A stretch of DNA of 64,000 nt from a virus (Duplodnaviria > Heunggongvirae > Uroviricota > Caudoviricetes): the IMG/VR virus record IMGVR_UViG_3300042922_000906, positions 40,054-104,053 of that record; one strand, given 5' to 3'. A program made the translations under genes and the position numbers. Positions 1 through 64,000 of this stretch are shown one piece after another. Each line of letters opens with the position of its first letter. Within the stretch, counting starts at the first letter, position 1. A model generated the notes under the pieces. The model saw nothing but the letters and a program-made list of their open reading frames with translations, did not search any database and was not told where the DNA came from.

Positions 1-98
1 GGCGTGGAATGAGGTAAACGAGAGTTTAACACATAGTTATTTTTATAGATTGGTTGTGAATAAATAGTTTAAATAGAAGGTGGAATTCATATCATAAT

Positions 99-350
99 TT
101 GAAAGGATGGATAAAAATGATGTCAATGTATGAGTATGTAAGAGATATAGTTAAAAATAGCTATAGAGCAAAAGGAAATAATGAATTAGCTGGTATGATA
201 CATGATGAAATGAATAGATATTTTAAAACTGATAATATTCATGTGTTTGTGCAAGATGGGATTATACTGGTTTATGTTGCAGATTTAAAATTATGTGAGT
301 TTAAAACTGAAATAGGAAATGACTCTATGTGGGTAACAGAAGTCATATAA
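99..350 (+). CDS. hypothetical protein
   Basis: Six-frame ORF of 83 aa in the dominant + orientation. Has an upstream AGGTGG-like SD. No recognisable motif. Confidence 0.3.
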   Translation: MKGWIKMMSMYEYVRDIVKNSYRAKGNNELAGMIHDEMNRYFKTDNIHVFVQDGIILVYVADLKLCEFKTEIGNDSMWVTEVI

Positions 351-406
351 TAGTGCATGAAATAAGATATTTGTTAAAAGTGTATAACAGAAAGGCGGAA
401 ATAGTA

Positions 407-784
407 ATGGACGAAATTAAAATTAATCATGAAGCAATTAATAGAATTGCTAATGAAATTCAGCATGAATGGAATATAGAGTTTGCAGGATATGAAGGAA
501 AGATTATCTATAGACCTCATAGAGGAGGCACTGTATTTGATTCTTTAGAAGAAGCTAAAGAGTTTGATAGTATTCAAGAAATGAAAGAATATATAGTTAA
601 ACAATGGGATAATTATTTCTTAGTTGAAGATATTGTTATAATAGGCAAGCCTTTGAATGATAATAGAATCAATTGGAAAGATGTTAGATATGTTTGCTCA
701 AAAAGATTCGGTAATGAGGATAATATAGCTAAATACGGTACACCACAATGTATAGGATATTGTGCTACAGAGTATGTAAAATGA
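407..784 (+). CDS. hypothetical protein (start moved to the internal ATG at 407 behind an AAAGGCGGA SD)
   Basis: The tracked ORF 329..784 overlaps the previous gene. The in-frame ATG at 407 has a good SD. No motif recognised. Confidence 0.35.
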   Translation: MDEIKINHEAINRIANEIQHEWNIEFAGYEGKIIYRPHRGGTVFDSLEEAKEFDSIQEMKEYIVKQWDNYFLVEDIVIIGKPLNDNRINWKDVRYVCSKRFGNEDNIAKYGTPQCIGYCATEYVK

Positions 785-838
785 AGAAAATAAGGATGTA
801 CAGACCAATAAAATAAGAATTTTAAATGGAGGGGGTTT

Positions 839-1318
839 ATGTCTGAAGCAATTAAGACACAAGATATAAATGAGTTAGAATATGGTGCTCAATATAAACA
901 ACATATATTAGAACAATATAAGTTATATGTAGAAATGGCTGACAGAATAAGCCAAAGAAGAATAACATCAAATACATTCTTTGTAACACTTACATCTTTA
1001 ATACTCACAACCTACGGAGTCATAAAGTCTTCATTATTTGTGCCAAGTATTTGTATTTTATTTGCTGGAGTGCTTTTATCGTTTTCTTGGTATAATATAG
1101 TAAATAGTTATAAACAAATTAACTCAGTAAAATGGCATTTAGTACATGAAATCGAAAAGTCGTTACCAATATGCCCATATACTTACGAATGGATAAAAGC
1201 AGGAGAAGGTAAAGTAAAAAAGAAATATAATCCTACGAGCCATATAGAAAAAAAATTACCATTAATATTTGGCTTGATATTTTTGGTACTTTTAATAAAC
1301 AGTATATTTACATATTAG
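839..1318 (+). CDS. small polytopic membrane protein (about 3 TM), candidate effector partner of the downstream TIR protein
   Basis: SD GGAGGGGG lies before the ATG. Hydrophobic helices: FFVTLTSLILTTYGVI, FVPSICILFAGVLLSFSWYNIV and a C-terminal LPLIFGLIFLVLLINSIF. It ends 18 nt before the TIR gene. Confidence 0.5.
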   Translation: MSEAIKTQDINELEYGAQYKQHILEQYKLYVEMADRISQRRITSNTFFVTLTSLILTTYGVIKSSLFVPSICILFAGVLLSFSWYNIVNSYKQINSVKWHLVHEIEKSLPICPYTYEWIKAGEGKVKKKYNPTSHIEKKLPLIFGLIFLVLLINSIFTY

Positions 1319-1335
1319 AAAGTGAGGTCTTTAGT

Positions 1336-1746
1336 ATGCCAGACTTAAAAACTTATGACTTATTTATAAGTCACGCTTGGGATTACAATAGTGAATATTA
1401 TAATCTAGAAAGAATGTTAAAGGACGCACCATATTTTTATTTTAGAAATTATAGTGTACCTCAACATGATAGTTTGCAAGTTAATACCGACTATGCTCTT
1501 GATGATGGACTATGGAAACAAATTAGACCAGTAAACACTGTATTAATTTTATCTGGAATGTATTACAATCATAGAAAATGGATTCAGAGAGAAATAGAGA
1601 TTGCTCAAGCTCTAAATAAACCAATAATTGGTGTTATTCCTTGGGGGCAAGAGAGAATTCCATCGGAAGTAAGTGGAGTTGCGAAAACAATGGTTCATTG
1701 GAACACATCATCAATAATTGATGCAATAAGAAATTACTCAATATAA
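1336..1746 (+). CDS. standalone TIR-domain protein (ThsB-like, putative NADase)
   Basis: N-terminal beta-A motif YDLFISHAWDY. An alphaC-like motif RKWIQREIEIA gives the W-x3-E arrangement typical of catalytic TIR NADases. A beta-D-like PIIGVIPWG is also present. Length 136 aa. Confidence 0.6.
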   Translation: MPDLKTYDLFISHAWDYNSEYYNLERMLKDAPYFYFRNYSVPQHDSLQVNTDYALDDGLWKQIRPVNTVLILSGMYYNHRKWIQREIEIAQALNKPIIGVIPWGQERIPSEVSGVAKTMVHWNTSSIIDAIRNYSI

Positions 1747-1751
1747 GCCAA

Positions 1752-1773
1752 TTGCTCCTATTATTAGGAGCAA
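1752..1773 (+). terminator. hairpin with an 8-bp stem (TTGCTCCT/AGGAGCAA) downstream of the TIR gene; no U-tract
   Basis: Perfect inverted repeat read directly from the sequence. May act as a terminator or an RNA stability element. Confidence 0.3.
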
Positions 1774-1822
1774 TATACATAAGGAATTAAAATACTATTT
1801 ATTATGTTTTGGAGGAAATATT

Positions 1823-2047
1823 ATGGCTTGGGAAGATGGAAATGTCAGTAGTGTAGAAGTCCTTATTATTGCAGGAGATACGTTATTTGATAGAAAAAAT
1901 TATAAACATGCTGTAAGAAAGTATCAGGAGGCATATAATAGTGCAATGTGTATTAAAAATGAAAAAACACGAAAATCATTAGCTATGTTGGCTGGAGATA
2001 AATTAAAAGAGGCACAAAGATTACGTGATATAGAAATAAGTGAATAA
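1823..2047 (+). CDS. hypothetical small helical protein
   Basis: ORF of 74 aa. The ATACATAAGGA motif at 1785-1795 precedes it. Confidence 0.35.
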   Translation: MAWEDGNVSSVEVLIIAGDTLFDRKNYKHAVRKYQEAYNSAMCIKNEKTRKSLAMLAGDKLKEAQRLRDIEISE

Positions 2048-2204
2048 TCTATATTACATTAACTAAATAAAATCCAAAATTTGTTATTTAAATGTTAATT
2101 GTTTTATTTCTGCCCTCTCTTATCCAAAATACTAACTATTCAATCCCTATTATATGCTGTACAATAATTTTGTAAACACTAATTTAGAGAGGATTGCAGC
2201 AGAT

Positions 2205-2924
2205 ATGGAAAAAATTAAAGTAATCGTTGCAGATGATAATGAAGTAATTTTAGAAGTCATGAAAGAATTAATTAACGGGCAAACGGATATGGAGGTTATA
2301 GGCGAATATAATAACGGGGAATCGGCTTATGAAGCAATAATAAAAATGCAACCTGATGTTATTATTTTGGATATATTAATGCCTATATGGGATGGATTAG
2401 AAGTATTAAAGCAGCTAAGAAATAATTATAACAAGAAAATTACTAAAATAGTTTTTTCAAGTGAGGCAAAAGAAGTTCAAAGAAAATTGGCAGATGGTGT
2501 TTTAGATGATGTATATTACTTTACAAAACCCTTTAAATTTGAGTTGTTTATTGAAAGAATTAAAATGGCATATTATGAGAGCAGTAAAAAGGATGCTGAA
2601 CATATAATTCATGAGTTTTTAGAAGGACTAGTGTTAACTGAATCAGGAAAGAAATATATATCACAAAGTGTAATGCTTCTGATCAATGATAGAACTTTAT
2701 TAACCAAGGATTTTTGTACAATTATCGCCAACAAGGAAGGGACTACTTGGAACAATATTCAAAGAAAAATAAGATATTCAATAGAACTTGCTTATAAGAG
2801 TTCTGAAAGTAGTAAATTGAATACTGCATTTGGACAATCAACATTAGGAACATTTAAAATGGACTTAAATATCAAAACTATGTTATTACATTTTAGTGAT
2901 AAGGTAAGTAAAATGATGGCCTGA
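2205..2924 (+). CDS. spo0A: Spo0A-like response regulator (receiver domain plus Spo0A_C-like DNA-binding domain)
   Basis: From the ATG at 2205 the N-terminus reads MEKIKVIVADDNEVILEVMKELINGQTDMEVIGEYNNGESAYEAIIKMQPDVIILDILMPIWDGLEVLKQL. This parallels B. subtilis Spo0A MEKIKVCVADDNREL...PDVLVLDIIMPHLDGLAVLERL, including the phospho-acceptor Asp. The C-terminus IIHEFLEG...RKIRYSIELAY...AFGQST resembles the Spo0A_C core (IIHEIGVP...RVERAIRHAIEVAW...LFGYT). Confidence 0.7.
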   Translation: MEKIKVIVADDNEVILEVMKELINGQTDMEVIGEYNNGESAYEAIIKMQPDVIILDILMPIWDGLEVLKQLRNNYNKKITKIVFSSEAKEVQRKLADGVLDDVYYFTKPFKFELFIERIKMAYYESSKKDAEHIIHEFLEGLVLTESGKKYISQSVMLLINDRTLLTKDFCTIIANKEGTTWNNIQRKIRYSIELAYKSSESSKLNTAFGQSTLGTFKMDLNIKTMLLHFSDKVSKMMA

Positions 2925-3395
2925 TGTAGATGGAAGAAACAGTAAAGAAACAATTAAAGTTTTTTAAATTAATTGTTTTAAGCAAAATGCCTATATGTAA
3001 ATGATTGCTTCTGAGTGGATGGTTATACTCAACTGTTTTACCTGTTTCTAACAATTAAGCCCTATTTACAGACAAAAGAAACTGATATACAATTGAAATT
3101 AATAAAGCTTTGAAACATAGTAACGGTACGATTTTGGAAAGATTATACTATAAAAAATTAAAGGAGTGAACTTTTAAATTATACATAAGGAATACAATTG
3201 TTAATCTTAAGAAATCGGGAATAAAACTTCCATTTACACTAATACTATGAAAATATTAACACCCTCAAATTTTATATCTTTACAATAATTTTGTTCGAGT
3301 ATATAATGGAAAAAGAACAAGTGTTCGATTTTATAAATAAGAGGTGAGCGAAAAATGTTATGTAAACTGTGGAAATATTGTAATAGGGGGTTAAA

Positions 3396-3779
3396 ATGGT
3401 TAGAGAGATTACGATGAATGAATTTGAGCAAATTATGAATGCTGCTAATGGAAACTATTTATGCACAACATTTTTCGGGTCGATAGTTGAATCCAAAACT
3501 TATAGAGGGTTTGATTTTCTAAGTGGAAGTAATGGTACTTACCTGTTTAGAGATATACTAGACGATGATTTTGAATTTAATATTGAAAAAATTAAAATAA
3601 TAACTATTGTTCATGATTATGAAAAGGACGAGGAGGAAAATCAAATTTCATTATTGTTTAGAAATGGAGATTCTTTAATAATTAATTTCTATATGAATGA
3701 TATGAATAAATTAATAAATAAGGACAAAAAGAAAGACCGTGTGCTTGTATGCGCAGCAGGTCAATATTCACTCAATTAA
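3396..3779 (+). CDS. hypothetical protein
   Basis: ORF of 127 aa with a GGGGG SD. No motif recognised. Confidence 0.35.
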   Translation: MVREITMNEFEQIMNAANGNYLCTTFFGSIVESKTYRGFDFLSGSNGTYLFRDILDDDFEFNIEKIKIITIVHDYEKDEEENQISLLFRNGDSLIINFYMNDMNKLINKDKKKDRVLVCAAGQYSLN

Positions 3780-3860
3780 AAGTATAAAGATAAGTTTATA
3801 AGTTGTCAAGGTGTGGTGGCAACTTATAAATACTATTAACTAAAACATTATAATATATTA

Positions 3861-3889
3861 TTGACAATGGACTGTATATTTGATAAAAT
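3861..3889 (+). promoter_or_regulatory. sigma-A-type promoter (TTGACA, 17 nt spacer, TAAAAT) upstream of def
   Basis: Consensus -35 at 3861-3866 and a -10 at 3884-3889. The ATACATAAGGA motif at 3950-3960 follows. Confidence 0.5.
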
Positions 3890-3970
3890 TTATACATAAT
3901 AAGGAAATAAAATCGCTGTTTTAAAGGGTATTGAAATTAAAATAAAATAATACATAAGGAGTGTTGTTAT

Positions 3971-4432
3971 ATGAAAATTGTAATAGAGGAAAAAGAACTT
4001 AGGGAAAAATGTATAGAGGTAAATGATAGTGATAAGCCGAAAGAAATAAACGAATTAATAAGTGAAATGATCAAAACAATGATTGAAAATCAAGGCGTGG
4101 GAATAGCTGCTCCACAAGTAGGAATCAATAAAAGATTATTTATTGCGGTTATTGATAAAAAAATTGAAATATTTATTAATCCTGAAGTAATAGATAAAAG
4201 TGATGAAATGACAGAGGACACAGAAGGGTGTTTAAGTGTTCCTAACTGCTTTGGAACAGTCCCAAGACATAAAAATATTACAATAAAATATTGTAACGGC
4301 AGAGAGTTTATAGAACAAAAATTCGAAGGATTTAATGCTAGAGTGGTACAACATGAATATGATCATTTGGAAGGGATTTTATATACTGATAAGGCTGTTA
4401 ATATCCAAAGTAAAGAGTTGATTAAGGTTTAA
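3971..4432 (+). CDS. def: peptide deformylase
   Basis: All three PDF motifs are present: GVGIAAPQVG, EGCLSVP and QHEYDHLEG (HExxH). Confidence 0.85.
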   Translation: MKIVIEEKELREKCIEVNDSDKPKEINELISEMIKTMIENQGVGIAAPQVGINKRLFIAVIDKKIEIFINPEVIDKSDEMTEDTEGCLSVPNCFGTVPRHKNITIKYCNGREFIEQKFEGFNARVVQHEYDHLEGILYTDKAVNIQSKELIKV

Positions 4433-4468
4433 ACCAATAGAATTTGTGATTTAATGGGAGGTTTTATA

Positions 4469-4630
4469 ATGGATAAATTTAAAAAATGGTTAGATGAATC
4501 TATAGAAACTATAGAGGGTGCAATTAATGAATCTGGATGTAATAGCAGAGATTGGCTTAAAGACAGATTATATATGTTGAATCTTGTTAAAGAAAATTAC
4601 AATAAGTTTAACAATGATTCAATGAAATAG
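4469..4630 (+). CDS. small hypothetical protein (53 aa; not in the ORF track)
   Basis: GGGAGG SD lies 8 nt before the ATG. The open frame runs MDKFKKWLDESIETIEG... Confidence 0.3.
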   Translation: MDKFKKWLDESIETIEGAINESGCNSRDWLKDRLYMLNLVKENYNKFNNDSMK

Positions 4631-4656
4631 TGGTTTTAAGTTAAAGGAGATTAAAT

Positions 4657-4932
4657 ATGTTTACTTGGGATTTGGAAAAATGTGATATGGAAATATATGA
4701 ACATGGACATATGGTAATGATGTGTTGTATTCCTAATAAAGATTGTAATAATTTTATTGAAGAGATATCAAATATTATTGGTTATAAACTTGATTATTCA
4801 AATGCGGCTGGAAGAAATATAATTAAATGCTATGCAAAAGATTATGATAATGTATCAAAAATACTTCCTAATTTGGATAAATCACTGTTTACAAAATATA
4901 ACATGGACGATAGTGGATATAACTTTTATTAA
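4657..4932 (+). CDS. hypothetical Cys/His-containing protein
   Basis: ORF of 91 aa with an AAGGAG SD. Confidence 0.35.
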   Translation: MFTWDLEKCDMEIYEHGHMVMMCCIPNKDCNNFIEEISNIIGYKLDYSNAAGRNIIKCYAKDYDNVSKILPNLDKSLFTKYNMDDSGYNFY

Positions 4933-5055
4933 ATAGGCAAACAATACAGTAGATTTAAGTAAATTAATATAATAGGATGTTGTGTATGGGCAAATATCAA
5001 AACGTTCAAGAAATATTAAAAGGTGTGAATGTATTAGAGGAGGTGATTTATTTAA

Positions 5056-5289
5056 ATGATAATGAATATGACAATAACTAGAACATCAAATATAGATTAC
5101 GATTCCATGAAATATATCAATGATGGATTTATTAGTAAGTATTCAGCAGATTGGAATGACACAATAGAAATATTGGACATTAACAACGGAGAAATTAAAT
5201 TTATTCAAGTCAAAAATTTATCTTTATATGATCATAGGCTTATTATGTTTAGTGATCAATGGCATATTATAGAAGCATTAAGTAAATAA
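5056..5289 (+). CDS. hypothetical protein
   Basis: ORF of 77 aa with a GGAGG SD. Confidence 0.3.
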   Translation: MIMNMTITRTSNIDYDSMKYINDGFISKYSADWNDTIEILDINNGEIKFIQVKNLSLYDHRLIMFSDQWHIIEALSK

Positions 5290-5340
5290 CAGATTAGATT
5301 TTAAAGATAAGTAAAAATATGGTATGATGATTATATAGGA

Positions 5341-5643
5341 GTGGTGACTATGTTATTTCTTCAGGGGGAAAATCAAAAAGCAGTAGTATTTAATGAATTC
5401 GGTAGGTCTAACGATATCGTTATTCTATCTAATACATATTTGAGCATGGGAATTGATTATTACCAGTATGAATTTTTTGAAAATGCCAGAGAAATTTTTA
5501 AAGACATCTTAATTGAACAAGAAGTTAGATGGTTGTTGCTTTATACCAACGAATTAAAAGAGAACTTAAAAAAAGAAATTAACTGGATTATACAACTTGA
5601 AAAAGAAGGTATTATTGGTAATAGTATAATAGCTTGTAGATAG
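5341..5643 (+). CDS. hypothetical protein
   Basis: ORF of 100 aa. The start codon is ambiguous: GTG at 5341 or ATG at 5350. Confidence 0.3.
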   Translation: MVTMLFLQGENQKAVVFNEFGRSNDIVILSNTYLSMGIDYYQYEFFENAREIFKDILIEQEVRWLLLYTNELKENLKKEINWIIQLEKEGIIGNSIIACR

Positions 5644-5681
5644 ATAAAAATGATATTTTAAGTGGTAAGGAGATATAGATT

Positions 5682-6116
5682 ATGAAATTAGAAGATGCAA
5701 TAGAAATAGCGGCAAAGGCGCATAGGGGTCAATTAGATAAAGCAGGGCAACCATACATACTTCATCCATTACACGTAATGATGCAATGTAGACACAATGA
5801 AGATGTAAGAATAGTGGCAGTACTGCATGATGTAATTGAAGATGGAGTACAAGGTTATAGAGACTTTATAATTAATACTGGATTTAGACAAGAAATTATT
5901 GATGCTTTGGATTGTTTGACTCATGATAAAAAAGAGGACTACTTTGACTATATCAGCAGAATTAAAACCAATTCTTTAGCAAAGGAAGTAAAACTTTTAG
6001 ATTTAAAACATAATTGTGATCTAGAAAGGTTGCAAAAAGTTACTTATATAGATTTAAAAAGAGTTGCTAAATATAAAAAGGCTATTAATATTTTATTAGA
6101 TATTGAAGAAGATTGA
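5682..6116 (+). CDS. HD-domain (p)ppGpp hydrolase-like protein (small alarmone hydrolase / Mesh1-like)
   Basis: AHRGQLDKAGQPYILHPLHV...AVLHDVIEDG matches the RelA/SpoT-type HD hydrolase signature (H...HD...ED). Length 144 aa. Confidence 0.6.
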   Translation: MKLEDAIEIAAKAHRGQLDKAGQPYILHPLHVMMQCRHNEDVRIVAVLHDVIEDGVQGYRDFIINTGFRQEIIDALDCLTHDKKEDYFDYISRIKTNSLAKEVKLLDLKHNCDLERLQKVTYIDLKRVAKYKKAINILLDIEED

Positions 6117-6157
6117 AAATTTGAAATGGTTATTTTAAAAGGAGGCTAAAATTAATT

Positions 6158-6850
6158 ATGAGTGATATTGAAAAAGATTTAAAAAATTCAGCAGGAGATT
6201 ATGTGTATTCAGTTTCAAAAGGAATAGTTTCTAGTGTACCAGTTGCAGGTTCGGCAATATCGGAAATTCTATTTTCTGTTATATCTTCACCAATTGAAAA
6301 AAGAAAGAATGAGTGGATGATAAGGTTGTCTGAATCATTATTTGAATTAACGAAAAAAGTGGATAATTTTAATATTAATAATTTATCTGATAATGAGTTG
6401 TTTATAACCATAGTGTCACAAGCTACTCAAATTGCTTTAAGAAATCATCGACAAGAAAAACTAATGGCTTTAAGAAATGCTATAATTAATACTGCCTTGA
6501 ATATTAAAATTGCAGAAATAGAGCAAACAACATTTATTCAATTAGTAGATGAATTAAATATTTTACATTTAAGAATTTTATTGTTTTTCAAAAATCCTTC
6601 TCAATGGTTCATAGACAACAATGTTCGAAGACCCAATATTATTATGGGTTCTCCGCTTAGTATTTTAGAAATTGCATATAGTGATTTTTCAGATAATCAA
6701 CTTACAAATAGACTTATAAAAGATTTATATAATAGAGGATTATTTAGCACCGACAGCCTTGGCGGGATCATGACAGAAAGTGGGATATACGCAAGCAGAC
6801 TTACAGAGTATGGCCAGAGATTCTTAAACTATATAACTATAAATGATTGA
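6158..6850 (+). CDS. hypothetical protein (230 aa)
   Basis: ORF with a GGAGG SD. No motif recognised. Confidence 0.4.
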   Translation: MSDIEKDLKNSAGDYVYSVSKGIVSSVPVAGSAISEILFSVISSPIEKRKNEWMIRLSESLFELTKKVDNFNINNLSDNELFITIVSQATQIALRNHRQEKLMALRNAIINTALNIKIAEIEQTTFIQLVDELNILHLRILLFFKNPSQWFIDNNVRRPNIIMGSPLSILEIAYSDFSDNQLTNRLIKDLYNRGLFSTDSLGGIMTESGIYASRLTEYGQRFLNYITIND

Positions 6851-6856
6851 AACAAA

Positions 6857-7168
6857 TTGCGAGTTTTATTCACTTATAAAGAGGATGGATTAACTATGTT
6901 AGATTTTCATAATGTAAAAAGATATAAAAGATTTAACCTTCCAGAAGTTGATGGTGACAAATATTTAAGAAAAGATTTAGAAAAGTACATAATCATGCGT
7001 GATAATTTAATAAACAGCAAGAAAATTGATGTTAAAAAGCTGGAAGAACAAGAACTCAATTTTTTACAGGATGATTATAAATTCTTATGGGATTTTAGAG
7101 GTACAGGTGCAAGTAAGTTTATGGATTTAATTAAATTATATAAAGTGGAATGTAAGATTGCAGATTAG
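6857..7168 (+). CDS. hypothetical protein
   Basis: ORF of 103 aa. Confidence 0.3.
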   Translation: MRVLFTYKEDGLTMLDFHNVKRYKRFNLPEVDGDKYLRKDLEKYIIMRDNLINSKKIDVKKLEEQELNFLQDDYKFLWDFRGTGASKFMDLIKLYKVECKIAD

Positions 7169-7216
7169 CAAAGAGAACAGAAGATGATAAAATGTGAATT
7201 TTAAAAGGAGGGTCAT

Positions 7217-7399
7217 ATGGATATAGATAATATTACCATAATTGATTCAAACGATGGATGGGTTACCGTTTTCATTAACGGAGAACAATCTTATCAAAGC
7301 GAAAAAGAAAAGTTTAAATTTTCTGATTTAATTGGATGTCTACAAGTTAATTGGGATAAATTTAATGTAATACCAATGAGAAAGTTAATAAATGAATAA
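7217..7399 (+). CDS. hypothetical protein
   Basis: ORF of 60 aa with a GGAGGG SD. Confidence 0.3.
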   Translation: MDIDNITIIDSNDGWVTVFINGEQSYQSEKEKFKFSDLIGCLQVNWDKFNVIPMRKLINE

Positions 7400-7625
7400 A
7401 AAACGTATTTTAAAGGAGGATTATTATATGCAAGGGTTTACTGTCATATGCAATAAGTGTAGTAATCAAGCTAATCTAACAATAAAAAAATATGACGATA
7501 TGCCAGAGAATGTTTCATTTATAGAATCTGATAATGATACACTACAATTTTGCAAAAGCGATCATGATGTTGAAGAGATAGTATGCAAAAAATGTGGGAA
7601 TAAAGTAGTAAATGATTTTCGATAA
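7392..7625 (+). CDS. zinc-ribbon protein
   Basis: Two CxxC pairs (CNKCS...CKKCGNK). GGAGG SD. Confidence 0.35.
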   Translation: MNKKRILKEDYYMQGFTVICNKCSNQANLTIKKYDDMPENVSFIESDNDTLQFCKSDHDVEEIVCKKCGNKVVNDFR

Positions 7626-7703
7626 AAGACGGATTTTAAGCGCGGTACAAGTCTAATACGCACCAAATAAAAATTTTTATGAATCAAATAGGAGGATTAA
7701 TAA

Positions 7704-7922
7704 ATGAAAATAAGATTATTACAAAAAGAGTGTGACAATGGTAACTTGACTTGTAGGGATTGTACATATTACGAATCAGGAGATTCAAGTATTGGGCTTA
7801 ATGACGGCTGTACTCACCCGATTTTATATGATGAAGAAGGTAACATTATCGATGAGGTTGAAAGTCTAATTTTGGATTGTATAAACAACCCTAAACACTG
7901 CATCCTTTTAGAAAGGAAGTAA
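7704..7922 (+). CDS. Cys-rich hypothetical protein
   Basis: ORF of 72 aa with an AGGAGG SD. Confidence 0.35.
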   Translation: MKIRLLQKECDNGNLTCRDCTYYESGDSSIGLNDGCTHPILYDEEGNIIDEVESLILDCINNPKHCILLERK

Positions 7923-7923
7923 T

Positions 7924-8229
7924 ATGAACAATAAAGATAGGCGAGTATTTAATGCAATACGTGAGTACACACAAATATTTAAAGCTTTAAATCCTGCTGA
8001 TACTTATGCAAACTCAATTCATCAAGAAGCTAGCCATTATGCACATATGATTATTGAAGATTTGATTAGAAAACATTTAGCTGGACTTGATGTTACTCAA
8101 GAAATTGAATTATTAAAAGGAAACTATGAGAACTTTAGTTTAAAGTCAAAAGAACATAGTTTAAAACAAAAAAATTACAGTGATTTATTAGGCGATTTAA
8201 TGAAAAGCAACAGTGATTTTAAACAGTAA
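7924..8229 (+). CDS. hypothetical protein
   Basis: ORF of 101 aa abutting the previous stop codon. Confidence 0.35.
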   Translation: MNNKDRRVFNAIREYTQIFKALNPADTYANSIHQEASHYAHMIIEDLIRKHLAGLDVTQEIELLKGNYENFSLKSKEHSLKQKNYSDLLGDLMKSNSDFKQ

Positions 8230-8273
8230 AAATAATTCGCATAATGAATATTATCTGAAAGAAGGAACATTTT

Positions 8274-8645
8274 ATGAATAATGACATGGATAGCATATGT
8301 ATTGATATTATTGAGCAATTATTAATATTATTAAAAAATGATCCAGAACATGCATTGATTACTTATGGATTATTATCTGAGAAATTAAGTACTAAAATTA
8401 ATCCTCGTAATTTAGATTATCCTTTGGGTATTGTATCTGATGTATGTAAAGAATTAGGTATGCCATTATTAAGTACTCTTGTTGTTAGTAAGAGCACATA
8501 TATGCCTGGAACTGGGTATTTTAAATACTATTATCCCGATGCTAAAGAAGCTGAATATAATAATATTTTTAAAAGAAATGTAAAAGAGGTAAGAGAATAT
8601 AAACATTGGCATGAATTGGCTGAAGGTATGGGTATAAAAATTTAG
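8274..8645 (+). CDS. hypothetical protein
   Basis: ORF of 123 aa. Confidence 0.35.
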   Translation: MNNDMDSICIDIIEQLLILLKNDPEHALITYGLLSEKLSTKINPRNLDYPLGIVSDVCKELGMPLLSTLVVSKSTYMPGTGYFKYYYPDAKEAEYNNIFKRNVKEVREYKHWHELAEGMGIKI

Positions 8646-8674
8646 TTTTATTGGGTTATAGGAGGTAATATTAA

Positions 8675-8827
8675 ATGGAAGAATTATTAAAAGAATTACA
8701 AGAAAAACTTAATCAAGTAAAATCTACTTCTGCAAATTACTTATCAGATTATGAAGAAGGTTGCAGAGATGCAAGAATTGATATGCTGAAAGAAATTATT
8801 CTACTTGTTGAAAAGAAAATAATTTAG
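8675..8827 (+). CDS. small hypothetical protein (50 aa; not in the track)
   Basis: AGGAGG SD. A TTTAGTTTTATTGGG element lies upstream. Confidence 0.3.
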   Translation: MEELLKELQEKLNQVKSTSANYLSDYEEGCRDARIDMLKEIILLVEKKII

Positions 8828-8855
8828 TTTTATTGGGAAGTGGGAGGAAGAACAT

Positions 8856-9122
8856 ATGCAAGAAATCAAATATACAGAGAGCGAAAAGTTAAAAGCAATA
8901 TCAGAACAATCACAACTATGTGGTGAATTTTTAGAATGGTTGATGTCAAAGTACAATTTAATTGACAGAAATGAGAAATTTGAAACCCCTAGTATTCCAA
9001 TAGGCTTTTCATCATTTGTTAAAATTGATAATCTTTTGGCTGAATTTTTCGATATAGACATGAGTTTAGTGGAAAAGGAAAGAATACAAATGATTGAAGA
9101 AATGAGAAATAGAAATGGTTAA
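8856..9122 (+). CDS. hypothetical protein
   Basis: ORF of 88 aa with a GGGAGGAAG SD. Preceded by the second copy of TTTAGTTTTATTGGG. Confidence 0.35.
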   Translation: MQEIKYTESEKLKAISEQSQLCGEFLEWLMSKYNLIDRNEKFETPSIPIGFSSFVKIDNLLAEFFDIDMSLVEKERIQMIEEMRNRNG

Positions 9123-9297
9123 AATGAGTCAAAAAAGAACCTGTGAGGGATGTAAAGCATTAGACCAAAGGCAATATATAAATGATTGTCTGCTGGGTTA
9201 TAAATTTGATGAACATTTTAAACCACTAGAAATATGTCCGAAACCAAAGACGTATGAACAATATATTGAAAGTAAACAATGGTATGATAATAGATAA
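9115..9297 (+). CDS. Cys-containing hypothetical protein
   Basis: ORF of 60 aa. Confidence 0.3.
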   Translation: MVKMSQKRTCEGCKALDQRQYINDCLLGYKFDEHFKPLEICPKPKTYEQYIESKQWYDNR

Positions 9298-9340
9298 ATA
9301 TAAGCCAATAAATGTCTGATTTTAAAGGGATGAAAGAGTT

Positions 9341-9571
9341 ATGAATTTAATTACTAGACAGCAGGTTCGCAACTATATAAAAAATAAATCAAAAGTATAT
9401 ATTTTAGAGACTGATGAACTATGGAACGCAAGAGATTTTCACTATGCTATAATAGTCATAGGTTCTAAGGGGTTTTGGTTAAATGCATTTAAGAAGTATA
9501 GTATGGCAGTTAAATATTGTACCAAATTAGGACTAAAAATTGTAAACGATGGAGAAAGTAATTCAATTTAA
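9341..9571 (+). CDS. hypothetical protein
   Basis: ORF of 76 aa. Confidence 0.3.
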   Translation: MNLITRQQVRNYIKNKSKVYILETDELWNARDFHYAIIVIGSKGFWLNAFKKYSMAVKYCTKLGLKIVNDGESNSI

Positions 9572-9727
9572 TATTTCGCAGATCAAAATGCTGTGATTTA
9601 TTAAAATTATATTACTTACATAGTTACACTAGTAATTTACTCTGTACTCTGTTATATTTATTATGTAAACTATCCGATCTATGAGGTATATAATATGAGA
9701 ACATTTTTGCTTATTTTTGCTTAAATT

Positions 9728-10102
9728 GTGGGAATTATTTATTATCATCAGATAGTAACATTTTTTTATCGGTTTGGAAAAGAGCAGATTTATTTGTCAG
9801 AGCCAGAAGTAAATTCAATTGATAAAATAGTAAAGAATGATTCGTTAGCTGATATTCTAATTATCATAATGTTTTTAACTGAAGCAGCATTTTATCTTAT
9901 ATCTATGTTTTATTTTAGATATAAAATTAACACTTACATATCTTTATTTCTACTTATAAATTCTTCAATTGGAAATACCAAGTTAATAATTAGTTTAAAA
10001 TATAAAAAATCACTTCACTATTGGTTTTCAACATGGAACAAACTTATTAAAGTTGCGGCATTGGTTTATGTGATCGGTATATGCATATATCTGTTAATTT
10101 AA
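9728..10102 (+). CDS. hypothetical membrane protein
   Basis: Three to four hydrophobic helices. No clear SD. Confidence 0.25.
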   Translation: MGIIYYHQIVTFFYRFGKEQIYLSEPEVNSIDKIVKNDSLADILIIIMFLTEAAFYLISMFYFRYKINTYISLFLLINSSIGNTKLIISLKYKKSLHYWFSTWNKLIKVAALVYVIGICIYLLI

Positions 10103-10145
10103 TAAAAACTTAACTAAAATATTATAAAATAAATTGTAAAAATCT

Positions 10146-10175
10146 ATTGACAGTAAACTGGTAAAAATATATAAT
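10146..10175 (+). promoter_or_regulatory. sigma-A-type promoter (TTGACA, 18 nt spacer, TATAAT) with an upstream TTAACTAAAATATTATAAAATAAAT element
   Basis: Consensus hexamers. The upstream AT element also recurs at 15281 and 16331. Confidence 0.5.
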
Positions 10176-10213
10176 TAATTCAAGGTTGTAGTTGCAGGAA
10201 AATAACCATTGAA

Positions 10214-10435
10214 ATGGAGGTTTTATTGGGTATGGATATCAAAGATGTTTTTATTAGTAAAGCTAGAAAATATAATAATTATCAAGAGACAGTTTGTGTT
10301 AAAGATAGAAAATGTATAAATTGTACCAGATGGAGATTAAGTTTTCCATATACCTGTAATGACTATGATATGTATACAATCAAAGCAGAAACTTGTTTGA
10401 ATTATACAACAGAATCAAGGCCTGAAGTTGATTAA
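10214..10435 (+). CDS. Cys-rich hypothetical protein
   Basis: ORF of 73 aa. An alternative start at 10236 is possible. Confidence 0.3.
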   Translation: MEVLLGMDIKDVFISKARKYNNYQETVCVKDRKCINCTRWRLSFPYTCNDYDMYTIKAETCLNYTTESRPEVD

Positions 10436-10486
10436 GGTAATTAAAATATTCATTTTAAAGGTTAAATAGAAAGGATATGATTATAG

Positions 10487-11023
10487 ATGAAAGCAACTGG
10501 AATAGTTAGACGTATAGACGATTTAGGAAGAGTTGTAATACCTAGAGAAACACGGAGAGCATTAAGAATTAAAGAAGGAGATCCTCTGGAGATTTTTATT
10601 GAAGATGGTGGAGTAATATTAAAAAAATACAGACCATTTCAAGATTTAATGGAATTTTCAGAGAAGTACGCAGAGTCTTTACATAAAACCTCTGGACATA
10701 TTTGTTTCATTACTGATAGAGATACAATAATTTCTGTAAATGGTACATCTAAAAGAGATTTTCTTGAAAAACCTATTAGTGAGAAGTTGGAAAATATTAT
10801 TGATGAAAGACATTTGTTTATCACAAATACCGAACAGATAAATATAGTTAATGGTCAGAGCTTGAATTTTCATTCTATCATAATAAAACCAATTATGTCT
10901 GAAGGTGAAACCTGTGGTTCAGTAATACTTGCAAGTACAGTTAATAATATAGTTTTTGGAGAAGTTGAAATTAAACTTGTTGAAAATGCAGCCGATTTTT
11001 TAGGTAAACAACTAGAAGATTAA
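10487..11023 (+). CDS. spoVT: SpoVT-like regulator (AbrB-type swapped-hairpin N-domain plus GAF-like C-domain)
   Basis: The N-terminus GIVRRIDDLGRVVIPRETRRALRIKEGDPLEIF is the AbrB/SpoVT DNA-binding fold. Total length 178 aa with a C-terminal sensory domain, matching SpoVT architecture. Confidence 0.75.
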   Translation: MKATGIVRRIDDLGRVVIPRETRRALRIKEGDPLEIFIEDGGVILKKYRPFQDLMEFSEKYAESLHKTSGHICFITDRDTIISVNGTSKRDFLEKPISEKLENIIDERHLFITNTEQINIVNGQSLNFHSIIIKPIMSEGETCGSVILASTVNNIVFGEVEIKLVENAADFLGKQLED

Positions 11024-11069
11024 ACACTTAAAATCTCGTTTTTAATGACTAGTAAAGGTAGGTAGCAGA

Positions 11070-11648
11070 ATGTATCAGGCAATGCATGAAATATTAAATG
11101 AAGGTAAAATAGGTAAATATGTACTTCAAAAATTTGAGATTAATGATAGTAATAGATCATTCGGAAACCCTATCCCATATGGTAAATATATTAGACTTCA
11201 TGATGGAATGGACTGTATAATGTCTAATACATATATGGAAGAGAGAACCAACAGAGAATTTGTTTTGAAGGCAAATGGAGATGTTTTTATTGCAGGGTTG
11301 GGTATAGGATTAATAGTATTGCCTGTTCAAGATAAGGTTGAAGTTAAATCTATTACTATTCTTGAAAAGAGTCCTGAAGTAATTGAATTAGTTGGAAATC
11401 AGCTACTTTTAAACAATAAAGTTAAAATTATTCAAGGTGATGTTTTTGAATATGAATTTCCAAAAGGAACAAAATTCGATACAATATATTTTGATATTTG
11501 GAATTATGTGAATTCGGATGTTTATAAAGAAATGAAAGCATTGAAAAATAAATATAGAAAATATCGACTAAGTTCTAAAGAAAATCCTGATGTTTATATG
11601 AAGTGTTGGGCTGAGTATGAAGCAAAAACTGACAGGAGATTATATTGA
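11070..11648 (+). CDS. class I SAM-dependent methyltransferase-like protein
   Basis: A Gly-rich DVFIAGLGIGL motif is followed by an acidic residue (IYFD). Confidence 0.35.
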   Translation: MYQAMHEILNEGKIGKYVLQKFEINDSNRSFGNPIPYGKYIRLHDGMDCIMSNTYMEERTNREFVLKANGDVFIAGLGIGLIVLPVQDKVEVKSITILEKSPEVIELVGNQLLLNNKVKIIQGDVFEYEFPKGTKFDTIYFDIWNYVNSDVYKEMKALKNKYRKYRLSSKENPDVYMKCWAEYEAKTDRRLY

Positions 11649-11669
11649 GAATATATAAGATAGTTTTTA

Positions 11670-11984
11670 TTGGGAGAAAATATGGATATAGGGAACAAAC
11701 TAAAATCACTTAGAGAAAAAATAAATCTGACAACATATGATGTATCAAATGTATCTGGAATTTCACAATCAGTTATAAGTAAAATTGAAAATAATAACAG
11801 AAAGTTAGAAGATATAGAAATACTTGATAAAATATGTAATGCTTTAGGAATCGGACTAATCGAATTTCTTAAAGAAGATGAAACAGACATCAATGTATTA
11901 AGAGTTAATGAAGCTATTAAAGGGTTGAAAGAAGAACATATAGATTTAATAGTTAATATGGCGAATGCATTAAAAAATAAATAA
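11670..11984 (+). CDS. XRE-family helix-turn-helix transcriptional regulator
   Basis: LKSLREKINLTTYDVSNVSGISQSVISKIEN is a classic Cro/C1-type HTH. Confidence 0.7.
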   Translation: MGENMDIGNKLKSLREKINLTTYDVSNVSGISQSVISKIENNNRKLEDIEILDKICNALGIGLIEFLKEDETDINVLRVNEAIKGLKEEHIDLIVNMANALKNK

Positions 11985-12163
11985 ACCAATGAAACAGAAT
12001 TGGGTGATATTGTTGTTAACAAAATAATTTTTAATAGCAATGATAATAAATATAGTTTTGCCTTTCTTGGTAGCGGAATGCCAAAGTTCATAGAATAAAA
12101 TTAGTTTTTGAAGATAAATTAAATTCTTAAACTAAACTAATATAATAGTAGGTGTGAATTAAT

Positions 12164-13063
12164 ATGATATTGAACCAAAATAAACCTTTACCAGAGTTTG
12201 TAATAAATTTCTTAGACTATAAAAAGAATAATGAAAAATTAAGTGACAATACAATAATTGCTTATCAATTAGATATCTATTCTTTTTTAGAGTGGTTGAA
12301 AGAGTATTTCAATACTACTGAAGTATCTTTAAACTTGTTTAACAAATTAACCATTCAAGATGTAGTGAAATGGCAGCGAACACTAAAAAATCAAGCTTCA
12401 ACAGAAGGAAGAAAAATATCTAGCATAAGATTATTGTTTGATTACCTTAATAAATTTAAATTGGTTGATAATGATGTTATGCATAATATTAAGAAGCCTA
12501 AGATACCTAAAAAGCCAAGAAAACACTTGGATTTTGAAACCTCAAAAGAATTGATTCATGTAGCCGAGGTTGAAGGTAGTTTACGAGATGTCGCTATAAT
12601 CAAATTATTTTTGTATAGCGGTATGAGAATAAGCGAAATCACAAATCTTGACTTAGGTGATATAAAAGGTAATAGGGTATATATAAGAGCTGCCAAAGGT
12701 GAAAAAGATAGAATAGTCTATATTGACGAAGATGCAGTTCAGGCAATAAATAATTGGTTGGTAATAAGACCAAAAACAACATGTGATTCAATATTTGTTT
12801 TACATTACTTTAACAAAGAACCATATCGAATTACTGATGCATCAATAAGGAAGATGATTAAGAAATTTGCAGACATAATTGAAGTTGAATTTACTCCTCA
12901 TATCTTAAGACATACTTATGCAACAGATCAATTAGATGCTGGAACACCTTTACCATCAATTCAAAAAGCTTTAGGCCATAGTGATATAAAGACAACTCAA
13001 ATATATGCTCACACAACAGAAAAACAATTAATGCAAATGGCAGGAAAGGTAAAATACAAATAG
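12164..13063 (+). CDS. tyrosine site-specific recombinase / phage integrase (XerC/D-like)
   Basis: N-terminal SAM-like core-binding region. The C-terminal catalytic motifs HILRHTYAT...LGHSDIKTTQIYAH give the R...HxxR...Y tyrosine nucleophile arrangement. Confidence 0.85.
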   Translation: MILNQNKPLPEFVINFLDYKKNNEKLSDNTIIAYQLDIYSFLEWLKEYFNTTEVSLNLFNKLTIQDVVKWQRTLKNQASTEGRKISSIRLLFDYLNKFKLVDNDVMHNIKKPKIPKKPRKHLDFETSKELIHVAEVEGSLRDVAIIKLFLYSGMRISEITNLDLGDIKGNRVYIRAAKGEKDRIVYIDEDAVQAINNWLVIRPKTTCDSIFVLHYFNKEPYRITDASIRKMIKKFADIIEVEFTPHILRHTYATDQLDAGTPLPSIQKALGHSDIKTTQIYAHTTEKQLMQMAGKVKYK

Positions 13064-13121
13064 GCAATAAAATACAAGTTTTAGTGGAATTAATTAGTTT
13101 ATTCGAAAGGATGGTATGAAA

Positions 13122-13295
13122 ATGAAAAGATATTTTCAGATAGAAGGAGAAAGACAAGTTGTAGAATTGGATATATCAGATGGAAGTTTAGCTGCTACAG
13201 CTACACCAGAACAGTTAGGTCAGGCTATGAAAGTAGAACTTAAGGAAATTACAAATAGCCAGTATAGACGTTTGAGTGTTCAATTTGCTCAGTAA
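13122..13295 (+). CDS. small hypothetical protein (57 aa; not in the track)
   Basis: AAAGGATGG SD. The open frame runs MKRYFQIEGERQVVELD... Confidence 0.3.
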   Translation: MKRYFQIEGERQVVELDISDGSLAATATPEQLGQAMKVELKEITNSQYRRLSVQFAQ

Positions 13296-13692
13296 ATATG
13301 TCTTATGCGACGGAAGGGAAGTGTTTATATGATTGAATTTGATACACACATAGAAAAGAAAGACATAATAGAATTGGTAGTTATTGATGATGAGGTTGTT
13401 TTAAGCGCAGAGACCGATGATTAATTGTGCAATTTAAGAATAAGATAAAGGAGGAACAATACAATTGAAAGATTATTTAATCGGTTTTATTTCAGGAATT
13501 TTCCTGACATTTGGAATGCTGCTTTGGCTAGCTCATATAAGAATTTTGGGTATAGTTCTAATTTTTCTAGCATGGTTTTTAAGTGTAGTAGTTTTGGGAC
13601 ATTATAAATACATAAGAAAGGAAAATTAAATGAATTTTATTGACAAATTGGCAAATAAAAGTGCAATTTTAAAGAAAAAAGAATAAAAAATG

Positions 13693-13721
13693 TTGACAAA
13701 TTTTAATTACAATAATATAAT
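13693..13721 (+). promoter_or_regulatory. sigma-A-type promoter (TTGACA, 17 nt spacer, TATAAT)
   Basis: Consensus hexamers with the conserved spacer AATTTTAATTACAATAA. Confidence 0.55.
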
Positions 13722-13744
13722 ATAAAACAGGAGATATCGATTAA

Positions 13745-14248
13745 ATGTACAAATTAATGAAAAAGTTAGCAGGTATAATTGCTGCATACAAAGTAAATCG
13801 CTTAAAGGATTTCTCAACATTAGAAAATGCTTTGTTAAAAAAGAAAAAGAAGCATGTAAAAGTAACTAGAGAAGATGCGTTGTCTGTATATAGTTATATT
13901 TATACTGGATTATTATTAGAATTATTTATTTTATTTGTAATATCTATAATTGCAATTATTCTTAATATAATTATACCAACAATTGCAATACTAATACCTT
14001 TTTTAGTATTTAGGTTTATATTTAAAGGCAATCATTTAAATGGTTATTATAGGTGTTTAATATTTACAACAAGTTATATAATTCTTGCCGCCTTTATTTC
14101 AAGTCTAATAATACCAGCAAGTTTAAATTTATTGTTAAAATTTATTTGTTATGTTAGTATAGGGCTAGGATTAGAGTTGATTTCATTGACGAGCTGGTTT
14201 AATAAAATTTTAGATCAGATAAATAGATTTAATATTAATAAGACATAG
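13745..14248 (+). CDS. AgrB-like polytopic membrane protein (tentative)
   Basis: Four hydrophobic helices. A His-x6-Cys arrangement (KGNHLNGYYRC) follows TM2, as in the AgrB catalytic H77/C84 pair. Confidence 0.3.
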   Translation: MYKLMKKLAGIIAAYKVNRLKDFSTLENALLKKKKKHVKVTREDALSVYSYIYTGLLLELFILFVISIIAIILNIIIPTIAILIPFLVFRFIFKGNHLNGYYRCLIFTTSYIILAAFISSLIIPASLNLLLKFICYVSIGLGLELISLTSWFNKILDQINRFNINKT

Positions 14249-14267
14249 TTATTTGGGGGAAGAATAA

Positions 14268-15050
14268 ATGCAAGAGATATTATTAGATTTACGAGACATG
14301 TTATGCTTTTCTATACCAGAAGCTATTTTTATCACAATTATGACATATATTCTTTTAAAAAAGTATAATATGCTAGATAAGTATAAAATAAAATCAACCT
14401 TAATAAATTTATTATTTCCTGCATTAATTTCATCAATTGTATTAACTCTATTAGGACTTTTAAATATCGGCTTAATGGCAAAGATAATTGGCTTATTGGT
14501 ATTTTATTTAATATTACTATATTTAATCAGTTCAACATCATATCAAAAAATACATTGGTTAGGTTTAAAAGTGTTAATGAGTTTTATCACATCATTTTTT
14601 ATAGCAATGATGATTGAATATCTAAGTCTGCTTTTATTAATGACTCTTATAAAGATCGACCCGACGAAACTAATGATGAATGATGAGATGTTTTATACTA
14701 AGCTAACAACATCTTTAGTTTGGATAGTTATAGAAATATGTTTAATTTTCATTCTTTATTTTAAAAAGGATAATAAAATAAGCTATTTATTAAACATTGT
14801 ATTTAAAAACAAGAAGTTATTGTATTTTGGAATAGTTTTAATAACGATTAATATTTTGTTAATTCTTGAATTTATTAAATTAACTCTATATAACAATATA
14901 TTTGTAAATACAAGTATTAATGAACAAATTTGTGTAACATTAGGTATTGTATTAGTTCTACCATTATTGACTGTGCTTTTAATGAATTTTGTAGTATCTG
15001 CTTTAATTAAGCAACAAAATTACTATGAACAGTTATATCATTTAAAATGA
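14268..15050 (+). CDS. polytopic membrane protein (6-7 TM), possibly an AgrC-type sensor module lacking a kinase domain
   Basis: 260 aa, almost entirely hydrophobic helices. No H-box or ATP-binding motifs are present. Confidence 0.35.
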   Translation: MQEILLDLRDMLCFSIPEAIFITIMTYILLKKYNMLDKYKIKSTLINLLFPALISSIVLTLLGLLNIGLMAKIIGLLVFYLILLYLISSTSYQKIHWLGLKVLMSFITSFFIAMMIEYLSLLLLMTLIKIDPTKLMMNDEMFYTKLTTSLVWIVIEICLIFILYFKKDNKISYLLNIVFKNKKLLYFGIVLITINILLILEFIKLTLYNNIFVNTSINEQICVTLGIVLVLPLLTVLLMNFVVSALIKQQNYYEQLYHLK

Positions 15051-15090
15051 TATTTATATATAGCTGTTATTAAAATTTGGAGGTGGAAAA

Positions 15091-15183
15091 ATGGACGCAC
15101 TTTTAATCGAAGCAATAGTTGCTCAACCTGCTGATTGTTGGATTCTCTGGTATAAAGAAGAAACTCCAGATTGCTTGAAATAA
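15091..15183 (+). CDS. 30-aa Cys-containing peptide (candidate AgrD-like autoinducer precursor)
   Basis: GGAGGTGG SD lies 7 nt before the ATG. The peptide MDALLIEAIVAQPADCWILWYKEETPDCLK has an amphipathic N-terminus, a Cys-Trp-rich core and a charged tail. It is not in the ORF track because it is under 60 aa. Confidence 0.4.
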   Translation: MDALLIEAIVAQPADCWILWYKEETPDCLK

Positions 15184-15230
15184 CCCGAACTAAAATATTA
15201 TAGCAAAAATACATAAGGGTTAAATAAAAA

Positions 15231-15265
15231 CTCTAGGATAATTACCTAGAGTTTTTATTTTTTTT
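15231..15265 (+). terminator. Rho-independent terminator
   Basis: Stem CTCTAGG/CCTAGAG with a 7-nt loop, followed by TTTTTATTTTTTTT. Confidence 0.8.
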
Positions 15266-15304
15266 ATGAGAATCATAATTTAACTAAAATATTATAAAAT
15301 AAAT

Positions 15305-15334
15305 ATTGACATTTTGAAATTATTATAATATAAT
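15305..15334 (+). promoter_or_regulatory. sigma-A-type promoter (TTGACA, 18 nt spacer, TATAAT) with an upstream TTAACTAAAATATTATAAAATAAAT element
   Basis: Consensus hexamers. The same upstream element occurs at 10111. Confidence 0.55.
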
Positions 15335-15397
15335 TTTATCATACAAAATTTACAAAAACAACAAGCCGTTTGCAGATAAGTAAGGGAGTGTAGGACT

Positions 15398-16300
15398 ATG
15401 AAAACTTTTTATGACAAATTTAAATCATACAATAAACCGATCTACGAAAATAAAAATTGGATTGATATGAAAGAAGTATCCAGACTAGTTAATTTAGCCA
15501 AAGGTAATCGAAATACTTCTCAATTTCTAACAGATATGAATTTGACATGTGAAACAGAACAAATTATTGATATGATAAATGGCCGGTATAATTCTTGTAT
15601 AAGACTACATCACTTGAAAAAGATTGCAAAAGCATCTGAAGGAAGAGTGGATTTTGATCAGCTAAATGCTATATTTAAATTTATGGAAAATAATTCTTTG
15701 GATGAATTAAAGAATATTAATATCGAGCGTAGTGATATTTGTCAAGTTAATCTTGGCGAAGCGCTTGACAATGAGCATGGTGGCATAAAGATGTGCGTGG
15801 TTATTTCAAATAATAAAGGAAATGGTTCAAGTGCAACTTTTCAATTAATCCCTTTGTCTTCATCTATCGGGAAAAATTACATTCCTTCACATGTGCCTGT
15901 GGGTTTGGAATCAGGAATATTAAAACCTTCTGTAGCAATGATTGAACAACTTAGAGTTAAAACAAAGGCAAGTCTTTTATTTGATGGTGAGATAATTAAA
16001 GTCGGAAAAGTATCTGAAGCAACCATGATAAAAATAGAATCAGCGATTAAAAAGCAGTTTGGTATGATTAGTCTTAATTTTAATCCAAGATTTGCGGAAG
16101 AAATGGTAAGAGCAATATTAGGAGTTATGAATGTAGTTGAAGATGATGATAATCTTGTTATAGCTAAAAACCTCTTATGGAAAGATCTTGAAGCTTATTG
16201 TGCAGATTATGATAAGGATGCCAAATCAATTTTTAATGAGTTTACAACTAAAATTGCGCGCGGTGAACCTGTTTTTAAGAGATTCTGTCTTGTCGGCTGA
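15398..16300 (+). CDS. MazF/PemK-fold endoribonuclease-domain protein with N- and C-terminal extensions
   Basis: The central region GDICQVNLGEALDNEHGGIKMCVVISNN...FQLIPLSSS...PSHVPV parallels the MazF core (GDIvlvdF.P..GsEq.g.RPavVls...vvPiTs). Confidence 0.5.
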   Translation: MKTFYDKFKSYNKPIYENKNWIDMKEVSRLVNLAKGNRNTSQFLTDMNLTCETEQIIDMINGRYNSCIRLHHLKKIAKASEGRVDFDQLNAIFKFMENNSLDELKNINIERSDICQVNLGEALDNEHGGIKMCVVISNNKGNGSSATFQLIPLSSSIGKNYIPSHVPVGLESGILKPSVAMIEQLRVKTKASLLFDGEIIKVGKVSEATMIKIESAIKKQFGMISLNFNPRFAEEMVRAILGVMNVVEDDDNLVIAKNLLWKDLEAYCADYDKDAKSIFNEFTTKIARGEPVFKRFCLVG

Positions 16301-16438
16301 GTTTCAGAGCTAAATAGAAAATAAATAGTTTAACTAAAATAAAATAAAATTGCTTGAATATGATGTTATGATATGTTAAAATATAGGATATAATATTAAT
16401 ATGATATTATTATATTATTTTAGAAAGGGAAAATCAAG

Positions 16439-17764
16439 ATGAAAGCTAACAAAGAAGAACTTATAAATGTATTATATCCTGCAATAGAACGGTCAAGAAG
16501 AAACAATGAAGTAAAAGATGTAAATTATTTAAAAGATAAATTAGCAGAACATAATATAGGAATTGGAAAGGTTCAGGGTATTTATGACACAAATATTCCT
16601 TTAGAAACATTATCTAATGCCGACTTATACTTGTTTACTAAATATTTGTTTGAAACAACTAAAAATGAAACAATTAACATTACAAATTGGTTTTATGATG
16701 AAGAAATAAAAACTCATGATCAACATACTGAAGATGTATTTTATAAAGATAACAAGATTATTTTATATGATGTAAGTCAAACTTCGGAGTATGAATATTT
16801 AGTATCGAAAATGACTTATGTTGAAATGAGTAATATTATTAATCAGAAATTATTAACATATAATTATCGTACTCAGAGAGAAGCAAGAATAGTTTATTTT
16901 GGAAATGAATTTATTAAAAGACCTGAAGTAAAGTCAAATAAGATTATGGACATGTTTGAGATGATGAAAACAGGTTTTGAAGCCAATTTGATATCTCTTA
17001 ACATTCGTAAAATTGGGACAGAAAAATTTGTATATGATGAAAAGAAGCGAATTTTGATTATCGAAGTTGATAATGATAATACTTTTTTGGACATAATTGA
17101 TGGTTTTCATAGGTGGCTTGCAGCAACAGCTTGCATAATGAACAATCCAAGTAATCAAGGATATTTTCATGCTAAAATATATAATATGACAGAAAGTAAA
17201 GCACAAAGCTATTTAGCAAGAGAAGAGAAAGCATCACCAATGAATTTATCTCATGTTGCAGGTTATGATAATAGAGATGCTTATGTAACATTTACCAAAG
17301 ATATTAATTCTTATGGTGAGAATAGAAAAAGTAATGAATTATTTGGTATGATAGCGCTTGATGATATTGAGTATTTGTCACAGAATAAATATACTACTGT
17401 TGAGGTGTTTTCAAAAGGATTGAAGCATAATTTTAAATTTAAAGATATGAATGCCAGAGAATTAGGAAAGTTACAAGATTTTTTTGTTAAATATTTTAAT
17501 GAATTATTAGGTATTTTACAGGAGAAGTATTCAGGTGAAAATAGCGTTATCTTTGAAAAGAAAATTTTTATCGGTTATATCGCTTTGGGCAGCAAATTAA
17601 TAAACAAGAATGATTGGAAATTATTATTAGAGCAGGCGCTTTCTTCGATAGATTTTTCAAGATCGAGTGATTGGGAAAATATAGGTTTATTCAAAGATGA
17701 TGTTAATAATAGTAATGTGAAACTGATAAGTAATTATTTTAAGAAAGAAGTTGGTGTGGATTAA
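16439..17764 (+). CDS. ParB/Srx-fold (DGQHR / DUF262-like) domain protein
   Basis: TQREARIV (GERRxRA-like) followed by LDIIDGFHRWLAA (a DGxHR box). Length 441 aa. Confidence 0.4.
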   Translation: MKANKEELINVLYPAIERSRRNNEVKDVNYLKDKLAEHNIGIGKVQGIYDTNIPLETLSNADLYLFTKYLFETTKNETINITNWFYDEEIKTHDQHTEDVFYKDNKIILYDVSQTSEYEYLVSKMTYVEMSNIINQKLLTYNYRTQREARIVYFGNEFIKRPEVKSNKIMDMFEMMKTGFEANLISLNIRKIGTEKFVYDEKKRILIIEVDNDNTFLDIIDGFHRWLAATACIMNNPSNQGYFHAKIYNMTESKAQSYLAREEKASPMNLSHVAGYDNRDAYVTFTKDINSYGENRKSNELFGMIALDDIEYLSQNKYTTVEVFSKGLKHNFKFKDMNARELGKLQDFFVKYFNELLGILQEKYSGENSVIFEKKIFIGYIALGSKLINKNDWKLLLEQALSSIDFSRSSDWENIGLFKDDVNNSNVKLISNYFKKEVGVD

Positions 17765-18699
17765 TGTATAATAAAGAGATTAAGGAAAAGTTTATTAATG
17801 AACACTATAACACCGAAGAAAGTAAAAAAGTAGTTGAGTGTGCTTTTAATAATTATAGTAAAATTGAAGAACAATATGATACTGATCTATATCATTTCAA
17901 TTTTTATCAAAGAAATGAATTGCTTATGAATCTATCTTCGTCTAGTATAAAGGCAATAAGAAAAGATTATAATTATATTCAAAGTTATGTACGGTGGGCA
18001 GAAAATAGGGGAATGTGTCCTCTTAATATGGCTTTTATAGATTTGTCAACTAATGAATTAAAACAATTTGTTTCAAATGCAAAGAAAGATCAATTTATTA
18101 AAAACAGAGAAGAATTATATAATAATTTTTTACCTAAGATACATAATGTAATAGACAAGGCCATGATAATATTAATATATGAGGGTGTGCTAGGTAAGGA
18201 AGCTGTTGATCTAGTTAATTTTACTAAAGAGAATATAGAATTTGATAAACAACGATTTATATTTAATACGAAAAAGGGAACAAGAATTATTCCTAACATT
18301 GATCAGCAATCAATAGATATACTAAAAAAATCAATTAGTGAGACAATTTACGAACTAGACAATGGTAATTCTAATGCTAAAGCACCAACTAGAAATTTAG
18401 CTAATTCAGATTATATTGTAAGACCAATTATTGGTTTTGAAGATAAAATTAATAGAATGGGTGTTATAACTAAGTTTTCAAAAATAAAGATTTGGACTGA
18501 AAAACGGTATATAAAACCAAAAAGTATTCATTATTCAGGGATGTTTGATAAGTTAAGAAATATTGAAATTAGTGAAAAAAGAGATTTAGTTACTTATGAT
18601 TATGAAGATGTTTTAACATTATATGGATATAATGCAAAGCAATCAGCACATTTAAAATTGGATTATGAATATTTTTGTGAGATGTTTTACGGAGAATAA
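17764..18699 (+). CDS. hypothetical protein translationally coupled to the ParB-like gene (TAATG overlap)
   Basis: ORF of 311 aa whose start overlaps the upstream stop. Confidence 0.4.
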   Translation: MYNKEIKEKFINEHYNTEESKKVVECAFNNYSKIEEQYDTDLYHFNFYQRNELLMNLSSSSIKAIRKDYNYIQSYVRWAENRGMCPLNMAFIDLSTNELKQFVSNAKKDQFIKNREELYNNFLPKIHNVIDKAMIILIYEGVLGKEAVDLVNFTKENIEFDKQRFIFNTKKGTRIIPNIDQQSIDILKKSISETIYELDNGNSNAKAPTRNLANSDYIVRPIIGFEDKINRMGVITKFSKIKIWTEKRYIKPKSIHYSGMFDKLRNIEISEKRDLVTYDYEDVLTLYGYNAKQSAHLKLDYEYFCEMFYGE

Positions 18700-18709
18700 T
18701 GAATTCTCC
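18691..18709 (+). terminator. hairpin (GGAGAAT/ATTCTCC) overlapping the stop codon; weak terminator candidate
   Basis: Perfect 7-bp inverted repeat. An A/T-rich tail follows. Confidence 0.3.
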
Positions 18710-18815
18710 ATATTTAAATAAAATATTATAATAATATTTGTAAATAATGGAGGTGATGTTTTTTCTTTTTTTTACTATTAATATCTAATTAAAATTTTAT
18801 GTAAGGGGATAAAAT

Positions 18816-19052
18816 ATGATTAATAAAATGTATTACACGATTATGGATGATTGTGGAGAATATACAGATGATTGTGGGGTTTATAGTATTAAGGGCGTTT
18901 ACACTTATCATAGTAGAAAACGATATGATGACGGTAAAATATTACTGGCTACCACTAAAGAAATGGCTGAAAAATGGAAGGATGCGTTGGAGAAAGATAT
19001 TCATAAGGTTGGGTTGATTAGAAAGTTTGAAATTGTTGAGATAGAGATATAG
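18816..19052 (+). CDS. hypothetical protein
   Basis: ORF of 78 aa with a GGGGA SD. Confidence 0.35.
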   Translation: MINKMYYTIMDDCGEYTDDCGVYSIKGVYTYHSRKRYDDGKILLATTKEMAEKWKDALEKDIHKVGLIRKFEIVEIEI

Positions 19053-19080
19053 AGATATGAAAATACATAAGGAAGTGAAA

Positions 19081-19686
19081 ATGATATATGTTTCTTTGAT
19101 ATGTTTAATTTTTATTGGAGTTTACTCAGCCAACTATTCATTAAATTCAAATAGCACTCTTAAACACAATATTATAATAGATGAACATATAAGAGAAAAA
19201 ATTAATTATTCAAACCAAATTTTAATAAAAGAATTTGAAATTCGACAACTCAAAATCAATAATTCCAACCTAACAAAAGAAGTGAATAAGTTAAAAGAAG
19301 AACATAAACAATTTGAAACGTCAAGAGGAGTGATTGATAATGGCTATAAGGTGAAAGTTACAGCTTATACACTCTCGGAAGATTCTTGTGGTAAAAGTAA
19401 ACTACATCCTGAATACGGAATTACGGCATCAGGATACAGTCTTAAAGGACAGACACTAGAGACAGCTAGAACAATAGCAGTAGACCCAAAGGTTATACCA
19501 ATGGGTAGTAAAGTTAGAATTTTATTTAAAGACAAAGAATTCAGTTATCTTAACGGAGAATACACAGCAAGAGATACAGGGAGATTGATTAAAAATAATA
19601 AAATTGATCTGTATTATGGAGAAGAAAATGATAATGAGGCTAGACTATTTGGTGTAAGAGAAGCCTATATTGAAGTAATTAACTAA
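19081..19686 (+). CDS. secreted 3D-domain protein (YuiC/YabE-like cell-wall-binding or lytic-transglycosylase fold)
   Basis: Signal peptide MIYVSLICLIFIGVYSA. The 3D-domain segment reads KVKVTAYTLSEDSCGKSKL...GYSLKGQTLETARTIAVDP...YTARDTG...IDLYY. The start is set at the ATG behind the ATACATAAGGAAG motif. Confidence 0.65.
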   Translation: MIYVSLICLIFIGVYSANYSLNSNSTLKHNIIIDEHIREKINYSNQILIKEFEIRQLKINNSNLTKEVNKLKEEHKQFETSRGVIDNGYKVKVTAYTLSEDSCGKSKLHPEYGITASGYSLKGQTLETARTIAVDPKVIPMGSKVRILFKDKEFSYLNGEYTARDTGRLIKNNKIDLYYGEENDNEARLFGVREAYIEVIN

Positions 19687-19726
19687 GTAATAGAATATAA
19701 GGTCAAAATCTGTCGAACGATTGTTC

Positions 19727-19755
19727 TTTTATATTATTGACAATGTTAAACTACA
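19727..19755 (+). promoter_or_regulatory. sigma-A-type promoter (TTGACA, 17 nt spacer, TATAAT)
   Basis: Consensus hexamers with the conserved spacer ATGTTAAACTACAATAA. Confidence 0.55.
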
Positions 19756-19811
19756 ATAATATAATATAAATATAACCAATCAAAACAGCAAGTTAAAGCG
19801 CAAGAAAGGAT

Positions 19812-20177
19812 ATGGTGAATTATATGGAAAAACTATTTAAATGTATCGTGTGTGGAAAAATTTTTGAGGGGGTAGATGCAGAAGAAAAATGTGATACCCA
19901 TGAAAAAAATTGCCAAAAAACTATTTATTTTAAAGATGATTTTAGTAGTGAGGTTATAAGCTATAAGAATACAGTTAAGTTTGACTATGCCGAAGAAACA
20001 AAAAGAAACCAATGTCATGTTTTAAAATGCGATGTACCAAGATTGGGAAGTAAATTTGAAGGTAAAAAAATAGAATTTAATGTCACCGATAATGGTTTGG
20101 AAAGTATAATAAAGTGTCTTGAACCAGAGGCATATGAAAGGATTATGGGGACTCAAAGGAAGGAAGATGAGGAATGA
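19812..20177 (+). CDS. zinc-finger protein (CxxC...CDTH...C)
   Basis: CIVCGKIFEGVDAEEKCDTHEKNC is the visible zinc-binding arrangement. Confidence 0.4.
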   Translation: MVNYMEKLFKCIVCGKIFEGVDAEEKCDTHEKNCQKTIYFKDDFSSEVISYKNTVKFDYAEETKRNQCHVLKCDVPRLGSKFEGKKIEFNVTDNGLESIIKCLEPEAYERIMGTQRKEDEE

Positions 20178-20213
20178 GAATTTAAAGCGTGATTTTATCA
20201 GGAGGCTATTTGA

Positions 20214-20414
20214 ATGGAAACAATTATATTCTTTGAAGTTGAACCGAAATGTATAAACCAACGATATAGAATAAGAGAGTCAGCAGAAACATGTTGTAGA
20301 TTTTCAGGTAATATATGCAGAGATGGAAATTTACGTTGCGGAAAATATAGTGAAAATCTTAATGAAGGAAAAACAATTGAGAACAAAAATAGAAAAGATT
20401 GGTGGACAGTATAA
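20214..20414 (+). CDS. hypothetical Cys-rich protein
   Basis: ORF of 66 aa. Confidence 0.3.
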   Translation: METIIFFEVEPKCINQRYRIRESAETCCRFSGNICRDGNLRCGKYSENLNEGKTIENKNRKDWWTV

Positions 20415-20450
20415 AATCTCTATTTTAAAGAAAAAGAAAGTGATAATAAC

Positions 20451-20948
20451 ATGATAAAAATAGTTGAAGGAAATATATTAGATGCAAATGAAAAACTGAT
20501 ATGTCAGCAAGTGAACTGTCAGGGTGTAATGGGTTCTGGATTAGCAAAGCAACTTAAAGATAAATATCCAAAGTTATATCCTTCATATAAGAAATTTTGT
20601 GAAGGTTGTAAAGATAATAATCCAAGAACATTATTGGGAGAGTTTCAAACTGTGCCTATGCCTGATGGAAAAGTAATAGTTAATTTGTTTGGTCAATTTG
20701 ACTTTGGAAGAGATAAAAAATATACAGATTATGATGCATTAAGAAATAGTTTAGAAAATATATTATTTGTTGCAAAAGAATGTGGAAATGATTCAATTGC
20801 TATTCCTTATAATCTAGGCTGTGGATTAGCTGGTGGTGATTGGAATATAGTTTACAAAATAATTGAAGATGTGTTTCAAGATTATGATGTAACTATTTAT
20901 TACCTAATAGGTAATAAAAATCATGTTTTAAGCAGAGGATTAAAATAA
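20451..20948 (+). CDS. macro-domain protein (ADP-ribose binding / ADP-ribosyl hydrolase family)
   Basis: Begins GNILDANEKLICQQVNCQGVMGSGLAKQLK, the N..(V/A)N..G.MG.G(L/I)A signature of macro domains. Length 165 aa. Confidence 0.65.
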   Translation: MIKIVEGNILDANEKLICQQVNCQGVMGSGLAKQLKDKYPKLYPSYKKFCEGCKDNNPRTLLGEFQTVPMPDGKVIVNLFGQFDFGRDKKYTDYDALRNSLENILFVAKECGNDSIAIPYNLGCGLAGGDWNIVYKIIEDVFQDYDVTIYYLIGNKNHVLSRGLK

Positions 20949-21409
20949 TGGACAAGATTAAATGTATTTTTATGGGATGGATAATGTTTAAGCATTATTA
21001 TTGTAAAACAAATAGCGATTATAGTTATTCTAGAGGTTTTTATTACACTGATAAACCAACAATTGCAGATAATGCATGGTTTAAAAAAGAAGAAAATTTC
21101 TATAAATGTGAAATTGAAAAGCCACCATTTGAAATAAATGAAAAAGTGTATATTCCAGAATTAGACCTAACTGTGCTTATAACTGATAGAATCAGATCGA
21201 TAGATGGTTCAGTGGTATTCAAAACCAATTATGAGATTAAAATTATTGAAGATGAGTGTACTATTGAGTCATTGGCAGAAGCGACAAAAAACATTGAACA
21301 AGAAACGGGAAAGTATAATGATTGGATAAGTTCTCAAAAATCTAGCTATAAAAAAAGTGGTATCAATTTTGGATGTAAAGTAAAAGAATATATAAAAACT
21401 GTGTTTTAA
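20948..21409 (+). CDS. hypothetical protein
   Basis: ORF of 153 aa overlapping the previous stop. Confidence 0.35.
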   Translation: MDKIKCIFMGWIMFKHYYCKTNSDYSYSRGFYYTDKPTIADNAWFKKEENFYKCEIEKPPFEINEKVYIPELDLTVLITDRIRSIDGSVVFKTNYEIKIIEDECTIESLAEATKNIEQETGKYNDWISSQKSSYKKSGINFGCKVKEYIKTVF

Positions 21410-21422
21410 ATGGAGGAAGATT

Positions 21423-21737
21423 ATGATCAATCCATTACCTTGGAAATTTTCAAAAAGTATTTCTGGAGAACAAAAATATAATGTTATATTTGATGTAAAT
21501 GATAAAGAATGTGTGTTACATGTTAATGACTATGAATTATCAGATGAAAATGCTGAGTATATAATTAAAGCTTGCAATATGTTTCCCGAAGTTGTAGAAG
21601 CTCTTAGAATGGTGTTACATGATACAATGAATGGTCATTTATCAGATAAGGCTGAAGAAATCATGTGTAGAGCTTATAGTGTATTGAATAAGAACAATAT
21701 AAAAGTACCAAATTTTTATGATAAACAAAACATTTAA
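21423..21737 (+). CDS. hypothetical protein
   Basis: ORF of 104 aa with a GGAGG SD. Confidence 0.35.
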   Translation: MINPLPWKFSKSISGEQKYNVIFDVNDKECVLHVNDYELSDENAEYIIKACNMFPEVVEALRMVLHDTMNGHLSDKAEEIMCRAYSVLNKNNIKVPNFYDKQNI

Positions 21738-21927
21738 AAAACTGTGTTTTTATTGTGGCGGTAATGTAAAGCTATTTTACTTAATTAGAATTTGGAATGA
21801 GTGGAATCCTCCATTGCGATATGAAAAGGTCGTATGGGATGAAAAGTTTGTGAAGAAGTTTGAATGGATATAAAAATCACTTTTAATTATCACAAAATTA
21901 AAATATTATAAAATAAAAGGAGATTGA

Positions 21928-22377
21928 ATGATGGATAAATTAACAAAATCACTTAAATGTTCTTTCTGTGGTAAATCTCAAAACCAAGTTAAGAGATTGA
22001 TTGCGGGGCCGGGTATTTATATATGTGATGAATGTGTAGATTTGTGTTCAGAAATTATTGAAGAAGAATCTGATATAAAAGTAGATGATTTACTTGATGA
22101 TGTACCGACTCCAAGCATAATTAAAAAATATCTTGATCAGCATGTTATAGGACAAGAAGAAGCTAAAAAATCATTAAGTGTAGCTGTTTATAATCACTAC
22201 AAAAGAATAAATTCTTTAAAGAAAAAGAAAAAATCAGATGATGTAGAAATTCAGAAAAGCAATATACTCATGATCGGTACTACGGGTATAGGAAAAACTG
22301 AATTGGCTAGAACAATAGCGAAAATGCTAAAACTTCCCTTTGCTATTGCTGATGCCACTACGTTAACGGAAGCAGGG
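21928..22377 (+). CDS. clpX: ClpX ATP-dependent protease ATPase subunit, exon 1 (zinc-binding domain plus Walker A)
   Basis: Zinc-binding domain [30 protein letters not shown] and Walker [17 protein letters not shown]. The frame ends ...[10 protein letters not shown] followed by TA, at the intron boundary. Confidence 0.8.
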
Positions 22378-23549
22378 TAAAGGTTTTAAAAAATATTTCA
22401 TATTTTATTCGCATTATTCAAAATTAAGGACGGTAAAGATATATAAGTGATATTGTAAACTATAATTCAGCTATGGAAGATTATATAAATAAACATTTGT
22501 CATTAAGCAAGTTAGCAGAAATTTATAAAATCTCTAGATATAAGCTAACAAAATTATTAAATAAGAATGGTATCAAGATTAGGAATCATAATATTGTTGA
22601 TGTGAACTATAAGGTTGATAATTGCTACTTTGATAAAATTAATACCGAATCAAAAGCGTATTGGCTTGGATTTATTTATGCAGATGGATGTATTAATACG
22701 AGTGGGAATAGTTTAAGATTTTCAATTGAATTAGCCGATTACGATTTTAACCATTTAAAAAAATTTAGAAAAGCAATTAAATCTAATCATCCAATTACTG
22801 AAAGACAAAATAGCAAAAGAAATACATGCAATATTTCAATTAATAGTCGAAACATTGTAAATAAACTAATAGACATTGGATGTGTTACAAATAAAACATA
22901 TAATGGATTTATAGACCCAAACATTTTAAAAACAACAGAAATGAAAATTGCTTTTATTAGAGGTTATTTAGATGGAAATGGTTATATTGACAAGGGTGAC
23001 AAGTATAGAATTGTATTCACATTACAATCAGAAAAATTGGTTGAAGATTTAAATATAATGATAAGAGAGTTAAAAATACATACAAGAATACAAAAAGATC
23101 AAGAATATTTTAGAATACATATTGAAAGAAAAAATGATTTTTATCAACTATTAAATCTAATATATAAAAATGCGAGTATATATTTAGATAGAAAATATGA
23201 AATATTTTTAAGAAGAACAATGCCGTTTGGTCAAGAAACTGACCAAATAATTAGTGCGAAATTAAGCTGGGAAGTCCTTCCAAACATGTACGAACATAAA
23301 GGTAATGTTTTAGGATAATCAGAACCGAAGGCTAATTTTAAAAGATTAGTCAGGGGCAGAGCATAGAGATTGAAATTATATATTCCATTAATATATAAAA
23401 TATAATATCTCCACGAGGTCGCACTACCTAACCTTATATTATAAAAATTTATGGAATTTGATGATTAATATAAGTATGGTAAAAAGATATGCCGAACAAG
23501 TTTGTAATGAACTTGAGGTAAAGATAAAAAGCTTTACGATAACAAATTG
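22378..23549 (+). mobile_element. group I intron interrupting clpX (approx. 1172 nt; 5' exon ends in U, intron ends in G)
   Basis: Joining 22377 to 23550 gives ...[41 protein letters not shown], matching the ClpX consensus across the junction. The insert carries a free-standing LAGLIDADG ORF and about 230 nt of 3' structured sequence. Confidence 0.6.
22473..23318 (+). CDS. LAGLIDADG homing endonuclease (double-motif, intron-encoded)
   Basis: Two dodecapeptide motifs are present: WLGFIYADGCI and IRGYLDGNGYI. Length 281 aa. Confidence 0.75.
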   Translation: MEDYINKHLSLSKLAEIYKISRYKLTKLLNKNGIKIRNHNIVDVNYKVDNCYFDKINTESKAYWLGFIYADGCINTSGNSLRFSIELADYDFNHLKKFRKAIKSNHPITERQNSKRNTCNISINSRNIVNKLIDIGCVTNKTYNGFIDPNILKTTEMKIAFIRGYLDGNGYIDKGDKYRIVFTLQSEKLVEDLNIMIRELKIHTRIQKDQEYFRIHIERKNDFYQLLNLIYKNASIYLDRKYEIFLRRTMPFGQETDQIISAKLSWEVLPNMYEHKGNVLG

Positions 23550-24352
23550 ATGTCGGAGATGACGTAGAAAACATATTGTTAAAACTTCTGCAAGCAGCGG
23601 ACTTTGATGAAGAGCTAGCACAGAAAGGGATTATCTATATTGATGAAATTGATAAAATTGCACGAAAAGGTGAAAATACATCAATTACAAGAGATGTTAA
23701 TGGTGAGGGAGTACAACATGCGTTATTAAAAATACTTGAAGGTACAGTAGCAAGAGTTCCACCACAGGGAGGACGTAAACACCCTCATCAGGAGTGTATT
23801 GAAATAGATACAAGTAATATTCTGTTTATTTGCGGTGGTGCATTTGATGGTATTGATAAGATACTTTCTCAAAAAAATAAGACTGAAAAGAGTATAGGGT
23901 TTGGTGCTTCAGTAAGCAGTAAAATAGAAAACAATAATACAAATTTATTAGAAACAATTGAACCTCATGATTTTGTGAAGTATGGTTTAGTGCCAGAATT
24001 AGTTGGAAGATTACCTGTGATAACTACACTGCAACCATTAGATAAAAATGCGTTATTAAGAATATTAACTGAACCTAAAAATGCAATAGTTAAGCAATAT
24101 CAGAAATTGCTTAATATTGACAATGTTAACCTCGAATTTGAAAATGATGCACTGGAGGAAATTGTTAATAAAGCAATTGAAAGAAAGACTGGTGCTAGAG
24201 GTTTAAGAGGAATACTGGAAAGTGTTATGAAGAATGTTATGTTTGAAATCCCCGATATAAAAAATGCAAAGAAAGTTGTTATTACAAAAGGTGTTGTATT
24301 AGGGCTAGAAAATTCAGTTATTTATGATAGTAAGAATAAAGTTATTGCATAG
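23550..24352 (+). CDS. clpX: ClpX ATPase, exon 2 (Walker B / sensor / C-terminal domain)
   Basis: [10 protein letters not shown] (Walker B), [11 protein letters not shown] and [11 protein letters not shown] all match ClpX. The exon starts at the A of the codon TAT. Confidence 0.8.
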
Positions 24353-24365
24353 AAAGGATAAAAAT

Positions 24366-24917
24366 ATGAAATCAGCTATATCTATTAATCAAAGTGATAA
24401 ACATGCAATCAAAACTTTAAGCGACCACCTTTATGACCTGATTATCAATTTGGATAAAAAGTTTAATAAAATCATATTTGTTTGTATCGGTACAGATCGA
24501 AGTACAGGCGATTCGCTTGCTCCAATAGTAGGTAGTAAAATACATAAGAAATACAATGTTTATGGAACTCTTGAAAATCCAGATCATGCAAAAAATCTAG
24601 AAGAAACTATGAATATGATTGATACTAAAAACAATCTCATTATTGCAATTGATGCCTGTTTAGGTAAGTCGGAGAATGTTGGTAATATTAATATTCATAA
24701 CGGTTCGCTAAAGCCTGGTTCTGCTGTTGGCAAAGATTTAATGGCGGTTGGTGATATTAGTATATCTGGAATAGTTAATTTCAGCGGCTTTATGGACTTC
24801 CTTATACTACAAAATACTAGATTAAGCATTGTAATGAATTTGAGTAATATTATATCAAAAGTTATTTGTAAAACTATGAAGCAAGTAAATAAGGAAAATA
24901 TAAAAAAGAGTGCTTAA
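24366..24917 (+). CDS. yyaC: YyaC-family sporulation protein (GPR-like protease fold)
   Basis: IIFVCIGTDRSTGDSLAPIVG...GTLENPDHAKN...IIAIDACLGK...GSLKPGSAVGKDL...ISISGIVNFSGFMDFLILQNTRLSIVMN aligns along its whole length with B. subtilis YyaC. The start is set at the ATG behind an AAAGGA SD. Confidence 0.8.
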   Translation: MKSAISINQSDKHAIKTLSDHLYDLIINLDKKFNKIIFVCIGTDRSTGDSLAPIVGSKIHKKYNVYGTLENPDHAKNLEETMNMIDTKNNLIIAIDACLGKSENVGNINIHNGSLKPGSAVGKDLMAVGDISISGIVNFSGFMDFLILQNTRLSIVMNLSNIISKVICKTMKQVNKENIKKSA

Positions 24918-24950
24918 AATGTACCTTTTATAGAGTAGAGGAAAAATATC

Positions 24951-25412
24951 ATGATATTTTGGTTGGTTGTAAGTGGAATTTATTATTTTTTAGGATGGAT
25001 ATTATTTATTTACTATTATAGTGATTTTTATAGTGAAGAATGGGCTGTGGGTTCTTTTTTTGGTAGCTTGTTTGGTTTGTGGTTTTTATGGTTTATCCCT
25101 TACGCTTTGAAAAACTTTAAAGGAAATAAGCCTAAAATGAATTTCGAAAAATTATTTAATAAATATAAAATTATTGTAGAAAACCATAAAAAATCAAATG
25201 AACAAGGGATTATATTTTATACAGATTACGATGGGAATGCTTATGTTTATTATAATTTTCCCGAAGAAGATTATTGCGCAATGATTGAAATAAATACTAA
25301 AATTATTAATTCCAAGACTGTAGAGAAAATTATTTCTAAATTAAAAAAGTGGGCAGATAATGAGAATAGGAAAAACGTAAGGATTAGAGTATATAAAAAT
25401 TTAAGTCTTTAA
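24951..25412 (+). CDS. hypothetical membrane-anchored protein
   Basis: Two N-terminal TM helices. Length 153 aa. Confidence 0.35.
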   Translation: MIFWLVVSGIYYFLGWILFIYYYSDFYSEEWAVGSFFGSLFGLWFLWFIPYALKNFKGNKPKMNFEKLFNKYKIIVENHKKSNEQGIIFYTDYDGNAYVYYNFPEEDYCAMIEINTKIINSKTVEKIISKLKKWADNENRKNVRIRVYKNLSL

Positions 25413-25446
25413 AATACATCATTAAGTTCCTAAAAGCGAGGTAAGT

Positions 25447-25764
25447 ATGTTAGACACATATTCAAATACAAATCTAAAAAACAATAATAATTTCAATTAT
25501 AATATTAACGCTGTTAGTGGAACTATTAGAAAATCTCATTCCAAAAGCATTATTACGATGGTTAAATTAGATGATACACTTCTTGATAAAATAAATCCAA
25601 AATATACAACAATAGAAAGAAGATATTCAAGCAAAAGTGATTATGATGGATATAATCATGCGATTGATTATCCTGTAGTTATATTACAGGTGATGTTATG
25701 TGGAGAAAATAAATGTCTTGTAGAGTTTGTTAAACAAGAAAATTTTGAAGATGAGGGATATTAA
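25447..25764 (+). CDS. hypothetical protein
   Basis: ORF of 105 aa. Confidence 0.3.
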   Translation: MLDTYSNTNLKNNNNFNYNINAVSGTIRKSHSKSIITMVKLDDTLLDKINPKYTTIERRYSSKSDYDGYNHAIDYPVVILQVMLCGENKCLVEFVKQENFEDEGY

Positions 25765-25814
25765 ATACAAGCCTATAATTCTTCAATGCTAAAATATTAC
25801 AATAGGAGGTATGT

Positions 25815-26717
25815 ATGTACAAAACTGTGAAAAGATTAGATAGTAGTGAGGGGAATGTATGGAAATACATATTTGAATTTGAAAATGCAATAGCTGAAGC
25901 AGTGTTATATAAATATGATTCTTTTAATGAACGTACTGTTATATGTTGTTCAGTGCAAAGTGGATGTCCAATAGGTTGTACATTTTGTGGTACAGGTAAA
26001 AGATTTATTAGGAATCTATCAAATGAAGAAATTCTTAGTCAAATTACTTATATACTAAAGGATATGAACATTGAAGGAGTCAATAGTTCTAGTAAAAAAT
26101 TTCAGATCATGTTTATGAGTATGGGAGAACCAATGCTTAATTTTAAAGAAGTAGAAAGGGCTATTAGAAGTTTGCACATATTATATCCTAATGCTGACCT
26201 ATTAATGTCTACTATTGGTGTAGATAATGATGATGTTTTCAGAAATATTATAGAATTATCAAAAGATATACATAAGGTAGGGTTACAATTTTCAATACAT
26301 AAATCATGTGATGCTGATCGAAATGAATTAATACCATATAAAAATAAGATGAGTTTATACAAGCTAAGAGATGCAGGATTATTATGGTGGAAAGAGACAG
26401 GTAGAAAACCGTATTTAAATTATTGCGTAGATGGAACAAATAATAAGCATAGTGATTTTTTAAAATTGTATATGAATTTTAGTCCACTTGCATTCTGCTT
26501 TACATTTAGTGTGGTTTGTAGTGCCGATGAAACAATGAAAAAAGCAGGATTTAGAAATTTAGAATCAATTCAAAAATTTCAAGAATATTTCTTAGACAGA
26601 GGATATGATTGCAGAATATTTAATCCAGCAGGTCAAGATGATATTGGTGGAGGATGCGGACAATTATTTTATGTGCAGCAATGGTTAAAGGACTATAAGA
26701 AGACCGATAAAATATAA
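25815..26717 (+). CDS. radical SAM RNA methyltransferase of the RlmN/Cfr family (N-terminally minimal)
   Basis: CCSVQSGCPIGCTFCGTGK parallels the RlmN CVSSQVGCALACTFCSTGQ cluster. MFMSMGEPMLN parallels VFMGMGEPLLN. The C-terminal DDIGGGCGQL parallels DDIDAACGQL, the methyl-carrier Cys. At 300 aa it lacks the roughly 75-aa N-terminal accessory domain. Confidence 0.65.
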   Translation: MYKTVKRLDSSEGNVWKYIFEFENAIAEAVLYKYDSFNERTVICCSVQSGCPIGCTFCGTGKRFIRNLSNEEILSQITYILKDMNIEGVNSSSKKFQIMFMSMGEPMLNFKEVERAIRSLHILYPNADLLMSTIGVDNDDVFRNIIELSKDIHKVGLQFSIHKSCDADRNELIPYKNKMSLYKLRDAGLLWWKETGRKPYLNYCVDGTNNKHSDFLKLYMNFSPLAFCFTFSVVCSADETMKKAGFRNLESIQKFQEYFLDRGYDCRIFNPAGQDDIGGGCGQLFYVQQWLKDYKKTDKI

Positions 26718-26734
26718 ATTTTAAAGGCTGAAAT

Positions 26735-27316
26735 GTGAGGTGTAAAATGGATTATAAAGCAATGTGTATTCATCAAGGATACGTACCTTCAACTTGTACT
26801 ATGGAAGGTCAAATGTGTTGGTTACTAGTTAATAGTCAAGGAGATCCATGTAAAGGATGTAATGAAAATAGAAGTAAATGTGGCGGCAGGTACGCTCCTT
26901 ATGAAAATAAAGATTATAGATTTATGTGCTTCTTAGATAAGTGGGATGAGATAGATAGAAAACAACGTGAAGAGAATGAAAAGAGACATAGAGAAATAAT
27001 CGAAAAAAGAAAAGATGGACATTTAAATGGATATACTAGAACCATTTTAGAAGTTAAATGGGAATTATTACATAAGAATAATCATATCGAAGTATTAGTT
27101 AAAGATTTAGTAGATGAAAAGGTTTATATTGCGAAATGTAGAGACATAGTTGAGATGTTACATGTCATAAAGCTTTCTTGTAGTAAATACAATGTGGAAC
27201 AAATTCATGTAGAAACTACTGCATGGGGACAATCTATTTATAATGAATTAAATAATAACATAAAAGACATAGATATTGTTCCATTAAAATATGTAAAAAT
27301 GGATTTATTTAATTAA
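26735..27316 (+). CDS. Cys-rich hypothetical protein
   Basis: ORF of 193 aa. Multiple Cys residues cluster in the N-terminal 60 aa. Confidence 0.35.
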   Translation: MRCKMDYKAMCIHQGYVPSTCTMEGQMCWLLVNSQGDPCKGCNENRSKCGGRYAPYENKDYRFMCFLDKWDEIDRKQREENEKRHREIIEKRKDGHLNGYTRTILEVKWELLHKNNHIEVLVKDLVDEKVYIAKCRDIVEMLHVIKLSCSKYNVEQIHVETTAWGQSIYNELNNNIKDIDIVPLKYVKMDLFN

Positions 27317-27337
27317 ATTAAAGGAGAATATTATAAT

Positions 27338-27679
27338 ATGAAAAGTTTTAATAATCTAAGTGAAGAAGAAAAATATTTATTTGAAGCGATAATGTCTGCT
27401 AGAAAAGTTCAAGAATTTCTTTGGGGCGAATGTAATGGTAGGTGGGGAATAGAAGAATGGAAAAGAATGTTCAGAAAAAGAATGGTTAAAATTGATGATA
27501 TTGATGTTAATAACCCTCATGCATTGGTTGAACTTAGAAAAAGAATTCTTCAAAATACAGCTTTAGGGATTGCATTGTTGAAAATTATTGATAATCCTGA
27601 AATTATGGTTAATTTGAAGAATGATCATTGTACTATCCCTTCTAACTTACCCCAATATGCAGAATCAACAAACCAATAA
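27338..27679 (+). CDS. hypothetical protein
   Basis: ORF of 113 aa with a GGAG SD. Confidence 0.35.
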   Translation: MKSFNNLSEEEKYLFEAIMSARKVQEFLWGECNGRWGIEEWKRMFRKRMVKIDDIDVNNPHALVELRKRILQNTALGIALLKIIDNPEIMVNLKNDHCTIPSNLPQYAESTNQ

Positions 27680-27706
27680 AAGCAACTGTTAGGTACTGGA
27701 GAAACT

Positions 27707-28012
27707 ATGATAATAAAAATCAAAAGCTTATTTTACAAGTGGAATGACTATTCTAGATGTCCAAAATGTAAAAGTAAAAAACAGAAAGAAACAAATATTG
27801 ATAGGCTTGTCGGATACGGTTCTGAAATTTTGGAATATGATATATTTTGTGCGGAGTGTGGACAATATTTAAATCATTATGCTTTTGGGCATTTTGAAAT
27901 ACCTGAAACCAAAACAGAAAATTTAAAATGGCTATGGTGTTGTGGTAAACCTGTAAGCATTAAAGGATACATAAGGACGATAATTGAAAGTATTAAGGTA
28001 ATTTTTGGATAA
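27707..28012 (+). CDS. zinc-ribbon protein
   Basis: CPKCKSK...CAECGQY is the visible zinc-ribbon arrangement. Confidence 0.35.
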   Translation: MIIKIKSLFYKWNDYSRCPKCKSKKQKETNIDRLVGYGSEILEYDIFCAECGQYLNHYAFGHFEIPETKTENLKWLWCCGKPVSIKGYIRTIIESIKVIFG

Positions 28013-28044
28013 TAAGAATATTATAAAGGAGTTGATTATTATAT

Positions 28045-28302
28045 ATGACAGATGCATTTAAATTTAATCTTACGTGTTTTAAAGAATCGGGAAAGTATTA
28101 CAATAAAAATACAATAGATGTACCAAAATATTTTACGTCCATGTACCAAGTTACAGATTGCATCAGACTTATGATTAATGCAGGTCAATTATCACCAAAC
28201 TTTTATTACCTTGTAGACTCAGATACAGTTGATTTTGCGTACCCTTGCCTTATTACTATAGACAGTATCAATACACCTAGAATACCATATCAAAAAATAT
28301 AG
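28045..28302 (+). CDS. hypothetical protein
   Basis: ORF of 85 aa with an AGGAG SD. Confidence 0.3.
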   Translation: MTDAFKFNLTCFKESGKYYNKNTIDVPKYFTSMYQVTDCIRLMINAGQLSPNFYYLVDSDTVDFAYPCLITIDSINTPRIPYQKI

Positions 28303-28313
28303 GAGGAATTAGT

Positions 28314-28463
28314 ATGACACATGGACAAGGCATTCAAAAGGCAATTTTAATTATCGAATCTCAGAAGGGTTTTGCAAAACTTTCAAAAAACAGTGAGAAA
28401 GCACTTGCACAGCTTGATGAAATCATAGAACATCTTAAGTTTGTAGGTCAGTTTTATATGTGA
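28314..28463 (+). CDS. small hypothetical protein (49 aa; not in the track)
   Basis: AGGAGG SD lies 7 nt before the ATG. Confidence 0.3.
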   Translation: MTHGQGIQKAILIIESQKGFAKLSKNSEKALAQLDEIIEHLKFVGQFYM

Positions 28464-28495
28464 TGCAAAAGAAACCAATAGAATTATCGTTTTTA

Positions 28496-29068
28496 TCAAA
28501 AAATAAATGGAATAATCTTATACTTACATTTTTTCATATATTCTTTGTATTCTTCTCCATAAAAATCAATTAATTTATCTTCCTCTTTGTCAACCATTAA
28601 CCGGCTAACAGGAATATACATAGCGACTATACCCACAGCTAACAAATATGGAGATGCTAGAATAAATCCAATACCTTCAAAAAAGAAACTAGAGTATATA
28701 GGATGACGCACAATAGAGTAGACACCCGAAGTAATTAACTCAGCATTTGTGTTAGGAGTGCTTGAATCTGCCCAGTTGGTGTTTAATTGCTTTAAAGCGA
28801 AAAAATGAAATGCAAAAGCTATTCCCAATATTATGAAAGAATGTGTAATATGTTTATAAAAAAATGAATATGTAAATTTATAACAAAGATATAGATTTGA
28901 TGTGACAGCAACTATTATAACTATGATTAGAGCTATATCTTTCCAAGTGGTTTTAGTTTTAGATTGAGCTTTTTTCTTATTCTTGTACGAAGTCATGAAT
29001 TGGGTAACAACCATAGCGATCATTAATGTCAAAGCAATTAATCCTAATACAATATCCAACATAATCAT
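28496..29068 (-). CDS. membrane methyltransferase of the ICMT/PEMT family
   Basis: Multi-TM protein with the RHPIY motif and a C-terminal E...E region typical of isoprenylcysteine carboxyl / phospholipid methyltransferases. It is the only well-supported minus-strand gene. Confidence 0.55.
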   Translation of the reverse strand: MIMLDIVLGLIALTLMIAMVVTQFMTSYKNKKKAQSKTKTTWKDIALIIVIIVAVTSNLYLCYKFTYSFFYKHITHSFIILGIAFAFHFFALKQLNTNWADSSTPNTNAELITSGVYSIVRHPIYSSFFFEGIGFILASPYLLAVGIVAMYIPVSRLMVDKEEDKLIDFYGEEYKEYMKKCKYKIIPFIF

Positions 29069-29217
29069 TACCTCTAAATTGAAATTTATGTGTATTATAT
29101 TAAACTACAACCTCAATGTCAAATAAATACATAAAAATTCCTCTTTATTTATTTAAAACAATGACATATAATAATATCATAAAACGAACAAATGTTCGAA
29201 AATAGGAGCTGATTAAT

Positions 29218-29526
29218 ATGCCATTTGGCTATGAAGTAAAAGAGCAGGAGAAGAAAAATAATGAGATGCATTTTTCTGGTTATAAAAAGAAATATGTAGA
29301 TGTTCAATGTTTATATACTAAAGAGCCTAAAGTTATCCCTTTAATTATTTATTTTGATGAGTATCATAAGTATGAAGTCGATAAAGTTATTGATGTGAGA
29401 AAAGGCGCGTCTTTAAAAGTTGGAGGACAAGGTTTAAGATTTACTGTAAGAGTATGTGGGAAAGAAACTTTTCTTTTCTACGATAGCTGTGATAATAAAT
29501 GGTTTGTGGAAGAAAAGCCGAAGTAA
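29218..29526 (+). CDS. hypothetical protein
   Basis: ORF of 102 aa with an AGGAG SD. Confidence 0.35.
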   Translation: MPFGYEVKEQEKKNNEMHFSGYKKKYVDVQCLYTKEPKVIPLIIYFDEYHKYEVDKVIDVRKGASLKVGGQGLRFTVRVCGKETFLFYDSCDNKWFVEEKPK

Positions 29527-29535
29527 ATAGAAAGG

Positions 29536-29760
29536 ATGATTATTATAAATAATTCAAGTGAATGTTTGAAGTGTGGTTTAGAAAAATTAAAGAAAGAGTT
29601 TGAGGATATAAGGTTAAAACATCAAATTGAAGGATTGAAATATAAAACTGTAATAAATTCTAATGGTTTTTTCCATGAGTTGATGCTAAATAGCCTACAG
29701 GATGATATATTTATTACTATTTTAAAAGCTAGAGGTTATGATGTAATTAAAAAATTTTAA
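29536..29760 (+). CDS. hypothetical protein
   Basis: ORF of 74 aa. Confidence 0.3.
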   Translation: MIIINNSSECLKCGLEKLKKEFEDIRLKHQIEGLKYKTVINSNGFFHELMLNSLQDDIFITILKARGYDVIKKF

Positions 29761-29803
29761 CCTGTAAGGTTAATTATTAATATACATAAAAGGAGAAAAT
29801 TTT

Positions 29804-30094
29804 ATGAGAGATGGCGAACCTTGTAATCACAAAGGATGTCTAAGTCATATTTCGCACCCATGTGAAGGCTGTGGAAGAATTGCAGGAAGAAATATATTAG
29901 AATCCAAGAATGAAGTAGAAGCCTATTTTAATTTGAAGGATATTAATAATGCATGTATGTCTAAACGTGAAATGTATAAGGCACTTTCAGGCAAATCTGT
30001 TAAATGTACTTATATTGAAAAAGATGAAATGGGATTATTTGCGGTTGAATTACAAGATAATAATACTTATATTCTTGATCAGCTAACGCTATAA
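29804..30094 (+). CDS. Cys/His zinc-binding hypothetical protein
   Basis: CNHKGCLSHISHPCEGCG is the visible zinc-binding arrangement. AGGAG SD. Confidence 0.35.
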   Translation: MRDGEPCNHKGCLSHISHPCEGCGRIAGRNILESKNEVEAYFNLKDINNACMSKREMYKALSGKSVKCTYIEKDEMGLFAVELQDNNTYILDQLTL

Positions 30095-30132
30095 ATTGAC
30101 ATTTTATGTTCTAAGAAAGGACGTGAAATTAG

Positions 30133-30336
30133 TTGGATAATTGGAATTTCAATGAAAAGATGATATTTATGTGGAGTTTAGTTTTAGTATTGATGCTTTT
30201 AGATTTGTTTATACCTAATTCTTTCTATTTAAATTTTATCAATCAAGAACATGTTTTTAAAGATTTATTGTTTATCATTGTATTTGCAGGATTAATTGGA
30301 AGTATAATCTGTAAATTTACCAGAAAGGAAGACTAA
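30133..30336 (+). CDS. small membrane protein (2 TM)
   Basis: ORF of 67 aa with two hydrophobic helices. Confidence 0.3.
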   Translation: MDNWNFNEKMIFMWSLVLVLMLLDLFIPNSFYLNFINQEHVFKDLLFIIVFAGLIGSIICKFTRKED

Positions 30337-30337
30337 A

Positions 30338-30505
30338 TTGATTTGTAAAAGATGCAATAATATAATATGTTTGTGTGCATTTTCAGAGGGTAATTGTAAA
30401 ATTTGTAACAAAAAAATAATAACATCACATATTCCATGTCATGATGTATGCAAGGAATGTAGTTTGAAAAATAATGTATGTGAGCAATGTGGTGAGTCGT
30501 TATGA
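30338..30505 (+). CDS. Cys-rich 55-aa protein with a TTG start
   Basis: AAAGGAAG SD lies 5 nt before the TTG. Ten Cys residues are arranged as CxxC-type pairs. Not in the track. Confidence 0.35.
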   Translation: MICKRCNNIICLCAFSEGNCKICNKKIITSHIPCHDVCKECSLKNNVCEQCGESL

Positions 30506-30939
30506 TAATCGAATATACATATTCTCAAAATGATTTAAAAAGAGATGTTATGGCTGTAAATGGTTGAAACTTAACCAGTATGACAGTTGGAATGGTAGGT
30601 GTGAATGTGAGTTTAATAAAGTAAAGTTTAGGCAAAGAAGTATTACTGATAAAGCACCACCTTACCATTTTTTATCCAATATGAAGTATATCTAATTTCC
30701 ATTATGAACTCTGCTAAAGACTCACTTTCAAAACACTCATTACAAACAAATCCTTTTTCTTTTTCACGAATCATATATACATATGTTCTAATATCTAATT
30801 TATTGTCCATATTAAACCTCATTAACAACTTCTGTCTGCATTTTTACAACCTGGTAGTTGTTCCTATTCCTGTTAAGATTTTAAAGGAAAAATAGGCATT
30901 AAAATCAGAATTTTATTGGGTAATTGGAAGGAGTACTTT

Positions 30940-31161
30940 ATGGCTAAATTATATAAAGTAGAGATGTATATATTAGATATAAATGAATCGCATAAAGATA
31001 TTTGTGAGCTTTGTGATAATATGTCTATTGATTTAGATTTAGTCTATTTACAGCCGTTTGATCAACAGGTGAGGCAGCTTGATTGGCATGATGAAATTGA
31101 CTTAAATAAAACTGGTTGCACAAAAGCAACTTATGAAAAATATTTTAAAGATAATTCTTGA
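30940..31161 (+). CDS. hypothetical protein (start moved to the ATG behind the GGAAGGAG SD)
   Basis: The tracked ORF begins at an upstream TTG. The ATG at 30940 has the strong SD. Confidence 0.35.
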   Translation: MAKLYKVEMYILDINESHKDICELCDNMSIDLDLVYLQPFDQQVRQLDWHDEIDLNKTGCTKATYEKYFKDNS

Positions 31162-31186
31162 CAATTTTTAACTACAATATTATAAT
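31158..31186 (+). promoter_or_regulatory. sigma-A-type promoter (TTGACA, 17 nt spacer, TATAAT)
   Basis: Consensus hexamers with the conserved spacer ATTTTTAACTACAATAT. Confidence 0.55.
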
Positions 31187-31304
31187 ATAATTGTGGTTGA
31201 GAAAATGAATTTTAAATGTATTTTTTAATGCATAAAGAGTTTTAAAGCATGTTAAGAGTGCATTAGGCAAAAAAGTTTATTTACTAATAAAGCGAGGTGA
31301 GAGA

Positions 31305-31535
31305 TTGAGAAATTGGATTAAAGTAGCAATAGGGTTGTTTATAATATTTTTTCTATTTGCTAATCCCTATACAAGAATGATCGTTTTGTTTTTACTTCCA
31401 TTAGGTTCAGGCTTTGATGATTTAATTGAAATAGTAGCTTTGGTTTTATTGATAATATTAGGTATCTATAAAATCATAGAGAATTGGGATTACATAGTTG
31501 ATTGGTTTAAATATGATTATAAAAATAAATATTGA
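31305..31535 (+). CDS. small membrane protein
   Basis: ORF of 76 aa with two TM helices. Confidence 0.3.
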   Translation: MRNWIKVAIGLFIIFFLFANPYTRMIVLFLLPLGSGFDDLIEIVALVLLIILGIYKIIENWDYIVDWFKYDYKNKY

Positions 31536-32476
31536 TTAGGAGAATAAAAATGAAAAATATTAAAAAGTTATTGGTTTTAGTTTTAATAATTGTGTTAAGT
31601 ATAAGTTTTACAGGATGTTATCACTGGAGTGAAGTAAGTTCAAATCAAATAGGTTTACAAATGGATGATGGAGTAACAATATCCAAGGTTGTAAATTCTG
31701 GAAGATATACAGATTGGGGTTGGTTTGCAAATATTGAAAAGATAGATACATCTGCAAAGACCGTAATATGGGAAGACCCTGATATGTGGACTTCAGACAA
31801 GCAACCAGTTAAGTTTAAAATTTCTGTTACATATTCAAGAAGTAGAGATGAAAAGGCAGCTAAAATATTATGGGAAAAATATAATTCTGAGGCCACAGAT
31901 GACAAAACACTACAGCAACTTGTTACGACTCGAATTCCAAGAGTAGCAAAACAAGTAACTACAAGTATGACACTAGACCAGATGTTGGGAATTACTTCTG
32001 AAAATTCAGCAGCCAACACCAATGAAGAAAAGGGAAGAGAACTGCTTCAAGATAATATGTCAAAATTATTAAAAGAAGAGTTAAGTGAATGTGGTATTGA
32101 TTTGTTAGATGTAGGTGTTAATGATATAGGCGTGGACGAAGATTATGCTAAACAGCTTAAAGAAAAAGCAGTATCTAAAGTAGCTTCAGAGGTTTCAAAA
32201 GAAAAAACTGCACAATTAAATGAACAGTTAAACCAAGAAAAAGCACAAACACTTATTGATCAAGAAGTTGCAAACAGAAAAAACAATGTGTTGGGTAAAG
32301 AAAACGAAATTTATTTAACAAATCCGAGAGCGTATGAACTGGAAAGATTAAGATTACTAAAAGATGTAATCGGGGATAGTGATAAAATCTATTTTGTTCC
32401 ATCTGATGCAGATTTGAATTTGGTATTGTCGGGTTCTGGTAATGTTAGCGTCCCGATAGATAATAAAGAAAAGTAG
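31532..32476 (+). CDS. lipoprotein with a coiled-coil C-terminal half
   Basis: Signal peptide plus a lipobox (LVLIIVLSISFTGC). Length 314 aa. Confidence 0.5.
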   Translation: MIRRIKMKNIKKLLVLVLIIVLSISFTGCYHWSEVSSNQIGLQMDDGVTISKVVNSGRYTDWGWFANIEKIDTSAKTVIWEDPDMWTSDKQPVKFKISVTYSRSRDEKAAKILWEKYNSEATDDKTLQQLVTTRIPRVAKQVTTSMTLDQMLGITSENSAANTNEEKGRELLQDNMSKLLKEELSECGIDLLDVGVNDIGVDEDYAKQLKEKAVSKVASEVSKEKTAQLNEQLNQEKAQTLIDQEVANRKNNVLGKENEIYLTNPRAYELERLRLLKDVIGDSDKIYFVPSDADLNLVLSGSGNVSVPIDNKEK

Positions 32477-32704
32477 AATAATATAGTATATCGTTTGTAG
32501 GTAACGTATAACCTTCAATCCATAAGGATGTAACAAAATGGCTAATGTGCATGACTTTGACTCATGAAATAGAGTTTCGATTACTCTCATCCTTGCCAAT
32601 AACATCGTGTAATTGCTGTTGTGCTTTGTTATTCATGTGTACCCTCCTTTTTTTGAAAGCGTTTGTAGGTATCGCTTGAGAAATCAGAATAACCTTCAGA
32701 TATA

Positions 32705-32780
32705 TTGCGGATTAGCCAAGTAGGTAAGGCAGTAGATTTTGATTCTATCATACTCAGGTTCAAGTCCTGAATCCGTAGCC
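32705..32780 (+). tRNA. tRNA-Gln (anticodon UUG), CCA encoded
   Basis: Hand-folded cloverleaf. Acceptor stem TGCGGAT/ATCCGTA with a U1:A72 pair and G73, as in bacterial tRNA-Gln. U8 is present. The D-arm has GG in its loop. Anticodon stem GTAGA/TCTAT with loop TTTTGAT (U33, UUG, A37). T-arm TCAGG-TTCAAGT-CCTGA. The 3' CCA lies at 32778-32780. Confidence 0.8.
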
Positions 32781-33156
32781 AATTAATTTAATAAAGGTGA
32801 CTGAAAGTTTAGGGTTAAGGCTTAGACAAAACCAATAAACGATGATGAGTAACGAGGGTGACAGCTTATATGTCTTGAATATACCTAAAGTGGGTATCTA
32901 GGAAGATTAGTTGAAATGATACATACTACTTCCAAAAACTATAATAATTTGACGTGATACTGTGTCTAGGATATTTTGAATATTACTAGAATCGTGAAAA
33001 TTGGAGTTACTAATTAAGTCGGCCGAAGTAGTCAATATAAGTGAACGTGCTATATAAGCTAAATGGTTCTACCTGTATTAAATTAAATACCATAAAATGG
33101 ACATTTTAATGTGTGATTAAATAAAATATTATACATAAGGAAGGAAATAGAAAAAA

Positions 33157-34440
33157 ATGAAAGAATTATTAGAGGTTAAAATACTAATTGATAAGATTGC
33201 AGAGACATCTAGTAGGAATGAAAAAGAAGCAATACTAAAAGATTATAAAGCAGTTCCACTATTTAGAGAAATTTTATACTTTGTTTATTCACCATATATT
33301 CTTACAGGAATAAGCAAGAAGAAAATATCTAAACAGGTTGGTATGATTAATGGTTTTAGTAAACCACAAAACATAAAAGAATTAATGGATTATCTAAGAA
33401 TACATAATTCTGGTAGAGATGTTGATATATCAACATGTGAATGCTTTTATACAAACTTTGATAATGAACTTCAAGACTTTATTAAAAAGATTGTTACTAA
33501 AGATGTGGTTATTGGAATTACTGCCGACAGTATAAATAAGGCATTTGGTGAAGAGTTTATTCCAACATTTGATGTTATGTTGGCAAAGAAATATGATGAA
33601 CATAAAGACAAAGTTAAAGGGAATTTTGTAATAACTCAGAAACTTGACGGAAATAGAATTGTGCTTATTAAAGAGAACGGTTTGATAAAAACATTCACTA
33701 GACAGGGAAAACAATATGAAGGTTTGGAAGAAATAGAATCTGACTTTAAAGATATTCCAATTGATAATATTGTATTTGATGGCGAATTAATTGCTGATGT
33801 AAAAGGAAGTACACATGAAATATATACTGAAACTACAAGTAAGGCAAGAAGTAAGGGAAGCAATAAAACAGGATTGTTATTTTATGTGTTTGATGTTTTA
33901 CCTTTGAAAGAATTTCAAAGTGGCAAATCAAATTTAAATGCCATACAAAGAAAATTGAACTTGAGTGATATTTTTAATAAATTTACTTTGCAACATTGTA
34001 TTGAGGTTAAACCATTATATACTGGCTCTGATGTTACTCAAATCGATAAGTGGATGGAATATGCTAATCAAAACGCATGGGAAGGTTTAATGATTAATCT
34101 TGATAAGCCCTATGTTTGTAAGAGAACAGATTCTATTTTAAAAGTTAAAGGCATGAATACATGCGATCTGAAAGTAATAGGTTTCGAAGAAGGAACTGGA
34201 AGAAATGAAGGAAAACTAGGTGCTTTGTTGGTAGGTTATAAGGGTTATACAGTTGGTGTTGGTAGCGGATTTACTGATGCAGACAGAGATTATATTTGGA
34301 ATCATTTAAAAGAATATGATGGTAAAATAGTTGAAATCCAATATTTCGAAGAATCTAAAAACCAAGATGGTGGATTATCATTAAGATTTCCTGTATTCCT
34401 TAGAAAGAGAGAAGAAGGTAAGGAAGTGAGTTATAATTAA
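33157..34440 (+). CDS. ATP-dependent DNA ligase
   Basis: Motif I QKLDGNR (KxDG), motif III VFDGELI, motif IV WEGLMI and motif V ILKVKG are all present, with a C-terminal OB-fold region. Length 427 aa. Confidence 0.85.
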   Translation: MKELLEVKILIDKIAETSSRNEKEAILKDYKAVPLFREILYFVYSPYILTGISKKKISKQVGMINGFSKPQNIKELMDYLRIHNSGRDVDISTCECFYTNFDNELQDFIKKIVTKDVVIGITADSINKAFGEEFIPTFDVMLAKKYDEHKDKVKGNFVITQKLDGNRIVLIKENGLIKTFTRQGKQYEGLEEIESDFKDIPIDNIVFDGELIADVKGSTHEIYTETTSKARSKGSNKTGLLFYVFDVLPLKEFQSGKSNLNAIQRKLNLSDIFNKFTLQHCIEVKPLYTGSDVTQIDKWMEYANQNAWEGLMINLDKPYVCKRTDSILKVKGMNTCDLKVIGFEEGTGRNEGKLGALLVGYKGYTVGVGSGFTDADRDYIWNHLKEYDGKIVEIQYFEESKNQDGGLSLRFPVFLRKREEGKEVSYN

Positions 34441-34442
34441 TA

Positions 34443-35093
34443 ATGAAGTGTGAAGTATGTAATTCAGAAGATAGAGTTTGTTTTAATAAAATTACGCAAA
34501 AATATCTTTGTGGGAGACATAGACAACAAGTAAGTAAAAATGGAAAAGTATTACTTTATACATGCTATGATAAAAATAATATAATAACATATAATGATTG
34601 TGCTGAAATAGTATTGCTTGATAAAAATTATGTTGAAATTGCGAGAGCGAAGATATCTTTAAATAGAATAGAAAAAGTAAAACTATATAGTTGGCGTCTA
34701 CAAGACTATAATAATCCAAAAGATTCTTATGTTGTAGCGAAACACAATAAACAAGCAATTTTATTACATAGATATTTATTAGATGCTAAAGAAAATGAAG
34801 TTGTTGATCATATTAACAGAGATAAATTAAATAATTTAGATGAAAATCTAAGAAAAGTTTGTACATCAGAGAATCAAGTTAATAAAGGTATAATGTCAAA
34901 TAATACTTCTGGCGTTACAGGTGTAACTTGGGATAGGTTAAGAGATAAATGGAAAGTTTCACTAAATATTTATAATAAATGTTATAACTTAGGAAGATAT
35001 GATAACTTTGATGATGCTGTAAGAGTTAGATTAGATGCAGAAAAGTTGTATCATAAAGAATTTATCCCAATTGAAAGACAAGAACATACATAA
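34443..35093 (+). CDS. HNH homing endonuclease with a C-terminal AP2 DNA-binding domain
   Basis: HNH core VVDHINRDKLNNLDENLRKVCTSENQ. AP2 segment SGVTGVTWDRLRDKWKVSL...LGRYDNFDDAVRVRLDAEKLYH. The gene abuts the DNA ligase stop. Confidence 0.8.
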   Translation: MKCEVCNSEDRVCFNKITQKYLCGRHRQQVSKNGKVLLYTCYDKNNIITYNDCAEIVLLDKNYVEIARAKISLNRIEKVKLYSWRLQDYNNPKDSYVVAKHNKQAILLHRYLLDAKENEVVDHINRDKLNNLDENLRKVCTSENQVNKGIMSNNTSGVTGVTWDRLRDKWKVSLNIYNKCYNLGRYDNFDDAVRVRLDAEKLYHKEFIPIERQEHT

Positions 35094-35164
35094 GAAAAAT
35101 AATAGGTGTAGAGTAAAGTAAGTTATAAACTAAAATATAATAATACATAAGAGAGGGTAAAAAC

Positions 35165-37210
35165 ATGGAAATTAAAAATTTTAAAGCAGCATTACAAGAG
35201 AACTTTAAACAGATGACAAAAGAAGCCACACACTTATTCGAGGTATCTTTAGATAAGGATGAACTCTGGAATCTTTACTTGGATAGTTTTCCAGAAGGTA
35301 CAAACGAAATTTATCGAGAAAGAAGGGAATATGATTGCAGTGCTTGTAGACAGTTTATAAAGAATATTGGAAATGCTGTTGTAATCAAAGACAATGAAGT
35401 TAAAACAATTTGGGATTTTAATACAAATGGCACAACGTTTCAACCTGTAGTTGATGCTCTGTCAGCATTTGTAAAGTCTAAAACAATTACAGACATTTGG
35501 GTAAGCAAACTTAAGAAGATTGGAACAGATAAAAACTTTGAAGAGTTGGTAGATGGAAAAATAATTGAATGGCAGCATTTACATTTAGAATTACCAGATA
35601 AGTTTGTTGATAGAAGTGGTAGGTCTGAAGGAGACATTAAAGGTAGCTTTAGAGATACAAGAAATGTTTTCAAGAGATCATTGGATGAAATCACAGAAGA
35701 CAGCATCCTTACTGTACTAGAACTCATATCATCAAATACTTTATACAAAGGCGAAGAGTGGAAAGGTGTATTGACTGAGTTTCTAAAATATAAGAAAGAA
35801 TATGAAAAGTTACAGACCTTAAAAGAAAAGGATAACTATACTTGGGAACAGTCTGTAAAGGCAGGTATTGCTATAGGAAGAATAAGAAATCATAGCATAG
35901 GTACTCTTTTAGTAAATATTAGTGAAGGTATAGATTTGGATACAGCAGTAAGAAAGTATGAAGTTATTGTTGCTCCATCAAACTATAAAAGACCAAAAGC
36001 AATATTTACACAAAAGATGTTGGAAGATGCTAGAAAGACTCTAGAAGATTTGGGTTATATGGATTCATTGAGTAGAAGATATGCTACTTTAGATGATATA
36101 ACTGTAAATAATATATTATTCTCAAATAAAGATTCAGCTAAGAGAATTAGTGGTTCTGATATCTTTGCTGAAATGTCTCAAAATGTTGTTTTGAATCCGA
36201 AGAAATTTTCCAAGGCAGAAGAAGTCTCAATTAATCATTTTGTTGCTAATATCTTACCGACAGCAAAAGAGATTGAAATATTCTTAGAAAATAGACATTC
36301 AAACAATATGGTTTCATTAATTGCACCTGAAAATAAAAATAGTAAGACCATGTTTAAATGGGATAATGGTTTTAGTTGGGCATATTCAGGTAATATAACT
36401 GATAGTTCAATGAAGGAAAATGTTAAGTCTGCTGGAGGTAAGGTGGATGGAGTGCTGAGATTTTCTATTCAATGGAATGATGTAGAAAATGATAGAAATG
36501 ATTTGGATGCTCATTGTATTGAGCCAAATAGAAATGAAATTTATTTTAGTCGTAAAGTTAATCCATATACAACAGGTCAATTAGATGTTGATATTATTCA
36601 TCCTGTAAATGGAAAGGCAGCCGTTGAAAATATAACATGGACTGACAAAAACAGAATGTCGGAAGGTATATATAAATTCTTTGTAAATTGTTATTCAAAT
36701 AATGGTGGAAGAAGTGGATTTAGAGCTGAAATCGAGTTTGATGGTCAAATTTATTCTTTTGAGTATAATGGGGAATTAAGAGGTGGAGAAAATGTTCAAG
36801 TAGCAGAAGTAACATTTAATAAAGGCACTGGATTTTCAATTTTGGAAAAGTTACCATCAAATGTTTCTTCTAAAGAAGTTTGGAATCTCAAAACAAATAA
36901 GTTTGTTCCTGTGTCGGTAGTTTGTTATTCCCCTAATTATTGGAATGAACAGGATAATATTGGTCATAGACATTATTTTTTTATGCTTAAAGATTGTATT
37001 AATCCAGAGAAGCCAAACGGATTCTATAATGAGTTTTTGAAACAAGAATTAGTTGAACATAAGAGAGTATTTGAAGCTCTTGGAGGGAAAATGGCTGTAA
37101 AGGATGTTAATGATCAGTTATCAGGAATAGGCTTTAGTTCAACTAAAAGAAATGATTTATTAGTAAAAGTCAAAGGTCAGACTGAAAGAGTATTTAAAAT
37201 AAAATTTTAA
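35165..37210 (+). CDS. large hypothetical protein (681 aa)
   Basis: Long uninterrupted frame behind an ATACATAAGAGAGG motif. No family recognised by eye. Confidence 0.5.
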
Positions 37211-37234
37211 TATAGTAAAGGAGATCAAAATATT

Positions 37235-37618
37235 ATGAGTGAAAAAATGTTTGAAACAGCGGTAAAAAATAAGTTAAGATATCCATTTAAAGGATTGATA
37301 TCTACAGAGGACTTATTTGATTTATCACCAAGGGATTTAGATTCAATCTTTAAGTCATTAAATTCTCAAGTAAAGAAAGTACAGGAAGAAAGTTTACTTG
37401 ATACTAAAACAAAAGAAGACGAAACACTTAATACTATGATAGAAATTGTAAGATATATTGTTGGTATTAAGTTAGCGGAAGAAAATGCAAGACTTCGTGC
37501 AAAAGAACAAAGAGAAAAGAAACAAAAGATCATGGAAATTATGGCTGCTAAACAGAATGCTGATTTAGAGAGTAAATCAATAGAAGACCTTCAGACCATG
37601 CTTAATGACCTTGGCTAA
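37235..37618 (+). CDS. hypothetical coiled-coil protein
   Basis: ORF of 127 aa with an AAGGAG SD. Confidence 0.4.
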   Translation: MSEKMFETAVKNKLRYPFKGLISTEDLFDLSPRDLDSIFKSLNSQVKKVQEESLLDTKTKEDETLNTMIEIVRYIVGIKLAEENARLRAKEQREKKQKIMEIMAAKQNADLESKSIEDLQTMLNDLG

Positions 37619-37624
37619 TTAGAA

Positions 37625-37650
37625 GGAGGGGATTTACCCCTCCTATATAT
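37625..37650 (+). terminator. GC-rich hairpin (GGAGGGG/CCCCTCC) followed by TATATAT; terminator candidate
   Basis: Perfect 7-bp GC stem with a 5-nt loop, directly after the stop of 37235..37618. Confidence 0.45.
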
Positions 37651-37741
37651 GGGGCGTACAGGTGTATGTTATTCAGGTAGGTTTGATTCCTATAAAAAAG
37701 TGGTGTTGAATTGCAAGTCGGTTCGAGTCCGATACGTTCCT
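37651..37741 (+). tRNA. tRNA-like element (canonical T-arm and acceptor pairing; D-arm non-canonical, possible pseudo-tRNA)
   Basis: T-arm GTCGG-TTCGAGT-CCGAT with the GGTTCGAGTCC signature. A 7-bp acceptor pairing GGGGCGT/ACGTTCC is possible with two G-U pairs. A possible anticodon arm is GTAGG-TTTGATT-CCTAT. No acceptable D-stem was found. Confidence 0.3.
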
Positions 37742-37790
37742 AAAAATTATGTTTTTAATGGCAATTAGAATAAAAAGAAAGGGTGTTTTT

Positions 37791-38030
37791 ATGTATCAAG
37801 TAAAAGAACCAGATGGTGAGTTATTTAATACAAAAGGTGATACTTTAGAATTTGAAGATGATTTTATGGATAGTGGATTTGATGATTATATTGTCGAAAT
37901 GCTTCGTTCGGAGGGCGCAAATCATAATTACATATCTTATATAAGATCAGAGATTGAAGATTTAGAAGCTGGAGATGATTTTGTTGTTGAATATATTGGA
38001 AAGGAATTGTTTACTGTTACTAGATATTAA
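37791..38030 (+). CDS. hypothetical acidic protein (start moved to the ATG behind AAAGGGTG)
   Basis: The tracked ORF starts upstream at 37749. The ATG at 37791 has the SD. Confidence 0.35.
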   Translation: MYQVKEPDGELFNTKGDTLEFEDDFMDSGFDDYIVEMLRSEGANHNYISYIRSEIEDLEAGDDFVVEYIGKELFTVTRY

Positions 38031-38052
38031 TATTAAAGATAATGAGGTTAAT

Positions 38053-38424
38053 ATGAAACAGCATATTGAAGTACAACAACTTAATGAATTGACATCGGAG
38101 CAATTTAAGAAATTAATGGAATTAGGTAGAAATCCATTTGTAAATCGAATTGCACTTAAAAGTGAATTTAAATGGGATGTTGAAGAAAGATATTATATTG
38201 AGGCAGCATATAGTATGAACATTGGAGCAATGATTGAGTTGTTATGTAATTCTGATTTTTGTTTTCCAAGTATAGGATTAACTGAATCATGTATAGTACA
38301 TGAATTAATTGTTGTTGGAGTTTATTGCAGAAGTGGTTCAGAAAAATATCGTGGAAAATGTTTTGAAGGTAACGATCTGGTTGATGCTTTATGGAATGCC
38401 GTAAAACTAGTACTTTCAGAGTAG
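38053..38424 (+). CDS. hypothetical protein (start moved to the ATG behind AATGAGG)
   Basis: The tracked ORF 37975..38424 overlaps the upstream gene. An in-frame ATG lies at 38053. Confidence 0.4.
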   Translation: MKQHIEVQQLNELTSEQFKKLMELGRNPFVNRIALKSEFKWDVEERYYIEAAYSMNIGAMIELLCNSDFCFPSIGLTESCIVHELIVVGVYCRSGSEKYRGKCFEGNDLVDALWNAVKLVLSE

Positions 38425-38481
38425 GTTTTTACCACATGAAATCTGCCTTTTAAGTGTTATTAATTAAACATTTGGAATAAT

Positions 38482-38510
38482 AAAAATACTTCTTTACAAA
38501 TTTAAACTGC
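38482..38510 (+). promoter_or_regulatory. sigma-A-type promoter (TTTACA, 17 nt spacer, TATAAT)
   Basis: Near-consensus hexamers with the conserved spacer AATTTAAACTGCAATAT. Confidence 0.5.
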
Positions 38511-38550
38511 AATATTATAATATAAATATAAAAAAGAAAAGAGAACGAAA

Positions 38551-38931
38551 ATGAAAAAAGAACTATGGGATGGAAAAGATTTTTATGGTCATGTAGGTGA
38601 AACTACACCATTTCTTGTAGATAAAGAATATCTGCAAGTCGGCGATGTTGTTGAAAAATTTCATAAATCAAAATCATATGGAGAAAGTTATGTTGTAAAG
38701 GGCAATGGTGAGTACTTCATCATGGGAATTATGTGTGATTGTAATAACAAAAATGGAGAAATTAGTGGTTGGCATATCAAAATAATTAAAAAATATTATG
38801 AAGTAAAAAATCTAGAAAGACATGATGGAATAATAATGATATATTGTACTAATTCCAAAAAAGCCGAAATTAGTGAATTTACCAATGAAGAGCTGATAAA
38901 TGAACTTCAGAAAAGATTAAGTACATTCTAA
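38551..38931 (+). CDS. hypothetical protein
   Basis: ORF of 126 aa. Confidence 0.4.
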   Translation: MKKELWDGKDFYGHVGETTPFLVDKEYLQVGDVVEKFHKSKSYGESYVVKGNGEYFIMGIMCDCNNKNGEISGWHIKIIKKYYEVKNLERHDGIIMIYCTNSKKAEISEFTNEELINELQKRLSTF

Positions 38932-39078
38932 GTGCTTTAAATTAAAAGAATATAATATAAGGTGGGAGTGATTATGACTATATATCATGCAGAACCCAAT
39001 ATGAAGAGAGTTACTTCATATTATATTATCAAAGGAATTTTAGTTACAAAAATATATTATAGGAAGGATACATAAGAA

Positions 39079-40383
39079 ATGAGTTATAACGCTTATATAA
39101 CAAAAATCAAGAATATAAGAAAACATACAAATGCAGACAGATTACAAGTAGGTGAATGTTTTGAAAACTTTGTTATTGTTAGTATGGATACACGAGACAA
39201 TGAACTAGGAGTGTACTTCCCAACTGATGGACGGTTAGGTACTGAATACTGTGAATCCAACAATCTACTAAGAAAGAAAGACGAAAATGGTAATAATATT
39301 GGCGGTTATTTAGAACCCGAAAAAAGACATATATCATCGTTGAAATTTCGTGGTGAAAAATCAGATGGTTTATTTATGCCACTAAAGAGCCTCGAAAACT
39401 TTTGTAATATTTCAGATTTAAAAGAAGGAGATATTATTACAACTTTAAATGGAACTTTAATATGTGAAAAATACATACCAAAATCTAATAGAAGAAATAA
39501 TGCTCTAACTAACAATAAAGAAAAGAAGAAGCTTATAGATAAAATATCTTATCCTATGTTTGAAGAACATATAGATACATCACAACTGGCATATAATTTG
39601 AATCAATTCAAACAGGGTGATTTATGTTATATAACTCTTAAAATGCATGGTACATCTCAAAGAACAGCTTATACTATTCAAGAGTTTCTAAAAAAAAGGA
39701 ATTTAATCCAAAGAATATTTAAGTTAAAAAATAAAATAAATAAGTCATGGCAATATGTTAGTGGCACAAGACGTTGTATTTTAATGAATTTTGATAATGG
39801 ATTTTATGGAAATGACTTGTTCAGAAAAACATTCCATGATTACTTTGTTGGGAAGTTATATAAGGGCGAAGAAGTGTTTTATGAAGTTGTTGGATATGTA
39901 AATGAAAATACTACCATCATGCCAGAATGCAATAATAAAAAAACCAATGATAAAGAATTTATCAAGCAATATGGAGAAACAACAAGATTTACATATGGAT
40001 GTGGTGTAGGTCAAAGTGATATTTATGTTTATAGAATAACCAAAACAGATGAAGATGGGAATATTGTTGAATATCCTTGGCATTTAGTCAAGTTGAGATG
40101 TGACCAAATGGGAGTTAAACATGTTCCAGAATTTGATAAATTTATATATTCTACTCAAGAAGATTTGATGAATCGAGTTAATGTATATGTAGATGGAACT
40201 GACCCAATAGGCAAAACTCATGTTAGAGAAGGTGTGGTTATAAGAATAGAAAACAGAGAAAAATTTTCTGCCTTTAAACATAAGAATTTTAATTTTAAAG
40301 TATTAGAAGGAATTATCAAAGCAAATGATGTTTTAGATATGGAGGAGGCTAATAGTGAAGAATTATCAACAAATAATGAATAG
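39079..40383 (+). CDS. RNA ligase (Rnl2-type nucleotidyltransferase motifs with an N-terminal OB-like domain)
   Basis: Motif I LKMHGTSQ (KxHG as in T4 Rnl2 KIHG), motif IV REGVVIRIEN (EGxV) and motif V AFKHKNF (K..K). The N-terminus IRKHTNADRLQVGEC is OB / tRNA-binding-like. Confidence 0.6.
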   Translation: MSYNAYITKIKNIRKHTNADRLQVGECFENFVIVSMDTRDNELGVYFPTDGRLGTEYCESNNLLRKKDENGNNIGGYLEPEKRHISSLKFRGEKSDGLFMPLKSLENFCNISDLKEGDIITTLNGTLICEKYIPKSNRRNNALTNNKEKKKLIDKISYPMFEEHIDTSQLAYNLNQFKQGDLCYITLKMHGTSQRTAYTIQEFLKKRNLIQRIFKLKNKINKSWQYVSGTRRCILMNFDNGFYGNDLFRKTFHDYFVGKLYKGEEVFYEVVGYVNENTTIMPECNNKKTNDKEFIKQYGETTRFTYGCGVGQSDIYVYRITKTDEDGNIVEYPWHLVKLRCDQMGVKHVPEFDKFIYSTQEDLMNRVNVYVDGTDPIGKTHVREGVVIRIENREKFSAFKHKNFNFKVLEGIIKANDVLDMEEANSEELSTNNE

Positions 40384-41155
40384 ACTTCAGGAGCATTATA
40401 GTGAAGTTGAAAATATGGGATATGAAATTGTAGGAGTGTTTCTTCAAGGTAGCCAGAATTATGATTTAGCTTATAAAAATAGTGATATAGATAGTAAGGC
40501 TATATTGCTTCCAAAATTCAATGATTTTGTATTAAATAATAAGGTAGTAAGCATAACTCATGTGATGAAAAATAATGAACATATAGATTTGAAAGATATT
40601 AGATTAATGTTTGATTGCTTTAAGAAACAGAATATAAACTTTGTGGAAATTCTATTTTCAAAATATAAAATTATTAATCCTAAGTATGAAAAGTTTATGC
40701 AAAAGCTATTTGACAATAATGAAAAGATAGCAAGATATAATAATTATGCTTCTTTAAACTGCATCAGTGGAACTACTATGGAGAAGTATAAGGCACTAGA
40801 ACATCCATATCCTACACTTATAGATAAGATTGAAAAATATGGGTACGACCCAAAACAGTTGCATCACATTATCAGACTTAATGAATTTATCAAAAGATAT
40901 CTAGCAGGAGAAAAATATTCCGATTGTTTAGTATCGAAGAATAAAGAATATTTAATTGGAGTTAAGAAAGGTATTCACACTTTAGAAGAAGCAAGAGCAT
41001 TAGCAAAGACACTATCTGATGATACTTATCAAATAAAAACTAATTACATGAATAATAATCCAGTTCGAATTGTTAAAGAATGTGAAGATATTTTAAATGG
41101 TGTCTTGTTGGATATAATGAAGCACAACTTTAAATGTGAGTTAAGTGAGGTTTGA
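40355..41155 (+). CDS. pol-beta-superfamily nucleotidyltransferase
   Basis: GVFLQGSQNYDLAYKNSDIDSKAI gives the hG[GS] ... DxD arrangement. Confidence 0.5.
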   Translation: MKNYQQIMNRLQEHYSEVENMGYEIVGVFLQGSQNYDLAYKNSDIDSKAILLPKFNDFVLNNKVVSITHVMKNNEHIDLKDIRLMFDCFKKQNINFVEILFSKYKIINPKYEKFMQKLFDNNEKIARYNNYASLNCISGTTMEKYKALEHPYPTLIDKIEKYGYDPKQLHHIIRLNEFIKRYLAGEKYSDCLVSKNKEYLIGVKKGIHTLEEARALAKTLSDDTYQIKTNYMNNNPVRIVKECEDILNGVLLDIMKHNFKCELSEV

Positions 41156-42059
41156 AATGAATAAGTTTATTATGATGGTTGGACTTCCTGCAAGTGGTAA
41201 ATCTACTATTGCAGAAGAACTATCGAGAGAAGAAAATGCTATTGTTCATGCTTCAGATAGATTAAGGAAAGAGTTATTTGGAGATGAAAATGCAAATGAT
41301 AAAAATGTTGAGCTATTTAAAGAGTTACATAAGAGAATTAAAAATGATTTAAGTGAAGGCAAAAATGTAATTTATGATGCTACAAACATAAACTATAAGC
41401 GCAGGAAAGCTTTTCTTGAAGAATTGAAGAACATCAGTTGTAAAAAGATTTGTTATTTAATTGCTACTCCATATGAAGAGTGTTTGGAGCAAAATAAACT
41501 CAGAGAAAGATTCGTTCCAGAGCATGTAATTAAAAAAATGTATCTTGGTTTTTATATTCCTCAATATTATGAAGGTTGGGATAAAATTGAAATCGTTTAT
41601 ACTAGAAATAGTGGGAAACGAATTACAGATTTATTGCAACGTTTAAAAGAAATAGACCAAGAAAATAAACATCACACTTTAACTATAGGAAATCATTGTT
41701 CACAATGTTTAAATTACATTGAAAAGAAAGTAGATGACATTAATTTATCTTATGCAGCTTTATTGCATGATATAGGGAAGGAGTTTACCAAAGAATATAA
41801 AAACTCAAAAGGCGAAGATACTATCGAAGCACATTATTTTCAACATCACTTAGTATCTGCTTATGATTCACTATTTTATTTGGATGGTGCTCAGAACTCT
41901 AACTTTATTTTAATAGAAACAGTTGCTTTAATTATGTGGCATATGCAACCATTCTTTATAGAAACTGAAAAAGCCAAGAAAAAGTTTATAAGATTGGTTG
42001 GTCAAGAGTTTTATGATAAGTTGATGATTTTACATGAGGCAGATAAGATGGCTCATTAG
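41145..42059 (+). CDS. P-loop polynucleotide kinase fused to an HD phosphohydrolase (Pnkp-like RNA end-healing enzyme)
   Basis: N-terminal Walker A MMVGLPASGKST and VIYDATN, as in T4 Pnk. The C-terminal HD domain reads HH...ALLHDIGK...H...D. Confidence 0.6.
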   Translation: MRFEMNKFIMMVGLPASGKSTIAEELSREENAIVHASDRLRKELFGDENANDKNVELFKELHKRIKNDLSEGKNVIYDATNINYKRRKAFLEELKNISCKKICYLIATPYEECLEQNKLRERFVPEHVIKKMYLGFYIPQYYEGWDKIEIVYTRNSGKRITDLLQRLKEIDQENKHHTLTIGNHCSQCLNYIEKKVDDINLSYAALLHDIGKEFTKEYKNSKGEDTIEAHYFQHHLVSAYDSLFYLDGAQNSNFILIETVALIMWHMQPFFIETEKAKKKFIRLVGQEFYDKLMILHEADKMAH

Positions 42060-42122
42060 GTAATAAAATACTATTTTTATAGAGTTAATTAAAATAATAT
42101 ACAAGAAAGGGAGAAAAAGTTT

Positions 42123-42335
42123 ATGCTTAAAAAGGTAGTAATTACAAACGGAAAGTTCTATATTGGTGAGAATAAAACCAGCAAGGACGGACAAAGAGAA
42201 TATTGTGTAACTTCTAAAATTGAAGAAGCAAAATTGTTTAACTTTTACTGGTTGATTGCTTCTAAAAGAACATGGCTGAAGGGTATAAGAAATCTATTTG
42301 GAAACGAATATAATTTTGCTAAAATCGGAGGATGA
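42123..42335 (+). CDS. hypothetical protein
   Basis: ORF of 70 aa with a GGGAG SD. Confidence 0.3.
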   Translation: MLKKVVITNGKFYIGENKTSKDGQREYCVTSKIEEAKLFNFYWLIASKRTWLKGIRNLFGNEYNFAKIGG

Positions 42336-42610
42336 TAAAAATGAAAAAGAAATTAATTAATTGTTTGGCGAGTTTAATGTTAATTCTTTCATTAACTGCA
42401 TGTAATTCAGTTACAAGAAATTTAGGTGGTACAATGACCGTTGAGCTTGATCAAGGAAAGAAGTTAGTTAATTGTACTTGGAAGGAAGATGAATTTTGGT
42501 ATTTGATCAGAGATATGAAAGAAGATGAAAAAGCCGATACTTACGAGTTTATCGAAAAAAGTAATATGGGTGTGCTAGAAGGAAAAGTAGTTATCATAGA
42601 AAAGAAATAA
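42332..42610 (+). CDS. small lipoprotein
   Basis: Signal peptide plus lipobox LMLILSLTAC. Confidence 0.45.
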   Translation: MIKMKKKLINCLASLMLILSLTACNSVTRNLGGTMTVELDQGKKLVNCTWKEDEFWYLIRDMKEDEKADTYEFIEKSNMGVLEGKVVIIEKK

Positions 42611-42633
42611 TAATATGCGAAAGAGGTGTTGTT

Positions 42634-43251
42634 ATGAATCAAAACAATTTTATTGGTATAGCTCTAGATGAGCTATATAGGATATTTGAAATCCTAAACA
42701 AAGAATATTATTCGGAAAAATTAACTTATCCTATGATCACAATTCAAAAAACTAAAAGAAGTGGAAATTTAGGATGGTTTACACTGGATAGAGTTTGGGA
42801 AAAGAAAGATACTGAAGATAAGAGATTTGAAATAAATATTTGTGCTGAATATCTTGGTAGAGATATGTATGATGTAGTCGATACGTTGCAGCATGAAATG
42901 GTTCATTATGCTAATAAAATTTCAGATGTTAAAGATTGTAATGGACAGGTGCATAATAAAAAGTTTAAAACCCTTGCAGAAAGTGTAGGATTGATAGTTG
43001 AGAAAAGTAAGAAGTATGGATATGGACATACTACATGTTCAGATCAATTTAAAAAGTTTATAGATGAAAGTATTCAACCTAATATTGAATGTTTTGCTTA
43101 TTTTAGAAATGTGCCACCAAAGGAAAACACTCCTAAAGAAAAGACACAGTTTACTTATATTTGTCCGAATTGTGAAGAAAAGATTAAGGCCAAAGCCGAT
43201 AAACATATAATATGTGGAGATTGTCAAGTTGAATTTATAATGAAAGAATGA
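42634..43251 (+). CDS. SprT-like zinc metallopeptidase domain protein with a C-terminal zinc ribbon
   Basis: HEMVHYAN is the HExxH motif. The C-terminal zinc ribbon reads CPNCEEK...CGDCQ. Confidence 0.55.
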   Translation: MNQNNFIGIALDELYRIFEILNKEYYSEKLTYPMITIQKTKRSGNLGWFTLDRVWEKKDTEDKRFEINICAEYLGRDMYDVVDTLQHEMVHYANKISDVKDCNGQVHNKKFKTLAESVGLIVEKSKKYGYGHTTCSDQFKKFIDESIQPNIECFAYFRNVPPKENTPKEKTQFTYICPNCEEKIKAKADKHIICGDCQVEFIMKE

Positions 43252-43288
43252 TCGATTGAAGATAAGTTATTATAATACATAAGGAGTA

Positions 43289-43843
43289 TTGAAGATGAAA
43301 AAGGTTTTAGCAGGAGTAGGAATTTTTGTAGGAATAATATTAATCATAGGAATAATATCTGCATCTACTATCTGGAGTCATAGAAACACTGCTGTAGCAA
43401 TAGAGGAAAGAGTTAATGCACAATATGTTGCAAACAAGTCAAACTATGACAATATGTGGAAACGCTTTAAAGAAATGAGTCAAGTTACAGAGCTACAGGC
43501 AACACAAGTTAAAGATGTGTACGAAGGGTTAATAGCTGGGCGCTATGAGGATACAGATTTACTTTTTAAGATGGTTAAAGAAGATAATCCAAAGCTTGAT
43601 ACTAGTGTATATACACAATTACAAAGGGAAATTTCTTCAGGTAGACAGCAATTTGATAATAATCAAAAACAAATAGCTGATATAGTAAGAGAATATAATA
43701 CTTACATAAGAAAACATATAATAATGACCTATTTAACAAATAGAGAACCTATGGATATAAATCTGTTTATCGTAACCTCAGAAGAGACAGAAAATACCTT
43801 TAAAGATAAAAAAGCTGATGAGATTAATCTATTAGGAAAGTAG
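43289..43843 (+). CDS. LemA-family membrane protein
   Basis: N-terminal TM helix, then a helical domain with YNTYIRKHIIMTYL (compare LemA YNTSIRQFPNNIIANMF). The ATACATAAGGAG motif lies upstream. Confidence 0.55.
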   Translation: MKMKKVLAGVGIFVGIILIIGIISASTIWSHRNTAVAIEERVNAQYVANKSNYDNMWKRFKEMSQVTELQATQVKDVYEGLIAGRYEDTDLLFKMVKEDNPKLDTSVYTQLQREISSGRQQFDNNQKQIADIVREYNTYIRKHIIMTYLTNREPMDINLFIVTSEETENTFKDKKADEINLLGK

Positions 43844-43852
43844 GGTAAAAGT

Positions 43853-44965
43853 ATGTTATATATTCTACCATGCATAATTCTGATGATAGTAGCCTTTGTA
43901 TATGCATTTTTTATAGATAGAAATTGGATTAAAGCGATAATCATATCATTAATTTCAATACTTTTAACTTTAATCATTGTATCAGTTGATTACTCAAGTC
44001 AAGTATACGATGAGGAAGTTTGGTCGGGTACAGTTGTAGACTGGCAACATACAGAAGAATATGATGAATGGGTAGTTCCTACTTACGATGAAGATGGTAA
44101 TCAGACAGGTGGAGGATATTATCAGCATTATGATGCGGTAAATTGCATAAAAACATCTGATAATGGTTGGATAAATATAAATGTTGCTCCTGATGGAACA
44201 AAGTTTGATGATAAATATCCGAATTACACAAGTGATTTGAAAAGATATTGGCCATTGGGTTCTCCTAGTGCCTCAGTACATTCTTATAAAAACAAAGTCC
44301 AGTCATCTTATAGCATATATAGGCACAAAGACATAGATTTAAATAAATATCCTGATCTACCTGACTATCCTAAAAATGTTGATAGATATATCAATATTAA
44401 TAGAATACTTGGATTTGTACCAAATAAAGATACAGCATTAAAGTTATTAGCAAAATCTAACGCCGAAATGAATAAATTTATTCCTGATCCCGAAAAACAA
44501 GGCAAAATGCGCTCATGGAAACAAGTTAATTTAATATTTGTTAATGTGGGAGATTATAAACCTGAAGATTATGGTTTTGCTTTACAAGATAAATGGGAAG
44601 GTGGAAACAAGAATGATTTTATTGTTTCATTCAGTATGGATTCGAATGGAAACGTTAAGTGGGTATATCCTTTCTCTTGGAGTGAAGTTGAAATTCTCAA
44701 ACTAGAAATAAGAGATTATATGTTAAATACAAAACTAATTAGTGATTTTGTTCCTGTGGTCGAAGATGTATCTAAAATGGTTATTGATAAATTTGAAAGA
44801 AAACAATTTGCTGACTTCAATTATCTCCAGATAGAAGTAAGTAATGTAGCTAGTGTACTTATTTGGATATTTAATACGATTTTAGGTATTTTTATATTTG
44901 TAATTAAGGATGAAAGAAATTATAGGAGACATCGAACTTCAAATTACAATGTGAGGTTCTGGTGA
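43853..44965 (+). CDS. membrane protein (2 N-terminal TM helices plus a large extracytoplasmic domain)
   Basis: 370 aa following LemA, as in bacterial LemA-partner pairs. Confidence 0.4.
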   Translation: MLYILPCIILMIVAFVYAFFIDRNWIKAIIISLISILLTLIIVSVDYSSQVYDEEVWSGTVVDWQHTEEYDEWVVPTYDEDGNQTGGGYYQHYDAVNCIKTSDNGWININVAPDGTKFDDKYPNYTSDLKRYWPLGSPSASVHSYKNKVQSSYSIYRHKDIDLNKYPDLPDYPKNVDRYININRILGFVPNKDTALKLLAKSNAEMNKFIPDPEKQGKMRSWKQVNLIFVNVGDYKPEDYGFALQDKWEGGNKNDFIVSFSMDSNGNVKWVYPFSWSEVEILKLEIRDYMLNTKLISDFVPVVEDVSKMVIDKFERKQFADFNYLQIEVSNVASVLIWIFNTILGIFIFVIKDERNYRRHRTSNYNVRFW

Positions 44966-45006
44966 ATAAAACATTAATTTTAAAGTGTTAAATTAGGGGG
45001 GATAAT

Positions 45007-45492
45007 TTGATGAAAGAAATATTAGTATGGGGAAATCCAGTTAAAGATTTTGAAAGATTAAGCATAAGTCCAAAGTGTACTTGGAGTGGCAAAAGTAATT
45101 CAGATGTAGAAATGCATGTATATGAGGTATCTGATAATGAATTTGAGACATTATGTAAAGATGCTGAAATAGATATAGAAGATACATGGATAGATTGCGC
45201 TTGGAGAAATGCTGAAGGTTCAAATATGGGAGTAGTTTCTGTAAGATATAACATTAATAAACATTACATAAAGGCATGGGATGGTGCTGGAAGAGAAGAT
45301 ATTACAGAACAAAATAAAAATGAGAAACCAGAAGATCGTTATTATCCTGAAAGAAAATATTATAACCTACTTGAATATTTCTGTGATGAAATTGGAGCTG
45401 GACAGCCACGTAACGTATGTGCATTAGCTGTAGATTTGGCCAAACAAAACGGTATTACTATAGGTGAGTTGTTTAATAAGTTTCAAGGATAA
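45007..45492 (+). CDS. hypothetical protein
   Basis: ORF of 161 aa with a GGGGGG SD. Confidence 0.35.
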   Translation: MMKEILVWGNPVKDFERLSISPKCTWSGKSNSDVEMHVYEVSDNEFETLCKDAEIDIEDTWIDCAWRNAEGSNMGVVSVRYNINKHYIKAWDGAGREDITEQNKNEKPEDRYYPERKYYNLLEYFCDEIGAGQPRNVCALAVDLAKQNGITIGELFNKFQG

Positions 45493-45661
45493 ATTTTGCT
45501 TTGGTGTCGGAATAGGTAGACGATCTTAAATATGTCGGAGTAGGCGATACTTCGTTAGAGAATGTAAGGAATAACTGCTACATATGCTGAAGGTTATTTA
45601 TGTAAGGTGCAAATCCTTATCTAAAGCAATTAAAACTTGATTTGATGGGGGAGAAAATGTT

Positions 45662-45886
45662 ATGAAAAGAATTGGTATATTCCAAGCGGTGGACATTTGT
45701 GATTACAATACTACTAATTATAAAAAGATGGATTTATATATTGATAAGGGTGAATTAGGCTTTAGACTAATATGTAATAATTGTCAACCTATTTGTTCAG
45801 GTCATTTCACCAAATTAAGCGGTTTAGAATATTTAGGGTATATGTTGGTTGTTGGAAGTATAAAAGTCAACGGAACAATAGAGTAA
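45662..45886 (+). CDS. Cys-containing hypothetical protein
   Basis: ORF of 74 aa with a GGGGGAG SD. Confidence 0.3.
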   Translation: MKRIGIFQAVDICDYNTTNYKKMDLYIDKGELGFRLICNNCQPICSGHFTKLSGLEYLGYMLVVGSIKVNGTIE

Positions 45887-45919
45887 ATAAAACACTGATT
45901 TTAATTGGAGGAAAGAAGT

Positions 45920-46066
45920 ATGAGTTATAAAAGAAGTCAAACAAGATATAAAGTTAGAAAAGAAAAGATCAAACAGGAATTAAAAGATTTTAGTTCGGTA
46001 ACAGAAACCAATGGGATTTTAATTGGAAAAAGCCTGTGCGAAATATATGAAGTACTCAAAATATAG
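45920..46066 (+). CDS. small basic protein (48 aa; not in the track)
   Basis: GGAGG SD lies 9 nt before the ATG. Confidence 0.3.
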   Translation: MSYKRSQTRYKVRKEKIKQELKDFSSVTETNGILIGKSLCEIYEVLKI

Positions 46067-46077
46067 TTTTTAATAGA

Positions 46078-46107
46078 TTGACAATATTCAATCTAAAATA
46101 TTATAAT
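46078..46107 (+). promoter_or_regulatory. sigma-A-type promoter (TTGACA, 18 nt spacer, TATAAT)
   Basis: Consensus hexamers. Confidence 0.5.
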
Positions 46108-46126
46108 ATAAAAGGAATATAAATGA

Positions 46127-46609
46127 ATGGAAAAGTTTTTTATAGTTACAGAGAAATCAGGATTACATAAGGAATATAGTGATTATCTAAAAAGTGTTAA
46201 AGAGGTAAATGAGTTATATAAAGCATTTTCAGATATGTTTGATATTAAAGCTACTAATTATCTAGCATATAGTGATCATTTATATATAATTCCTACAGAA
46301 GATGATTTGATACACTTTGACAAGTCATTGGGAAAAGAAGTAAGCCAAGGATTAAGACCTTTTAAGAGAAATTCCACCATAAATAAGGAATGGACTAAAT
46401 CGATTAAATCAAAAAAATACAAAGTACTTCGTAGTCCATTAGTACAGTTTTATTTCAAGAATTGTAGTAATTCACGATATAGGATATTTGAAAACAAGGA
46501 TGCAATCTATTGCTCTTATGAAAATGATTATGATGTAGATATTCCTGAAGGCTTTACTGAAATCAAAGCTAGCGAGTTTTATAAAGTGATTGAAGATTCG
46601 GAGGAATAA
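46127..46609 (+). CDS. hypothetical protein
   Basis: ORF of 160 aa. Confidence 0.35.
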   Translation: MEKFFIVTEKSGLHKEYSDYLKSVKEVNELYKAFSDMFDIKATNYLAYSDHLYIIPTEDDLIHFDKSLGKEVSQGLRPFKRNSTINKEWTKSIKSKKYKVLRSPLVQFYFKNCSNSRYRIFENKDAIYCSYENDYDVDIPEGFTEIKASEFYKVIEDSEE

Positions 46610-46610
46610 G

Positions 46611-47000
46611 ATGAAGTCTTATACAAAAAGAGGTAAAAACTATAAAAACTTAAAATTTCCAATCACAAGTAAAGTAACAGGTAGACAATATATTGTAGAA
46701 ATTTATCCTTATGGAATGAACGATGATAGATATTTAGAAGGCTGCTTTGTTACTTTGTATTTAAAAAGATTCCTATTAAAAAAAGAAGTCAAACATTATT
46801 TCTGTAACAATGATAAGGGACAAATTACAATTTCACCCATCTGCAATCCTAAAATTAAAACAGATTATGAATATTCCTTAATAGGAATGACGAAGTGCAT
46901 TGTAGATAGATATGAAGAATCTATAGTGGCTGCTATAAAAACAAGTAGTCAACTAGAGAATGACTACAAAGAATTTGAAAATTGGAATGGTGAAGTTTGA
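46611..47000 (+). CDS. hypothetical protein (start moved to the ATG behind the GGAGG SD)
   Basis: The tracked ORF starts at 46590 inside the previous gene. The ATG at 46611 immediately follows the stop. Confidence 0.35.
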   Translation: MKSYTKRGKNYKNLKFPITSKVTGRQYIVEIYPYGMNDDRYLEGCFVTLYLKRFLLKKEVKHYFCNNDKGQITISPICNPKIKTDYEYSLIGMTKCIVDRYEESIVAAIKTSSQLENDYKEFENWNGEV

Positions 47001-47027
47001 AGCCATTAAAAGAATTGTTTTATTACA

Positions 47028-47306
47028 ATGAAAGGAGTAAAAGAATTGCAGCATTATCAAGAAGCAAATGGTTTCAAGATTGGCGATATAGTATATAGAT
47101 TGAATCATTATACCGTTGAAGAAGCTTACATACAAGATATATTTGATGATTATTATAGTGATGATGAAAATTATATTTGCAAATGGGTGAAAACGAATAA
47201 AGGCTATGACCATTTAAGTGATATTTATACAAATAGGGTATATGCAGAAAGAAAAATACAAGAGAAAAAGGAAACTTATGATAGATATGTTACAAGAGGA
47301 TATTAA
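47028..47306 (+). CDS. hypothetical protein
   Basis: ORF of 92 aa with an AAAGGAG SD. Confidence 0.35.
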   Translation: MKGVKELQHYQEANGFKIGDIVYRLNHYTVEEAYIQDIFDDYYSDDENYICKWVKTNKGYDHLSDIYTNRVYAERKIQEKKETYDRYVTRGY

Positions 47307-47341
47307 GACAATAAAAGTGTGGTTTTAATGGGAGGTAAACA

Positions 47342-47530
47342 TTGAGGAAAATTGTAGAAATTGATAAATGTAATCATTGCAGGTATTTCGATAATAGTTG
47401 GGGAACAAGATGTTTTCATTCAAACGTGACAAAACCTCATCCAGAAGGTTGTATACCAAAGCCATTGAAAAGAGCAGACTATATGGTTGATATTCCAGAT
47501 TGGTGTCCGCTAGAAACAATAAGGCAATAA
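47342..47530 (+). CDS. Cys/His-rich small protein
   Basis: CNHCRYF...CFH...C...C is the visible arrangement. Upstream GGGAGG. Either TTG at 47342 or the next ATG could be the start. Confidence 0.3.
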   Translation: MRKIVEIDKCNHCRYFDNSWGTRCFHSNVTKPHPEGCIPKPLKRADYMVDIPDWCPLETIRQ

Positions 47531-47564
47531 AAGGATTATTTCAAATACCAAGAAAGGAGAGCAT

Positions 47565-47915
47565 ATGAAATATAACAACCGTAATATGGAAAGTTTTAAT
47601 ATTCAAGTTGAATTAGGCGGCGAATTTAAGAAAGCAAATAAGTTGAAAGATTTCAAAAGAAATGAGAAGCATGTTGCTGATTTGCTAAAAAAGAACAATA
47701 TACATAACTGGGTGTTTTGTGAAGCTGTATTGAATGATCTTGTAATAATAAATACTTGTGCAAACAACATTGAAGAAATTAATAATCTATTTATTAATGT
47801 GAAGAGTCTATTTAAAAAAGTAAGTATCGGCGTATTTTATCACGAATTTGGTGATTTCGATTATAATGAACAGACCTTTGAAGAATGTTTAGATGCTAAT
47901 TTATTTAGTAAGTAA
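47565..47915 (+). CDS. hypothetical protein
   Basis: ORF of 116 aa with an AAAGGAGAG SD. Confidence 0.35.
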   Translation: MKYNNRNMESFNIQVELGGEFKKANKLKDFKRNEKHVADLLKKNNIHNWVFCEAVLNDLVIINTCANNIEEINNLFINVKSLFKKVSIGVFYHEFGDFDYNEQTFEECLDANLFSK

Positions 47916-47931
47916 TACTTAGGGGTGAAAA

Positions 47932-48111
47932 ATGAAAGAAACAGATAAAATTGAACACATATTGATAAATTTGTTGGATATTGTTGACACCTTAACAACT
48001 GTTTTGAGTGCATCAATTAAAGGAAACGTCTACACAAATCCAGAACGAAAACCATTATATGAATGCGAAGAACGCATAAGAAGGATAAGACAAGATTTGT
48101 TGAGGGATTAA
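47932..48111 (+). CDS. small hypothetical protein (59 aa; not in the track)
   Basis: AGGGGTG SD lies 6 nt before the ATG. Confidence 0.3.
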   Translation: MKETDKIEHILINLLDIVDTLTTVLSASIKGNVYTNPERKPLYECEERIRRIRQDLLRD

Positions 48112-48142
48112 AATAAGTATTTTAAGTGAAAGGATATAATAT

Positions 48143-48346
48143 ATGTTTAAGTATTATTTTATAAGTAAAGTCTTTCCGATTTTAGGTGGATTCTTATTCG
48201 GATTTTTTGGTCTAGGTGGCATATTCAAAACAACAATAAATCACGCTGCCGATGCAATTATTGGTGGGATTGGATTAATGCTAATGATTTCTGCAATATA
48301 TGCGGCATATAAGATAGATAGAAACATCCAAAAGTATAATCCATAG
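48143..48346 (+). CDS. small membrane protein (2 TM, Gly-zipper)
   Basis: ORF of 67 aa containing GGFLFGFFGLGGI. Confidence 0.35.
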   Translation: MFKYYFISKVFPILGGFLFGFFGLGGIFKTTINHAADAIIGGIGLMLMISAIYAAYKIDRNIQKYNP

Positions 48347-48354
48347 GAGGTTTT

Positions 48355-48609
48355 ATGATAGAAAAATATAAAGTCAATGAATTAGGTAAAGTTAGTATTA
48401 TTCCAAGAGAAGATGGATTGTCACAAATATTAATAATTCAAGGGGTTATTAACGATAAGCCTGCCTCACTAGTTTTTAATAAAGCTAATTTAAATGCAAG
48501 TATTATTTGCAAATCAGAAGTCAATAAAATAACGAACGTTACATTAACAATTAATGCAGAGATTTTTGAGGATGAAAATGAAACATTTTTTACTATGGTG
48601 CAAATATAA
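48355..48609 (+). CDS. hypothetical protein
   Basis: ORF of 84 aa with a GGAGG SD. Confidence 0.35.
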   Translation: MIEKYKVNELGKVSIIPREDGLSQILIIQGVINDKPASLVFNKANLNASIICKSEVNKITNVTLTINAEIFEDENETFFTMVQI

Positions 48610-48636
48610 TGATTTTATGTGACGAAGGGAGAAAAT

Positions 48637-49419
48637 ATGATAAAAGTTAATGGTTTTCTTGTTGGAAACGAGTGTTTTCCTAATAATGAAAGGATATTAA
48701 AAATAAATGATTTTGGTGATAAATACTTTGATATTGAATTTAAGTACGAAACAGATATTGACATTTCTATTTTAATAATGGTCAAGAAGTACCTAGATGA
48801 TACATATCCTAATTCATACATACATTTAATAATGAAGTATGTTCCATACTCAAGAATGGATAGAAAAATTGAAGGATATATGTTCAGCCTTAAGTATTTT
48901 TGTCAGCTAATAAATGATTTACATTTTAGTGATGTTCAGGTATTAGATACACACTCAAATGTAACAACTGCTTTACTTGATAGATGTACGGAAATGAGCA
49001 TTCAAGATAATATCAGTAGAATATTTTCAAATATTCATATTGATTATGTTTTTTATCCTGATAACGGAGCAATGAAAAGATATAGTGAAATTCTTAAAAT
49101 TCCAGTACCATACTTCTACGGAAATAAGAAAAGAAATCTTAATACTGGTGAAATTGTCGGCTATGAATTAGTAGATTGTCCAGACATTAAGGATAAAGAT
49201 ATTTTAATAATAGATGACTTGTGTGCAAAAGGATTTACATTCTATAATGCAGCACAAAAGTTAAAAGACAATGGAGCTAATAATATTAATTTATATGTAT
49301 CTCATTGTGAAAATTCTATTTATCAAGGACAATTACTGAAATCTGATCTAATTAAGACCATATTTACAACTGATTCAATTTTAACTGATTGGTCAAGTAA
49401 AATATTATATAATGTCTAA
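48637..49419 (+). CDS. ribose-phosphate pyrophosphokinase-family enzyme (Prs-like; candidate ADP-ribose pyrophosphokinase of a phage NAD+ pathway)
   Basis: KYVPYSRMDRK parallels the Prs segment IPYFGYARQDRK. ILIIDDLCAKGFTF is the C-terminal PRPP-binding loop. The start is set at the ATG behind a GAAGGGAG SD. Confidence 0.65.
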   Translation: MIKVNGFLVGNECFPNNERILKINDFGDKYFDIEFKYETDIDISILIMVKKYLDDTYPNSYIHLIMKYVPYSRMDRKIEGYMFSLKYFCQLINDLHFSDVQVLDTHSNVTTALLDRCTEMSIQDNISRIFSNIHIDYVFYPDNGAMKRYSEILKIPVPYFYGNKKRNLNTGEIVGYELVDCPDIKDKDILIIDDLCAKGFTFYNAAQKLKDNGANNINLYVSHCENSIYQGQLLKSDLIKTIFTTDSILTDWSSKILYNV

Positions 49420-49440
49420 CAAGAATAAGAGGAGAAAAGA

Positions 49441-50925
49441 ATGAATAAAAATTATATCTATCCAGCAACATTATTGTGTGACTTTTACAAGGTGTCTCAT
49501 AGAGAACAATATCCAAAGGGAACAGAGATTGTATACAGTACATGGATACCAAGAGCAAGTAGAATAACTGGAATTGACAAGGTAGTTGCTTTTGGGTTTC
49601 AAGCATTTATTAAAGAATATATCATTAAATATTTTAATGACAATTTCTTTAATAGGCCAAAGAATGAAGTAATAGAAGAATACATAAGGGTTATAAAAAA
49701 TACATTAGGTATACAAAATCCAGATGCTAGTCATATCGAAGAATTATATGATTTAGGGTATATGCCTATTAAGATTAAAGCGGTTAAAGAAGGTACTTTA
49801 GTTCCTTTGCGAGTACCAATGTTGACAATTGAAAATACTGAACTTAGATTCTTCTGGTTAACAAACTATCTGGAAACACTCATGTCTTGTGCTATGTGGA
49901 TACCATCCACCAGTGCAACAATAGCATTTGAATATAGAAAAATACTTGAAAAATATGCAAAGGAAACTGTAGGTAATATTGAAGGAGTTCAATTCCAAGG
50001 TCATGATTTTAGTATGAGGGGTATGGGTGCATTAGATTCAGCAAAAGTTAGTGGAGCTGGACATTTACTTTCATTTGTAGGTACAGATACAATTCCTGCA
50101 ATACTATTTACCGAAGAATTCTATAATGCAAATATTGAACAAGAATTAATAGGCACTTCAATACCAGCTACCGAACATTCAGTACAATGTGCTTATGGAA
50201 GAGACGAGTTCTCATCTTATAAAAGAATTATTACTGAAATATATCCAAGTGGTTTTGTTTCAATTGTTAGTGACACATGGGACTTGTGGAAGGTATTAAC
50301 CGATGTTGTTGCTAAATTAAAGACAGAGATAATGTCTAGAGACGGTAGAGTAGTAATTAGACCAGATAGCGGTGATCCAGTAAAAATTATTTGTGGAGAC
50401 CCCAAATCAGATAATGAACTTGAAAGAAAAGGTGTGGTTGAAGTTCTATGGGATATTTTTGGTGGAACTATCACAGCGAAAGGCTATAAGCAGCTTGAAA
50501 CACATATCGGATGTATTTATGGAGATGCCATAACCCTTGAAAGGGCAACCGCAATATGCGAAGGGTTAAAAGCTAAAGGATTCGCTTCAACAAATACAGT
50601 GTATGGTATTGGCTCATTTACATATCAGTATAATACAAGAGATACTTTTGGATTTGCTTTGAAATCTACGCATGTTGTCATTGATGGTATAGATCAAAAT
50701 ATTTATAAAGACCCTGCGACAGATAAAGATAAGATTAAAAAATCATTGATAGGTAGAGCGTGTGTATTAAATGACAGAGGGTATATTCATACCATAGACG
50801 GATTATCAATAGTACAACAGAGTAATTGTAGAGCGGATATTCTTGAAGATCTTTTTGTTGACGGTGAATTACTGAGAGATGAAAACTTTATCGATATTAG
50901 AAATAGATTGTTATCAAATCTTTAA
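49441..50925 (+). CDS. nadV: nicotinamide phosphoribosyltransferase family (NadV/Nampt-like)
   Basis: 494 aa. The N-terminus YPATLLCDFYKVSHREQYP reads as the conserved Nampt start, and GTDT and related motifs are present. Confidence 0.75.
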   Translation: MNKNYIYPATLLCDFYKVSHREQYPKGTEIVYSTWIPRASRITGIDKVVAFGFQAFIKEYIIKYFNDNFFNRPKNEVIEEYIRVIKNTLGIQNPDASHIEELYDLGYMPIKIKAVKEGTLVPLRVPMLTIENTELRFFWLTNYLETLMSCAMWIPSTSATIAFEYRKILEKYAKETVGNIEGVQFQGHDFSMRGMGALDSAKVSGAGHLLSFVGTDTIPAILFTEEFYNANIEQELIGTSIPATEHSVQCAYGRDEFSSYKRIITEIYPSGFVSIVSDTWDLWKVLTDVVAKLKTEIMSRDGRVVIRPDSGDPVKIICGDPKSDNELERKGVVEVLWDIFGGTITAKGYKQLETHIGCIYGDAITLERATAICEGLKAKGFASTNTVYGIGSFTYQYNTRDTFGFALKSTHVVIDGIDQNIYKDPATDKDKIKKSLIGRACVLNDRGYIHTIDGLSIVQQSNCRADILEDLFVDGELLRDENFIDIRNRLLSNL

Positions 50926-51172
50926 TTAACATATTATAATACAAACAGCAATAAGTATGGTGGGTTTTATGGATGAAAAGTTAGCAAAAGATATTTACGA
51001 TTGTGATGAATGTCCATTGCATGAGAATGATTGTAAAGGTGTAATTGGGACACCTAATGGTTATATTGAACCTCCATGCACTTCTTGGAGTGATGACACT
51101 TTAGTTTATAAAGGTATGTATGAATATTAATATGAGTAATAATAAAGTTTTACACCCTGAAAGGAGCAATTT

Positions 51173-51535
51173 ATGAATAATAATCATAAACAAAAAGTTT
51201 ATTCGGTTTTAGACCGTCTTACAAAAAATGAATTAGATAATTACATAAAAGATAGAAGCATTAGTGTTGAGAAAAATGAGATATTTGAATTGTTAAGTAA
51301 GGTTAAGAAACCAGAAACTTATGTGCAAGGGTGGTGTCAAAAGATAAGTGATGGATTTCAAAATTCTCTATCATCTTATTATAAATTGGGTCAGGCAAGT
51401 ATTATATCATTTGTTCTTGAATGTTTCTATGATGATAAATATAAGATTAAGGATTTACAAGATTATCTGAGATGTATGTTTAAAGATGATATTGAGCTTA
51501 AAGAAATGGTTTATGATTTTATGAAAGATTTTTAG
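51173..51535 (+). CDS. hypothetical protein
   Basis: ORF of 120 aa with an AAAGGAG SD. Confidence 0.35.
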   Translation: MNNNHKQKVYSVLDRLTKNELDNYIKDRSISVEKNEIFELLSKVKKPETYVQGWCQKISDGFQNSLSSYYKLGQASIISFVLECFYDDKYKIKDLQDYLRCMFKDDIELKEMVYDFMKDF

Positions 51536-51572
51536 CAGTTAAAATTTTGATTTAAAAGGGAAGGAGTAGTTT

Positions 51573-51866
51573 ATGAAAAAGGCATTGTATTACAAAGAAT
51601 ATTATTCACCTGTAGCCTATGGATATAAACCAGATCATAAAGTTAAATCATATTTTAAGTTTATAATGGTTTTTGACCTTAAAGAAGGATTAAGATTTAC
51701 AGCATGTGTTCCTAATTTTTCATATTGTTGTAGAAATCCTATTAGAACGGTACTAAGAGTATTGGAACATGAAAGCATAGGTATGGCTAAATATAATAAA
51801 ATAAAAGAAGATACAAGGGCTTGTGGTTTATATAAGAAATTGGATTGCAAGCCAATCAAACTTTGA
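51573..51866 (+). CDS. Cys-rich hypothetical protein
   Basis: ORF of 97 aa with a GGAGTAG SD. Confidence 0.35.
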   Translation: MKKALYYKEYYSPVAYGYKPDHKVKSYFKFIMVFDLKEGLRFTACVPNFSYCCRNPIRTVLRVLEHESIGMAKYNKIKEDTRACGLYKKLDCKPIKL

Positions 51867-51903
51867 TACAAAAATAAAGATTATAGTACATAAGGAAATT
51901 AAT

Positions 51904-52446
51904 GTGGAGAAATTTAATAAATATAAAGTAGTAGATGATTATGTAATTATCTACATTCATCGAAGAGATAAAACAATTATTGAAACAATAATAGATGTAG
52001 AAGATTTAGATAGACTTAAAGAGTTAAATTTGTATTGGCACACTTATTATGATAAGAAGTTAAGACATTATTATGTGCAAGCAACAGAGTATATGGGTGT
52101 ATTTGATGGTAAACCTAAATATAGAATGTGGTATTTACATAGAGTTGTTATGAATGCTGGTAAAAAGGAATATGTTGACCATGAAGATCATGATACATTA
52201 AATAATAGAAAATTCAATTTGCGTTTAACTAAGCAATTATATAATACTAAAAATAGAAGTGGAAGAAATTCCAATAATAAAAGTGGTTATCGTAATGTAT
52301 CATGGGTTGATGGAAAATGGGTTGTACAAATACAAATTGATGGTAAAAATACTTGTCTAGGAAGATTTACAGATGTCGATAAAGCTGGTAAATTCGCTGA
52401 AGAAATGAGGCAGAAATATTATGGCAAATTTGCAGGTAATAGTTAA
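51904..52446 (+). CDS. HNH homing endonuclease with an AP2 domain (GTG start behind ACATAAGGAAATT)
   Basis: HNH core YVDHEDHDTLNNRKFNLRLTKQLYNTKNR. AP2 segment SGYRNVSWVDGKWVVQIQIDGKNTCLGRFTDVDKAGKFAEEMRQKYYG. Confidence 0.75.
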   Translation: MEKFNKYKVVDDYVIIYIHRRDKTIIETIIDVEDLDRLKELNLYWHTYYDKKLRHYYVQATEYMGVFDGKPKYRMWYLHRVVMNAGKKEYVDHEDHDTLNNRKFNLRLTKQLYNTKNRSGRNSNNKSGYRNVSWVDGKWVVQIQIDGKNTCLGRFTDVDKAGKFAEEMRQKYYGKFAGNS

Positions 52447-52469
52447 TAGTAACGTGAAAGGACTTTTAT

Positions 52470-53180
52470 ATGAATATATTTTTAAAAAACATAATAAAGA
52501 AATATCTAGATTTTAATGAATACCTGCAACAAATAAATGTTAAAGATTTTGATCAATTTTCAAGACAAGAACTAATTGAATTTACCAAAATTTTAAGGCA
52601 GCATACACATTTAAGATATATTACATCAGATATAGACAAGATCATAGCAAATAAAAAACTTGAAGAATATCCAGAGTTATTAGGCGTACATAATTATCCT
52701 GAAATAAAGGAAATTGATTTTCTTTCTGAAGAAGATAAAGTTAATCTTGATAAATCATTGTGTTCTTTAGGATATAGTTCTTACATTTATAAAGGTTCAA
52801 CTTTATGGAGAAATGTGAGTAATACATGGTCGGAAGATGTACAGGACAAAATATTTAAGTTTCTATTAGAAAAAGGGATTGTTGAAAGACACTATAAAAT
52901 TCACCCATGCTGTTTTGACAAGGTTATATCTCAAGTTGTTGTAAATAATTTTATGACATTTTTCAATCTACATGATGAAAATGGAATAATACCAAAAGAA
53001 AAATATTTTGAAAATGAAGAATTTATTTATTCTATGATGAATGAATCTGAAGGCTGCTGTGATGATTGTGATAATGATTATGAAATCACCAAAGACATGA
53101 TTGAAGAAGCTATAAATAATACTTGGCAACATCTGTATAAAGTTGTGAAAACAAGAGATAAATCATTGGATGATAAGTAA
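52470..53180 (+). CDS. hypothetical protein
   Basis: ORF of 236 aa. Confidence 0.4.
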   Translation: MNIFLKNIIKKYLDFNEYLQQINVKDFDQFSRQELIEFTKILRQHTHLRYITSDIDKIIANKKLEEYPELLGVHNYPEIKEIDFLSEEDKVNLDKSLCSLGYSSYIYKGSTLWRNVSNTWSEDVQDKIFKFLLEKGIVERHYKIHPCCFDKVISQVVVNNFMTFFNLHDENGIIPKEKYFENEEFIYSMMNESEGCCDDCDNDYEITKDMIEEAINNTWQHLYKVVKTRDKSLDDK

Positions 53181-53193
53181 CTAAGGAGTATGT

Positions 53194-53460
53194 ATGAGTG
53201 AATTAAAGGAATTGCAAAAACGTCTTGAAAATGAAAGAGATATTAATAATGCTTTAATCTGTAATATTGAAGAAATGGCAGAATTAATTAAGGTATTATG
53301 CAAATATTTGAGAAATAGTAGTAAATTTTCAATGGGTGATTTAACTGAAGAACTTGCACATAATTTATTAATGACAAATGTTGTTAAAAATAGGTTTAAC
53401 ATTTCAGATGAGGAGATTGAAAATGAACAACTGTCGGCATTAAGAAAATGTTTTAAGTAA
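53194..53460 (+). CDS. hypothetical protein
   Basis: ORF of 88 aa with an AGGAG SD. Confidence 0.35.
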   Translation: MSELKELQKRLENERDINNALICNIEEMAELIKVLCKYLRNSSKFSMGDLTEELAHNLLMTNVVKNRFNISDEEIENEQLSALRKCFK

Positions 53461-53485
53461 TTAAGTGGAGTAATGGAGGTGAGAT

Positions 53486-53653
53486 ATGAATATAATAACT
53501 TGGATTTTACAAGGCGCAGGAACGCTATCTGTTTTATATTTTATATTTGGTGGAATCAAAGAAGTAAAGAAAGCATTGGTATATGGATGGGTGGCAGTTA
53601 TTGTAGTACTAATAATGGTTAGTGTGATGGGATACAATTTTATAACTAATTAA
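53486..53653 (+). CDS. small membrane protein (55 aa, 2 TM; not in the track)
   Basis: GGAGGTGAG SD lies 5 nt before the ATG. Confidence 0.35.
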   Translation: MNIITWILQGAGTLSVLYFIFGGIKEVKKALVYGWVAVIVVLIMVSVMGYNFITN

Positions 53654-53682
53654 GTTAGATAAATATTGAAAGGAGCAATGTA

Positions 53683-54732
53683 TTGAAATCAAATATTTTT
53701 ATTCCGCAAAAAATCAATGTTGGTTTTCAAAATAGAGATGATACGTATACTGGTAAGTTAGCTTACATTATCTATTTTGACCAAAAGGGAGTATTAAGAA
53801 AAGAAACTTCATGGCAAGGCTGGAGAGATAAGAAAATTGATAATTTAATTCATGAAAATACTCCAACATCAGGATTTGTTCTTAATAAAAAGGCTGGAGG
53901 ATATGATACTGGATGGAATCATAGACAGACTTATTGTAGGGTGTATGACCCTAGAGATTTTGAGTTTGAGATAACTATACCTAATTTGTTGTATATATTA
54001 GAGAATACAAATTCAATCAAAGGTAAAGGTTTAGAAGGTGAATTTGTTTATGGATGGGAGGGTAAGGATTTAATATTAATTCCTGTGAATTCTCCAGATT
54101 ACAAAGAACTTTCTGAATTTAATGAGAAAATTCATTCCAAAAACTTTATTCTAGCCAAAGATTTGATTTTAGGTGCTATATATAAGTTCAAAAGTAATAG
54201 AGATTTAATCTATATGGGAAGATTTCAAGAATCAAATGATGAAAATAAAGAAGTCAATTCTTATTTCTTTTACAATGAAAATCGTTATTCAGGTTTTGAG
54301 ATATTTAAATCTGTTAGTGGTATGATTATTGAATGTGTAAACGATCAATGTGTTGGTAATTATGCAGAATTAATGGATAAATTAACAAAATCCAGTTATT
54401 ATTCCGAGCGTGACCAAAAGCAAGACAAATACATCCCTTATACATTAGAACAATTCAAAGAACATTTGCATAATTGTTATTATCGTGAGCATTTTTATAA
54501 TGTTGATGGTACCAAGTACTTTATTACTAAATATAGGGATTATTACTACTATTATAACAATAACTGTCCAGTTAAGTATGATATTTATAATAAAAACCAA
54601 TGTGATGAAAAATTAGATAGCGAGATATCTATTGAAAGAGTATTTGAAAAATATAAACCATATTATTTAACAACATATAAACCTAATGGAGAAATAATTA
54701 AGGAGTGGAGAAAATATGAACAATCCAAATGA
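53683..54732 (+). CDS. hypothetical protein (349 aa, TTG start behind AAAGGAG)
   Basis: Long open frame. No motif recognised. Confidence 0.4.
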   Translation: MKSNIFIPQKINVGFQNRDDTYTGKLAYIIYFDQKGVLRKETSWQGWRDKKIDNLIHENTPTSGFVLNKKAGGYDTGWNHRQTYCRVYDPRDFEFEITIPNLLYILENTNSIKGKGLEGEFVYGWEGKDLILIPVNSPDYKELSEFNEKIHSKNFILAKDLILGAIYKFKSNRDLIYMGRFQESNDENKEVNSYFFYNENRYSGFEIFKSVSGMIIECVNDQCVGNYAELMDKLTKSSYYSERDQKQDKYIPYTLEQFKEHLHNCYYREHFYNVDGTKYFITKYRDYYYYYNNNCPVKYDIYNKNQCDEKLDSEISIERVFEKYKPYYLTTYKPNGEIIKEWRKYEQSK

Positions 54733-55126
54733 TGAAAAAATCTTGCAACTAAGAGATCAAATTAAAGTAAAGAAAGAAAAGCTTAAAAATAAAAAGAAGT
54801 TTATTCCTGTTACAAATTGTTCAATTGAGGTAGATGGAGTAAGAAACAATCTCCAAGTGTTAACAAAAGAACTATTAATTTCATTGGCAGTTAAATTAAA
54901 TGCTTATAAAATGTCTGCTGAAGATTTGGGGTTAGCAGATGAATATACTATATCTGGTTATAAACTTGAAGATTGGATAACAGATATTAAGTTAAAACTT
55001 GAGGTTATAGCTCAGAGGGAAGAAGAATCTAAACTTCAGGCATTAGAGACCAAATTACATGTTTTACTTTCTAATGATAAGAAGGTTGAACTTGAAATTA
55101 GTGAGATTGAATCAATGTTGAAATAG
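54716..55126 (+). CDS. coiled-coil hypothetical protein
   Basis: ORF of 136 aa overlapping the previous gene by 17 nt. Confidence 0.35.
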   Translation: MNNPNDEKILQLRDQIKVKKEKLKNKKKFIPVTNCSIEVDGVRNNLQVLTKELLISLAVKLNAYKMSAEDLGLADEYTISGYKLEDWITDIKLKLEVIAQREEESKLQALETKLHVLLSNDKKVELEISEIESMLK

Positions 55127-55150
55127 TCGTATACATATGGGAGGGCAGTA

Positions 55151-55438
55151 ATGTCAAACTTTGAAACCATAGAAGAAAGAGTTCAGCATTTGCTGGAAAC
55201 TTATCCTTCAACCAGAGAATCAGATCATGCTTTATATATCAAATATTTCAAACAGTATATACATAATGAGTTTAATGAAATTAACTTTATTCAAGCCGCA
55301 CAAAGTTTTGAAGGGTTATCAAGAGCGAGGCGTAGAGTGCAAGAGAAATATCCTGAATTAACCGATGAAGCAACTGTTATAAAACGTACTGAATTAGAAC
55401 AACAATATAAAGATTATTATTCAGGTAATTTTAATTAA
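55151..55438 (+). CDS. hypothetical protein
   Basis: ORF of 95 aa with a GGGAGGG SD. Confidence 0.35.
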   Translation: MSNFETIEERVQHLLETYPSTRESDHALYIKYFKQYIHNEFNEINFIQAAQSFEGLSRARRRVQEKYPELTDEATVIKRTELEQQYKDYYSGNFN

Positions 55439-55456
55439 AATATTATAATATAATTA

Positions 55457-55485
55457 TTGACAAGTTTTGATTGCTTATGTATAAT
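55457..55485 (+). promoter_or_regulatory. sigma-A-type promoter (TTGACA, 17 nt spacer, TATAAT)
   Basis: Consensus hexamers. Confidence 0.5.
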
Positions 55486-55585
55486 AAAATCGAGGATTAT
55501 GTCCTTTAAAGATTTTAAACTGAAACATTATAATATAAAAACAAAGTTAGCGGTTCGCAACCAATAGCGAGAAAGAGGTAAATAA

Positions 55586-55810
55586 ATGGCAAATGGAATT
55601 TTTACAATTGAAACTACAGGTAAAGAAATTAAGGGAAAAGAAGTAAAGGTTGTAGCAGAAGGAGTAGCTGATGAGGAACTTGGCGAAGTTGTAAAGTTTT
55701 CAGATTTGTTTAAGGCATTTGAAGGACAGTATGTTAATTTTTCAATTAAGGTTACTGCAAAGTTAGAAGATAAGTTTGAAGCACCTGAAGATGAGGAGAA
55801 TAAGGGATAA
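55586..55810 (+). CDS. hypothetical acidic protein
   Basis: ORF of 74 aa with an AGAGG SD. Confidence 0.35.
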   Translation: MANGIFTIETTGKEIKGKEVKVVAEGVADEELGEVVKFSDLFKAFEGQYVNFSIKVTAKLEDKFEAPEDEENKG

Positions 55811-55811
55811 T

Positions 55812-56102
55812 ATGTTAAAAAAGAAAAATCAAATTGTGGTTCTTACAGAAGAACAAAAAGTTCAGAATGTTATTAATCATTATAGTTCAGAATTGGCGTC
55901 ATTACAGAATGAATCTGACAATATACTGGATGTATTTAAAAATACTGTAAAAAGACTTGAAAATATTAATTCTAAGATTGATAGTAAAGTATCGAGTATT
56001 GAGATGCAGATGGAGAAGATGGCAGAAATAAAAGCTGCGTTAGTGGATTCAAAAGCAGCTAATGAAAAAGTTAAAGCTAGGTTTGTAGATTTCTTAGCAT
56101 AA
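55812..56102 (+). CDS. coiled-coil hypothetical protein (start at the internal ATG)
   Basis: The tracked ORF starts at 55776 inside the upstream gene. The ATG at 55812 follows its stop. Confidence 0.3.
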   Translation: MLKKKNQIVVLTEEQKVQNVINHYSSELASLQNESDNILDVFKNTVKRLENINSKIDSKVSSIEMQMEKMAEIKAALVDSKAANEKVKARFVDFLA

Positions 56103-56154
56103 TACATAAGAAAGGAAAGTAAAATAATGCAAGCATTTAGAAAGGAGGTTTACA

Positions 56155-56742
56155 TTGGATAGACTAAAAATTTTTGAAACAGAATTAGGATACATAAGGA
56201 ATGGGAAGATTAGAGAGTTTGTAGAAAAAGCATTAAACAAATTGCCAGATTATTTCTTTACAATGGCCGCAAGTACATCAGGTAGATTTCATCCTAAATT
56301 CAGTTTAGGAGAAGGTGGTTTGGTAAGACACACACAGGCAGCTGTGAGAATTGCCGTTGATCTAACTAGTTTAGAAATGATGAAATATACAGATATAGAA
56401 AAGGATATAATTATAGCTGCCCTTATACTACACGATGGTATGAAGTGTGGTGAGAATGGTACTGGAACGGTTTTGTTGCATCCAACTATTATGGCAGCTT
56501 TTATTGATGAAAATTCTGAACTAAGCACAATGTTAGAATCTGAAATTCTTGATAAAATTAAGGGATGTATTTCAAGCCATATGGGTGAATGGGCATATGA
56601 TTATAAAGATAAGTTTAAGAAAAATCAATTACTTCCTAAACCAAAGAATAAACTTGAAAGTATAGTTCATCTGTCAGATTATTTATCTTCAAGAAAATAT
56701 TTATCAGAATTTGATTTTGATTTAGCTGTTCCAAGACGTTAA
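56155..56742 (+). CDS. HD-domain phosphohydrolase (TTG start behind AAGGAGG)
   Basis: ALILHDGMK gives the HD motif, with downstream His and Asp residues. Confidence 0.5.
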   Translation: MDRLKIFETELGYIRNGKIREFVEKALNKLPDYFFTMAASTSGRFHPKFSLGEGGLVRHTQAAVRIAVDLTSLEMMKYTDIEKDIIIAALILHDGMKCGENGTGTVLLHPTIMAAFIDENSELSTMLESEILDKIKGCISSHMGEWAYDYKDKFKKNQLLPKPKNKLESIVHLSDYLSSRKYLSEFDFDLAVPRR

Positions 56743-56786
56743 CTACAATAATATAATAATATATAAGAAAGAGGTAATGAATTAAT

Positions 56787-58019
56787 ATGGCAAAAAAAGA
56801 AGAAAAGTTAGCTCTAAAAAAAGGTAAGGCTCAATTTATGCTTGTTGGAGAAGCAAAGGTTGGAGATTATACTTTCACAATTGATAAGGAGTCTGATAAG
56901 TCAGATTGGATTTACAATCAAATGAATGTCGGTGTTGATTGTGGAAATGGTAATGTAATCTATGCTGATATGATGGGTGGATATGGTTCTGAAAGAGACA
57001 ATGTAGTTTATGTTCATGGTACAAAAGATAAAGACGGTAAGACAGTAGAAGATTTTGAAAATAAATTTACTATTGATTGGGACGATAGGGATAATGAAGA
57101 TATCTTAGCAACAGTTGGAGAATCATGTTATATCAAGGTGGGTCTTGAAAAAGATGCTAAAGATAAAACATTTACAAAAAAATTTCTATCAGCTTATGAT
57201 GCTATTGAATATATTCAGCAACATCTTGAAAGCGGAATGGTTATAAATGTAAAAGGTAATTTAAAGTATCAACCATACAACGATAGTGTTAATGTTAAAA
57301 AGGAAATTACTTCAATATTCTTATCTAAAGCTAAACCCGAAGAATATAAGGCAGTATTTACTCAGACCATTCTTTGTGATGGAGATTCTGTGGGAAAGGT
57401 AGATAAGGAAAAGGCAGCATTCCCTATAACCGCATATGTAGTTGATTATGTTGGAAAATACGAAGGACAGGAAATAAAGAAGAGTCTTGCATTTTCAAAG
57501 ACATTTGAGCTTGAAATTGATAAGGCAAAACCTGAAAATACTAAGAAACTTATTCAGAAAATGTTCACACCTGCTAAAAAAAATACTCTAGTTGAAACAA
57601 CCATAGAAGGGGAGTTTCTTGAAGGTGCTAGTGTTGTTAATATCACAATTGATGATTTGCCAGATGATATTAAAGAACTAATTGAACTCAATGTACTTAC
57701 CGAGGAAGAAGCCTTAAATAAGTGTGCTATTGGTGGAAATAAAGAAAAGAGAATGATTATAAAGAAACCACATATTACTTTTGAAGGTGAAGGAGATACA
57801 AAAGTTCCTGTTCTTGCAATCAATAAAGATAAGTATAAAGAAGATGATCTGGTTTTTTTATCTCAATTTATCGACGAAAATGATGAACCACCATTTGAAG
57901 AAGAAGAGAAAAAGGAAACTAAAACAAACAAATCATCAAATACATCTAAAAATTCAAAACCAGAAGAAACCGAAGAAGATACTAGTGAAGATGATTGGAT
58001 GAAATTATTGGATGATTAA
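56787..58019 (+). CDS. putative ssDNA-binding protein with an acidic C-terminal tail
   Basis: 410 aa ending ...EETEEDTSEDDWMKLLDD. It heads the helicase/primase module. The family call is weak. Confidence 0.3.
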   Translation: MAKKEEKLALKKGKAQFMLVGEAKVGDYTFTIDKESDKSDWIYNQMNVGVDCGNGNVIYADMMGGYGSERDNVVYVHGTKDKDGKTVEDFENKFTIDWDDRDNEDILATVGESCYIKVGLEKDAKDKTFTKKFLSAYDAIEYIQQHLESGMVINVKGNLKYQPYNDSVNVKKEITSIFLSKAKPEEYKAVFTQTILCDGDSVGKVDKEKAAFPITAYVVDYVGKYEGQEIKKSLAFSKTFELEIDKAKPENTKKLIQKMFTPAKKNTLVETTIEGEFLEGASVVNITIDDLPDDIKELIELNVLTEEEALNKCAIGGNKEKRMIIKKPHITFEGEGDTKVPVLAINKDKYKEDDLVFLSQFIDENDEPPFEEEEKKETKTNKSSNTSKNSKPEETEEDTSEDDWMKLLDD

Positions 58020-58020
58020 T

Positions 58021-58048
58021 AGTAAGAAGGATCAATCCCCTTCTTACT
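58021..58048 (+). terminator. 10-bp perfect hairpin (AGTAAGAAGG/CCTTCTTACT) after the stop; terminator candidate without a clear U-tract
   Basis: Inverted repeat read directly from the sequence. Confidence 0.35.
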
Positions 58049-58070
58049 ATCCAAAATATTCTGGTGATAT

Positions 58071-58763
58071 ATGGGGAGATTAAAAGATTTAACAGGAATG
58101 AAATTTGATAGACTTACTGTAATTGAAAGAGATGGTAGTAATGCGCATAAAAAAGCAACTTGGTTTTGTAAATGTAACTGCAATGGTAATATTAAGTCTT
58201 ACATTGGTTCACAATTATTAAATGAAAACACAAAATCATGTGGATGTTTACAAAAGGAAAAAGCATCTCAATCAAATAAAAAATTTAATATATATGATTT
58301 ATCAAGCAAATATGGTGTAGGTTGGACTACAAATACAAACAAAGAATTTTATTTTGATTTAGAAGATTATGATAAGATAAAAGATTATTGTTGGTTTGAA
58401 CAGAATGAATACATTGTTACTAAATGTAATAATATAACATTATTTCAACATCGTTTAATTATGGATGCACCAGATGATAAATCTATAGACCATATATATC
58501 ATAAAACTTATGATAATAGAAAATCAGAATTAAGACTGTGTACAATTAGTCAAAATGGTTGCAACATGATAAAACCAAGTGATAATACTTCGGGAATTAA
58601 AGGTGTAAGATGGCACAATAGAGATTGTATATGGGAAGCGTTTATTGTGGTAAATAGAAAATATATACATCTTGGTAGATTCAATATATTTAAAGAAGCA
58701 GTAAAAGTGCGTAAAGAAGCAGAGGCATTATATCATGGAGAATTTAGATATAAAGTGAAATAA
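58071..58763 (+). CDS. HNH homing endonuclease with an AP2 domain
   Basis: HNH core SIDHIYHKTYDNRKSELRLCTISQNGCN. AP2 segment SGIKGVRWHNRDCIWEAFIVVNRKYIHLGRFNIFKEAVKVRKEAEALYHGEF. Confidence 0.8.
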   Translation: MGRLKDLTGMKFDRLTVIERDGSNAHKKATWFCKCNCNGNIKSYIGSQLLNENTKSCGCLQKEKASQSNKKFNIYDLSSKYGVGWTTNTNKEFYFDLEDYDKIKDYCWFEQNEYIVTKCNNITLFQHRLIMDAPDDKSIDHIYHKTYDNRKSELRLCTISQNGCNMIKPSDNTSGIKGVRWHNRDCIWEAFIVVNRKYIHLGRFNIFKEAVKVRKEAEALYHGEFRYKVK

Positions 58764-58790
58764 TATAATATGAAAAGAGGTAAATAATTA

Positions 58791-59768
58791 ATGGCATTTA
58801 GAAAAGCCGGTGAAAAGAAAATAGGTGGTAAATTTTTAGTATTTGGTGACACAGCTTCTGGTAAAAGTTTTTTTACACTTACATTTCCTAAAGTAGCAAG
58901 TATAGATAGTGAAGCAGGTGTAGCTCATTATGAAGGTAGAGATATTGAAATTGCAGGTAAAAAATATAATAATCTTGTAATGGTGGATAATACAGCAGAC
59001 CTTGATGAACTAGAAGATAATATTGATGCACTTTCTGATGGGGATTATGATGGGCAAATTGAAACATTATCTATAGACAGTGAAACTAAGTTCTATAATA
59101 CAATGCAGGTTGGAGCGATGGAGGTAGAAGAACGTAGAGCAAGAAAAACTGGCGCTGATGTAGATGATCAAACAGTTAGTACTAGACAATGGGGTCGAAT
59201 CAAACTAATAAATATGAAGCTTCAACAAGTTAAAATTGATTTGTCAGCAAAAGGGATAAATGTAATTTCTGTAGCTCAAGGAACTGATGAAAGAGATAAA
59301 AAAGATAGTGATAAAATTATTGGTGAAAAACCAGATATGCACAAATCAGCTAAATTTGATTATGATACCATTCTAAGATTTTATAAAGAAAAAGATAAGA
59401 AAACAAGTGAAATTAGATACTTGACAGAAGTCTTAAAAGATAGAACAGAGGTTACTAAAGAAGGGCAAATTTTAGAAAATTGCACATTTGATATTTGGAA
59501 GAATTATTATGCAAAGAAAAATAATCTAGAATCTATGAAAACTACATATGCAAAAGATTTAAAATCATCTACTGAAAGCATGATTGATGATGCGGATAAA
59601 GCTGAAGAATTAGTTAAGAAAATAAAAAATCTTCTTAAAACTACATCGGCAGATAATCAAAAAGCAATTGGTAAGAAAATGAGAGATTTAGAAATTAACA
59701 TCAAAGACCTTTCCCTCAATCCTTCAGAAAAACTTACTGAAGTCCTGAAATTTGCCGAAGCACTGTAA
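58791..59768 (+). CDS. P-loop ATPase (phage AAA_24 / Sak4-like RecA-fold candidate)
   Basis: Walker A KFLVFGDTASGKS, and a Walker B-like LSIDSE. Confidence 0.4.
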   Translation: MAFRKAGEKKIGGKFLVFGDTASGKSFFTLTFPKVASIDSEAGVAHYEGRDIEIAGKKYNNLVMVDNTADLDELEDNIDALSDGDYDGQIETLSIDSETKFYNTMQVGAMEVEERRARKTGADVDDQTVSTRQWGRIKLINMKLQQVKIDLSAKGINVISVAQGTDERDKKDSDKIIGEKPDMHKSAKFDYDTILRFYKEKDKKTSEIRYLTEVLKDRTEVTKEGQILENCTFDIWKNYYAKKNNLESMKTTYAKDLKSSTESMIDDADKAEELVKKIKNLLKTTSADNQKAIGKKMRDLEINIKDLSLNPSEKLTEVLKFAEAL

Positions 59769-59801
59769 TTCACATCTAAATATTATAAGGGGTTAGTAGA
59801 T

Positions 59802-60317
59802 ATGCTAATCCCTTATAATTCTACAATAGGGAGTGATAAATTGGAAGAAACAAAGAAACGTAAAATGACGAGAACCGAAAAAAATGCTGACTGGCTAGAT
59901 TTATGTGAATATGTTAAAAACATCATATTAGGATACGATGACACAATGGTAATGCCTAAACACTTAATATTTAGATTACAAGGTATGTTTAAAGGTCAAT
60001 TCTTAGGAAATAACAATCTTGATATAAACGCATGGTACGATTACAAAACTATTTTATTAACATTTAAATTCTGCAAAGGTGAAATATTACAAGGTTTTGA
60101 AAAAAATAAGTCATCGTTTACAGATGAAAATCATCGTATTAATTTTATGATGAAGATCATAGATGGTGAACTAAATAATGTGGTAATGAGATTGAAAAAA
60201 GCTAAAAAGTCAGAAGAAAAAACTGAAAATTTACAATTAGATAATCAAATCCATGAAACTGCCGAGTATATACCAAAAAGTAAGATTGTTAATAAAGAAC
60301 TGGAGGAATTGTGGTAA
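59802..60317 (+). CDS. hypothetical protein (possible helicase accessory or loader)
   Basis: ORF of 171 aa whose stop overlaps the helicase start (TAAATG). Confidence 0.35.
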   Translation: MLIPYNSTIGSDKLEETKKRKMTRTEKNADWLDLCEYVKNIILGYDDTMVMPKHLIFRLQGMFKGQFLGNNNLDINAWYDYKTILLTFKFCKGEILQGFEKNKSSFTDENHRINFMMKIIDGELNNVVMRLKKAKKSEEKTENLQLDNQIHETAEYIPKSKIVNKELEELW

Positions 60318-61859
60318 ATGGCAGCAACTAATACAAAAAAGAGAACTACAACTTCTGCAAAAAATAAAACAAAGAAAGAATTAACACCTTACGAAACAGA
60401 ACTTTTATTGGCTGCTACTAAAGTGAAGGAATTTAAATTATCGGCTGAAGCCAATATAGTGTCTATATTTTATAGAAATCCAGAATTATTATATGCTTAT
60501 GATAATCTGAAACTTGAAGATTTCACAAATAATATTTGGAAAGTATTTTTTACAATTGCTCATGACATTATTATAAAAGAAAAAAAGCAATCTCTTGATG
60601 AAATTACTGTCGGTTTATATCTTGAAAAACATGACAAACTCAAAGCTAAGTATGAGGAATACGGTGGATATGACACTATTGAAAAAGCTAAAGAATATGT
60701 AAAAGAAGAAAATATGACAGGATACATAAATGAACTTCATAAGTGGAATGCGATATTACAACTACTTAAAATGAAGTTTCCTGTATATGATAAATTAAGT
60801 GAATTTGCGGATATGAACGCTGAAGAAATTTATGCTTCATATGAATCAAAACTTAATCATATTTTCGTAAATGTTGAAGGAGAAGTAAAGAGTTATAATA
60901 TCGCTTACAATATAAAAGGCTTAATTGAAAAATTAGATGAAGGATTAGCGGTAGGTTTACCTTACTATAATTTGCCTATGATTACAAAAGAGACAGGTGG
61001 TATGTTGTGTGGAAATATAACTTTAATAGGAGCATTGTCAAATGTAGGTAAATCTACATTTGCGAGAAACGGAATATTACAAAGTATAGTTGAAAAAAAT
61101 GAAAAAATTGTAATCATGTTAAATGAAGATGGATTAGAAAAATGGCAGCGTGAATATCTTGTGTGGGTAGCAAATAATATTTATAAATTTGACTTGCAAA
61201 AATATGTAGTGAGAGATGGCAAGTATTCACCAGAAGTAAAAGAAATTCTTTACAAAAGTGCAGAGTGGATTGAAAAACAAGAAGAAAATAAAACTATTAC
61301 AATTATACCTTTTAAAAGATATAAGACATCTCTAGCAATAAAAATAATAAAAAAATATGCTAGTTTGGGTGTAACTCAATTTATGATTGATACATTTAAG
61401 AATGATGCTGGAAAAGTATCAGATAATGCTTGGCTAGATATGATGCAGAATATGGTTGAATTGTATGATGTCGTAAAGCCTGATAGTAAAAATCTACATT
61501 TGACCTGTACATTTCAATTAGAAAAAGGTAAAACTGCACGACAAAGATACTATTCTCAAGATAATATTGGAATGAGTAAAAATATGATTGACCCCGTATC
61601 GACATGTGTAATGCTAAGAAATTTATTTGAGGATGAAAACACAGGTGGGTTAAAAGAGTTAAAAGTATTTAGACTTGAAGGTAAAAACGGGCGTACTAAA
61701 ATTCCTGTGCAATTAAATAGAGATAAAAAATATCAAATTGCATTTATTATCAAAAATAGAGAAGGGTCAGCAAATGAATATCAAATTGTGTTAGAACATG
61801 ATCTGTCAAGAAACACCCTTAAAGAAATTGGTATAGTATCTGTTCCAGTTGATTTTTAA
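60318..61859 (+). CDS. DnaB-family replicative DNA helicase
   Basis: N-terminal helical domain. The C-terminal RecA-like domain has Walker A ITLIGALSNVGKSTFARN and Walker B FMIDTF. Confidence 0.6.
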   Translation: MAATNTKKRTTTSAKNKTKKELTPYETELLLAATKVKEFKLSAEANIVSIFYRNPELLYAYDNLKLEDFTNNIWKVFFTIAHDIIIKEKKQSLDEITVGLYLEKHDKLKAKYEEYGGYDTIEKAKEYVKEENMTGYINELHKWNAILQLLKMKFPVYDKLSEFADMNAEEIYASYESKLNHIFVNVEGEVKSYNIAYNIKGLIEKLDEGLAVGLPYYNLPMITKETGGMLCGNITLIGALSNVGKSTFARNGILQSIVEKNEKIVIMLNEDGLEKWQREYLVWVANNIYKFDLQKYVVRDGKYSPEVKEILYKSAEWIEKQEENKTITIIPFKRYKTSLAIKIIKKYASLGVTQFMIDTFKNDAGKVSDNAWLDMMQNMVELYDVVKPDSKNLHLTCTFQLEKGKTARQRYYSQDNIGMSKNMIDPVSTCVMLRNLFEDENTGGLKELKVFRLEGKNGRTKIPVQLNRDKKYQIAFIIKNREGSANEYQIVLEHDLSRNTLKEIGIVSVPVDF

Positions 61860-61877
61860 AGTAGGTGATTATAATAA

Positions 61878-62954
61878 ATGGACATTACTTCTTTAAAACA
61901 ATACATAGTAGATAATGACAAAGTAGAATTAATAATCAACGATTTATGCTGTCATGGATTTAAAGAATATAATAAAGAGTATCGTTGCGGTTTACCTAAT
62001 CATCGATCTACCTCAACAATTGCAATTAATAAAGAAACATTATCAGTAAAAATTTTTACACCAGATGATAAAACAATCAGAGGTGATATTGTAACTTTAG
62101 TAATGTATATCAAAGATGCCAAATTTATTGAAGCAAATAAATACATTCACAATTTGATGGGTTTAGAATATAAATTTAACTTTAAAGAAAAAGGCGAAGA
62201 AAAGCCAGACCCATTAGCAGTTTTTAAAAAAGTCAAAAGAAGAAAATATCAAGTAAATTTAGATGATATTGAAATTTATGATGAAGAAATTATAAAGGAA
62301 TATATTCCATTACCACATATACTTTGGATTCGAGAAGGAATTCTACCATTTACATGTGAAAAATTTAATATTGGATACAGCGCGGATAAAAAGCGAATCA
62401 TTATACCTGAACGTTATTGGTGTGGGGAAGAAACAGATTATCTTGGAATTATGGGGCGCACAACCATAGAGTCTTATGATATTCTTGATATTCCCAAATA
62501 TTTTCCATTGAAATCTTTCTCTAAATCAATAAATCTATATGGGTTACAAGAGAATTATGACAGTATTCAAAAAGCTGGTTACTGTGTTGTTGCTGAAAGT
62601 CAGAAATCTGTATTAAAAAGACATAGTAGAAAAGATGAGACAGTTGTCTCTATTGGTTGTCATGATATTTCTGACGAACAAGTTAAAATTCTAATAGGCC
62701 TTAATATTGAAATCATAATTGCTTTTGATAAAGGAGTAACTTTACAACACATAAGATATACTTGTGAAAAATTCTATGGACTCAAAGCGGTTTCATACAT
62801 ATGGGATAAATATGATGTTATAGAAAACAAACAAGCGCCCATGGATTTACCAGATAAAACTTATAAATATATGCTTAAATATAAAGTTAAATATGATGAA
62901 AAGGAACATAAGGAATATTTGAAAGAAAGGGAAAAGAATGAGAAAAGATTATAA
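61878..62954 (+). CDS. DnaG-type DNA primase (zinc-binding N-terminus plus TOPRIM)
   Basis: N-terminal CCHGFKEYNKEYRCGLPNH. TOPRIM-like VVAESQKSV...IIIAFDKG. Confidence 0.5.
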   Translation: MDITSLKQYIVDNDKVELIINDLCCHGFKEYNKEYRCGLPNHRSTSTIAINKETLSVKIFTPDDKTIRGDIVTLVMYIKDAKFIEANKYIHNLMGLEYKFNFKEKGEEKPDPLAVFKKVKRRKYQVNLDDIEIYDEEIIKEYIPLPHILWIREGILPFTCEKFNIGYSADKKRIIIPERYWCGEETDYLGIMGRTTIESYDILDIPKYFPLKSFSKSINLYGLQENYDSIQKAGYCVVAESQKSVLKRHSRKDETVVSIGCHDISDEQVKILIGLNIEIIIAFDKGVTLQHIRYTCEKFYGLKAVSYIWDKYDVIENKQAPMDLPDKTYKYMLKYKVKYDEKEHKEYLKEREKNEKRL

Positions 62955-64000
62955 AGAAATTCAAGAAATTGCAAAGAAGATGAATTGTACAGATATATAT
63001 TCATGGAGCAAATATAACACATATATAGGAGATAAATATATTTATTTTCTAAAATATATTTTAAAAATACCAGAAGATAGAAATGATTCAATATATGCTC
63101 CCATGGGAACAGCTTCTCACGATAGCCTAGAAAGCTTTTACTTAGATAAATTTACTCAAGAGCAAATGTCTGAATACTTTGAAGAAAAGCTTTTTGAATT
63201 TACCGTAGGAGGATTAAAATATGATAGAAGTGATGACGAAAAGAATAAGAAAATTGGTGATAAATATGAAGCGTGCTTAAGACACTTTTTTATAAATCAT
63301 CACAGAATTAAAGGTAAACCATTGTTAGAAATATTTATACCTATAAAAATTAAAAACATTCTTTTTCAGGGTTATATAGATTTTATACATAAAGAAGTTC
63401 GTGAAAACAAAGATTTTTATATAGTTACAGATTTTAAAACATCATCAATCTATAAAGGTGAAAAATATGAAAAAGAGAAAGGTCAGCTAATTTTATATGG
63501 GTTGGGTATTCATCAAAAATTAAATATTCCACTTAACCAAATTATTATAAGATGGGCATTTCTTAAATATGTAGAAGTCGAATGTTTACAAGCTAATGGT
63601 AAATGGAAGTCAAGAATAATTGAAAGAAATGATATTGGTGGTAGTTTAGAATCAAGTGCAAAGATGTGGTTAAAAAAATCATCAATTAAACCATCTGAAG
63701 ATGACATAGAGAAATATTTAGAAAGAATCAAACAAGAGAATGCACTAGATTGCCTACCTAATGATGTTAAAGATAAATTTGAAATTAAAGACTGTTATGT
63801 TGAAGTTTCCTTGACTGACGAAAGTATTAAAGAATTAACTGATAATATTGTTAGTACTGTCAAAGAAATTAAGGAGAAAGAAGAAGAGTATGGCAAGACC
63901 AAGAATAGCAGACTGTGGTGGCAGGAAGTTACAGATAAAGAAAGTTATTTTATGAGCAATCTTAGTGGATATAGTTCAAAAATCCATCTTCCATATAAAG
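62928..64000 (+). CDS. PD-(D/E)xK nuclease (RecB/Cas4-like exonuclease), partial; runs off the window end
   Basis: QGYIDFIHKE (motif II Asp), YEKEKGQLILYGLG (E.K plus QhxxY). The frame is open to position 64000. Confidence 0.5.

Follow-up and report, generated by a model that had tools for sequence, protein, structure and literature searches.

A phage-borne pair of 8xMP-family and ThsB-type TIR genes, probably a Thoeris-type signaling cassette

A two-gene cassette on the plus strand of a large phage encodes a small membrane protein of the 8xMP family followed by a standalone ThsB-type TIR protein, and it is probably an accessory module that provides a Thoeris-type, TIR-signaling form of abortive infection. 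The window analyzed comprises 64,000 nucleotides (positions 40,054 to 104,053 of IMG/VR record IMGVR_UViG_3300042922_000906, Caudoviricetes). By sequence comparison, the pair appears to be a phage-borne case of a '3TM' Thoeris configuration and opens no new category, because that configuration has already been catalogued computationally. An earlier note on this DNA had proposed a standalone TIR with a W-x3-E glutamate and an adjoining small multi-TM effector in a non-canonical Thoeris-like arrangement, serving abortive infection or superinfection exclusion, a proposal that our analysis supports and that was largely right.

The 8xMP gene (839..1318, 159 aa) begins with ATG and ends with a TAG stop at 1316-1318, and the TIR gene (1336..1746, 136 aa) also begins with ATG. 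Both open reading frames are confirmed as noted earlier, and both lie far beyond chance, with Pfam matches and hundreds of homologs each. A Shine-Dalgarno-like sequence, GGAGGGGG (828..835, plus strand), was read ahead of the 8xMP start codon. The genes are separated by 17 nt (1319..1335) rather than the 18 nt given earlier, and this spacer contains an RBS-like GTGAGG on the plus strand, consistent with co-translation of 8xMP and TIR. Promoter and terminator scans of positions 1-3200 performed no better than chance, and the pair is therefore probably co-transcribed with the neighboring genes on the same strand. A 74-aa open reading frame downstream (1823-2047) was left out of the module because it had only sub-threshold TPR matches and does not accompany the two genes in their closest relative.

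Assignment of the downstream protein to the TIR family was based on profile, sequence and structure comparisons. It matched Pfam PF08937 (ThsB_TIR) with an E value of 1e-13 (52 bits, where the cutoff is 21.2), the PADLOC ThsB model PDLC00418 at 3.1e-13, and phrog_6988 at 1.1e-35. Sequence searches of the PDB retrieved MTH538 (1eiw, 4e-9) and PdTIR (3h16, 0.011). The AlphaFold2 model (pLDDT 81) has a five-strand beta-alpha fold, and Foldseek matched it to MTH538 (1eiw, 6.6e-6, TM 0.65-0.78), EcThsB (8wcf, 3.5e-4), and, at E<1e-3, EcThsB2 and the SARM1 TIR, with SpbK further down; the TIR fold proposed for 1336..1746 was thus recovered. The two landmarks named in the earlier note were located at residues 7-17 (YDLFISHAWDY) and 80-88 (RKWIQREIE). 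The former (codons 1354..1386, plus strand) covers the first beta-strand of the TIR fold, residues 7-11 in the model, and the loop that follows; F10, S12, and H13 are kept in 121 of 121 sequences and W15 in 118. Within the latter lies a WxxxE motif, W82-I-Q-R-E86 (codons 1579..1593, plus strand; W82 at 1579-1581 and the predicted catalytic glutamate, E86, at 1591-1593), which aligns to the W..xE of PdTIR. W82 and E86 are invariant among the 121 relatives, and the glutamate singled out earlier as catalytic is accordingly conserved across homologs. Type IV Thoeris defense requires the predicted active-site glutamate of its PsTIR (E79Q; 10.1101/2024.10.24.620036), and the shared W-x-E context suggests that PsTIR E79 corresponds to E86.

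The upstream protein matched PF24838 (8xMP, "octameric membrane protein") with an E value of 2.2e-36 (125 bits, where the cutoff is 30), the match spanning residues 24-156 and profile positions 1-135 of 136. All 498 of its homologs carry PF24838, and public data hold ~4,200 clusters of the family when grouped at 50% identity. Some homologs are named 'RipA family octameric membrane protein' by NCBI, RipA presumably being a Francisella membrane protein that is not known as a defense gene. Literature searches on the 8xMP and RipA names, in octamer, Francisella, TIR, and defense contexts, found nothing relevant. The protein matched no PADLOC model and no PHROG, Pfam indicated no enzymatic domain in it, and structure searches with the monomer model found no solved structural relative. 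No TIR-8xMP fusion was seen among 148 representatives matched against TIR profiles, and the N-terminal extensions of ten long family members contained no domain.

In the AlphaFold2 model of 8xMP (pLDDT 83), helices span residues 12-62, 67-106, 115-120, 127-130, and 135-158. Three of these fit three transmembrane segments; a Kyte-Doolittle scan picks TM2 and TM3 only, with TM1 below threshold. TM1 and TM2 (approximately residues 44-62 and 67-87; codons 968..1099, plus strand) form a helical hairpin in which a turn of four residues connects model helices 12-62 and 67-106; hydropathy peaks at residues 64-88, and TM1 is weakly hydrophobic. TM3 (approximately residues 135-158; codons 1241..1312, plus strand) coincides with model helix 135-158, where pLDDT exceeds 90, and with a hydropathy peak at 140-158. 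The protein had been described as having three TM segments and no soluble domain. It is indeed a small multi-TM protein, but about 40 N-terminal residues and a stretch of about 47 residues between TM2 and TM3 are the best-conserved parts of the family. Residues 26-41 (QYKLYVEMADRISQRR; codons 914..961, plus strand) make up a near-invariant N-terminal cytoplasmic helix, the best-conserved block of the alignment (A2) and a candidate part of a ligand-binding site; Y27, Y30, V31, D35, S38, R40, and R41 are kept in 121 of 121 sequences and K28 in 120. TM2 and TM3 are linked by a conserved cytoplasmic segment (residues 88-134; codons 1100..1240, plus strand) that follows the pattern SYK..N..K...E..LP..Y..EW...G...Y.P, with Y91, N95, K98, E106, L109, P110, Y114, E117, W118, G124, Y130, and P132 kept in 115-121 of 121 sequences. 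With 8 K/R and 4 D/E, the segment agrees with the positive-inside rule.

On the preferred interpretation, the TIR protein would act as infection sensor and signal synthase, remaining inactive until it senses an infecting phage and then using E86 to make a cyclic ADP-ribose isomer from NAD+. The likeliest signals are canonical cADPR and N7-cADPR, the products of characterized TIRs of this family. The signal may then bind the conserved positive cytoplasmic face of 8xMP, where K28, R36, R40, R41, and K98 lie together with Tyr, Trp, and Glu residues. The membrane protein would be a ring-shaped oligomer, an octamer according to its Pfam name, and binding of the signal would open or assemble a membrane-breaching pore. 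Membrane integrity would collapse, and the cell would be stopped before the intruding phage finishes its cycle. On a phage, such a cassette would shield the infected or lysogenized cell from competing phages, to the benefit of the phage already resident there (superinfection exclusion). Validated analogs, ThsF of type V Thoeris and MisC of type II Metis, are small three-TM, ring-forming proteins that act as nucleotide-gated killers.

The carrier is a large SPO1-like phage of a low-GC Firmicute; megablast of window positions 1-8000 against deposited phages gave no match. Early or accessory genes surround the pair, and the same phage has likely counter-defense genes for PRPP-synthetase-like and NAMPT-like proteins and for an HD_4 alarmone-hydrolase-like protein. 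A suicide module on a large SPO1-like phage was counted against the abortive-infection interpretation, as were the lack of TIR-8xMP fusions and of a solved structural relative, the 17 of 80 8xMP genes without an adjacent TIR, and the RipA name. It is conceivable, if unlikely, that 8xMP represents a distinct class of cADPR-isomer-gated channel, a further Thoeris effector type, that the SPO1-like phage turns to its own advantage, as a means of excluding competitors during infection or as a switch for killing or lysis gated by the signal, with the phage's NARP1-like NAD+-rebuilding genes offsetting the NAD+ cost.

A purely phage-centered role, in which the pair serves counter-defense (by using up or imitating the TIR signals of the host), host takeover, or a holin-like lysis timer gated by a signal, seems quite unlikely. 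Such a role would suit both a position among early or accessory genes of a phage with likely counter-defense genes and the rarity of the two families in isolated phages, 8xMP being found in 1 and the TIR family in 2 of 50,697 genome records. Against it, the same two-gene unit also occurs in bacterial and archaeal chromosomes and on plasmids. Its closest relative (L172; 89% identity for 8xMP and 71% for TIR) is non-syntenic: there the two genes overlap by 13 nt (10001-10510 and 10498-10908) and adjoin AIPR abortive-infection, HTH, and TnpB-like genes, flanks that the window does not have in common. The 8xMP-TIR pair moves as a unit. The called genes from 10 kb upstream to ~6.8 kb downstream of the pair include no lysin domain, and a phage holin/lysis cassette was also rejected on the grounds that the family is mostly chromosomal (with members on plasmids and prophages) and TIR-linked. 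The earlier note had asked whether the TM gene might be a conserved holin or structural gene, and it proved to be neither. Its suggestion of a TIR-based counter-defense gained no positive support; the known anti-Thoeris proteins considered here are sponges, not TIRs, which likewise counts against the pair's being put to the phage's own use.

The partners kept by the TIR family bear on which protein signals and which kills. Of 80 viral contigs, 53-56 have a member of the family next to a SLATT gene, and approximately 18-20 loci have one next to a caspase-like gene, and among the nearest relatives of the window TIR, those linked to 8xMP (63-60% identity) are interleaved with those linked to SLATT (60-58%). 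Swapping among SLATT, caspase, and 8xMP partners is the pattern expected of interchangeable effectors, not of interchangeable sensors. The analogy with SLATT effectors drawn earlier was apt, in that the same TIR family is SLATT-paired, but 8xMP belongs to its own family, PF24838, and is not demonstrably a SLATT protein; hhalign of the two profiles gave a probability of 27%, too low to show homology, and Pfam gave no SLATT match at E<=1. The roles could in principle be reversed, with 8xMP as a sensor or anchor (responding, for example, to membrane perturbation at phage DNA entry) and the TIR as an NAD+-depleting killer. Many bacterial TIRs are NADase effectors, cases that were excluded by 10.64898/2025.12.03.692087, and an intact catalytic glutamate beside a membrane protein that lacks an enzymatic domain would suit such an arrangement. 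We regard it as very unlikely: besides the partner swapping, the best-conserved parts of 8xMP face the cytoplasm, and every validated system of this TIR family (EcTIR; types VII and VIII) combines a signal producer with a separate effector. In Thoeris types IV, VII, and VIII, all validated, it is this family that makes the signal.

The pairing of 8xMP with TIR genes is not due to chance. A same-strand TIR-superfamily gene lies within 300 bp of 8xMP in 63 of 80 genomes (79%) from many phyla, and beside 7 of 8 viral 8xMP genes. The count depends on the profiles used: a single TIR profile gave 39/80, and addition of a second TIR family and DUF4062 gave 63/80. Linkage runs through three TIR-superfamily families (A1 type, A3 type, and DUF4062), which sometimes flank 8xMP on both sides, and neighbors at other 8xMP loci include type I restriction, STAND NTPase, caspase, AbiC-like, and AAA_15 genes. 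That the adjacency is coincidental and 8xMP a housekeeping RipA-like membrane protein unrelated to TIR, as the NCBI name of some homologs and the 17 of 80 8xMP genes with no adjacent TIR might suggest, is hardly credible given this linkage across phyla and three families, the genes overlapping or lying a few nucleotides apart, the retention of the pair where flanks differ, and the occurrence of the family on plasmids and prophages.

If the function proposed here is correct, 8xMP would be one more putative effector family of TIR-based immunity and would join an emerging set of small three-helix, ring-forming, nucleotide-gated membrane killers that includes ThsF and MisC. The comparative data supply candidate ligands (cADPR and N7-cADPR), a predicted catalytic residue to mutate (E86Q), and invariant cytoplasmic residues of 8xMP. 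A large phage with likely NAD+-salvage counter-defense genes would also bear a putative NAD+-consuming immune module, and this location fits the view of phages trading defense cassettes in mutual conflict.

Among known systems, canonical type I and II Thoeris resemble the pair in using a ThsB-type TIR as sensor and signal producer, as we propose for the window TIR. Their effectors are SIR2-SLOG or TM-Macro proteins, but no SIR2, SLOG, or Macro domain was found in the pair or in the genes called from 10 kb upstream to ~6.8 kb downstream, in agreement with the earlier statement that the layout is not that of canonical ThsA/ThsB. MisC of type II Metis (bioRxiv 10.1101/2025.11.05.686725) is a small three-TM protein with an octameric ring predicted by AlphaFold3; binding of a mononucleotide, m6dAMP, to a conserved pocket on the intracellular side triggers it, and its partner is an HAD phosphatase. 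The scanned neighbors of 8xMP included no match to an HAD phosphatase, and 8xMP loci were therefore rejected as Metis operons, 8xMP and MisC being compared here by description.

Type V Thoeris (ThsB with ThsF, DUF2270/PF10028; signal 3'cADPR) likewise has a small three-TM effector; the prediction for it is a ring-shaped channel whose protomers have positively charged pockets between them. The TIR clusters and the effector Pfam families of type V and the window differ, and PF10028 had no match in the window 8xMP protein at E<=1. In type IV Thoeris (a TIR with caspase-like ThsE; signal N7-cADPR), the effector is a soluble arginine-specific protease, whereas the predicted effector in the window is a membrane protein. 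The TIRs are related: EcTIR, which makes N7-cADPR upon infection and thereby activates the caspase (10.1101/2024.10.24.620036), is 46% identical to the window TIR and 100% identical to the TIR in loci L125 and L126. PsTIR, also of type IV, is 56% identical to the TIR of L050, a member of the second TIR family, which is the most frequent companion of 8xMP.

Type VII Thoeris (ThsB with ThsH, a SLATT 2TM protein; signal canonical cADPR) has the gene order of the window pair, a small TM effector gene followed by the TIR gene, and identity to the window TIR reaches 60% among TIRs linked to SLATT. Canonical cADPR is the product of type VII and VIII TIRs that cluster with the window TIR (10.64898/2025.12.03.692087). 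The type VII pairing is common on prophages, for example gp16 and gp14 of the C. difficile phage phiCDKH01. Its effector is a SLATT_1/DUF4231 protein with two TM helices, whereas the window 8xMP has a predicted third TM helix and different conserved cytoplasmic motifs.

The closest counterpart is the putative '3TM' Thoeris class listed without a type number in Table S1 of Yirmiya et al. (bioRxiv December 2025, 10.64898/2025.12.03.692087). The class was only listed there and was not selected for experiments (Table S2), and the accession PF24838 is absent from the preprint. One of its TIRs, 2676542066, is 100% identical to a TIR (L004:6389-6829) that starts inside the 3' end of an 8xMP open reading frame (L004:5959-6420), and the TIR-8xMP class was therefore already catalogued. 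For most of the other 3TM TIRs compared, the best match lies at a locus with 8xMP. The window TIR is 59% identical to the 3TM-labeled TIR 2678864786 and 34-45% identical to the 11 others compared. The 3TM class and the window pair thus have both TIR family and effector family in common, and the window copy differs in its location on a large phage.

The pair comprises an 8xMP-family membrane protein gene (839..1318, + strand, 159 aa) followed by a ThsB-type TIR gene (1336..1746, + strand, 136 aa), exactly where the earlier note had placed them. Neither ORF is a chance reading frame, since the first product scored 125 bits against PF24838 ("8xMP, octameric membrane protein family"; cutoff 30) and the second 52 bits against PF08937 (ThsB_TIR; cutoff 21.2). 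The intergenic spacer measured 17 nt rather than the 18 nt first reported and contains an RBS-like GTGAGG, as read from the sequence, and GGAGGGGG lies just 5' of the 8xMP start codon. Promoter and terminator scans were uninformative. A 74-aa ORF (1823-2047) with only sub-threshold TPR matches directly follows the TIR gene; it is kept in contigs of the same phage and is not beside the pair in its closest relative.

Both TIR motifs named from the sequence were found in the second ORF, YDLFISHAWDY at residues 7-17 and RKWIQREIE at residues 80-88. The protein was matched by PADLOC ThsB models (best 3.1e-13) and by phrog_6988 (1.1e-35). Solved structures matched by sequence were MTH538 (4e-9) and the Paracoccus TIR, PdTIR (0.011), whose W..xE aligned with WIQRE in the sequence comparison. 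An AlphaFold2 model (pLDDT 81) contained five beta-alpha units and matched MTH538 (6.6e-6), EcThsB, and EcThsB2 in the PDB, then the SARM1 TIR, SpbK, and ThsB-Tad3. The PF08937 match and the structural matches to MTH538, EcThsB, and the SARM1 TIR bear out the proposed TIR fold. Seven residues (F10, S12, H13, W82, E86, K95, and P96) were invariant across 121 homologues, and the WIQRE glutamate that the earlier note had singled out, E86, is thus conserved. Defence by the type IV Thoeris system of Pseudomonas sp. 1-7 is lost when the predicted active-site glutamate of its TIR is mutated (E79Q; 10.1101/2024.10.24.620036). Judging from shared motif context rather than direct alignment, that E79 probably corresponds to E86.

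A homologue search with the 8xMP protein returned 498 sequences, and PF24838 was present in all 120 of those listed. At E<=0.001, profile searching identified 4,174 members among 1.84 billion cluster representatives. A few homologues, P0024 among them, carry the NCBI name "RipA family octameric membrane protein"; despite this naming, no NCBIfam model matched the window protein, and the literature searched offered no explanation for the 8xMP and RipA names or for the octamer claim. No solved structure resembling 8xMP was found by sequence or fold. In the AlphaFold2 monomer (pLDDT 83), a long N-terminal helix is continuous with TM1 (12-62); after a tight turn, TM2 runs on as a cytoplasmic helix (67-106), and two short helices lead to TM3 (135-158). 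By hydropathy, TM2 and TM3 are clear and TM1 is weakly hydrophobic. Conservation among 121 sequences was highest in the two segments predicted to be cytoplasmic, with Y27, K28, Y30, D35, R36, R40, and R41 in the first and Y91, N95, K98, E106, P110, Y114, E117, W118, G124, Y130, P132, and E137 in the second (each in 115-121 of the 121). The earlier description of a small multi-TM protein without a soluble domain therefore holds as regards the membrane protein and fails as regards these two conserved segments. 8xMP is more than a bare membrane anchor. Homology to SLATT was not supported by profile comparison.

Linkage was analyzed in regions around 8xMP, 80 of them genomic (Bacillota, Pseudomonadota, Cyanobacteria, Planctomycetota, Actinomycetota, Patescibacteria, plus several archaea) and 8 viral. 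A gene counted as a neighbour if it lay no more than 300 bp away on the same strand and matched a profile of the window-type TIR, of a second TIR family of ~129 aa (A3), or of DUF4062. A TIR-superfamily gene adjoined 63 of the 80 genomic 8xMP genes (79%), lying upstream in 55, downstream in 14, and on both sides in 6; seven of the eight viral 8xMP genes also had such a neighbour on the same strand. The A3 family, with PF08937 in 28 of 29 members, sits directly upstream of many 8xMP genes, and other downstream neighbours were TIR_2, TIR, and SEFIR proteins. No TIR-8xMP fusion proteins were found among 148 representatives, nor was any HAD-phosphatase partner among the scanned 8xMP neighbours. 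In six Comamonadaceae-type loci (L047, L049, L051, L060, L064, and L078), 8xMP is directly followed by the gene for a ~260-aa DUF4062 protein of high conservation. Two of them, L049 and L060, also have a ~129-aa ThsB_TIR gene upstream, so that two TIR-superfamily genes flank 8xMP, as in multi-ThsB Thoeris operons. In a Methanotrichaceae MAG (L020), a pentapeptide-repeat protein rather than a TIR precedes 8xMP, and a second, partial 8xMP-like ORF (L020:7952-8170, E 2.3e-21) lies ~1.5 kb downstream.

In the closest relative of the pair (8xMP 89% and TIR 71% identical), the genes overlap by 13 nt and the surroundings are unrelated to those of the window, the neighbours being AIPR abortive-infection, HTH, and TnpB-like genes. 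The conserved mobile unit is thus the TIR-8xMP pair itself. The AIPR gene (PF10592) immediately follows the pair (L172:11302-13059 and L173:6630-8387), a Lon_C/ChlI-like gene and a Cas12f1/TnpB-like gene are nearby, and the whole looks like a defence island.

Of 80 viral contigs with the window-type TIR, 8xMP was present in only 4; in the remainder the TIR was paired with SLATT_1/DUF4231, encoded upstream (53-56 loci), or with a caspase-like protein, encoded downstream (~18-20 loci), often with an adjoining integrase. Two of these loci (L125 and L126) hold a TIR with 100% identity to EcTIR, which belongs to the published type IV Thoeris system of E. coli 328. The nearest relatives of the window TIR are 8xMP-linked (63, 62.5, and 60%) interleaved with SLATT-linked (60 and 58%) proteins. 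Because 8xMP-, SLATT-, and caspase-linked members are found within it, this one TIR family appears to work with several interchangeable effectors. In C. difficile phage phiCDKH01 (MN718463.1: 8558-10249; L174), a SLATT-like protein (gp16, E 1.3e-41 against the SLATT profile) and a window-type TIR (gp14) adjoin the integrase; annotated only as hypothetical proteins, they form a type VII Thoeris-like pair.

The window has 28% GC, and nearly all genes are on the + strand. It has PHROG matches to DNA ligase, RNA ligase, DnaB-like helicase, and NAMPT, two tRNA-Gln(TTG) genes ~100 nt apart (32524-32598 and 32706-32781) just downstream of an SPFH/Band 7 protein gene (31532-32476), and a 681-aa protein whose counterparts in Bacillus myoviruses of 154-162 kb, BCP78 and TsarBomba among them, are ~69% identical. 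Contigs of up to 140.8 kb carry identical copies of the pair's proteins. Since 8xMP occurs in 1 and the window-type TIR in 2 of 50,697 deposited phage records, the pair is an accessory acquisition of this phage. Upstream, beyond the window, are many small unannotated genes and, ~5 kb away, a gene for a 388-aa GmrSD_N (DUF262) protein (L169:3704-4870, on the source contig), possibly a type IV restriction-like defence gene of the same accessory region. Shortly downstream of the pair is a gene for a Spo0A-like sporulation response regulator with receiver and Spo0A_C domains (2154-2924), followed by genes for a peptide deformylase (PF01327; 3971-4432) and for a 144-aa protein (5682-6116) that matched HD_4 weakly and is possibly a small alarmone hydrolase. 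A tyrosine integrase (12164-13063), a 300-aa protein with a PemK/MazF toxin domain (15398-16300), and an MrpR-like recombinase (17764-18699) suggest that the element may persist in its host. They are unexpected in a relative of SPO1-like Bacillus myoviruses and may point to a temperate or plasmid-like lifestyle, or to additional accessory cassettes. A PRPP-synthetase-like gene (Pribosyltran/Pribosyl_synth; 48619-49419) directly precedes the NAMPT-like gene (49441-50925; phrog_448, E 1.9e-192), and the two resemble NARP1, a two-gene pathway with which phages reconstitute NAD+ against immunity that depletes it. The resemblance is notable because the same phage encodes a TIR predicted to consume NAD+.

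Beyond the established identity, fold, residue conservation, linkage, and cassette mobility of the pair, we infer its trigger, product, binding, oligomeric state, and killing as follows. The TIR would detect infection and turn NAD+ into a cyclic ADPR isomer, canonical or N7-linked, via Glu86. The signal would bind an oligomeric 8xMP ring at its conserved cytoplasmic face of basic and aromatic residues, and the ring would then breach the membrane and abort infection; in a phage, competitors would be excluded. The reverse arrangement, in which 8xMP senses and the TIR is the NADase, is disfavoured because validated members of the TIR family produce signals. Use of the pair by the phage for counter-defence or lysis has its location in a phage as the sole positive point. 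Chance adjacency to a housekeeping RipA-like 8xMP is contradicted by the 79% association with TIR-superfamily genes.

EcTIR, 46% identical to the window TIR, produces N7-cADPR upon infection (10.1101/2024.10.24.620036), and PsTIR, which activates the same caspase, is 56% identical to an A3 member (L050). A catalogue of 29 putative Thoeris configurations, with types V to XI validated, includes in its Table S1 a class "3TM" in TIR clusters 2734565194 and 2556961318; this class was not picked for testing and has no system in Table S2 (Yirmiya et al., 10.64898/2025.12.03.692087). Among the members of cluster 2734565194 are validated TIRs of type VII (SLATT) and of type VIII (CMP hydrolase) that make canonical cADPR (10.64898/2025.12.03.692087), and 8xMP-linked TIRs of two loci (L009 and L017) share 62% identity with the type VII TIR of Pseudohongiella. 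The 3TM TIR 2676542066 is 100% identical to an Anaerobium acetethylicum TIR ORF (L004:6389-6829) that begins within the 3' end of an 8xMP ORF (L004:5959-6420), and the window TIR is 59% identical to 3TM TIR 2678864786. The TIR-8xMP configuration has therefore been catalogued already in that preprint, there without a name or a link to PF24838. Domain and profile tests placed the pair outside type I and II Thoeris, SLATT, and DUF2270, and its sequence, fold, and linkage are those of a Thoeris-type system and of the 3TM class, in agreement with the earlier view of a Thoeris-like pair outside the canonical ThsA/ThsB layout. The overall reading of a TIR and membrane protein module is likewise supported. 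Specialists already expect many TIR-plus-membrane-effector variants, and the pair is a phage-borne addition to a kind catalogued computationally only. Two validated effectors are analogous to 8xMP: ThsF (DUF2270) of type V Thoeris, with three TM helices, a predicted ring channel whose pockets are positively charged, and activation by 3'cADPR, and MisC of type II Metis, with three TM helices and a predicted octameric ring activated by m6dAMP in an intracellular pocket.

Follow-up and report, generated by a model that had tools for sequence, protein, structure and literature searches.

The window analysed here, a 64-kb stretch of phage DNA, encodes a protein in which a receiver domain with a complete phospho-acceptor pocket is combined with a strongly diverged effector domain. 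Both domains are of Spo0A ancestry, but whereas the effector is the better conserved half among real Spo0A proteins, in the phage protein it is the receiver, so that the pattern is reversed. Judged from its sequence, the protein is a Spo0A-derived paralogue and not a Spo0A orthologue, because it fails the threshold of the NCBIfam Spo0A equivalog model TIGR02875. The best explanation, to which we assign a probability of roughly 45%, is that the gene encodes an orphan regulator that would be phosphorylated by the sporulation kinases of the host and would have an altered DNA output. Phage-carried sporulation regulators are known; the novelty is that the published spo0A homologues are without a receiver whereas this protein has one.

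The gene is located deep inside an element resembling Clostridium phage c-st and the SPbeta-like phages, not in a host flank. The GC content of the window is 26-32% (28.7% overall), nearly all ORFs are on the plus strand, and the GC content of the gene (28.7%) equals that of the phage. The window encodes a DnaB-type helicase 58% identical to the c-st helicase, a primase, an ATP-dependent DNA ligase, RNA-repair enzymes, a nicotinamide phosphoribosyltransferase with a PRPP synthetase, two tyrosine recombinases, a MazF-like protein and two tRNA-Gln. Comparison by tblastn revealed synteny with the c-st genes CST027-030 (YopQ/YopR) and CST053-059 (YorF, helicase YorI, primase YorJ) at 23-58% identity. 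The background is the same as that of c-st (NC_007581) and the SPbeta-like phages with respect to the YopQ/YopR and YorF-YorI-YorJ modules and the long one-stranded early region, although tblastn detected no Spo0A-like gene in c-st (E <= 1e-5) and there is no similarity to the window at the nucleotide level. Phage c-st, the nearest phage relative, carries the botulinum C1 toxin gene. Megablast with 20 kb or 24 kb of window sequence as the query gave no match in the phage and plasmid collections. A Logan contig 100% identical to the window continues upstream for another 7.8 kb with small one-stranded genes. A PD-(D/E)XK nuclease, the DNA polymerase III alpha subunit and a RecD2-type helicase are encoded downstream of the window, and the window proteins were placed on a 140,832-bp JGI contig. 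Phage-type genes accompany the gene on either side, for 7.8 kb in the upstream direction and for more than 70 kb in the downstream one. The first-pass annotation had recognized that a location in flanking host DNA would undermine a phage-borne regulator; instead, phage genes were found on both sides, with c-st synteny and a composition equal to that of the phage. No virion genes were found in the portion examined, and the designation as a phage rather than a phage-plasmid therefore rests on the synteny with c-st.

The whole ORF spans positions 2154-2924 on the plus strand and contains an upstream in-frame ATG at 2154. The ATG at 2205 was preferred because the GAGAGGA ribosome-binding site (Table 1), the gene call and the start of the relative P0008 (MDRIKV), described below, agree; the same gene call is present on Logan contig SRR35179700_12689. 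The promoter scan detected no sigma-70-like promoter directly upstream of the gene on the plus strand, and no intrinsic terminator was found. The non-coding gap that follows contains a strong promoter-like site (11/12) at 3279-3307 for the next gene; the gap has no Rfam match and its folding is not unusual (z = -1.2).

Table 1. Positions of the Spo0A-like gene, its domains and adjacent features in the window.
Feature	Position	Strand	Basis and remarks
Spo0A-like response regulator gene	2205..2924	+	ORF list, Response_reg and Spo0A_C; 239 aa plus stop
Ribosome-binding site GAGAGGA	2187..2193	+	11 nt 5' of ATG 2205; read from sequence
Receiver domain (aa 6-119)	2220..2561	+	PF00072, 70.4 bits; Spo0A receivers are the best PDB matches
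Predicted phosphorylation site Asp56, codon GAT	2370..2372	+	Aligned with the Spo0A phospho-Asp (VLVLDIIMP vs VIILDILMP)
Shortened inter-domain connection	2562..2627	+	Continuous predicted helix aa 112-139, receiver helix 5 into effector (AlphaFold model)
Effector domain, Spo0A_C fold (aa 126-239, six helices)	2580..2921	+	PF08769; 1lq1/1fc3 matches
Recognition-helix equivalent (aa 182-199, WNNIQRKIRYSIELAYKS)	2748..2801	+	Alignments, column conservation, helix 182-199 in model
Non-coding gap 3' of gene	2925..3395		471 nt; one of five gaps >250 nt in the window

A search with the Pfam profiles Response_reg and Spo0A_C, the check proposed with the original annotation, placed both domains above their gathering scores. 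Response_reg (PF00072) matched residues 6-119 with 70.4 bits (E 1.8e-19), and Spo0A_C (PF08769) matched residues 142-212 with 37.5 bits (E 2.6e-9) against a gathering score of 25. The combination of a receiver and a Spo0A_C effector in one polypeptide is that of a Spo0A orthologue, and both the score and the six-helix Spo0A effector fold support membership of the C-terminal domain in PF08769. The protein was also matched, at E 1.4e-28, by phrog_37855, a PHROG family of unknown function with a profile length of 278.

The best solved structures for the receiver were the Spo0A receivers 9phz, 1dz3/1qmp and 5wq0 (E 1e-20 to 1e-14). The AlphaFold model of the whole protein had a mean pLDDT of 85, and its receiver fold resembles 1qmp and 5wq0 with an rmsd of about 2 Å. 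In an alignment with 67 Spo0A proteins, where columns at least 85% conserved were counted as conserved, 22 of the 26 such columns in the receiver are kept. The phospho-acceptor pocket is complete as in Spo0A (D10, D11, D56, S86 and K108, with P109 as well), and the D11, D56 and K108 columns are invariant in the 69 aligned sequences. These results substantiate the retention of the phosphorylatable Asp in VIILDILMP that was first read from the sequence. Also retained are E21, M59, P60 and the DG motif D63-G64, while position 86, Thr or Ser in the family, is Ser as in C. difficile. Mutation of D10, D11, E21, D56, M59, S86 or K108 in C. difficile Spo0A results in less sporulation, and H61 and A87 also matter in that protein (10.1101/2022.02.07.479450). 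The phage receiver departs from Spo0A at A35, H61 and A87, which are replaced by Tyr, Ile and Glu; these three substitutions could change how the receiver docks to the phosphodonor of the host. The claim that the first 70 residues follow B. subtilis Spo0A nearly position by position was overstated, the ungapped identity being about 53% over the first 72 residues.

The fold search with the whole protein was dominated by receiver domains, and the effector was therefore modelled separately. The AlphaFold model of the effector alone (pLDDT 87, pTM 0.82) comprises six helices and in a Foldseek search of the PDB matched only 1lq1 and 1fc3 (TM 0.65-0.81), with all other chains at E > 1, a fold match that is partly circular, as Spo0A proteins made up the alignment used for modelling. 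The same two structures were the only sequence matches of the C-terminal 114 residues alone (E 9e-5 and 5e-4), the next match having an E value of 0.86. The proposal that the C-terminal domain follows Spo0A_C is borne out by these matches and by the PF08769 score, which sets the domain apart from the generic winged helix that had been named as the contrary outcome. The initial observation stands well above chance, and its reading holds in outline.

Conservation in the effector is far lower, with only 19 of the 55 conserved Spo0A columns kept. The recognition helix TTWNNIQRKIRYSIELAY was aligned against the Spo0A sequence TTxSRVERAIRHAIEVAW; compared position by position, S-R-V-E-R-A-I-R-H-A-I-E-V-x-W of Spo0A corresponds to N-N-I-Q-R-K-I-R-Y-S-I-E-L-A-Y of the phage protein. 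Kept in the helix are R187, R190, I189, I193 and E194, while the Glu that is 100% conserved in the Spo0A helix is Gln186 in the phage protein and His in P0008. We take the columns of this Glu and the two Arg to be E213, R214 and R217 of B. subtilis Spo0A, the base-reading residues described with structure 1LQ1; these columns are 99-100% conserved among the aligned Spo0A proteins. The effector does not carry the Spo0A signatures PAHIKGYxYLR, ITKxLYPxIA, SRVERAIRHAIEVAW and KPTNSEFI, with HIKGY, LYP and KPTNSEF missing. In the counterpart of the sigma-A-activating helix, F209-G210 is retained. The DNA-recognition helix had been singled out as divergent in the first-pass annotation. This description stands as far as the Glu to Gln186 replacement and the other helix changes are concerned, but R187 and R190 are kept and the divergence spans the whole effector. 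Because the effector has lost residues that are never changed in real Spo0A, altered DNA specificity or an altered contact with RNA polymerase is expected from the sequence, rather than a faithful copy of the Spo0A output.

The effector is also where two other explanations meet the evidence. In one, the protein acts purely by interference, blocking or delaying host sporulation as a phosphate sink, a poisonous partner in heterodimers with host Spo0A or a non-activating occupant of 0A-like boxes, with the result that the host would stay vegetative and productive for the phage. An intact, Spo0A-like receiver is consistent with this role, as is the retention of R187 and R190 alongside loss of the C-terminal signature KPTNSEF...ADKLRL, which in Spo0A is presumably required for transcription activation. 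Phage homologues of sporulation sigma factors, moreover, lowered spore yield, as cited in PMC10294663. However, the receiver would suffice for a sink or decoy, whereas the effector is full-length, well folded according to the model, and has derived residues that are conserved in two phages; further, the change of the invariant Glu and of other helix positions argues against plain occupancy of 0A boxes. Pure interference is possible but, in our estimate, unlikely. In the other explanation, the protein promotes sporulation as a surrogate Spo0A and, by driving the host to sporulate, secures the entry of the phage genome into the spore. The architecture is complete for such a role and F209-G210 is kept in the sigma-A-activating helix equivalent; that phage genomes become trapped in spores is well established, phi29 being an example. 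Nevertheless, most effector positions that are more than 95% conserved in Spo0A are lost, making faithful activation of the regulon unlikely, and we consider a sporulation promoter very improbable.

The connection between the domains is shortened, as first noticed from the sequence: the linker, counted between two conserved columns, comprises 16 residues compared with 27-52 (median 37) in the 67 Spo0A proteins. That of P0008 comprises 32 residues, and the short linker is therefore peculiar to the protein studied here rather than shared across the lineage.

The relation to true Spo0A was evaluated with TIGR02875, which matched the protein in two stretches with 110.7 bits, below the curated cut-off of 200; the true Spo0A on MT835504, the positive control, scored 364.2 bits. 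The idea of a viral copy of the master regulator gives way to that of a paralogue derived from it. Identity of the phage receiver to those of the 67 Spo0A proteins was 34.9%, compared with a mean of 47.3% among the 67, and identity of the effector was 24.8% compared with 69.5%. No bacterial Spo0A above 37% identity was found in a HMMER scan of 1.84 billion representatives. The phage protein and bacterial Spo0A (TIGR02875; 1QMP, 1DZ3, 1FC3, 1LQ1) have in common the two-domain layout, the phospho-acceptor pocket, the six-helix HTH effector and the two arginines. In contrast, the phage protein has a linker of half the length, Gln in place of the invariant Glu, and has lost HIKGY, LYP and KPTNSEF. 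The genomic setting also differs, a phage here and the chromosomal spoIVB-spo0A locus there. The chromosomal spoIVB/recN context of Spo0A was not found around the gene, which has phage genes on both sides; the canonical spoIVB context was seen in control locus L015 and in 5 IMG/VR loci.

The HMMER scan recovered a sole close relative, P0008, a protein of 252 residues with 50% identity over the full length. The other matches were a fragment of the protein itself and then ordinary Spo0A at 30-37% identity. A word-indexed search of 5.8 billion clusters yielded nothing closer than 30% identity, and a repeat of the search, with P0008 added to the query alignment, detected P0008 alone. In a metagenome scan, dominated by a generic N-terminal pattern, no closer relative was present among the matches listed, and an exact 40-mer of the gene had no match in the IMG/VR search. 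The lineage is very rare, with two members found. P0008 is encoded on IMG/VR contig UViG_3300042922_001431, identical to a scaffold of an 'Eubacterium sp.' MAG, in a different, temperate phage of ~35 kb. The order of genes in that phage is tail proteins, tail fibre, endolysin, holin, an excisionase-like gene, a tyrosine integrase and the Spo0A-like gene, followed on the other strand 3' of P0008 by a serine integrase and a weak HTH_3 repressor-like gene, and then by replication genes. This site would be the usual place of prophage-expressed genes in temperate phages of Firmicutes.

P0008 and the phage protein have in common 12 derived residues at which both depart from Spo0A, among them C171, W182, N183, K188, Y197, S200 and MDLN.K in place of KPTNSE. 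These common residues indicate that the lineage has preserved the rewritten effector rather than letting it decay. High divergence and the rarity of the lineage would fit a captured host gene that is decaying and without function, but the ORF is intact with all catalytic residues retained, an unrelated phage has an intact homologue of 50% identity, the composition is fully phage-adapted and the model is confident. A decaying gene is scarcely credible.

Known spo0A homologues of gut phages are truncated, consisting of the effector only, without a receiver (Schwartz et al. 2023, mBio, PMC10294663), and no published phage-borne Spo0A homologue with a receiver was found in the literature search. 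Matches of the effector model among the viral proteins in BFVD carry the annotation 'Spo0A C terminal' and have lengths of 99-195 residues, so that the remark that few such cases are documented was accurate. The phage protein resembles these homologues in being derived from Spo0A, in residing on a phage of a spore-forming host and in having a Spo0A_C-type effector. It differs from the truncated class in that those proteins are effector-only and predicted to be signal-independent, whereas here the receiver is complete and predicted to be phosphorylatable. The effector is also far more diverged, with 9-18% identity to the BFVD matches.

Full-length matches that might have been taken as further phage examples were rejected. 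The one GenBank entry examined among those labelled 'UNVERIFIED Bacteriophage sp.', MT835504, is bacterial chromosome with the gene order ispA-dxs-tlyA-nadK-recN-spoIVB-spo0A. Eleven further IMG/VR contigs contain full-length canonical Spo0A, and at least 5 of the 11 have spoIVB directly upstream and are therefore host DNA.

Two other kinds of phage system are comparable. The development of phi29 is tied to host Spo0A through 0A boxes, and phage Rap-Phr systems act on the phosphorelay. Both likewise couple phage development to the phosphorylation state of host Spo0A, but they read or modulate the Spo0A of the host, whereas here the Spo0A-like receiver and output belong to the phage. Phage-borne homologues of the sporulation sigma factors (sigF/sigG) reduced spore yield, as cited in PMC10294663. 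They are likewise diverged host sporulation regulators that could reprogram a developmental network; the difference is that they belong to another protein family, act downstream of Spo0A and have experimental support.

Searches for DNA targets were negative. The consensus 0A box TGTCGAA was found 3 times in the window compared with 3.25 expected, the level of chance. Two copies of the variant TGTTCGA lie within 30 bp of each other (3292 and 3322), but overall the variant shows no enrichment, and a 14-mer upstream of the gene and of the next gene was, partly by our own estimate, within chance for AT-rich sequence. A repeat search for binding sites yielded nothing convincing and no enriched variant motif.

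No histidine kinase was found among the ORFs scanned in the window and the Pfam lists of ~18 kb of flanks, together about 82 kb of the 140.8-kb contig, of which the remaining ~60 kb could encode one. In clostridia, orphan kinases act on Spo0A by direct phosphorylation (PMC5749712). These results bear on a further explanation, that the protein is the Spo0A-derived output of a phage circuit unrelated to sporulation, such as the choice between lysis and lysogeny, served by another kinase that may be phage-encoded. A TIGR02875 score far under the threshold (110.7 vs 200), the heavily rewritten effector, the occurrence of divergent Spo0A-like paralogues in ordinary bacterial contexts as well (P0169) and an AgrB-like quorum-sensing gene on the phage all point in this direction. 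Against it, the receiver is nearest to Spo0A (110.7 bits for TIGR02875 vs 72 bits for the next regulator family), no kinase was found in about 82 kb, and the gene co-occurs with SpoVT and YyaC. A circuit of this kind is improbable.

The phage encodes a near-equivalog of SpoVT (10487-11023; 230.2 bits against a cut-off of 235.9) and a homologue of the YyaC spore protease (24324-24917; 182.9 bits against a cut-off of 84.9). Also encoded are a clpX gene interrupted by an endonuclease ORF, a SpoT-like HD domain protein (hydrolase), a 3D-domain protein and an AgrB-like protein (quorum-sensing). These genes make manipulation of dormancy more plausible. Within the phage, SpoVT and YyaC are near their bacterial families whereas the Spo0A-like protein is far from its own.

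In the preferred explanation, that of an orphan regulator responding to host kinases, Asp56 of the receiver would be phosphorylated, most plausibly by the host's own sporulation kinases. Phosphorylation would activate an effector that has the Spo0A fold and is rewritten at most of the positions that read the 0A box and contact the sigma factor. The host signal to enter sporulation would in this way be rerouted to different promoters, either of the phage or of the host, and competition with host Spo0A for phosphoryl groups would be an automatic by-product. Three parts of this scheme are inferred by us: the source of the phosphoryl group, the DNA targets and whether sporulation is raised or lowered. 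More tentatively, the two proteins may represent a small, new lineage of phage regulators in which the Spo0A receiver is kept for host kinases and the effector has acquired a new specificity, present independently in a large c-st/SPbeta-like clostridial phage and in a 35-kb temperate phage and, in the large phage, forming together with SpoVT, YyaC, ClpX and the alarmone-hydrolase-like protein, a toolkit for hijacking dormancy.

If this explanation is correct, both phages could sense the commitment of the host to sporulation and reprogram either their own development or the sporulation pathway. Sporulation is an escape of the host from phage infection. With its receiver retained, a phage regulator of this kind would become the first candidate case of a virus plugging directly into the phosphorylation network of the host's sporulation decision, and it offers a natural experiment in which the input half of Spo0A is conserved and the output half rewritten. 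Should clostridial spore formation be changed by such a regulator, this would have a bearing on the persistence and transmission of toxigenic species.

The phage that carries the Spo0A-like gene encodes a second sporulation transcription factor, a SpoVT homologue. The score of 230.2 bits was slightly below the TIGR02851 cut-off of 235.9, and the protein matched Pfam SpoVT_C with an E value of 2e-39. Compared with the Spo0A-like gene, the SpoVT homologue has diverged much less. A homologue of the spore protease YyaC was identified with 182.9 bits against a TIGR02841 cut-off of 84.9. The positions of these and other features are listed in the table.

Features of the window and of one bacterial contig (strand and remarks where recorded)
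Feature	Position	Strand	Remarks
8xMP and ThsB-type TIR genes	839-1318 and 1336-1746	+	shortly 5' of the Spo0A-like gene
TGTTCGA, two copies	3292-3298 and 3322-3328	+	30 bp apart
Peptide deformylase	3971-4432
Small HD_4 protein	5682-6116	+	matches hydrolase part of RelA/SpoT, E 6e-12
SpoVT homologue	10487-11023	+	full-length; AbrB-type N-terminal domain and SpoVT_C
Probable AgrB-matching membrane protein	13745-14248	+
Macro-domain protein	20451-20948
Split clpX and endonuclease ORF	21928-22380, 22473-23318, 23576-24352	+	endonuclease ORF: phrog_4645; clpX profile coverage in text
YyaC spore-protease homologue	24324-24917	+	DUF1256, E 4e-55
tRNA-Gln (UUG), two genes	32524-32598 and 32706-32781	+	180 nt apart
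RNA ligase, nucleotidyltransferase, polynucleotide kinase	39079-42059
PRPP synthetase and nicotinamide phosphoribosyltransferase	48619-50925	+	adjoining
P0169, divergent Spo0A-like paralogue	5993-6784 of L097 (ENA ERZ27245261 k141_1495931)

Of the gene pair preceding the Spo0A-like gene, the first member encodes an octameric membrane protein (8xMP, E 2e-36) and the second a ThsB-type TIR protein (E 1e-13); the pair may constitute a Thoeris-like defence or counter-defence module. On the other side of the Spo0A-like gene, two copies of TGTTCGA, a motif distinguished from the 0A box TGTCGAA by a single shifted base, bracket the -10 element of the strong promoter-like site of the downstream gene. 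The arrangement may be due to chance since the motif is not enriched in the window, where 4 copies were found and 3.1 expected.

The clpX gene is present in two parts, the N-terminal covering profile positions 3-157 and the C-terminal positions 167-409. The location of the endonuclease ORF between them points to an intron that carries a homing endonuclease; a search with Rfam at the gathering threshold revealed no group I intron. The HD_4 protein may be an alarmone hydrolase. One ORF of the window matched Pfam AgrB, a processor of quorum-sensing peptides, with an E value of 1.4e-14; it is probably the tabulated membrane protein, based on the His and Cys seven residues apart in its predicted sequence (NHLNGYYRC). 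Neither AgrD nor AgrC was identified. The PRPP synthetase and nicotinamide phosphoribosyltransferase are an NAD+ salvage pair, and the tRNA-Gln genes are located within a long non-coding gap, of which the window has few.

Outside this phage, spo0A is annotated on the 13.6-kb plasmid record NZ_CP142397.1 from Sedimentibacter sp. The divergent paralogue P0169, with identities to Spo0A proteins of about 29% in the receiver and about 38% in the effector, adjoins TetR and BlaR/BlaI-type genes in an ordinary bacterial context, indicating that divergent Spo0A paralogues are not limited to phages. The GenBank record MT835504.1 ('UNVERIFIED: Bacteriophage sp.'), part of the phage collection, was rejected as a source of phage spo0A; it is bacterial chromosome containing ispA, dxs, tlyA, nadK, recN, spoIVB, spo0A, glgA and the pot operon. 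Similarly, the spoIVB-spo0A pair is present on five IMG/VR contigs (L104, L105 and L108-L110). Counts of 'phage spo0A' drawn from collections of this kind would come out inflated.

Follow-up and report, generated by a model that had tools for sequence, protein, structure and literature searches.

The window, by which we mean the whole 64,000-nucleotide stretch of viral DNA analysed here, carries on its plus strand an open reading frame (ORF) for a SpoVT-like protein, which follows a 25-nt repeat, a consensus promoter and a small ORF and is itself followed by putative regulatory and recombination genes. The same strand carries genes for a Spo0A-like response regulator and a YyaC-like spore protease homologue (Table 1).

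Table 1. Features of the SpoVT-like locus and companion genes, in window coordinates
Feature	Position	Strand	Basis or remark
Spo0A-like response regulator (REC + Spo0A_C)	2154..2924	+	Pfam Response_reg E=2e-19, Spo0A_C E=3e-9
Promoter-associated 25-nt repeat TTAACTAAAATATTATAAAATAAAT	10110..10134	+	13 nt upstream of -35 box
Perfect σA/σ70-type promoter TTGACA-N17-TATAAT	10147..10175	+	12/12 positions match
Small Cys-rich ORF, first gene of unit	10214..10435	+	73 aa as listed
SpoVT-like CDS	10487..11023	+	ATG-to-stop ORF, 178 aa plus stop codon
AbrB-type swapped-hairpin DNA-binding domain (aa 1-52)	10487..10642	+	Pfam, TIGR01439, PDB matches
SpoVT_C (GAF-like) C-terminal domain (aa 53-177)	10643..11017	+	Pfam, PDB, Foldseek
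Weakly methyltransferase-like gene, 192 aa	11070..11648	+	Sub-threshold Pfam methyltransferase matches
XRE-family HTH regulator, 104 aa	11670..11984	+	Pfam HTH_3 E=1e-9
XerC/D-like tyrosine recombinase, 299 aa	12164..13063	+	Pfam Phage_integrase E=6e-33, Phage_int_SAM_1
YyaC-like spore protease homologue	24324..24917	+	Pfam DUF1256 E=4e-55

A full-length protein of SpoVT architecture

We have confirmed that the SpoVT-like ORF encodes a full-length protein of SpoVT architecture. An earlier note on this DNA had read it as SpoVT rather than plain AbrB, with 178 residues in all and a C-terminal domain of roughly 120; the ORF is of exactly that length, its C-terminal domain spans ~125 residues, and both domains score above their Pfam cutoffs. 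The ORF starts with MKATGIVRR, the N-terminus shared across the family. The AbrB-type character of the N-terminus, recognised in that note from the peptide VIPRETRRALRIKEGDPLEIF (residues 18-38), is borne out by matches to PF04014 (MazE_antitoxin/AbrB; E=6.3e-15, residues 7-52), to TIGR01439 (42.9 bits against a cutoff of 28.3) and to the structures of the SpoVT N-domain (2RO5, E=8e-21) and of AbrB (1Z0R, E=9e-15). Among the arginines of this domain, R8, R9, R15 and R23 are invariant across the family and R24 is kept in the alignment. AbrB itself (~94 aa) was rejected as an identification, the short AbrB-type C-terminal multimerisation domain being absent and residues 53-177 being a SpoVT_C/GAF domain. 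That domain covers the profile PF15714 fully (E=2.1e-39; 134.9 bits against a cutoff of 27.5; residues 53-177) and matches PDB 2W1R with E=6e-23.

The HMM and structure comparisons that the earlier note had proposed both lead to SpoVT. NCBIfam model TIGR02851 is matched with E=1.5e-68 and B. subtilis SpoVT (2W1T) with E=4.2e-51 across residues 1-177, and at the level of sequence such a family match cannot be chance. The AF2 model (pLDDT 88.1) superposes on full-length SpoVT (2w1t_A) with a TMq of 0.88 and an rmsd of 2.1 Å in Foldseek. The note was mistaken in naming PDB 3FWH as the SpoVT structure; the SpoVT structures matched here are 2W1T, 2W1R and 2RO5. It was right to expect a GAF fold, as judged from the model: the predicted C-terminal domain matches 2w1r best (TMt 0.91), then the N-terminal GAF domain of CodY, at 14-20% identity, and the other GAF matches (CodY, fRMsr, phytochrome and others) have a probability of 1.0 at a TM of ~0.5. 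By sequence model the domain falls outside the Pfam GAF families, scoring 17.6 bits against a cutoff of 22.4 for PF01590 and 13.7 against 28.6 for PF13185. The DNA-binding domain of CodY differs from that of the window protein, and we know of no evidence that the CodY ligands, branched-chain amino acids and GTP, bind SpoVT. The SpoVT GAF domain has been described as CodY-like (PMC5061766), its ligand being unknown (PMC5061766, PMC11237016).

The window protein has the same length and the same two domains as SpoVT of B. subtilis (2W1T/2W1R/2RO5) and of clostridia (C. difficile CD630_34990). Identity to these proteins is ~50% over the full length, with an almost identical N-domain, and reaches about 60% among bacterial SpoVTs; the hairpin loop of the window protein is one residue shorter. 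It would be expected to assemble as SpoVT does, as a dimer of dimers, and to bind SpoVT/AbrB-type sites.

A consensus σA-type promoter in place of a forespore-type one

The σA-type promoter sits 340 nt upstream of the SpoVT-like gene. Perfect σA sites number seven in the window where 0.07 would be expected, a count that none of 100 shuffles reached. We found no terminator-like site on the plus strand between 9000 and 13200. The Cys-rich ORF at the head of the unit, which may actually start at 10226 or 10232, gave no match in a Pfam search. Downstream of the SpoVT-like gene, the methyltransferase-like gene follows after 46 nt with no terminator between and is probably co-transcribed with it; the XRE HTH gene probably belongs to the same unit, and the recombinase gene is the last large gene ahead of the next perfect promoter, at 13693. 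Neither the Cys-rich ORF nor the downstream gene is conserved beside SpoVT on two related phage-like contigs (L003 and L005), and the idea of a conserved partner gene for SpoVT was dropped. Also dropped was the ORF at 329-784, which resembles the gene adjacent to SpoVT on another viral contig (L006) and has no counterpart in chromosomal spoVT loci.

The 25-nt repeat recurs without mismatch at 15280-15304, immediately ahead of the promoter that serves the PemK-YopQ-MrpR (lysogeny) module, whose MrpR-like protein is encoded at 17764-18699. Allowing up to three mismatches, the window holds four copies against 0.01 expected, and related copies overlap other perfect promoters. MrpR of phage SPβ binds repeats of such kind within promoter regions (PMC10516654), and by analogy with SPBRE/MrpR of that phage the 25-nt repeat is a candidate operator of a phage regulator.

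Chromosomal spoVT loci present a different picture. A strict σG expression (GHATR-N17/18-CATNHTA) found only 8/76 bacterial loci and was replaced, as too insensitive, by a forespore pattern built from bacterial upstream regions (G[ACT]AT[AG]-N17/18-[AC]ATN[ACT]TA, with up to 250 nt upstream scanned). This pattern precedes 44 of the 76 chromosomal loci (background 0.025) and, in what is a test of pattern and not of expression, none of the seven distinct viral or phage-like spoVT copies, the window included. The window gene differs from its B. subtilis and clostridial counterparts in being phage-encoded, in lacking the chromosomal neighbours and in having a σA consensus promoter instead of a forespore-type one. 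From the consensus match we would expect the phage to have the gene transcribed by the housekeeping RNA polymerase of the host, and not by σG in the forespore.

Phage context and divergence from bacterial SpoVT

The claim that the gene is phage-encoded stands. Eleven window ORFs are colinear with modules of Clostridium phage c-st/SPβ, including PemK-YopQ-YopR/MrpR and HD-YorF-AAA-DnaB-primase-exonuclease; the DnaB of the window shares 58% identity with its c-st counterpart, matches of window proteins to PHROGs are strong and full-length, and the ORFs are small and unidirectional. As the window has no virion genes, its phage identity rests on the modules shared with c-st/SPβ. The carrier is best explained as a temperate, c-st/SPβ-like phage; we infer its host, a Clostridium-type spore former of low GC, from the GC content of 28.7% and the relationship to c-st. 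A megablast of positions 8000-14000 against INPHARED gave no match, so the phage is without a close cultured relative. The first 100 kb of c-st, itself a toxin-converting phage, contain no SpoVT, Spo0A or YyaC homologue, and these genes are thus not general to c-st-like phages.

Although the earlier note's term, SpoVT homolog, is fitting for the architecture and fold, the protein falls just below the equivalog cutoff of TIGR02851 (230.2 against 235.9 bits), as do eight clade relatives (213.5-235.4 bits), so that 9/9 members tested are under it, while 10/10 bacterial controls, chromosomal or from metagenome-assembled genomes, pass (246.5-302.5 bits). In a neighbour-joining tree the window protein belongs to a clade of 10 metagenomic sequences with a bootstrap of 100/100; the clade consists of sequences known from metagenomes only, and those of its members with enough contig sequence for a judgement (the window, L003 and L005) lie in phage-like gene arrays. 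The window SpoVT is, then, a diverged xenologue and not an orthologue of host spoVT. Bacterial SpoVT has 77 positions with a conservation of 90% or more; the window protein keeps 65 of them and differs at 12 that are near-invariant. Four of these changes (K20R, I22T, T25A and R29K) fall in the DNA-binding helix region, and target specificity may therefore differ from that of host SpoVT. Changes specific to the clade cluster where positions are otherwise invariant (K90R, D141E and A145S-type 'GSVIL').

The gene is evidently under purifying selection, with a dN/dS of 0.12-0.24 against clade relatives, and SpoVT is the best-conserved protein common to the window and phage contig L003 (60% against 26-47% for the others). 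None of the bacterial genomes sampled encodes a protein more than 55% identical to it, which argues against a recent capture. The window segment is present in two other samples at a nucleotide identity of at least 99.99%. An exact 50-mer from the gene had no match in IMG/VR, the matches listed for a metagenome scan with the clade alignment were all bacterial-type SpoVTs, at 45-57% identity, and added nothing to the clade, and PLSDB plasmids held bacterial-type full-length SpoVTs (up to 51% identity) and short AbrB-like proteins but no clade relative.

Phage-carried spoVT is not new as such. The phage catalogue of Schwartz et al. 2023 (mBio, PMC10294663) lists spoVT (K04769) along with spo0A, spoIIID, abrB and sigF/sigG-like sigma factors, and the window gene is not the first of its kind; it bears the same label, K04769, at JGI and belongs with the phage-borne homologues of sporulation transcription factors, its host being a probable spore former. 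That survey is KO-based, and its main text is silent on the full length of the spoVT hits and takes their analysis no further (PMC10294663); to it the present analysis adds the full architecture, a distinct clade with members on phage-like contigs, and the exchange of one promoter type for another. Full-length SpoVT-like genes with AbrB-N and SpoVT_C domains over Pfam cutoffs also occur on five IMG/VR contigs (L006-L010) and on GenBank 'Bacteriophage sp.' gut contigs (e.g. MT837014), as in the window in non-chromosomal contexts and with no forespore-type promoter. Their products are 35-47% identical to the window protein and outside its clade, and they are probably independent acquisitions. 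The only candidate from a cultured phage, CDS0113 of Moorella phage MTATph1, was rejected as far more diverged (SpoVT_C 19.9 bits, below cutoff), and BFVD yielded no full-length structural match to the window protein.

Possible roles in sporulation and in phage regulation

The earlier note saw in the SpoVT, Spo0A and YyaC homologues a systematic toolkit for manipulating sporulation. Both companion genes are in the window, but the set amounts to three genes only, whose purpose we infer; no further sporulation families were found within the window. The Spo0A homologue has both REC and Spo0A_C domains yet scores 110 bits with TIGR02875, far under the equivalog cutoff of 200, whereas the YyaC-like protein exceeds its TIGR02841 cutoff (182.9 against 84.9 bits) and matches phrog_8268, 'spore protease'. 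Related phage contig L003 carries SpoIIID besides SpoVT. The receiver domain distinguishes the window Spo0A-like gene from the phage spo0A of Schwartz et al. 2023, which is truncated to the effector domain (PMC10294663).

In the forespore the regulator SpoVT depends on σG and joins it in feed-forward loops; the protein works as a tetramer composed of two dimers (PMC5061766, PMC11237016). We favour, with a probability of about one half and from sequence considerations, the reading that the window gene encodes a SpoVT xenologue made at times set by the phage, by which the host's control of its sporulation genes is mistimed or overridden. The protein would be present ahead of or outside the normal σG period, repressing or activating the SpoVT-responsive genes of the host too early or behaving like AbrB at vegetative promoters. 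The feed-forward timing of σG and SpoVT would break, and sporulation, spore quality or germination would be bent to the benefit of the phage, with the SpoVT-like protein working beside the phage Spo0A-like regulator and YyaC-like protease. SpoVT-dependent activation requires σG-RNAP, so that SpoVT-like protein made vegetatively could only repress until σG appears. Host targets are not predictable, because SpoVT is without a defined binding consensus (PMC5061766).

A bolder proposal, rather unlikely in our estimation, is that a c-st/SPβ-like lineage domesticated a full SpoVT, rewired it from σG control to a repressor-controlled σA promoter of the phage and coordinated it with the Spo0A-like and YyaC-like genes, in a takeover of sporulation from initiation to forespore maturation. 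Such a three-gene module might serve to force or abort sporulation upon infection, or to tune germination so that an entrapped phage genome is freed at outgrowth, and the GAF domain would read a small-molecule signal of host or phage. Spores are a refuge from phage for the host and also a vehicle for phage. To our knowledge, phage manipulation of sporulation is largely obscure apart from phage sigma factors, and we know of no functional study so far of a full-length SpoVT owned by a phage; the window gene offers a specific example, open to experiment, in which such a late-forespore regulator would be uncoupled from σG timing. In C. difficile forespores SpoVT, with σG, also governs toxin-regulator expression (PMC11237016), and given the toxin-converting relatives of the window phage, phage copies of SpoVT could affect clostridial spore properties and virulence.

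The position of the gene among HTH, recombinase and lysogeny genes suits a regulator of the phage's own promoters equally well. It is possible, though on balance we doubt it, that the protein uses its SpoVT fold on phage promoters and not on host sporulation genes, for example to switch between temporal classes or to silence the prophage in spores; the GAF domain would then sense the physiological state of the host, for instance when it begins to sporulate or to germinate. The XRE HTH, tyrosine recombinase, AgrB and then PemK-YopQ-MrpR genes all lie within 7 kb, SpoVT is less than 2 kb from the MrpR module in L003 too, the promoter of the SpoVT unit bears the phage-specific repeat, the DNA-binding helix diverges from the bacterial consensus and short AbrB-type regulators are common in phages. 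A whole SpoVT_C domain and ~60% identity to bacterial SpoVTs nevertheless exceed what a generic AbrB-type regulator needs, most phage relatives being 77-150 aa long without SpoVT_C, and the co-occurring Spo0A-like and YyaC-like genes of the window and SpoIIID of L003 point to the host sporulation programme.

It is improbable that the protein is instead a dominant-negative decoy, which would use its highly conserved swapped-hairpin N-domain or its GAF dimer interface to draw SpoVT or AbrB-family proteins of the host into inactive or mis-targeted mixed oligomers, and so neutralise the host regulator without replacing it. Such a role would be in keeping with the tetrameric working form of SpoVT, with an N-domain nearly identical to those of host SpoVTs (MKATGIVRRIDDLGRVVIP..GDPLEIF) and with the clustering of clade-specific changes at otherwise invariant positions; sequence alone cannot tell a poison subunit from an active homologue, but all the invariant N-domain arginines are kept, which a pure decoy would not need.

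That we are dealing with an ordinary host gene, on a bacterial chromosome or non-phage element, or with a recent passenger without a selected role is very unlikely. The lack of virion genes and the universality of SpoVT in spore formers (among the bacterial genomes sampled) would fit this, but when 80 chromosomal spoVT neighbourhoods were compared with the window ORFs only the SpoVT ORF itself matched, whereas control loci of Clostridium and Paenibacillus share at least 10 flanking ORFs; the neighbourhood test rules out the bacterial-chromosome reading. The phage-like gene organisation and PHROG matches, the distance from every sampled bacterial genome, the dN/dS in a conserved clade and the recurrence of the segment in other samples also speak against it.

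Extremely unlikely is the reading as the MazE/AbrB-fold antitoxin of a toxin-antitoxin pair, a label used by PHROGs and in the annotation of Moorella phage MTATph1: the name of PF04014, the matches to phrog_4681 and phrog_36746 ('antitoxin from a toxin-antitoxin system') and a PemK/MazF-domain protein at 15398-16300 would suggest it, but the PHROG matches reach residues 1-57 only, the other 125 residues being the complete SpoVT_C/GAF domain, the neighbours at 10214-10435 and 11070-11648 have no toxin domain, and the PemK-domain gene is 4.4 kb off, behind its own perfect promoter, in the conserved PemK-YopQ-MrpR module that c-st has without SpoVT, and we rejected this reading for want of an adjacent toxin gene in the operon and for the N-terminal extent of the PHROG match. 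The short proteins that carry such labels (phrog_4681, 'antitoxin' or 'transition state regulator AbrB', in Bacillus, Paenibacillus and Listeria phages) are 60-82% identical to the window protein over the N-terminal 50 residues and, unlike it, are 77-150 aa long and lack SpoVT_C. Short 'AbrB/antitoxin' labels in phage annotation thus cover two different kinds of protein and call for caution.

Identity and fold of the SpoVT-like protein

The SpoVT-like gene is an ORF running from ATG to stop and encoding 178 aa; the two antisense ORFs that it contains, of 61 and 64 aa, are the background usually seen in DNA with 29% GC. We have found that its product carries an AbrB/MazE swapped-hairpin domain at residues 7-52 (Pfam, E=6.3e-15) followed by a SpoVT_C match at residues 53-177 that covers the profile entirely (E=2.1e-39), and that it matches TIGR02851 (spore_V_T), the NCBIfam SpoVT equivalog model, with E=1.5e-68. 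The peptide quoted in the earlier note lies at residues 18-38. Among solved structures, 2W1T, the full-length SpoVT of B. subtilis, ranks first (E=4.2e-51, residues 1-177), ahead of 2W1R (C-domain), 2RO5 (N-domain) and then AbrB/Abh N-domains; no SpoVT entry with the code 3FWH, which that note had cited, occurs among these structure matches.

In an AF2 model made from an alignment of 55 sequences (mean pLDDT 88.1, pTM 0.79), the Foldseek matches in the PDB are 2w1t_A (TMq 0.88, rmsd 2.1 Å, 179 columns) and 2w1r (TMt 0.91), with GAF domains of CodY and further GAF proteins next after the SpoVT entries. Because these are the matches, the model argues for a GAF fold in the C-terminal domain, in agreement with the SpoVT-type domain proposed beforehand. 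The sequence scores below threshold against the Pfam GAF models, as expected of its divergent GAF subfamily. In the phage copy both architecture and fold are those of SpoVT, and most invariant residues are preserved: bacterial SpoVTs have 77 positions with conservation of 90% or more, of which 65 are unchanged here, the 12 altered positions include K20R, I22T, T25A and R29K in the N-domain, and the family-invariant arginines R8, R9, R15 and R23 are kept, as is R24.

Relatives and phage setting

Among 5.8 billion proteins searched, the exact sequence occurs in metagenomes only, and its closest relatives (57-63% identity, 177-182 aa) are likewise confined to metagenomes; bacterial SpoVTs in this search are 54-61% identical to it and mostly 184 aa long, and when each species is represented by a single genome no identity above 55% is seen. 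In a neighbour-joining tree the window protein groups with the metagenomic relatives P0002-P0008, P0010 and P0042 (bootstrap 100/100), a clade having in common a hairpin loop shorter by one residue and the motifs SKRD and GSVIL. Two members lie on long contigs. One, L003 (105 kb), is a related phage with PemK-YopQ-MrpR, an ATP-dependent DNA ligase, HNH endonucleases and a SpoIIID homologue; the other, L005 (23.5 kb), has small ORFs in a phage-like array. Among proteins shared by the window and L003, SpoVT is conserved best (60% vs 26-47%), and dN/dS is 0.12-0.24 for the three SpoVT-like genes with available DNA, values that are rough because dS is saturated. We note that the L003 contig (ERZ9284047 NODE_18) encodes its SpoIIID homologue, a mother-cell regulator, at 15729-15983, together with a PARP-domain protein and an IS605/TnpB element.

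The TIGR02851 equivalog cutoff is 235.9 bits; the window protein, at 230.2 bits, falls below it, as do eight clade relatives at 213.5-235.4 bits, and all 10 chromosomal or MAG SpoVTs scored pass it (246.5-302.5 bits). When flanking ORFs were compared with 80 chromosomal spoVT loci, only SpoVT itself matched for the window, L003, L005 and three other IMG/VR copies (L007, L008, L010); L006, L009 and L169 each have one flanking ORF with some matches, and Clostridium and Paenibacillus control loci have at least 10 neighbours in common with these loci. Because of the sub-cutoff score and the absent chromosomal neighbourhood, we read the window protein as a SpoVT-architecture xenologue and not a host orthologue.

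The window has a GC content of 28.7% and almost all ORFs on the + strand. Eleven ORFs match Clostridium phage c-st, a bona fide plasmid-prophage, in colinear order; they include a lysogeny module (PemK/MazF-like, YopQ, YopR(MrpR)) and a replication module (HD, YorF, AAA-ATPase, DnaB, primase, exonuclease). The DnaB-like helicase is 58% identical to its c-st counterpart, and a 681-aa protein is 69% identical to large Bacillus phage proteins. No virion genes were found within the 64 kb, and phage identity therefore rests on the modules shared with c-st/SPβ. Eight of 10 window proteins tested match PHROG families at essentially full length; the matches of the SpoVT-like and Spo0A-like proteins are partial, both families matched by the former stopping within its N-terminal 57 residues. 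The same segment recurs at 99.99-100% nucleotide identity in two further samples, one a JGI metagenome and the other from an SRA run.

Phage-carried spoVT (K04769) was listed among regulators on phages of spore formers by Schwartz et al. 2023 (PMC10294663), a listing repeated as 'not validated' in a 2025 review. IMG/VR holds at least five other full-length copies (35-46% identity) and INPHARED has full-length copies on nine unverified gut contigs, and so the window copy belongs to a known category; the present analysis adds its placement in a distinct clade carried by phage-like contigs, and evidence that its promoter has been rewired. BFVD gave no full-length structural match, and no cultured INPHARED phage has a full-length copy apart from a very diverged protein of the cultured Moorella phage MTATph1, which has a spore former as host and a genome of 177 kb. 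That protein (CDS0113; L168 2983-3477; 164 aa, annotated 'antitoxin') matches 80/80 bacterial SpoVTs by BLASTP, with a weak, sub-threshold SpoVT_C match, and may be a very diverged SpoVT-like protein. Viral proteins beginning MKATGIVRR in IMG/VR (L011-L047) form a graded series of 77-103 aa (AbrB-like), 120-153 aa (SpoVT_C absent or partial) and 178-181 aa (full SpoVT).

Promoters, a repeated element and possible function

The window contains seven perfect TTGACA-N17-TATAAT sites, with 0.07 expected and 0/100 shuffles reaching seven, plus one with an 18-nt spacer. In several of them the spacer/-10 region carries a common extended motif (AACTACAATAATATAATATAA), a hint that there are distinct classes of promoter. 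The first site precedes a Cys-rich ORF of 73 aa by 38 nt, and a gap of 51 nt separates this ORF from the SpoVT-like gene that follows. No terminator-like site was found on the + strand between 9000 and 13200, and the predicted transcription unit likely comprises this ORF, the SpoVT-like gene, a weakly methyltransferase-like gene and an XRE HTH gene, and possibly a XerC/D-like recombinase gene.

As a control, a forespore-type motif derived from chromosomal spoVT loci (G[ACT]AT[AG]-N17/18-[AC]ATN[ACT]TA) was looked for in the 250 nt preceding the gene. It is present at 44/76 chromosomal spoVT genes (background 0.025 per 250 nt) and at none of seven distinct full-length viral or phage-like-contig copies, the window's included. 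One such pattern, GAATA-N17-AATACTA at 3219-3247, lies upstream of an unassigned ORF (3396-3779), near an 11/12 σA-type site at 3279.

A 25-nt element lies 13 nt upstream of the -35 box of the SpoVT-like unit and recurs 25/25 just upstream of the PemK-YopQ-MrpR module promoter (0.01 expected); other perfect promoters have related copies lying across their spacer and -10 region. Lysogeny of SPβ is maintained by the MrpR repressor through binding to a repeated element, SPBRE, which is present in ~10 promoter regions (PMC10516654). By analogy alone, this repeat can be considered a candidate operator of the MrpR-like protein, and the phage master repressor may have the SpoVT-like operon in its regulon.

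Positions of features in the window
Feature	Position	Remark
SpoVT-like gene	10487-11023 (+)	
Spo0A-like gene	2154-2924	receiver domain E=2e-19, Spo0A_C E=3e-9 (Pfam)
YyaC-like 'spore protease' gene	24324-24917	passes NCBIfam equivalog cutoff
MrpR-like gene	17764-18699	
Perfect TTGACA-N17/18-TATAAT putative promoters (eight)	10147-10175, 13693, 15306, 19737, 29094(-), 31158, 46078, 55457	
~25-nt promoter-linked repeat	10110-10134, 15280-15304, 31168, 55431	first two identical
Related copies of ~25-nt repeat	13701, 16325, 18714, 19745, 21890, 38501, 38936, 55514	

[quoted passage not shown] With the forespore promoter apparently exchanged for a predicted phage σA-type promoter, the phage would control production of the SpoVT-like protein, at times other than the usual σG period, and the protein would then pre-empt, mis-time or block SpoVT/AbrB-responsive host genes. 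An internal regulator of the phage itself, with the GAF domain as sensor, is conceivable if rather unlikely, and a dominant-negative subunit is a doubtful reading. It is very improbable that this is a host gene or passenger, and still more so that it is an antitoxin, both being contradicted by the Pfam domains, fold match, neighbour-gene domains, predicted promoters, neighbourhood test and dN/dS.

Companion genes in the window

The earlier note had proposed a systematic sporulation toolkit. This holds at the level of three genes, because the window has Spo0A-like and YyaC-like genes as well as the SpoVT-like gene, and no more sporulation families turned up when its other 78 ORFs were surveyed with Pfam. 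The Spo0A-like protein scores 110 bits, far below the 200-bit Spo0A equivalog cutoff; unlike the phage spo0A homologues of Schwartz et al. 2023, reported as having only the effector domain, it also has a receiver domain. A forespore-type pattern at 24210-24239, one of only five on the + strand of the window, lies 114 nt upstream of the YyaC-like gene; this gene overlaps the end of an ORF for the ClpX C-terminus. ClpX appears to be split into a zinc-finger/N-terminal ORF and an AAA/C-terminal ORF with a LAGLIDADG endonuclease ORF between them (21928-22380, 22473-23318, 23576-24352), and the interruption may be a mobile intron or similar insertion.

We also note an 8xMP octameric membrane protein family member adjoining a ThsB-like TIR-domain protein of Thoeris type (839-1318 and 1336-1746), and an AgrB-like gene (13745-14248) with its own perfect promoter, after which comes a multi-pass membrane protein of 260 aa that lacks any Pfam match (14268-15050); the latter pair could be an Agr-type peptide-signalling module on a phage. 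Two tandem tRNA-Gln(UUG) genes lie at 32524-32598 and 32706-32781. Three scattered paralogous ORFs in the replication region (34443-35093, 51823-52446, 58071-58763) look by eye like HNH/AP2-type homing endonucleases, one of which breaks the c-st-like YorF-AAA ATPase order. Finally, a phosphoribosyltransferase-domain protein (48619-49419) adjoins a nicotinamide phosphoribosyltransferase (NAPRTase + NAMPT_N; 49441-50925), a pair of NAD-salvage genes such as phages use against NAD-depleting defences.
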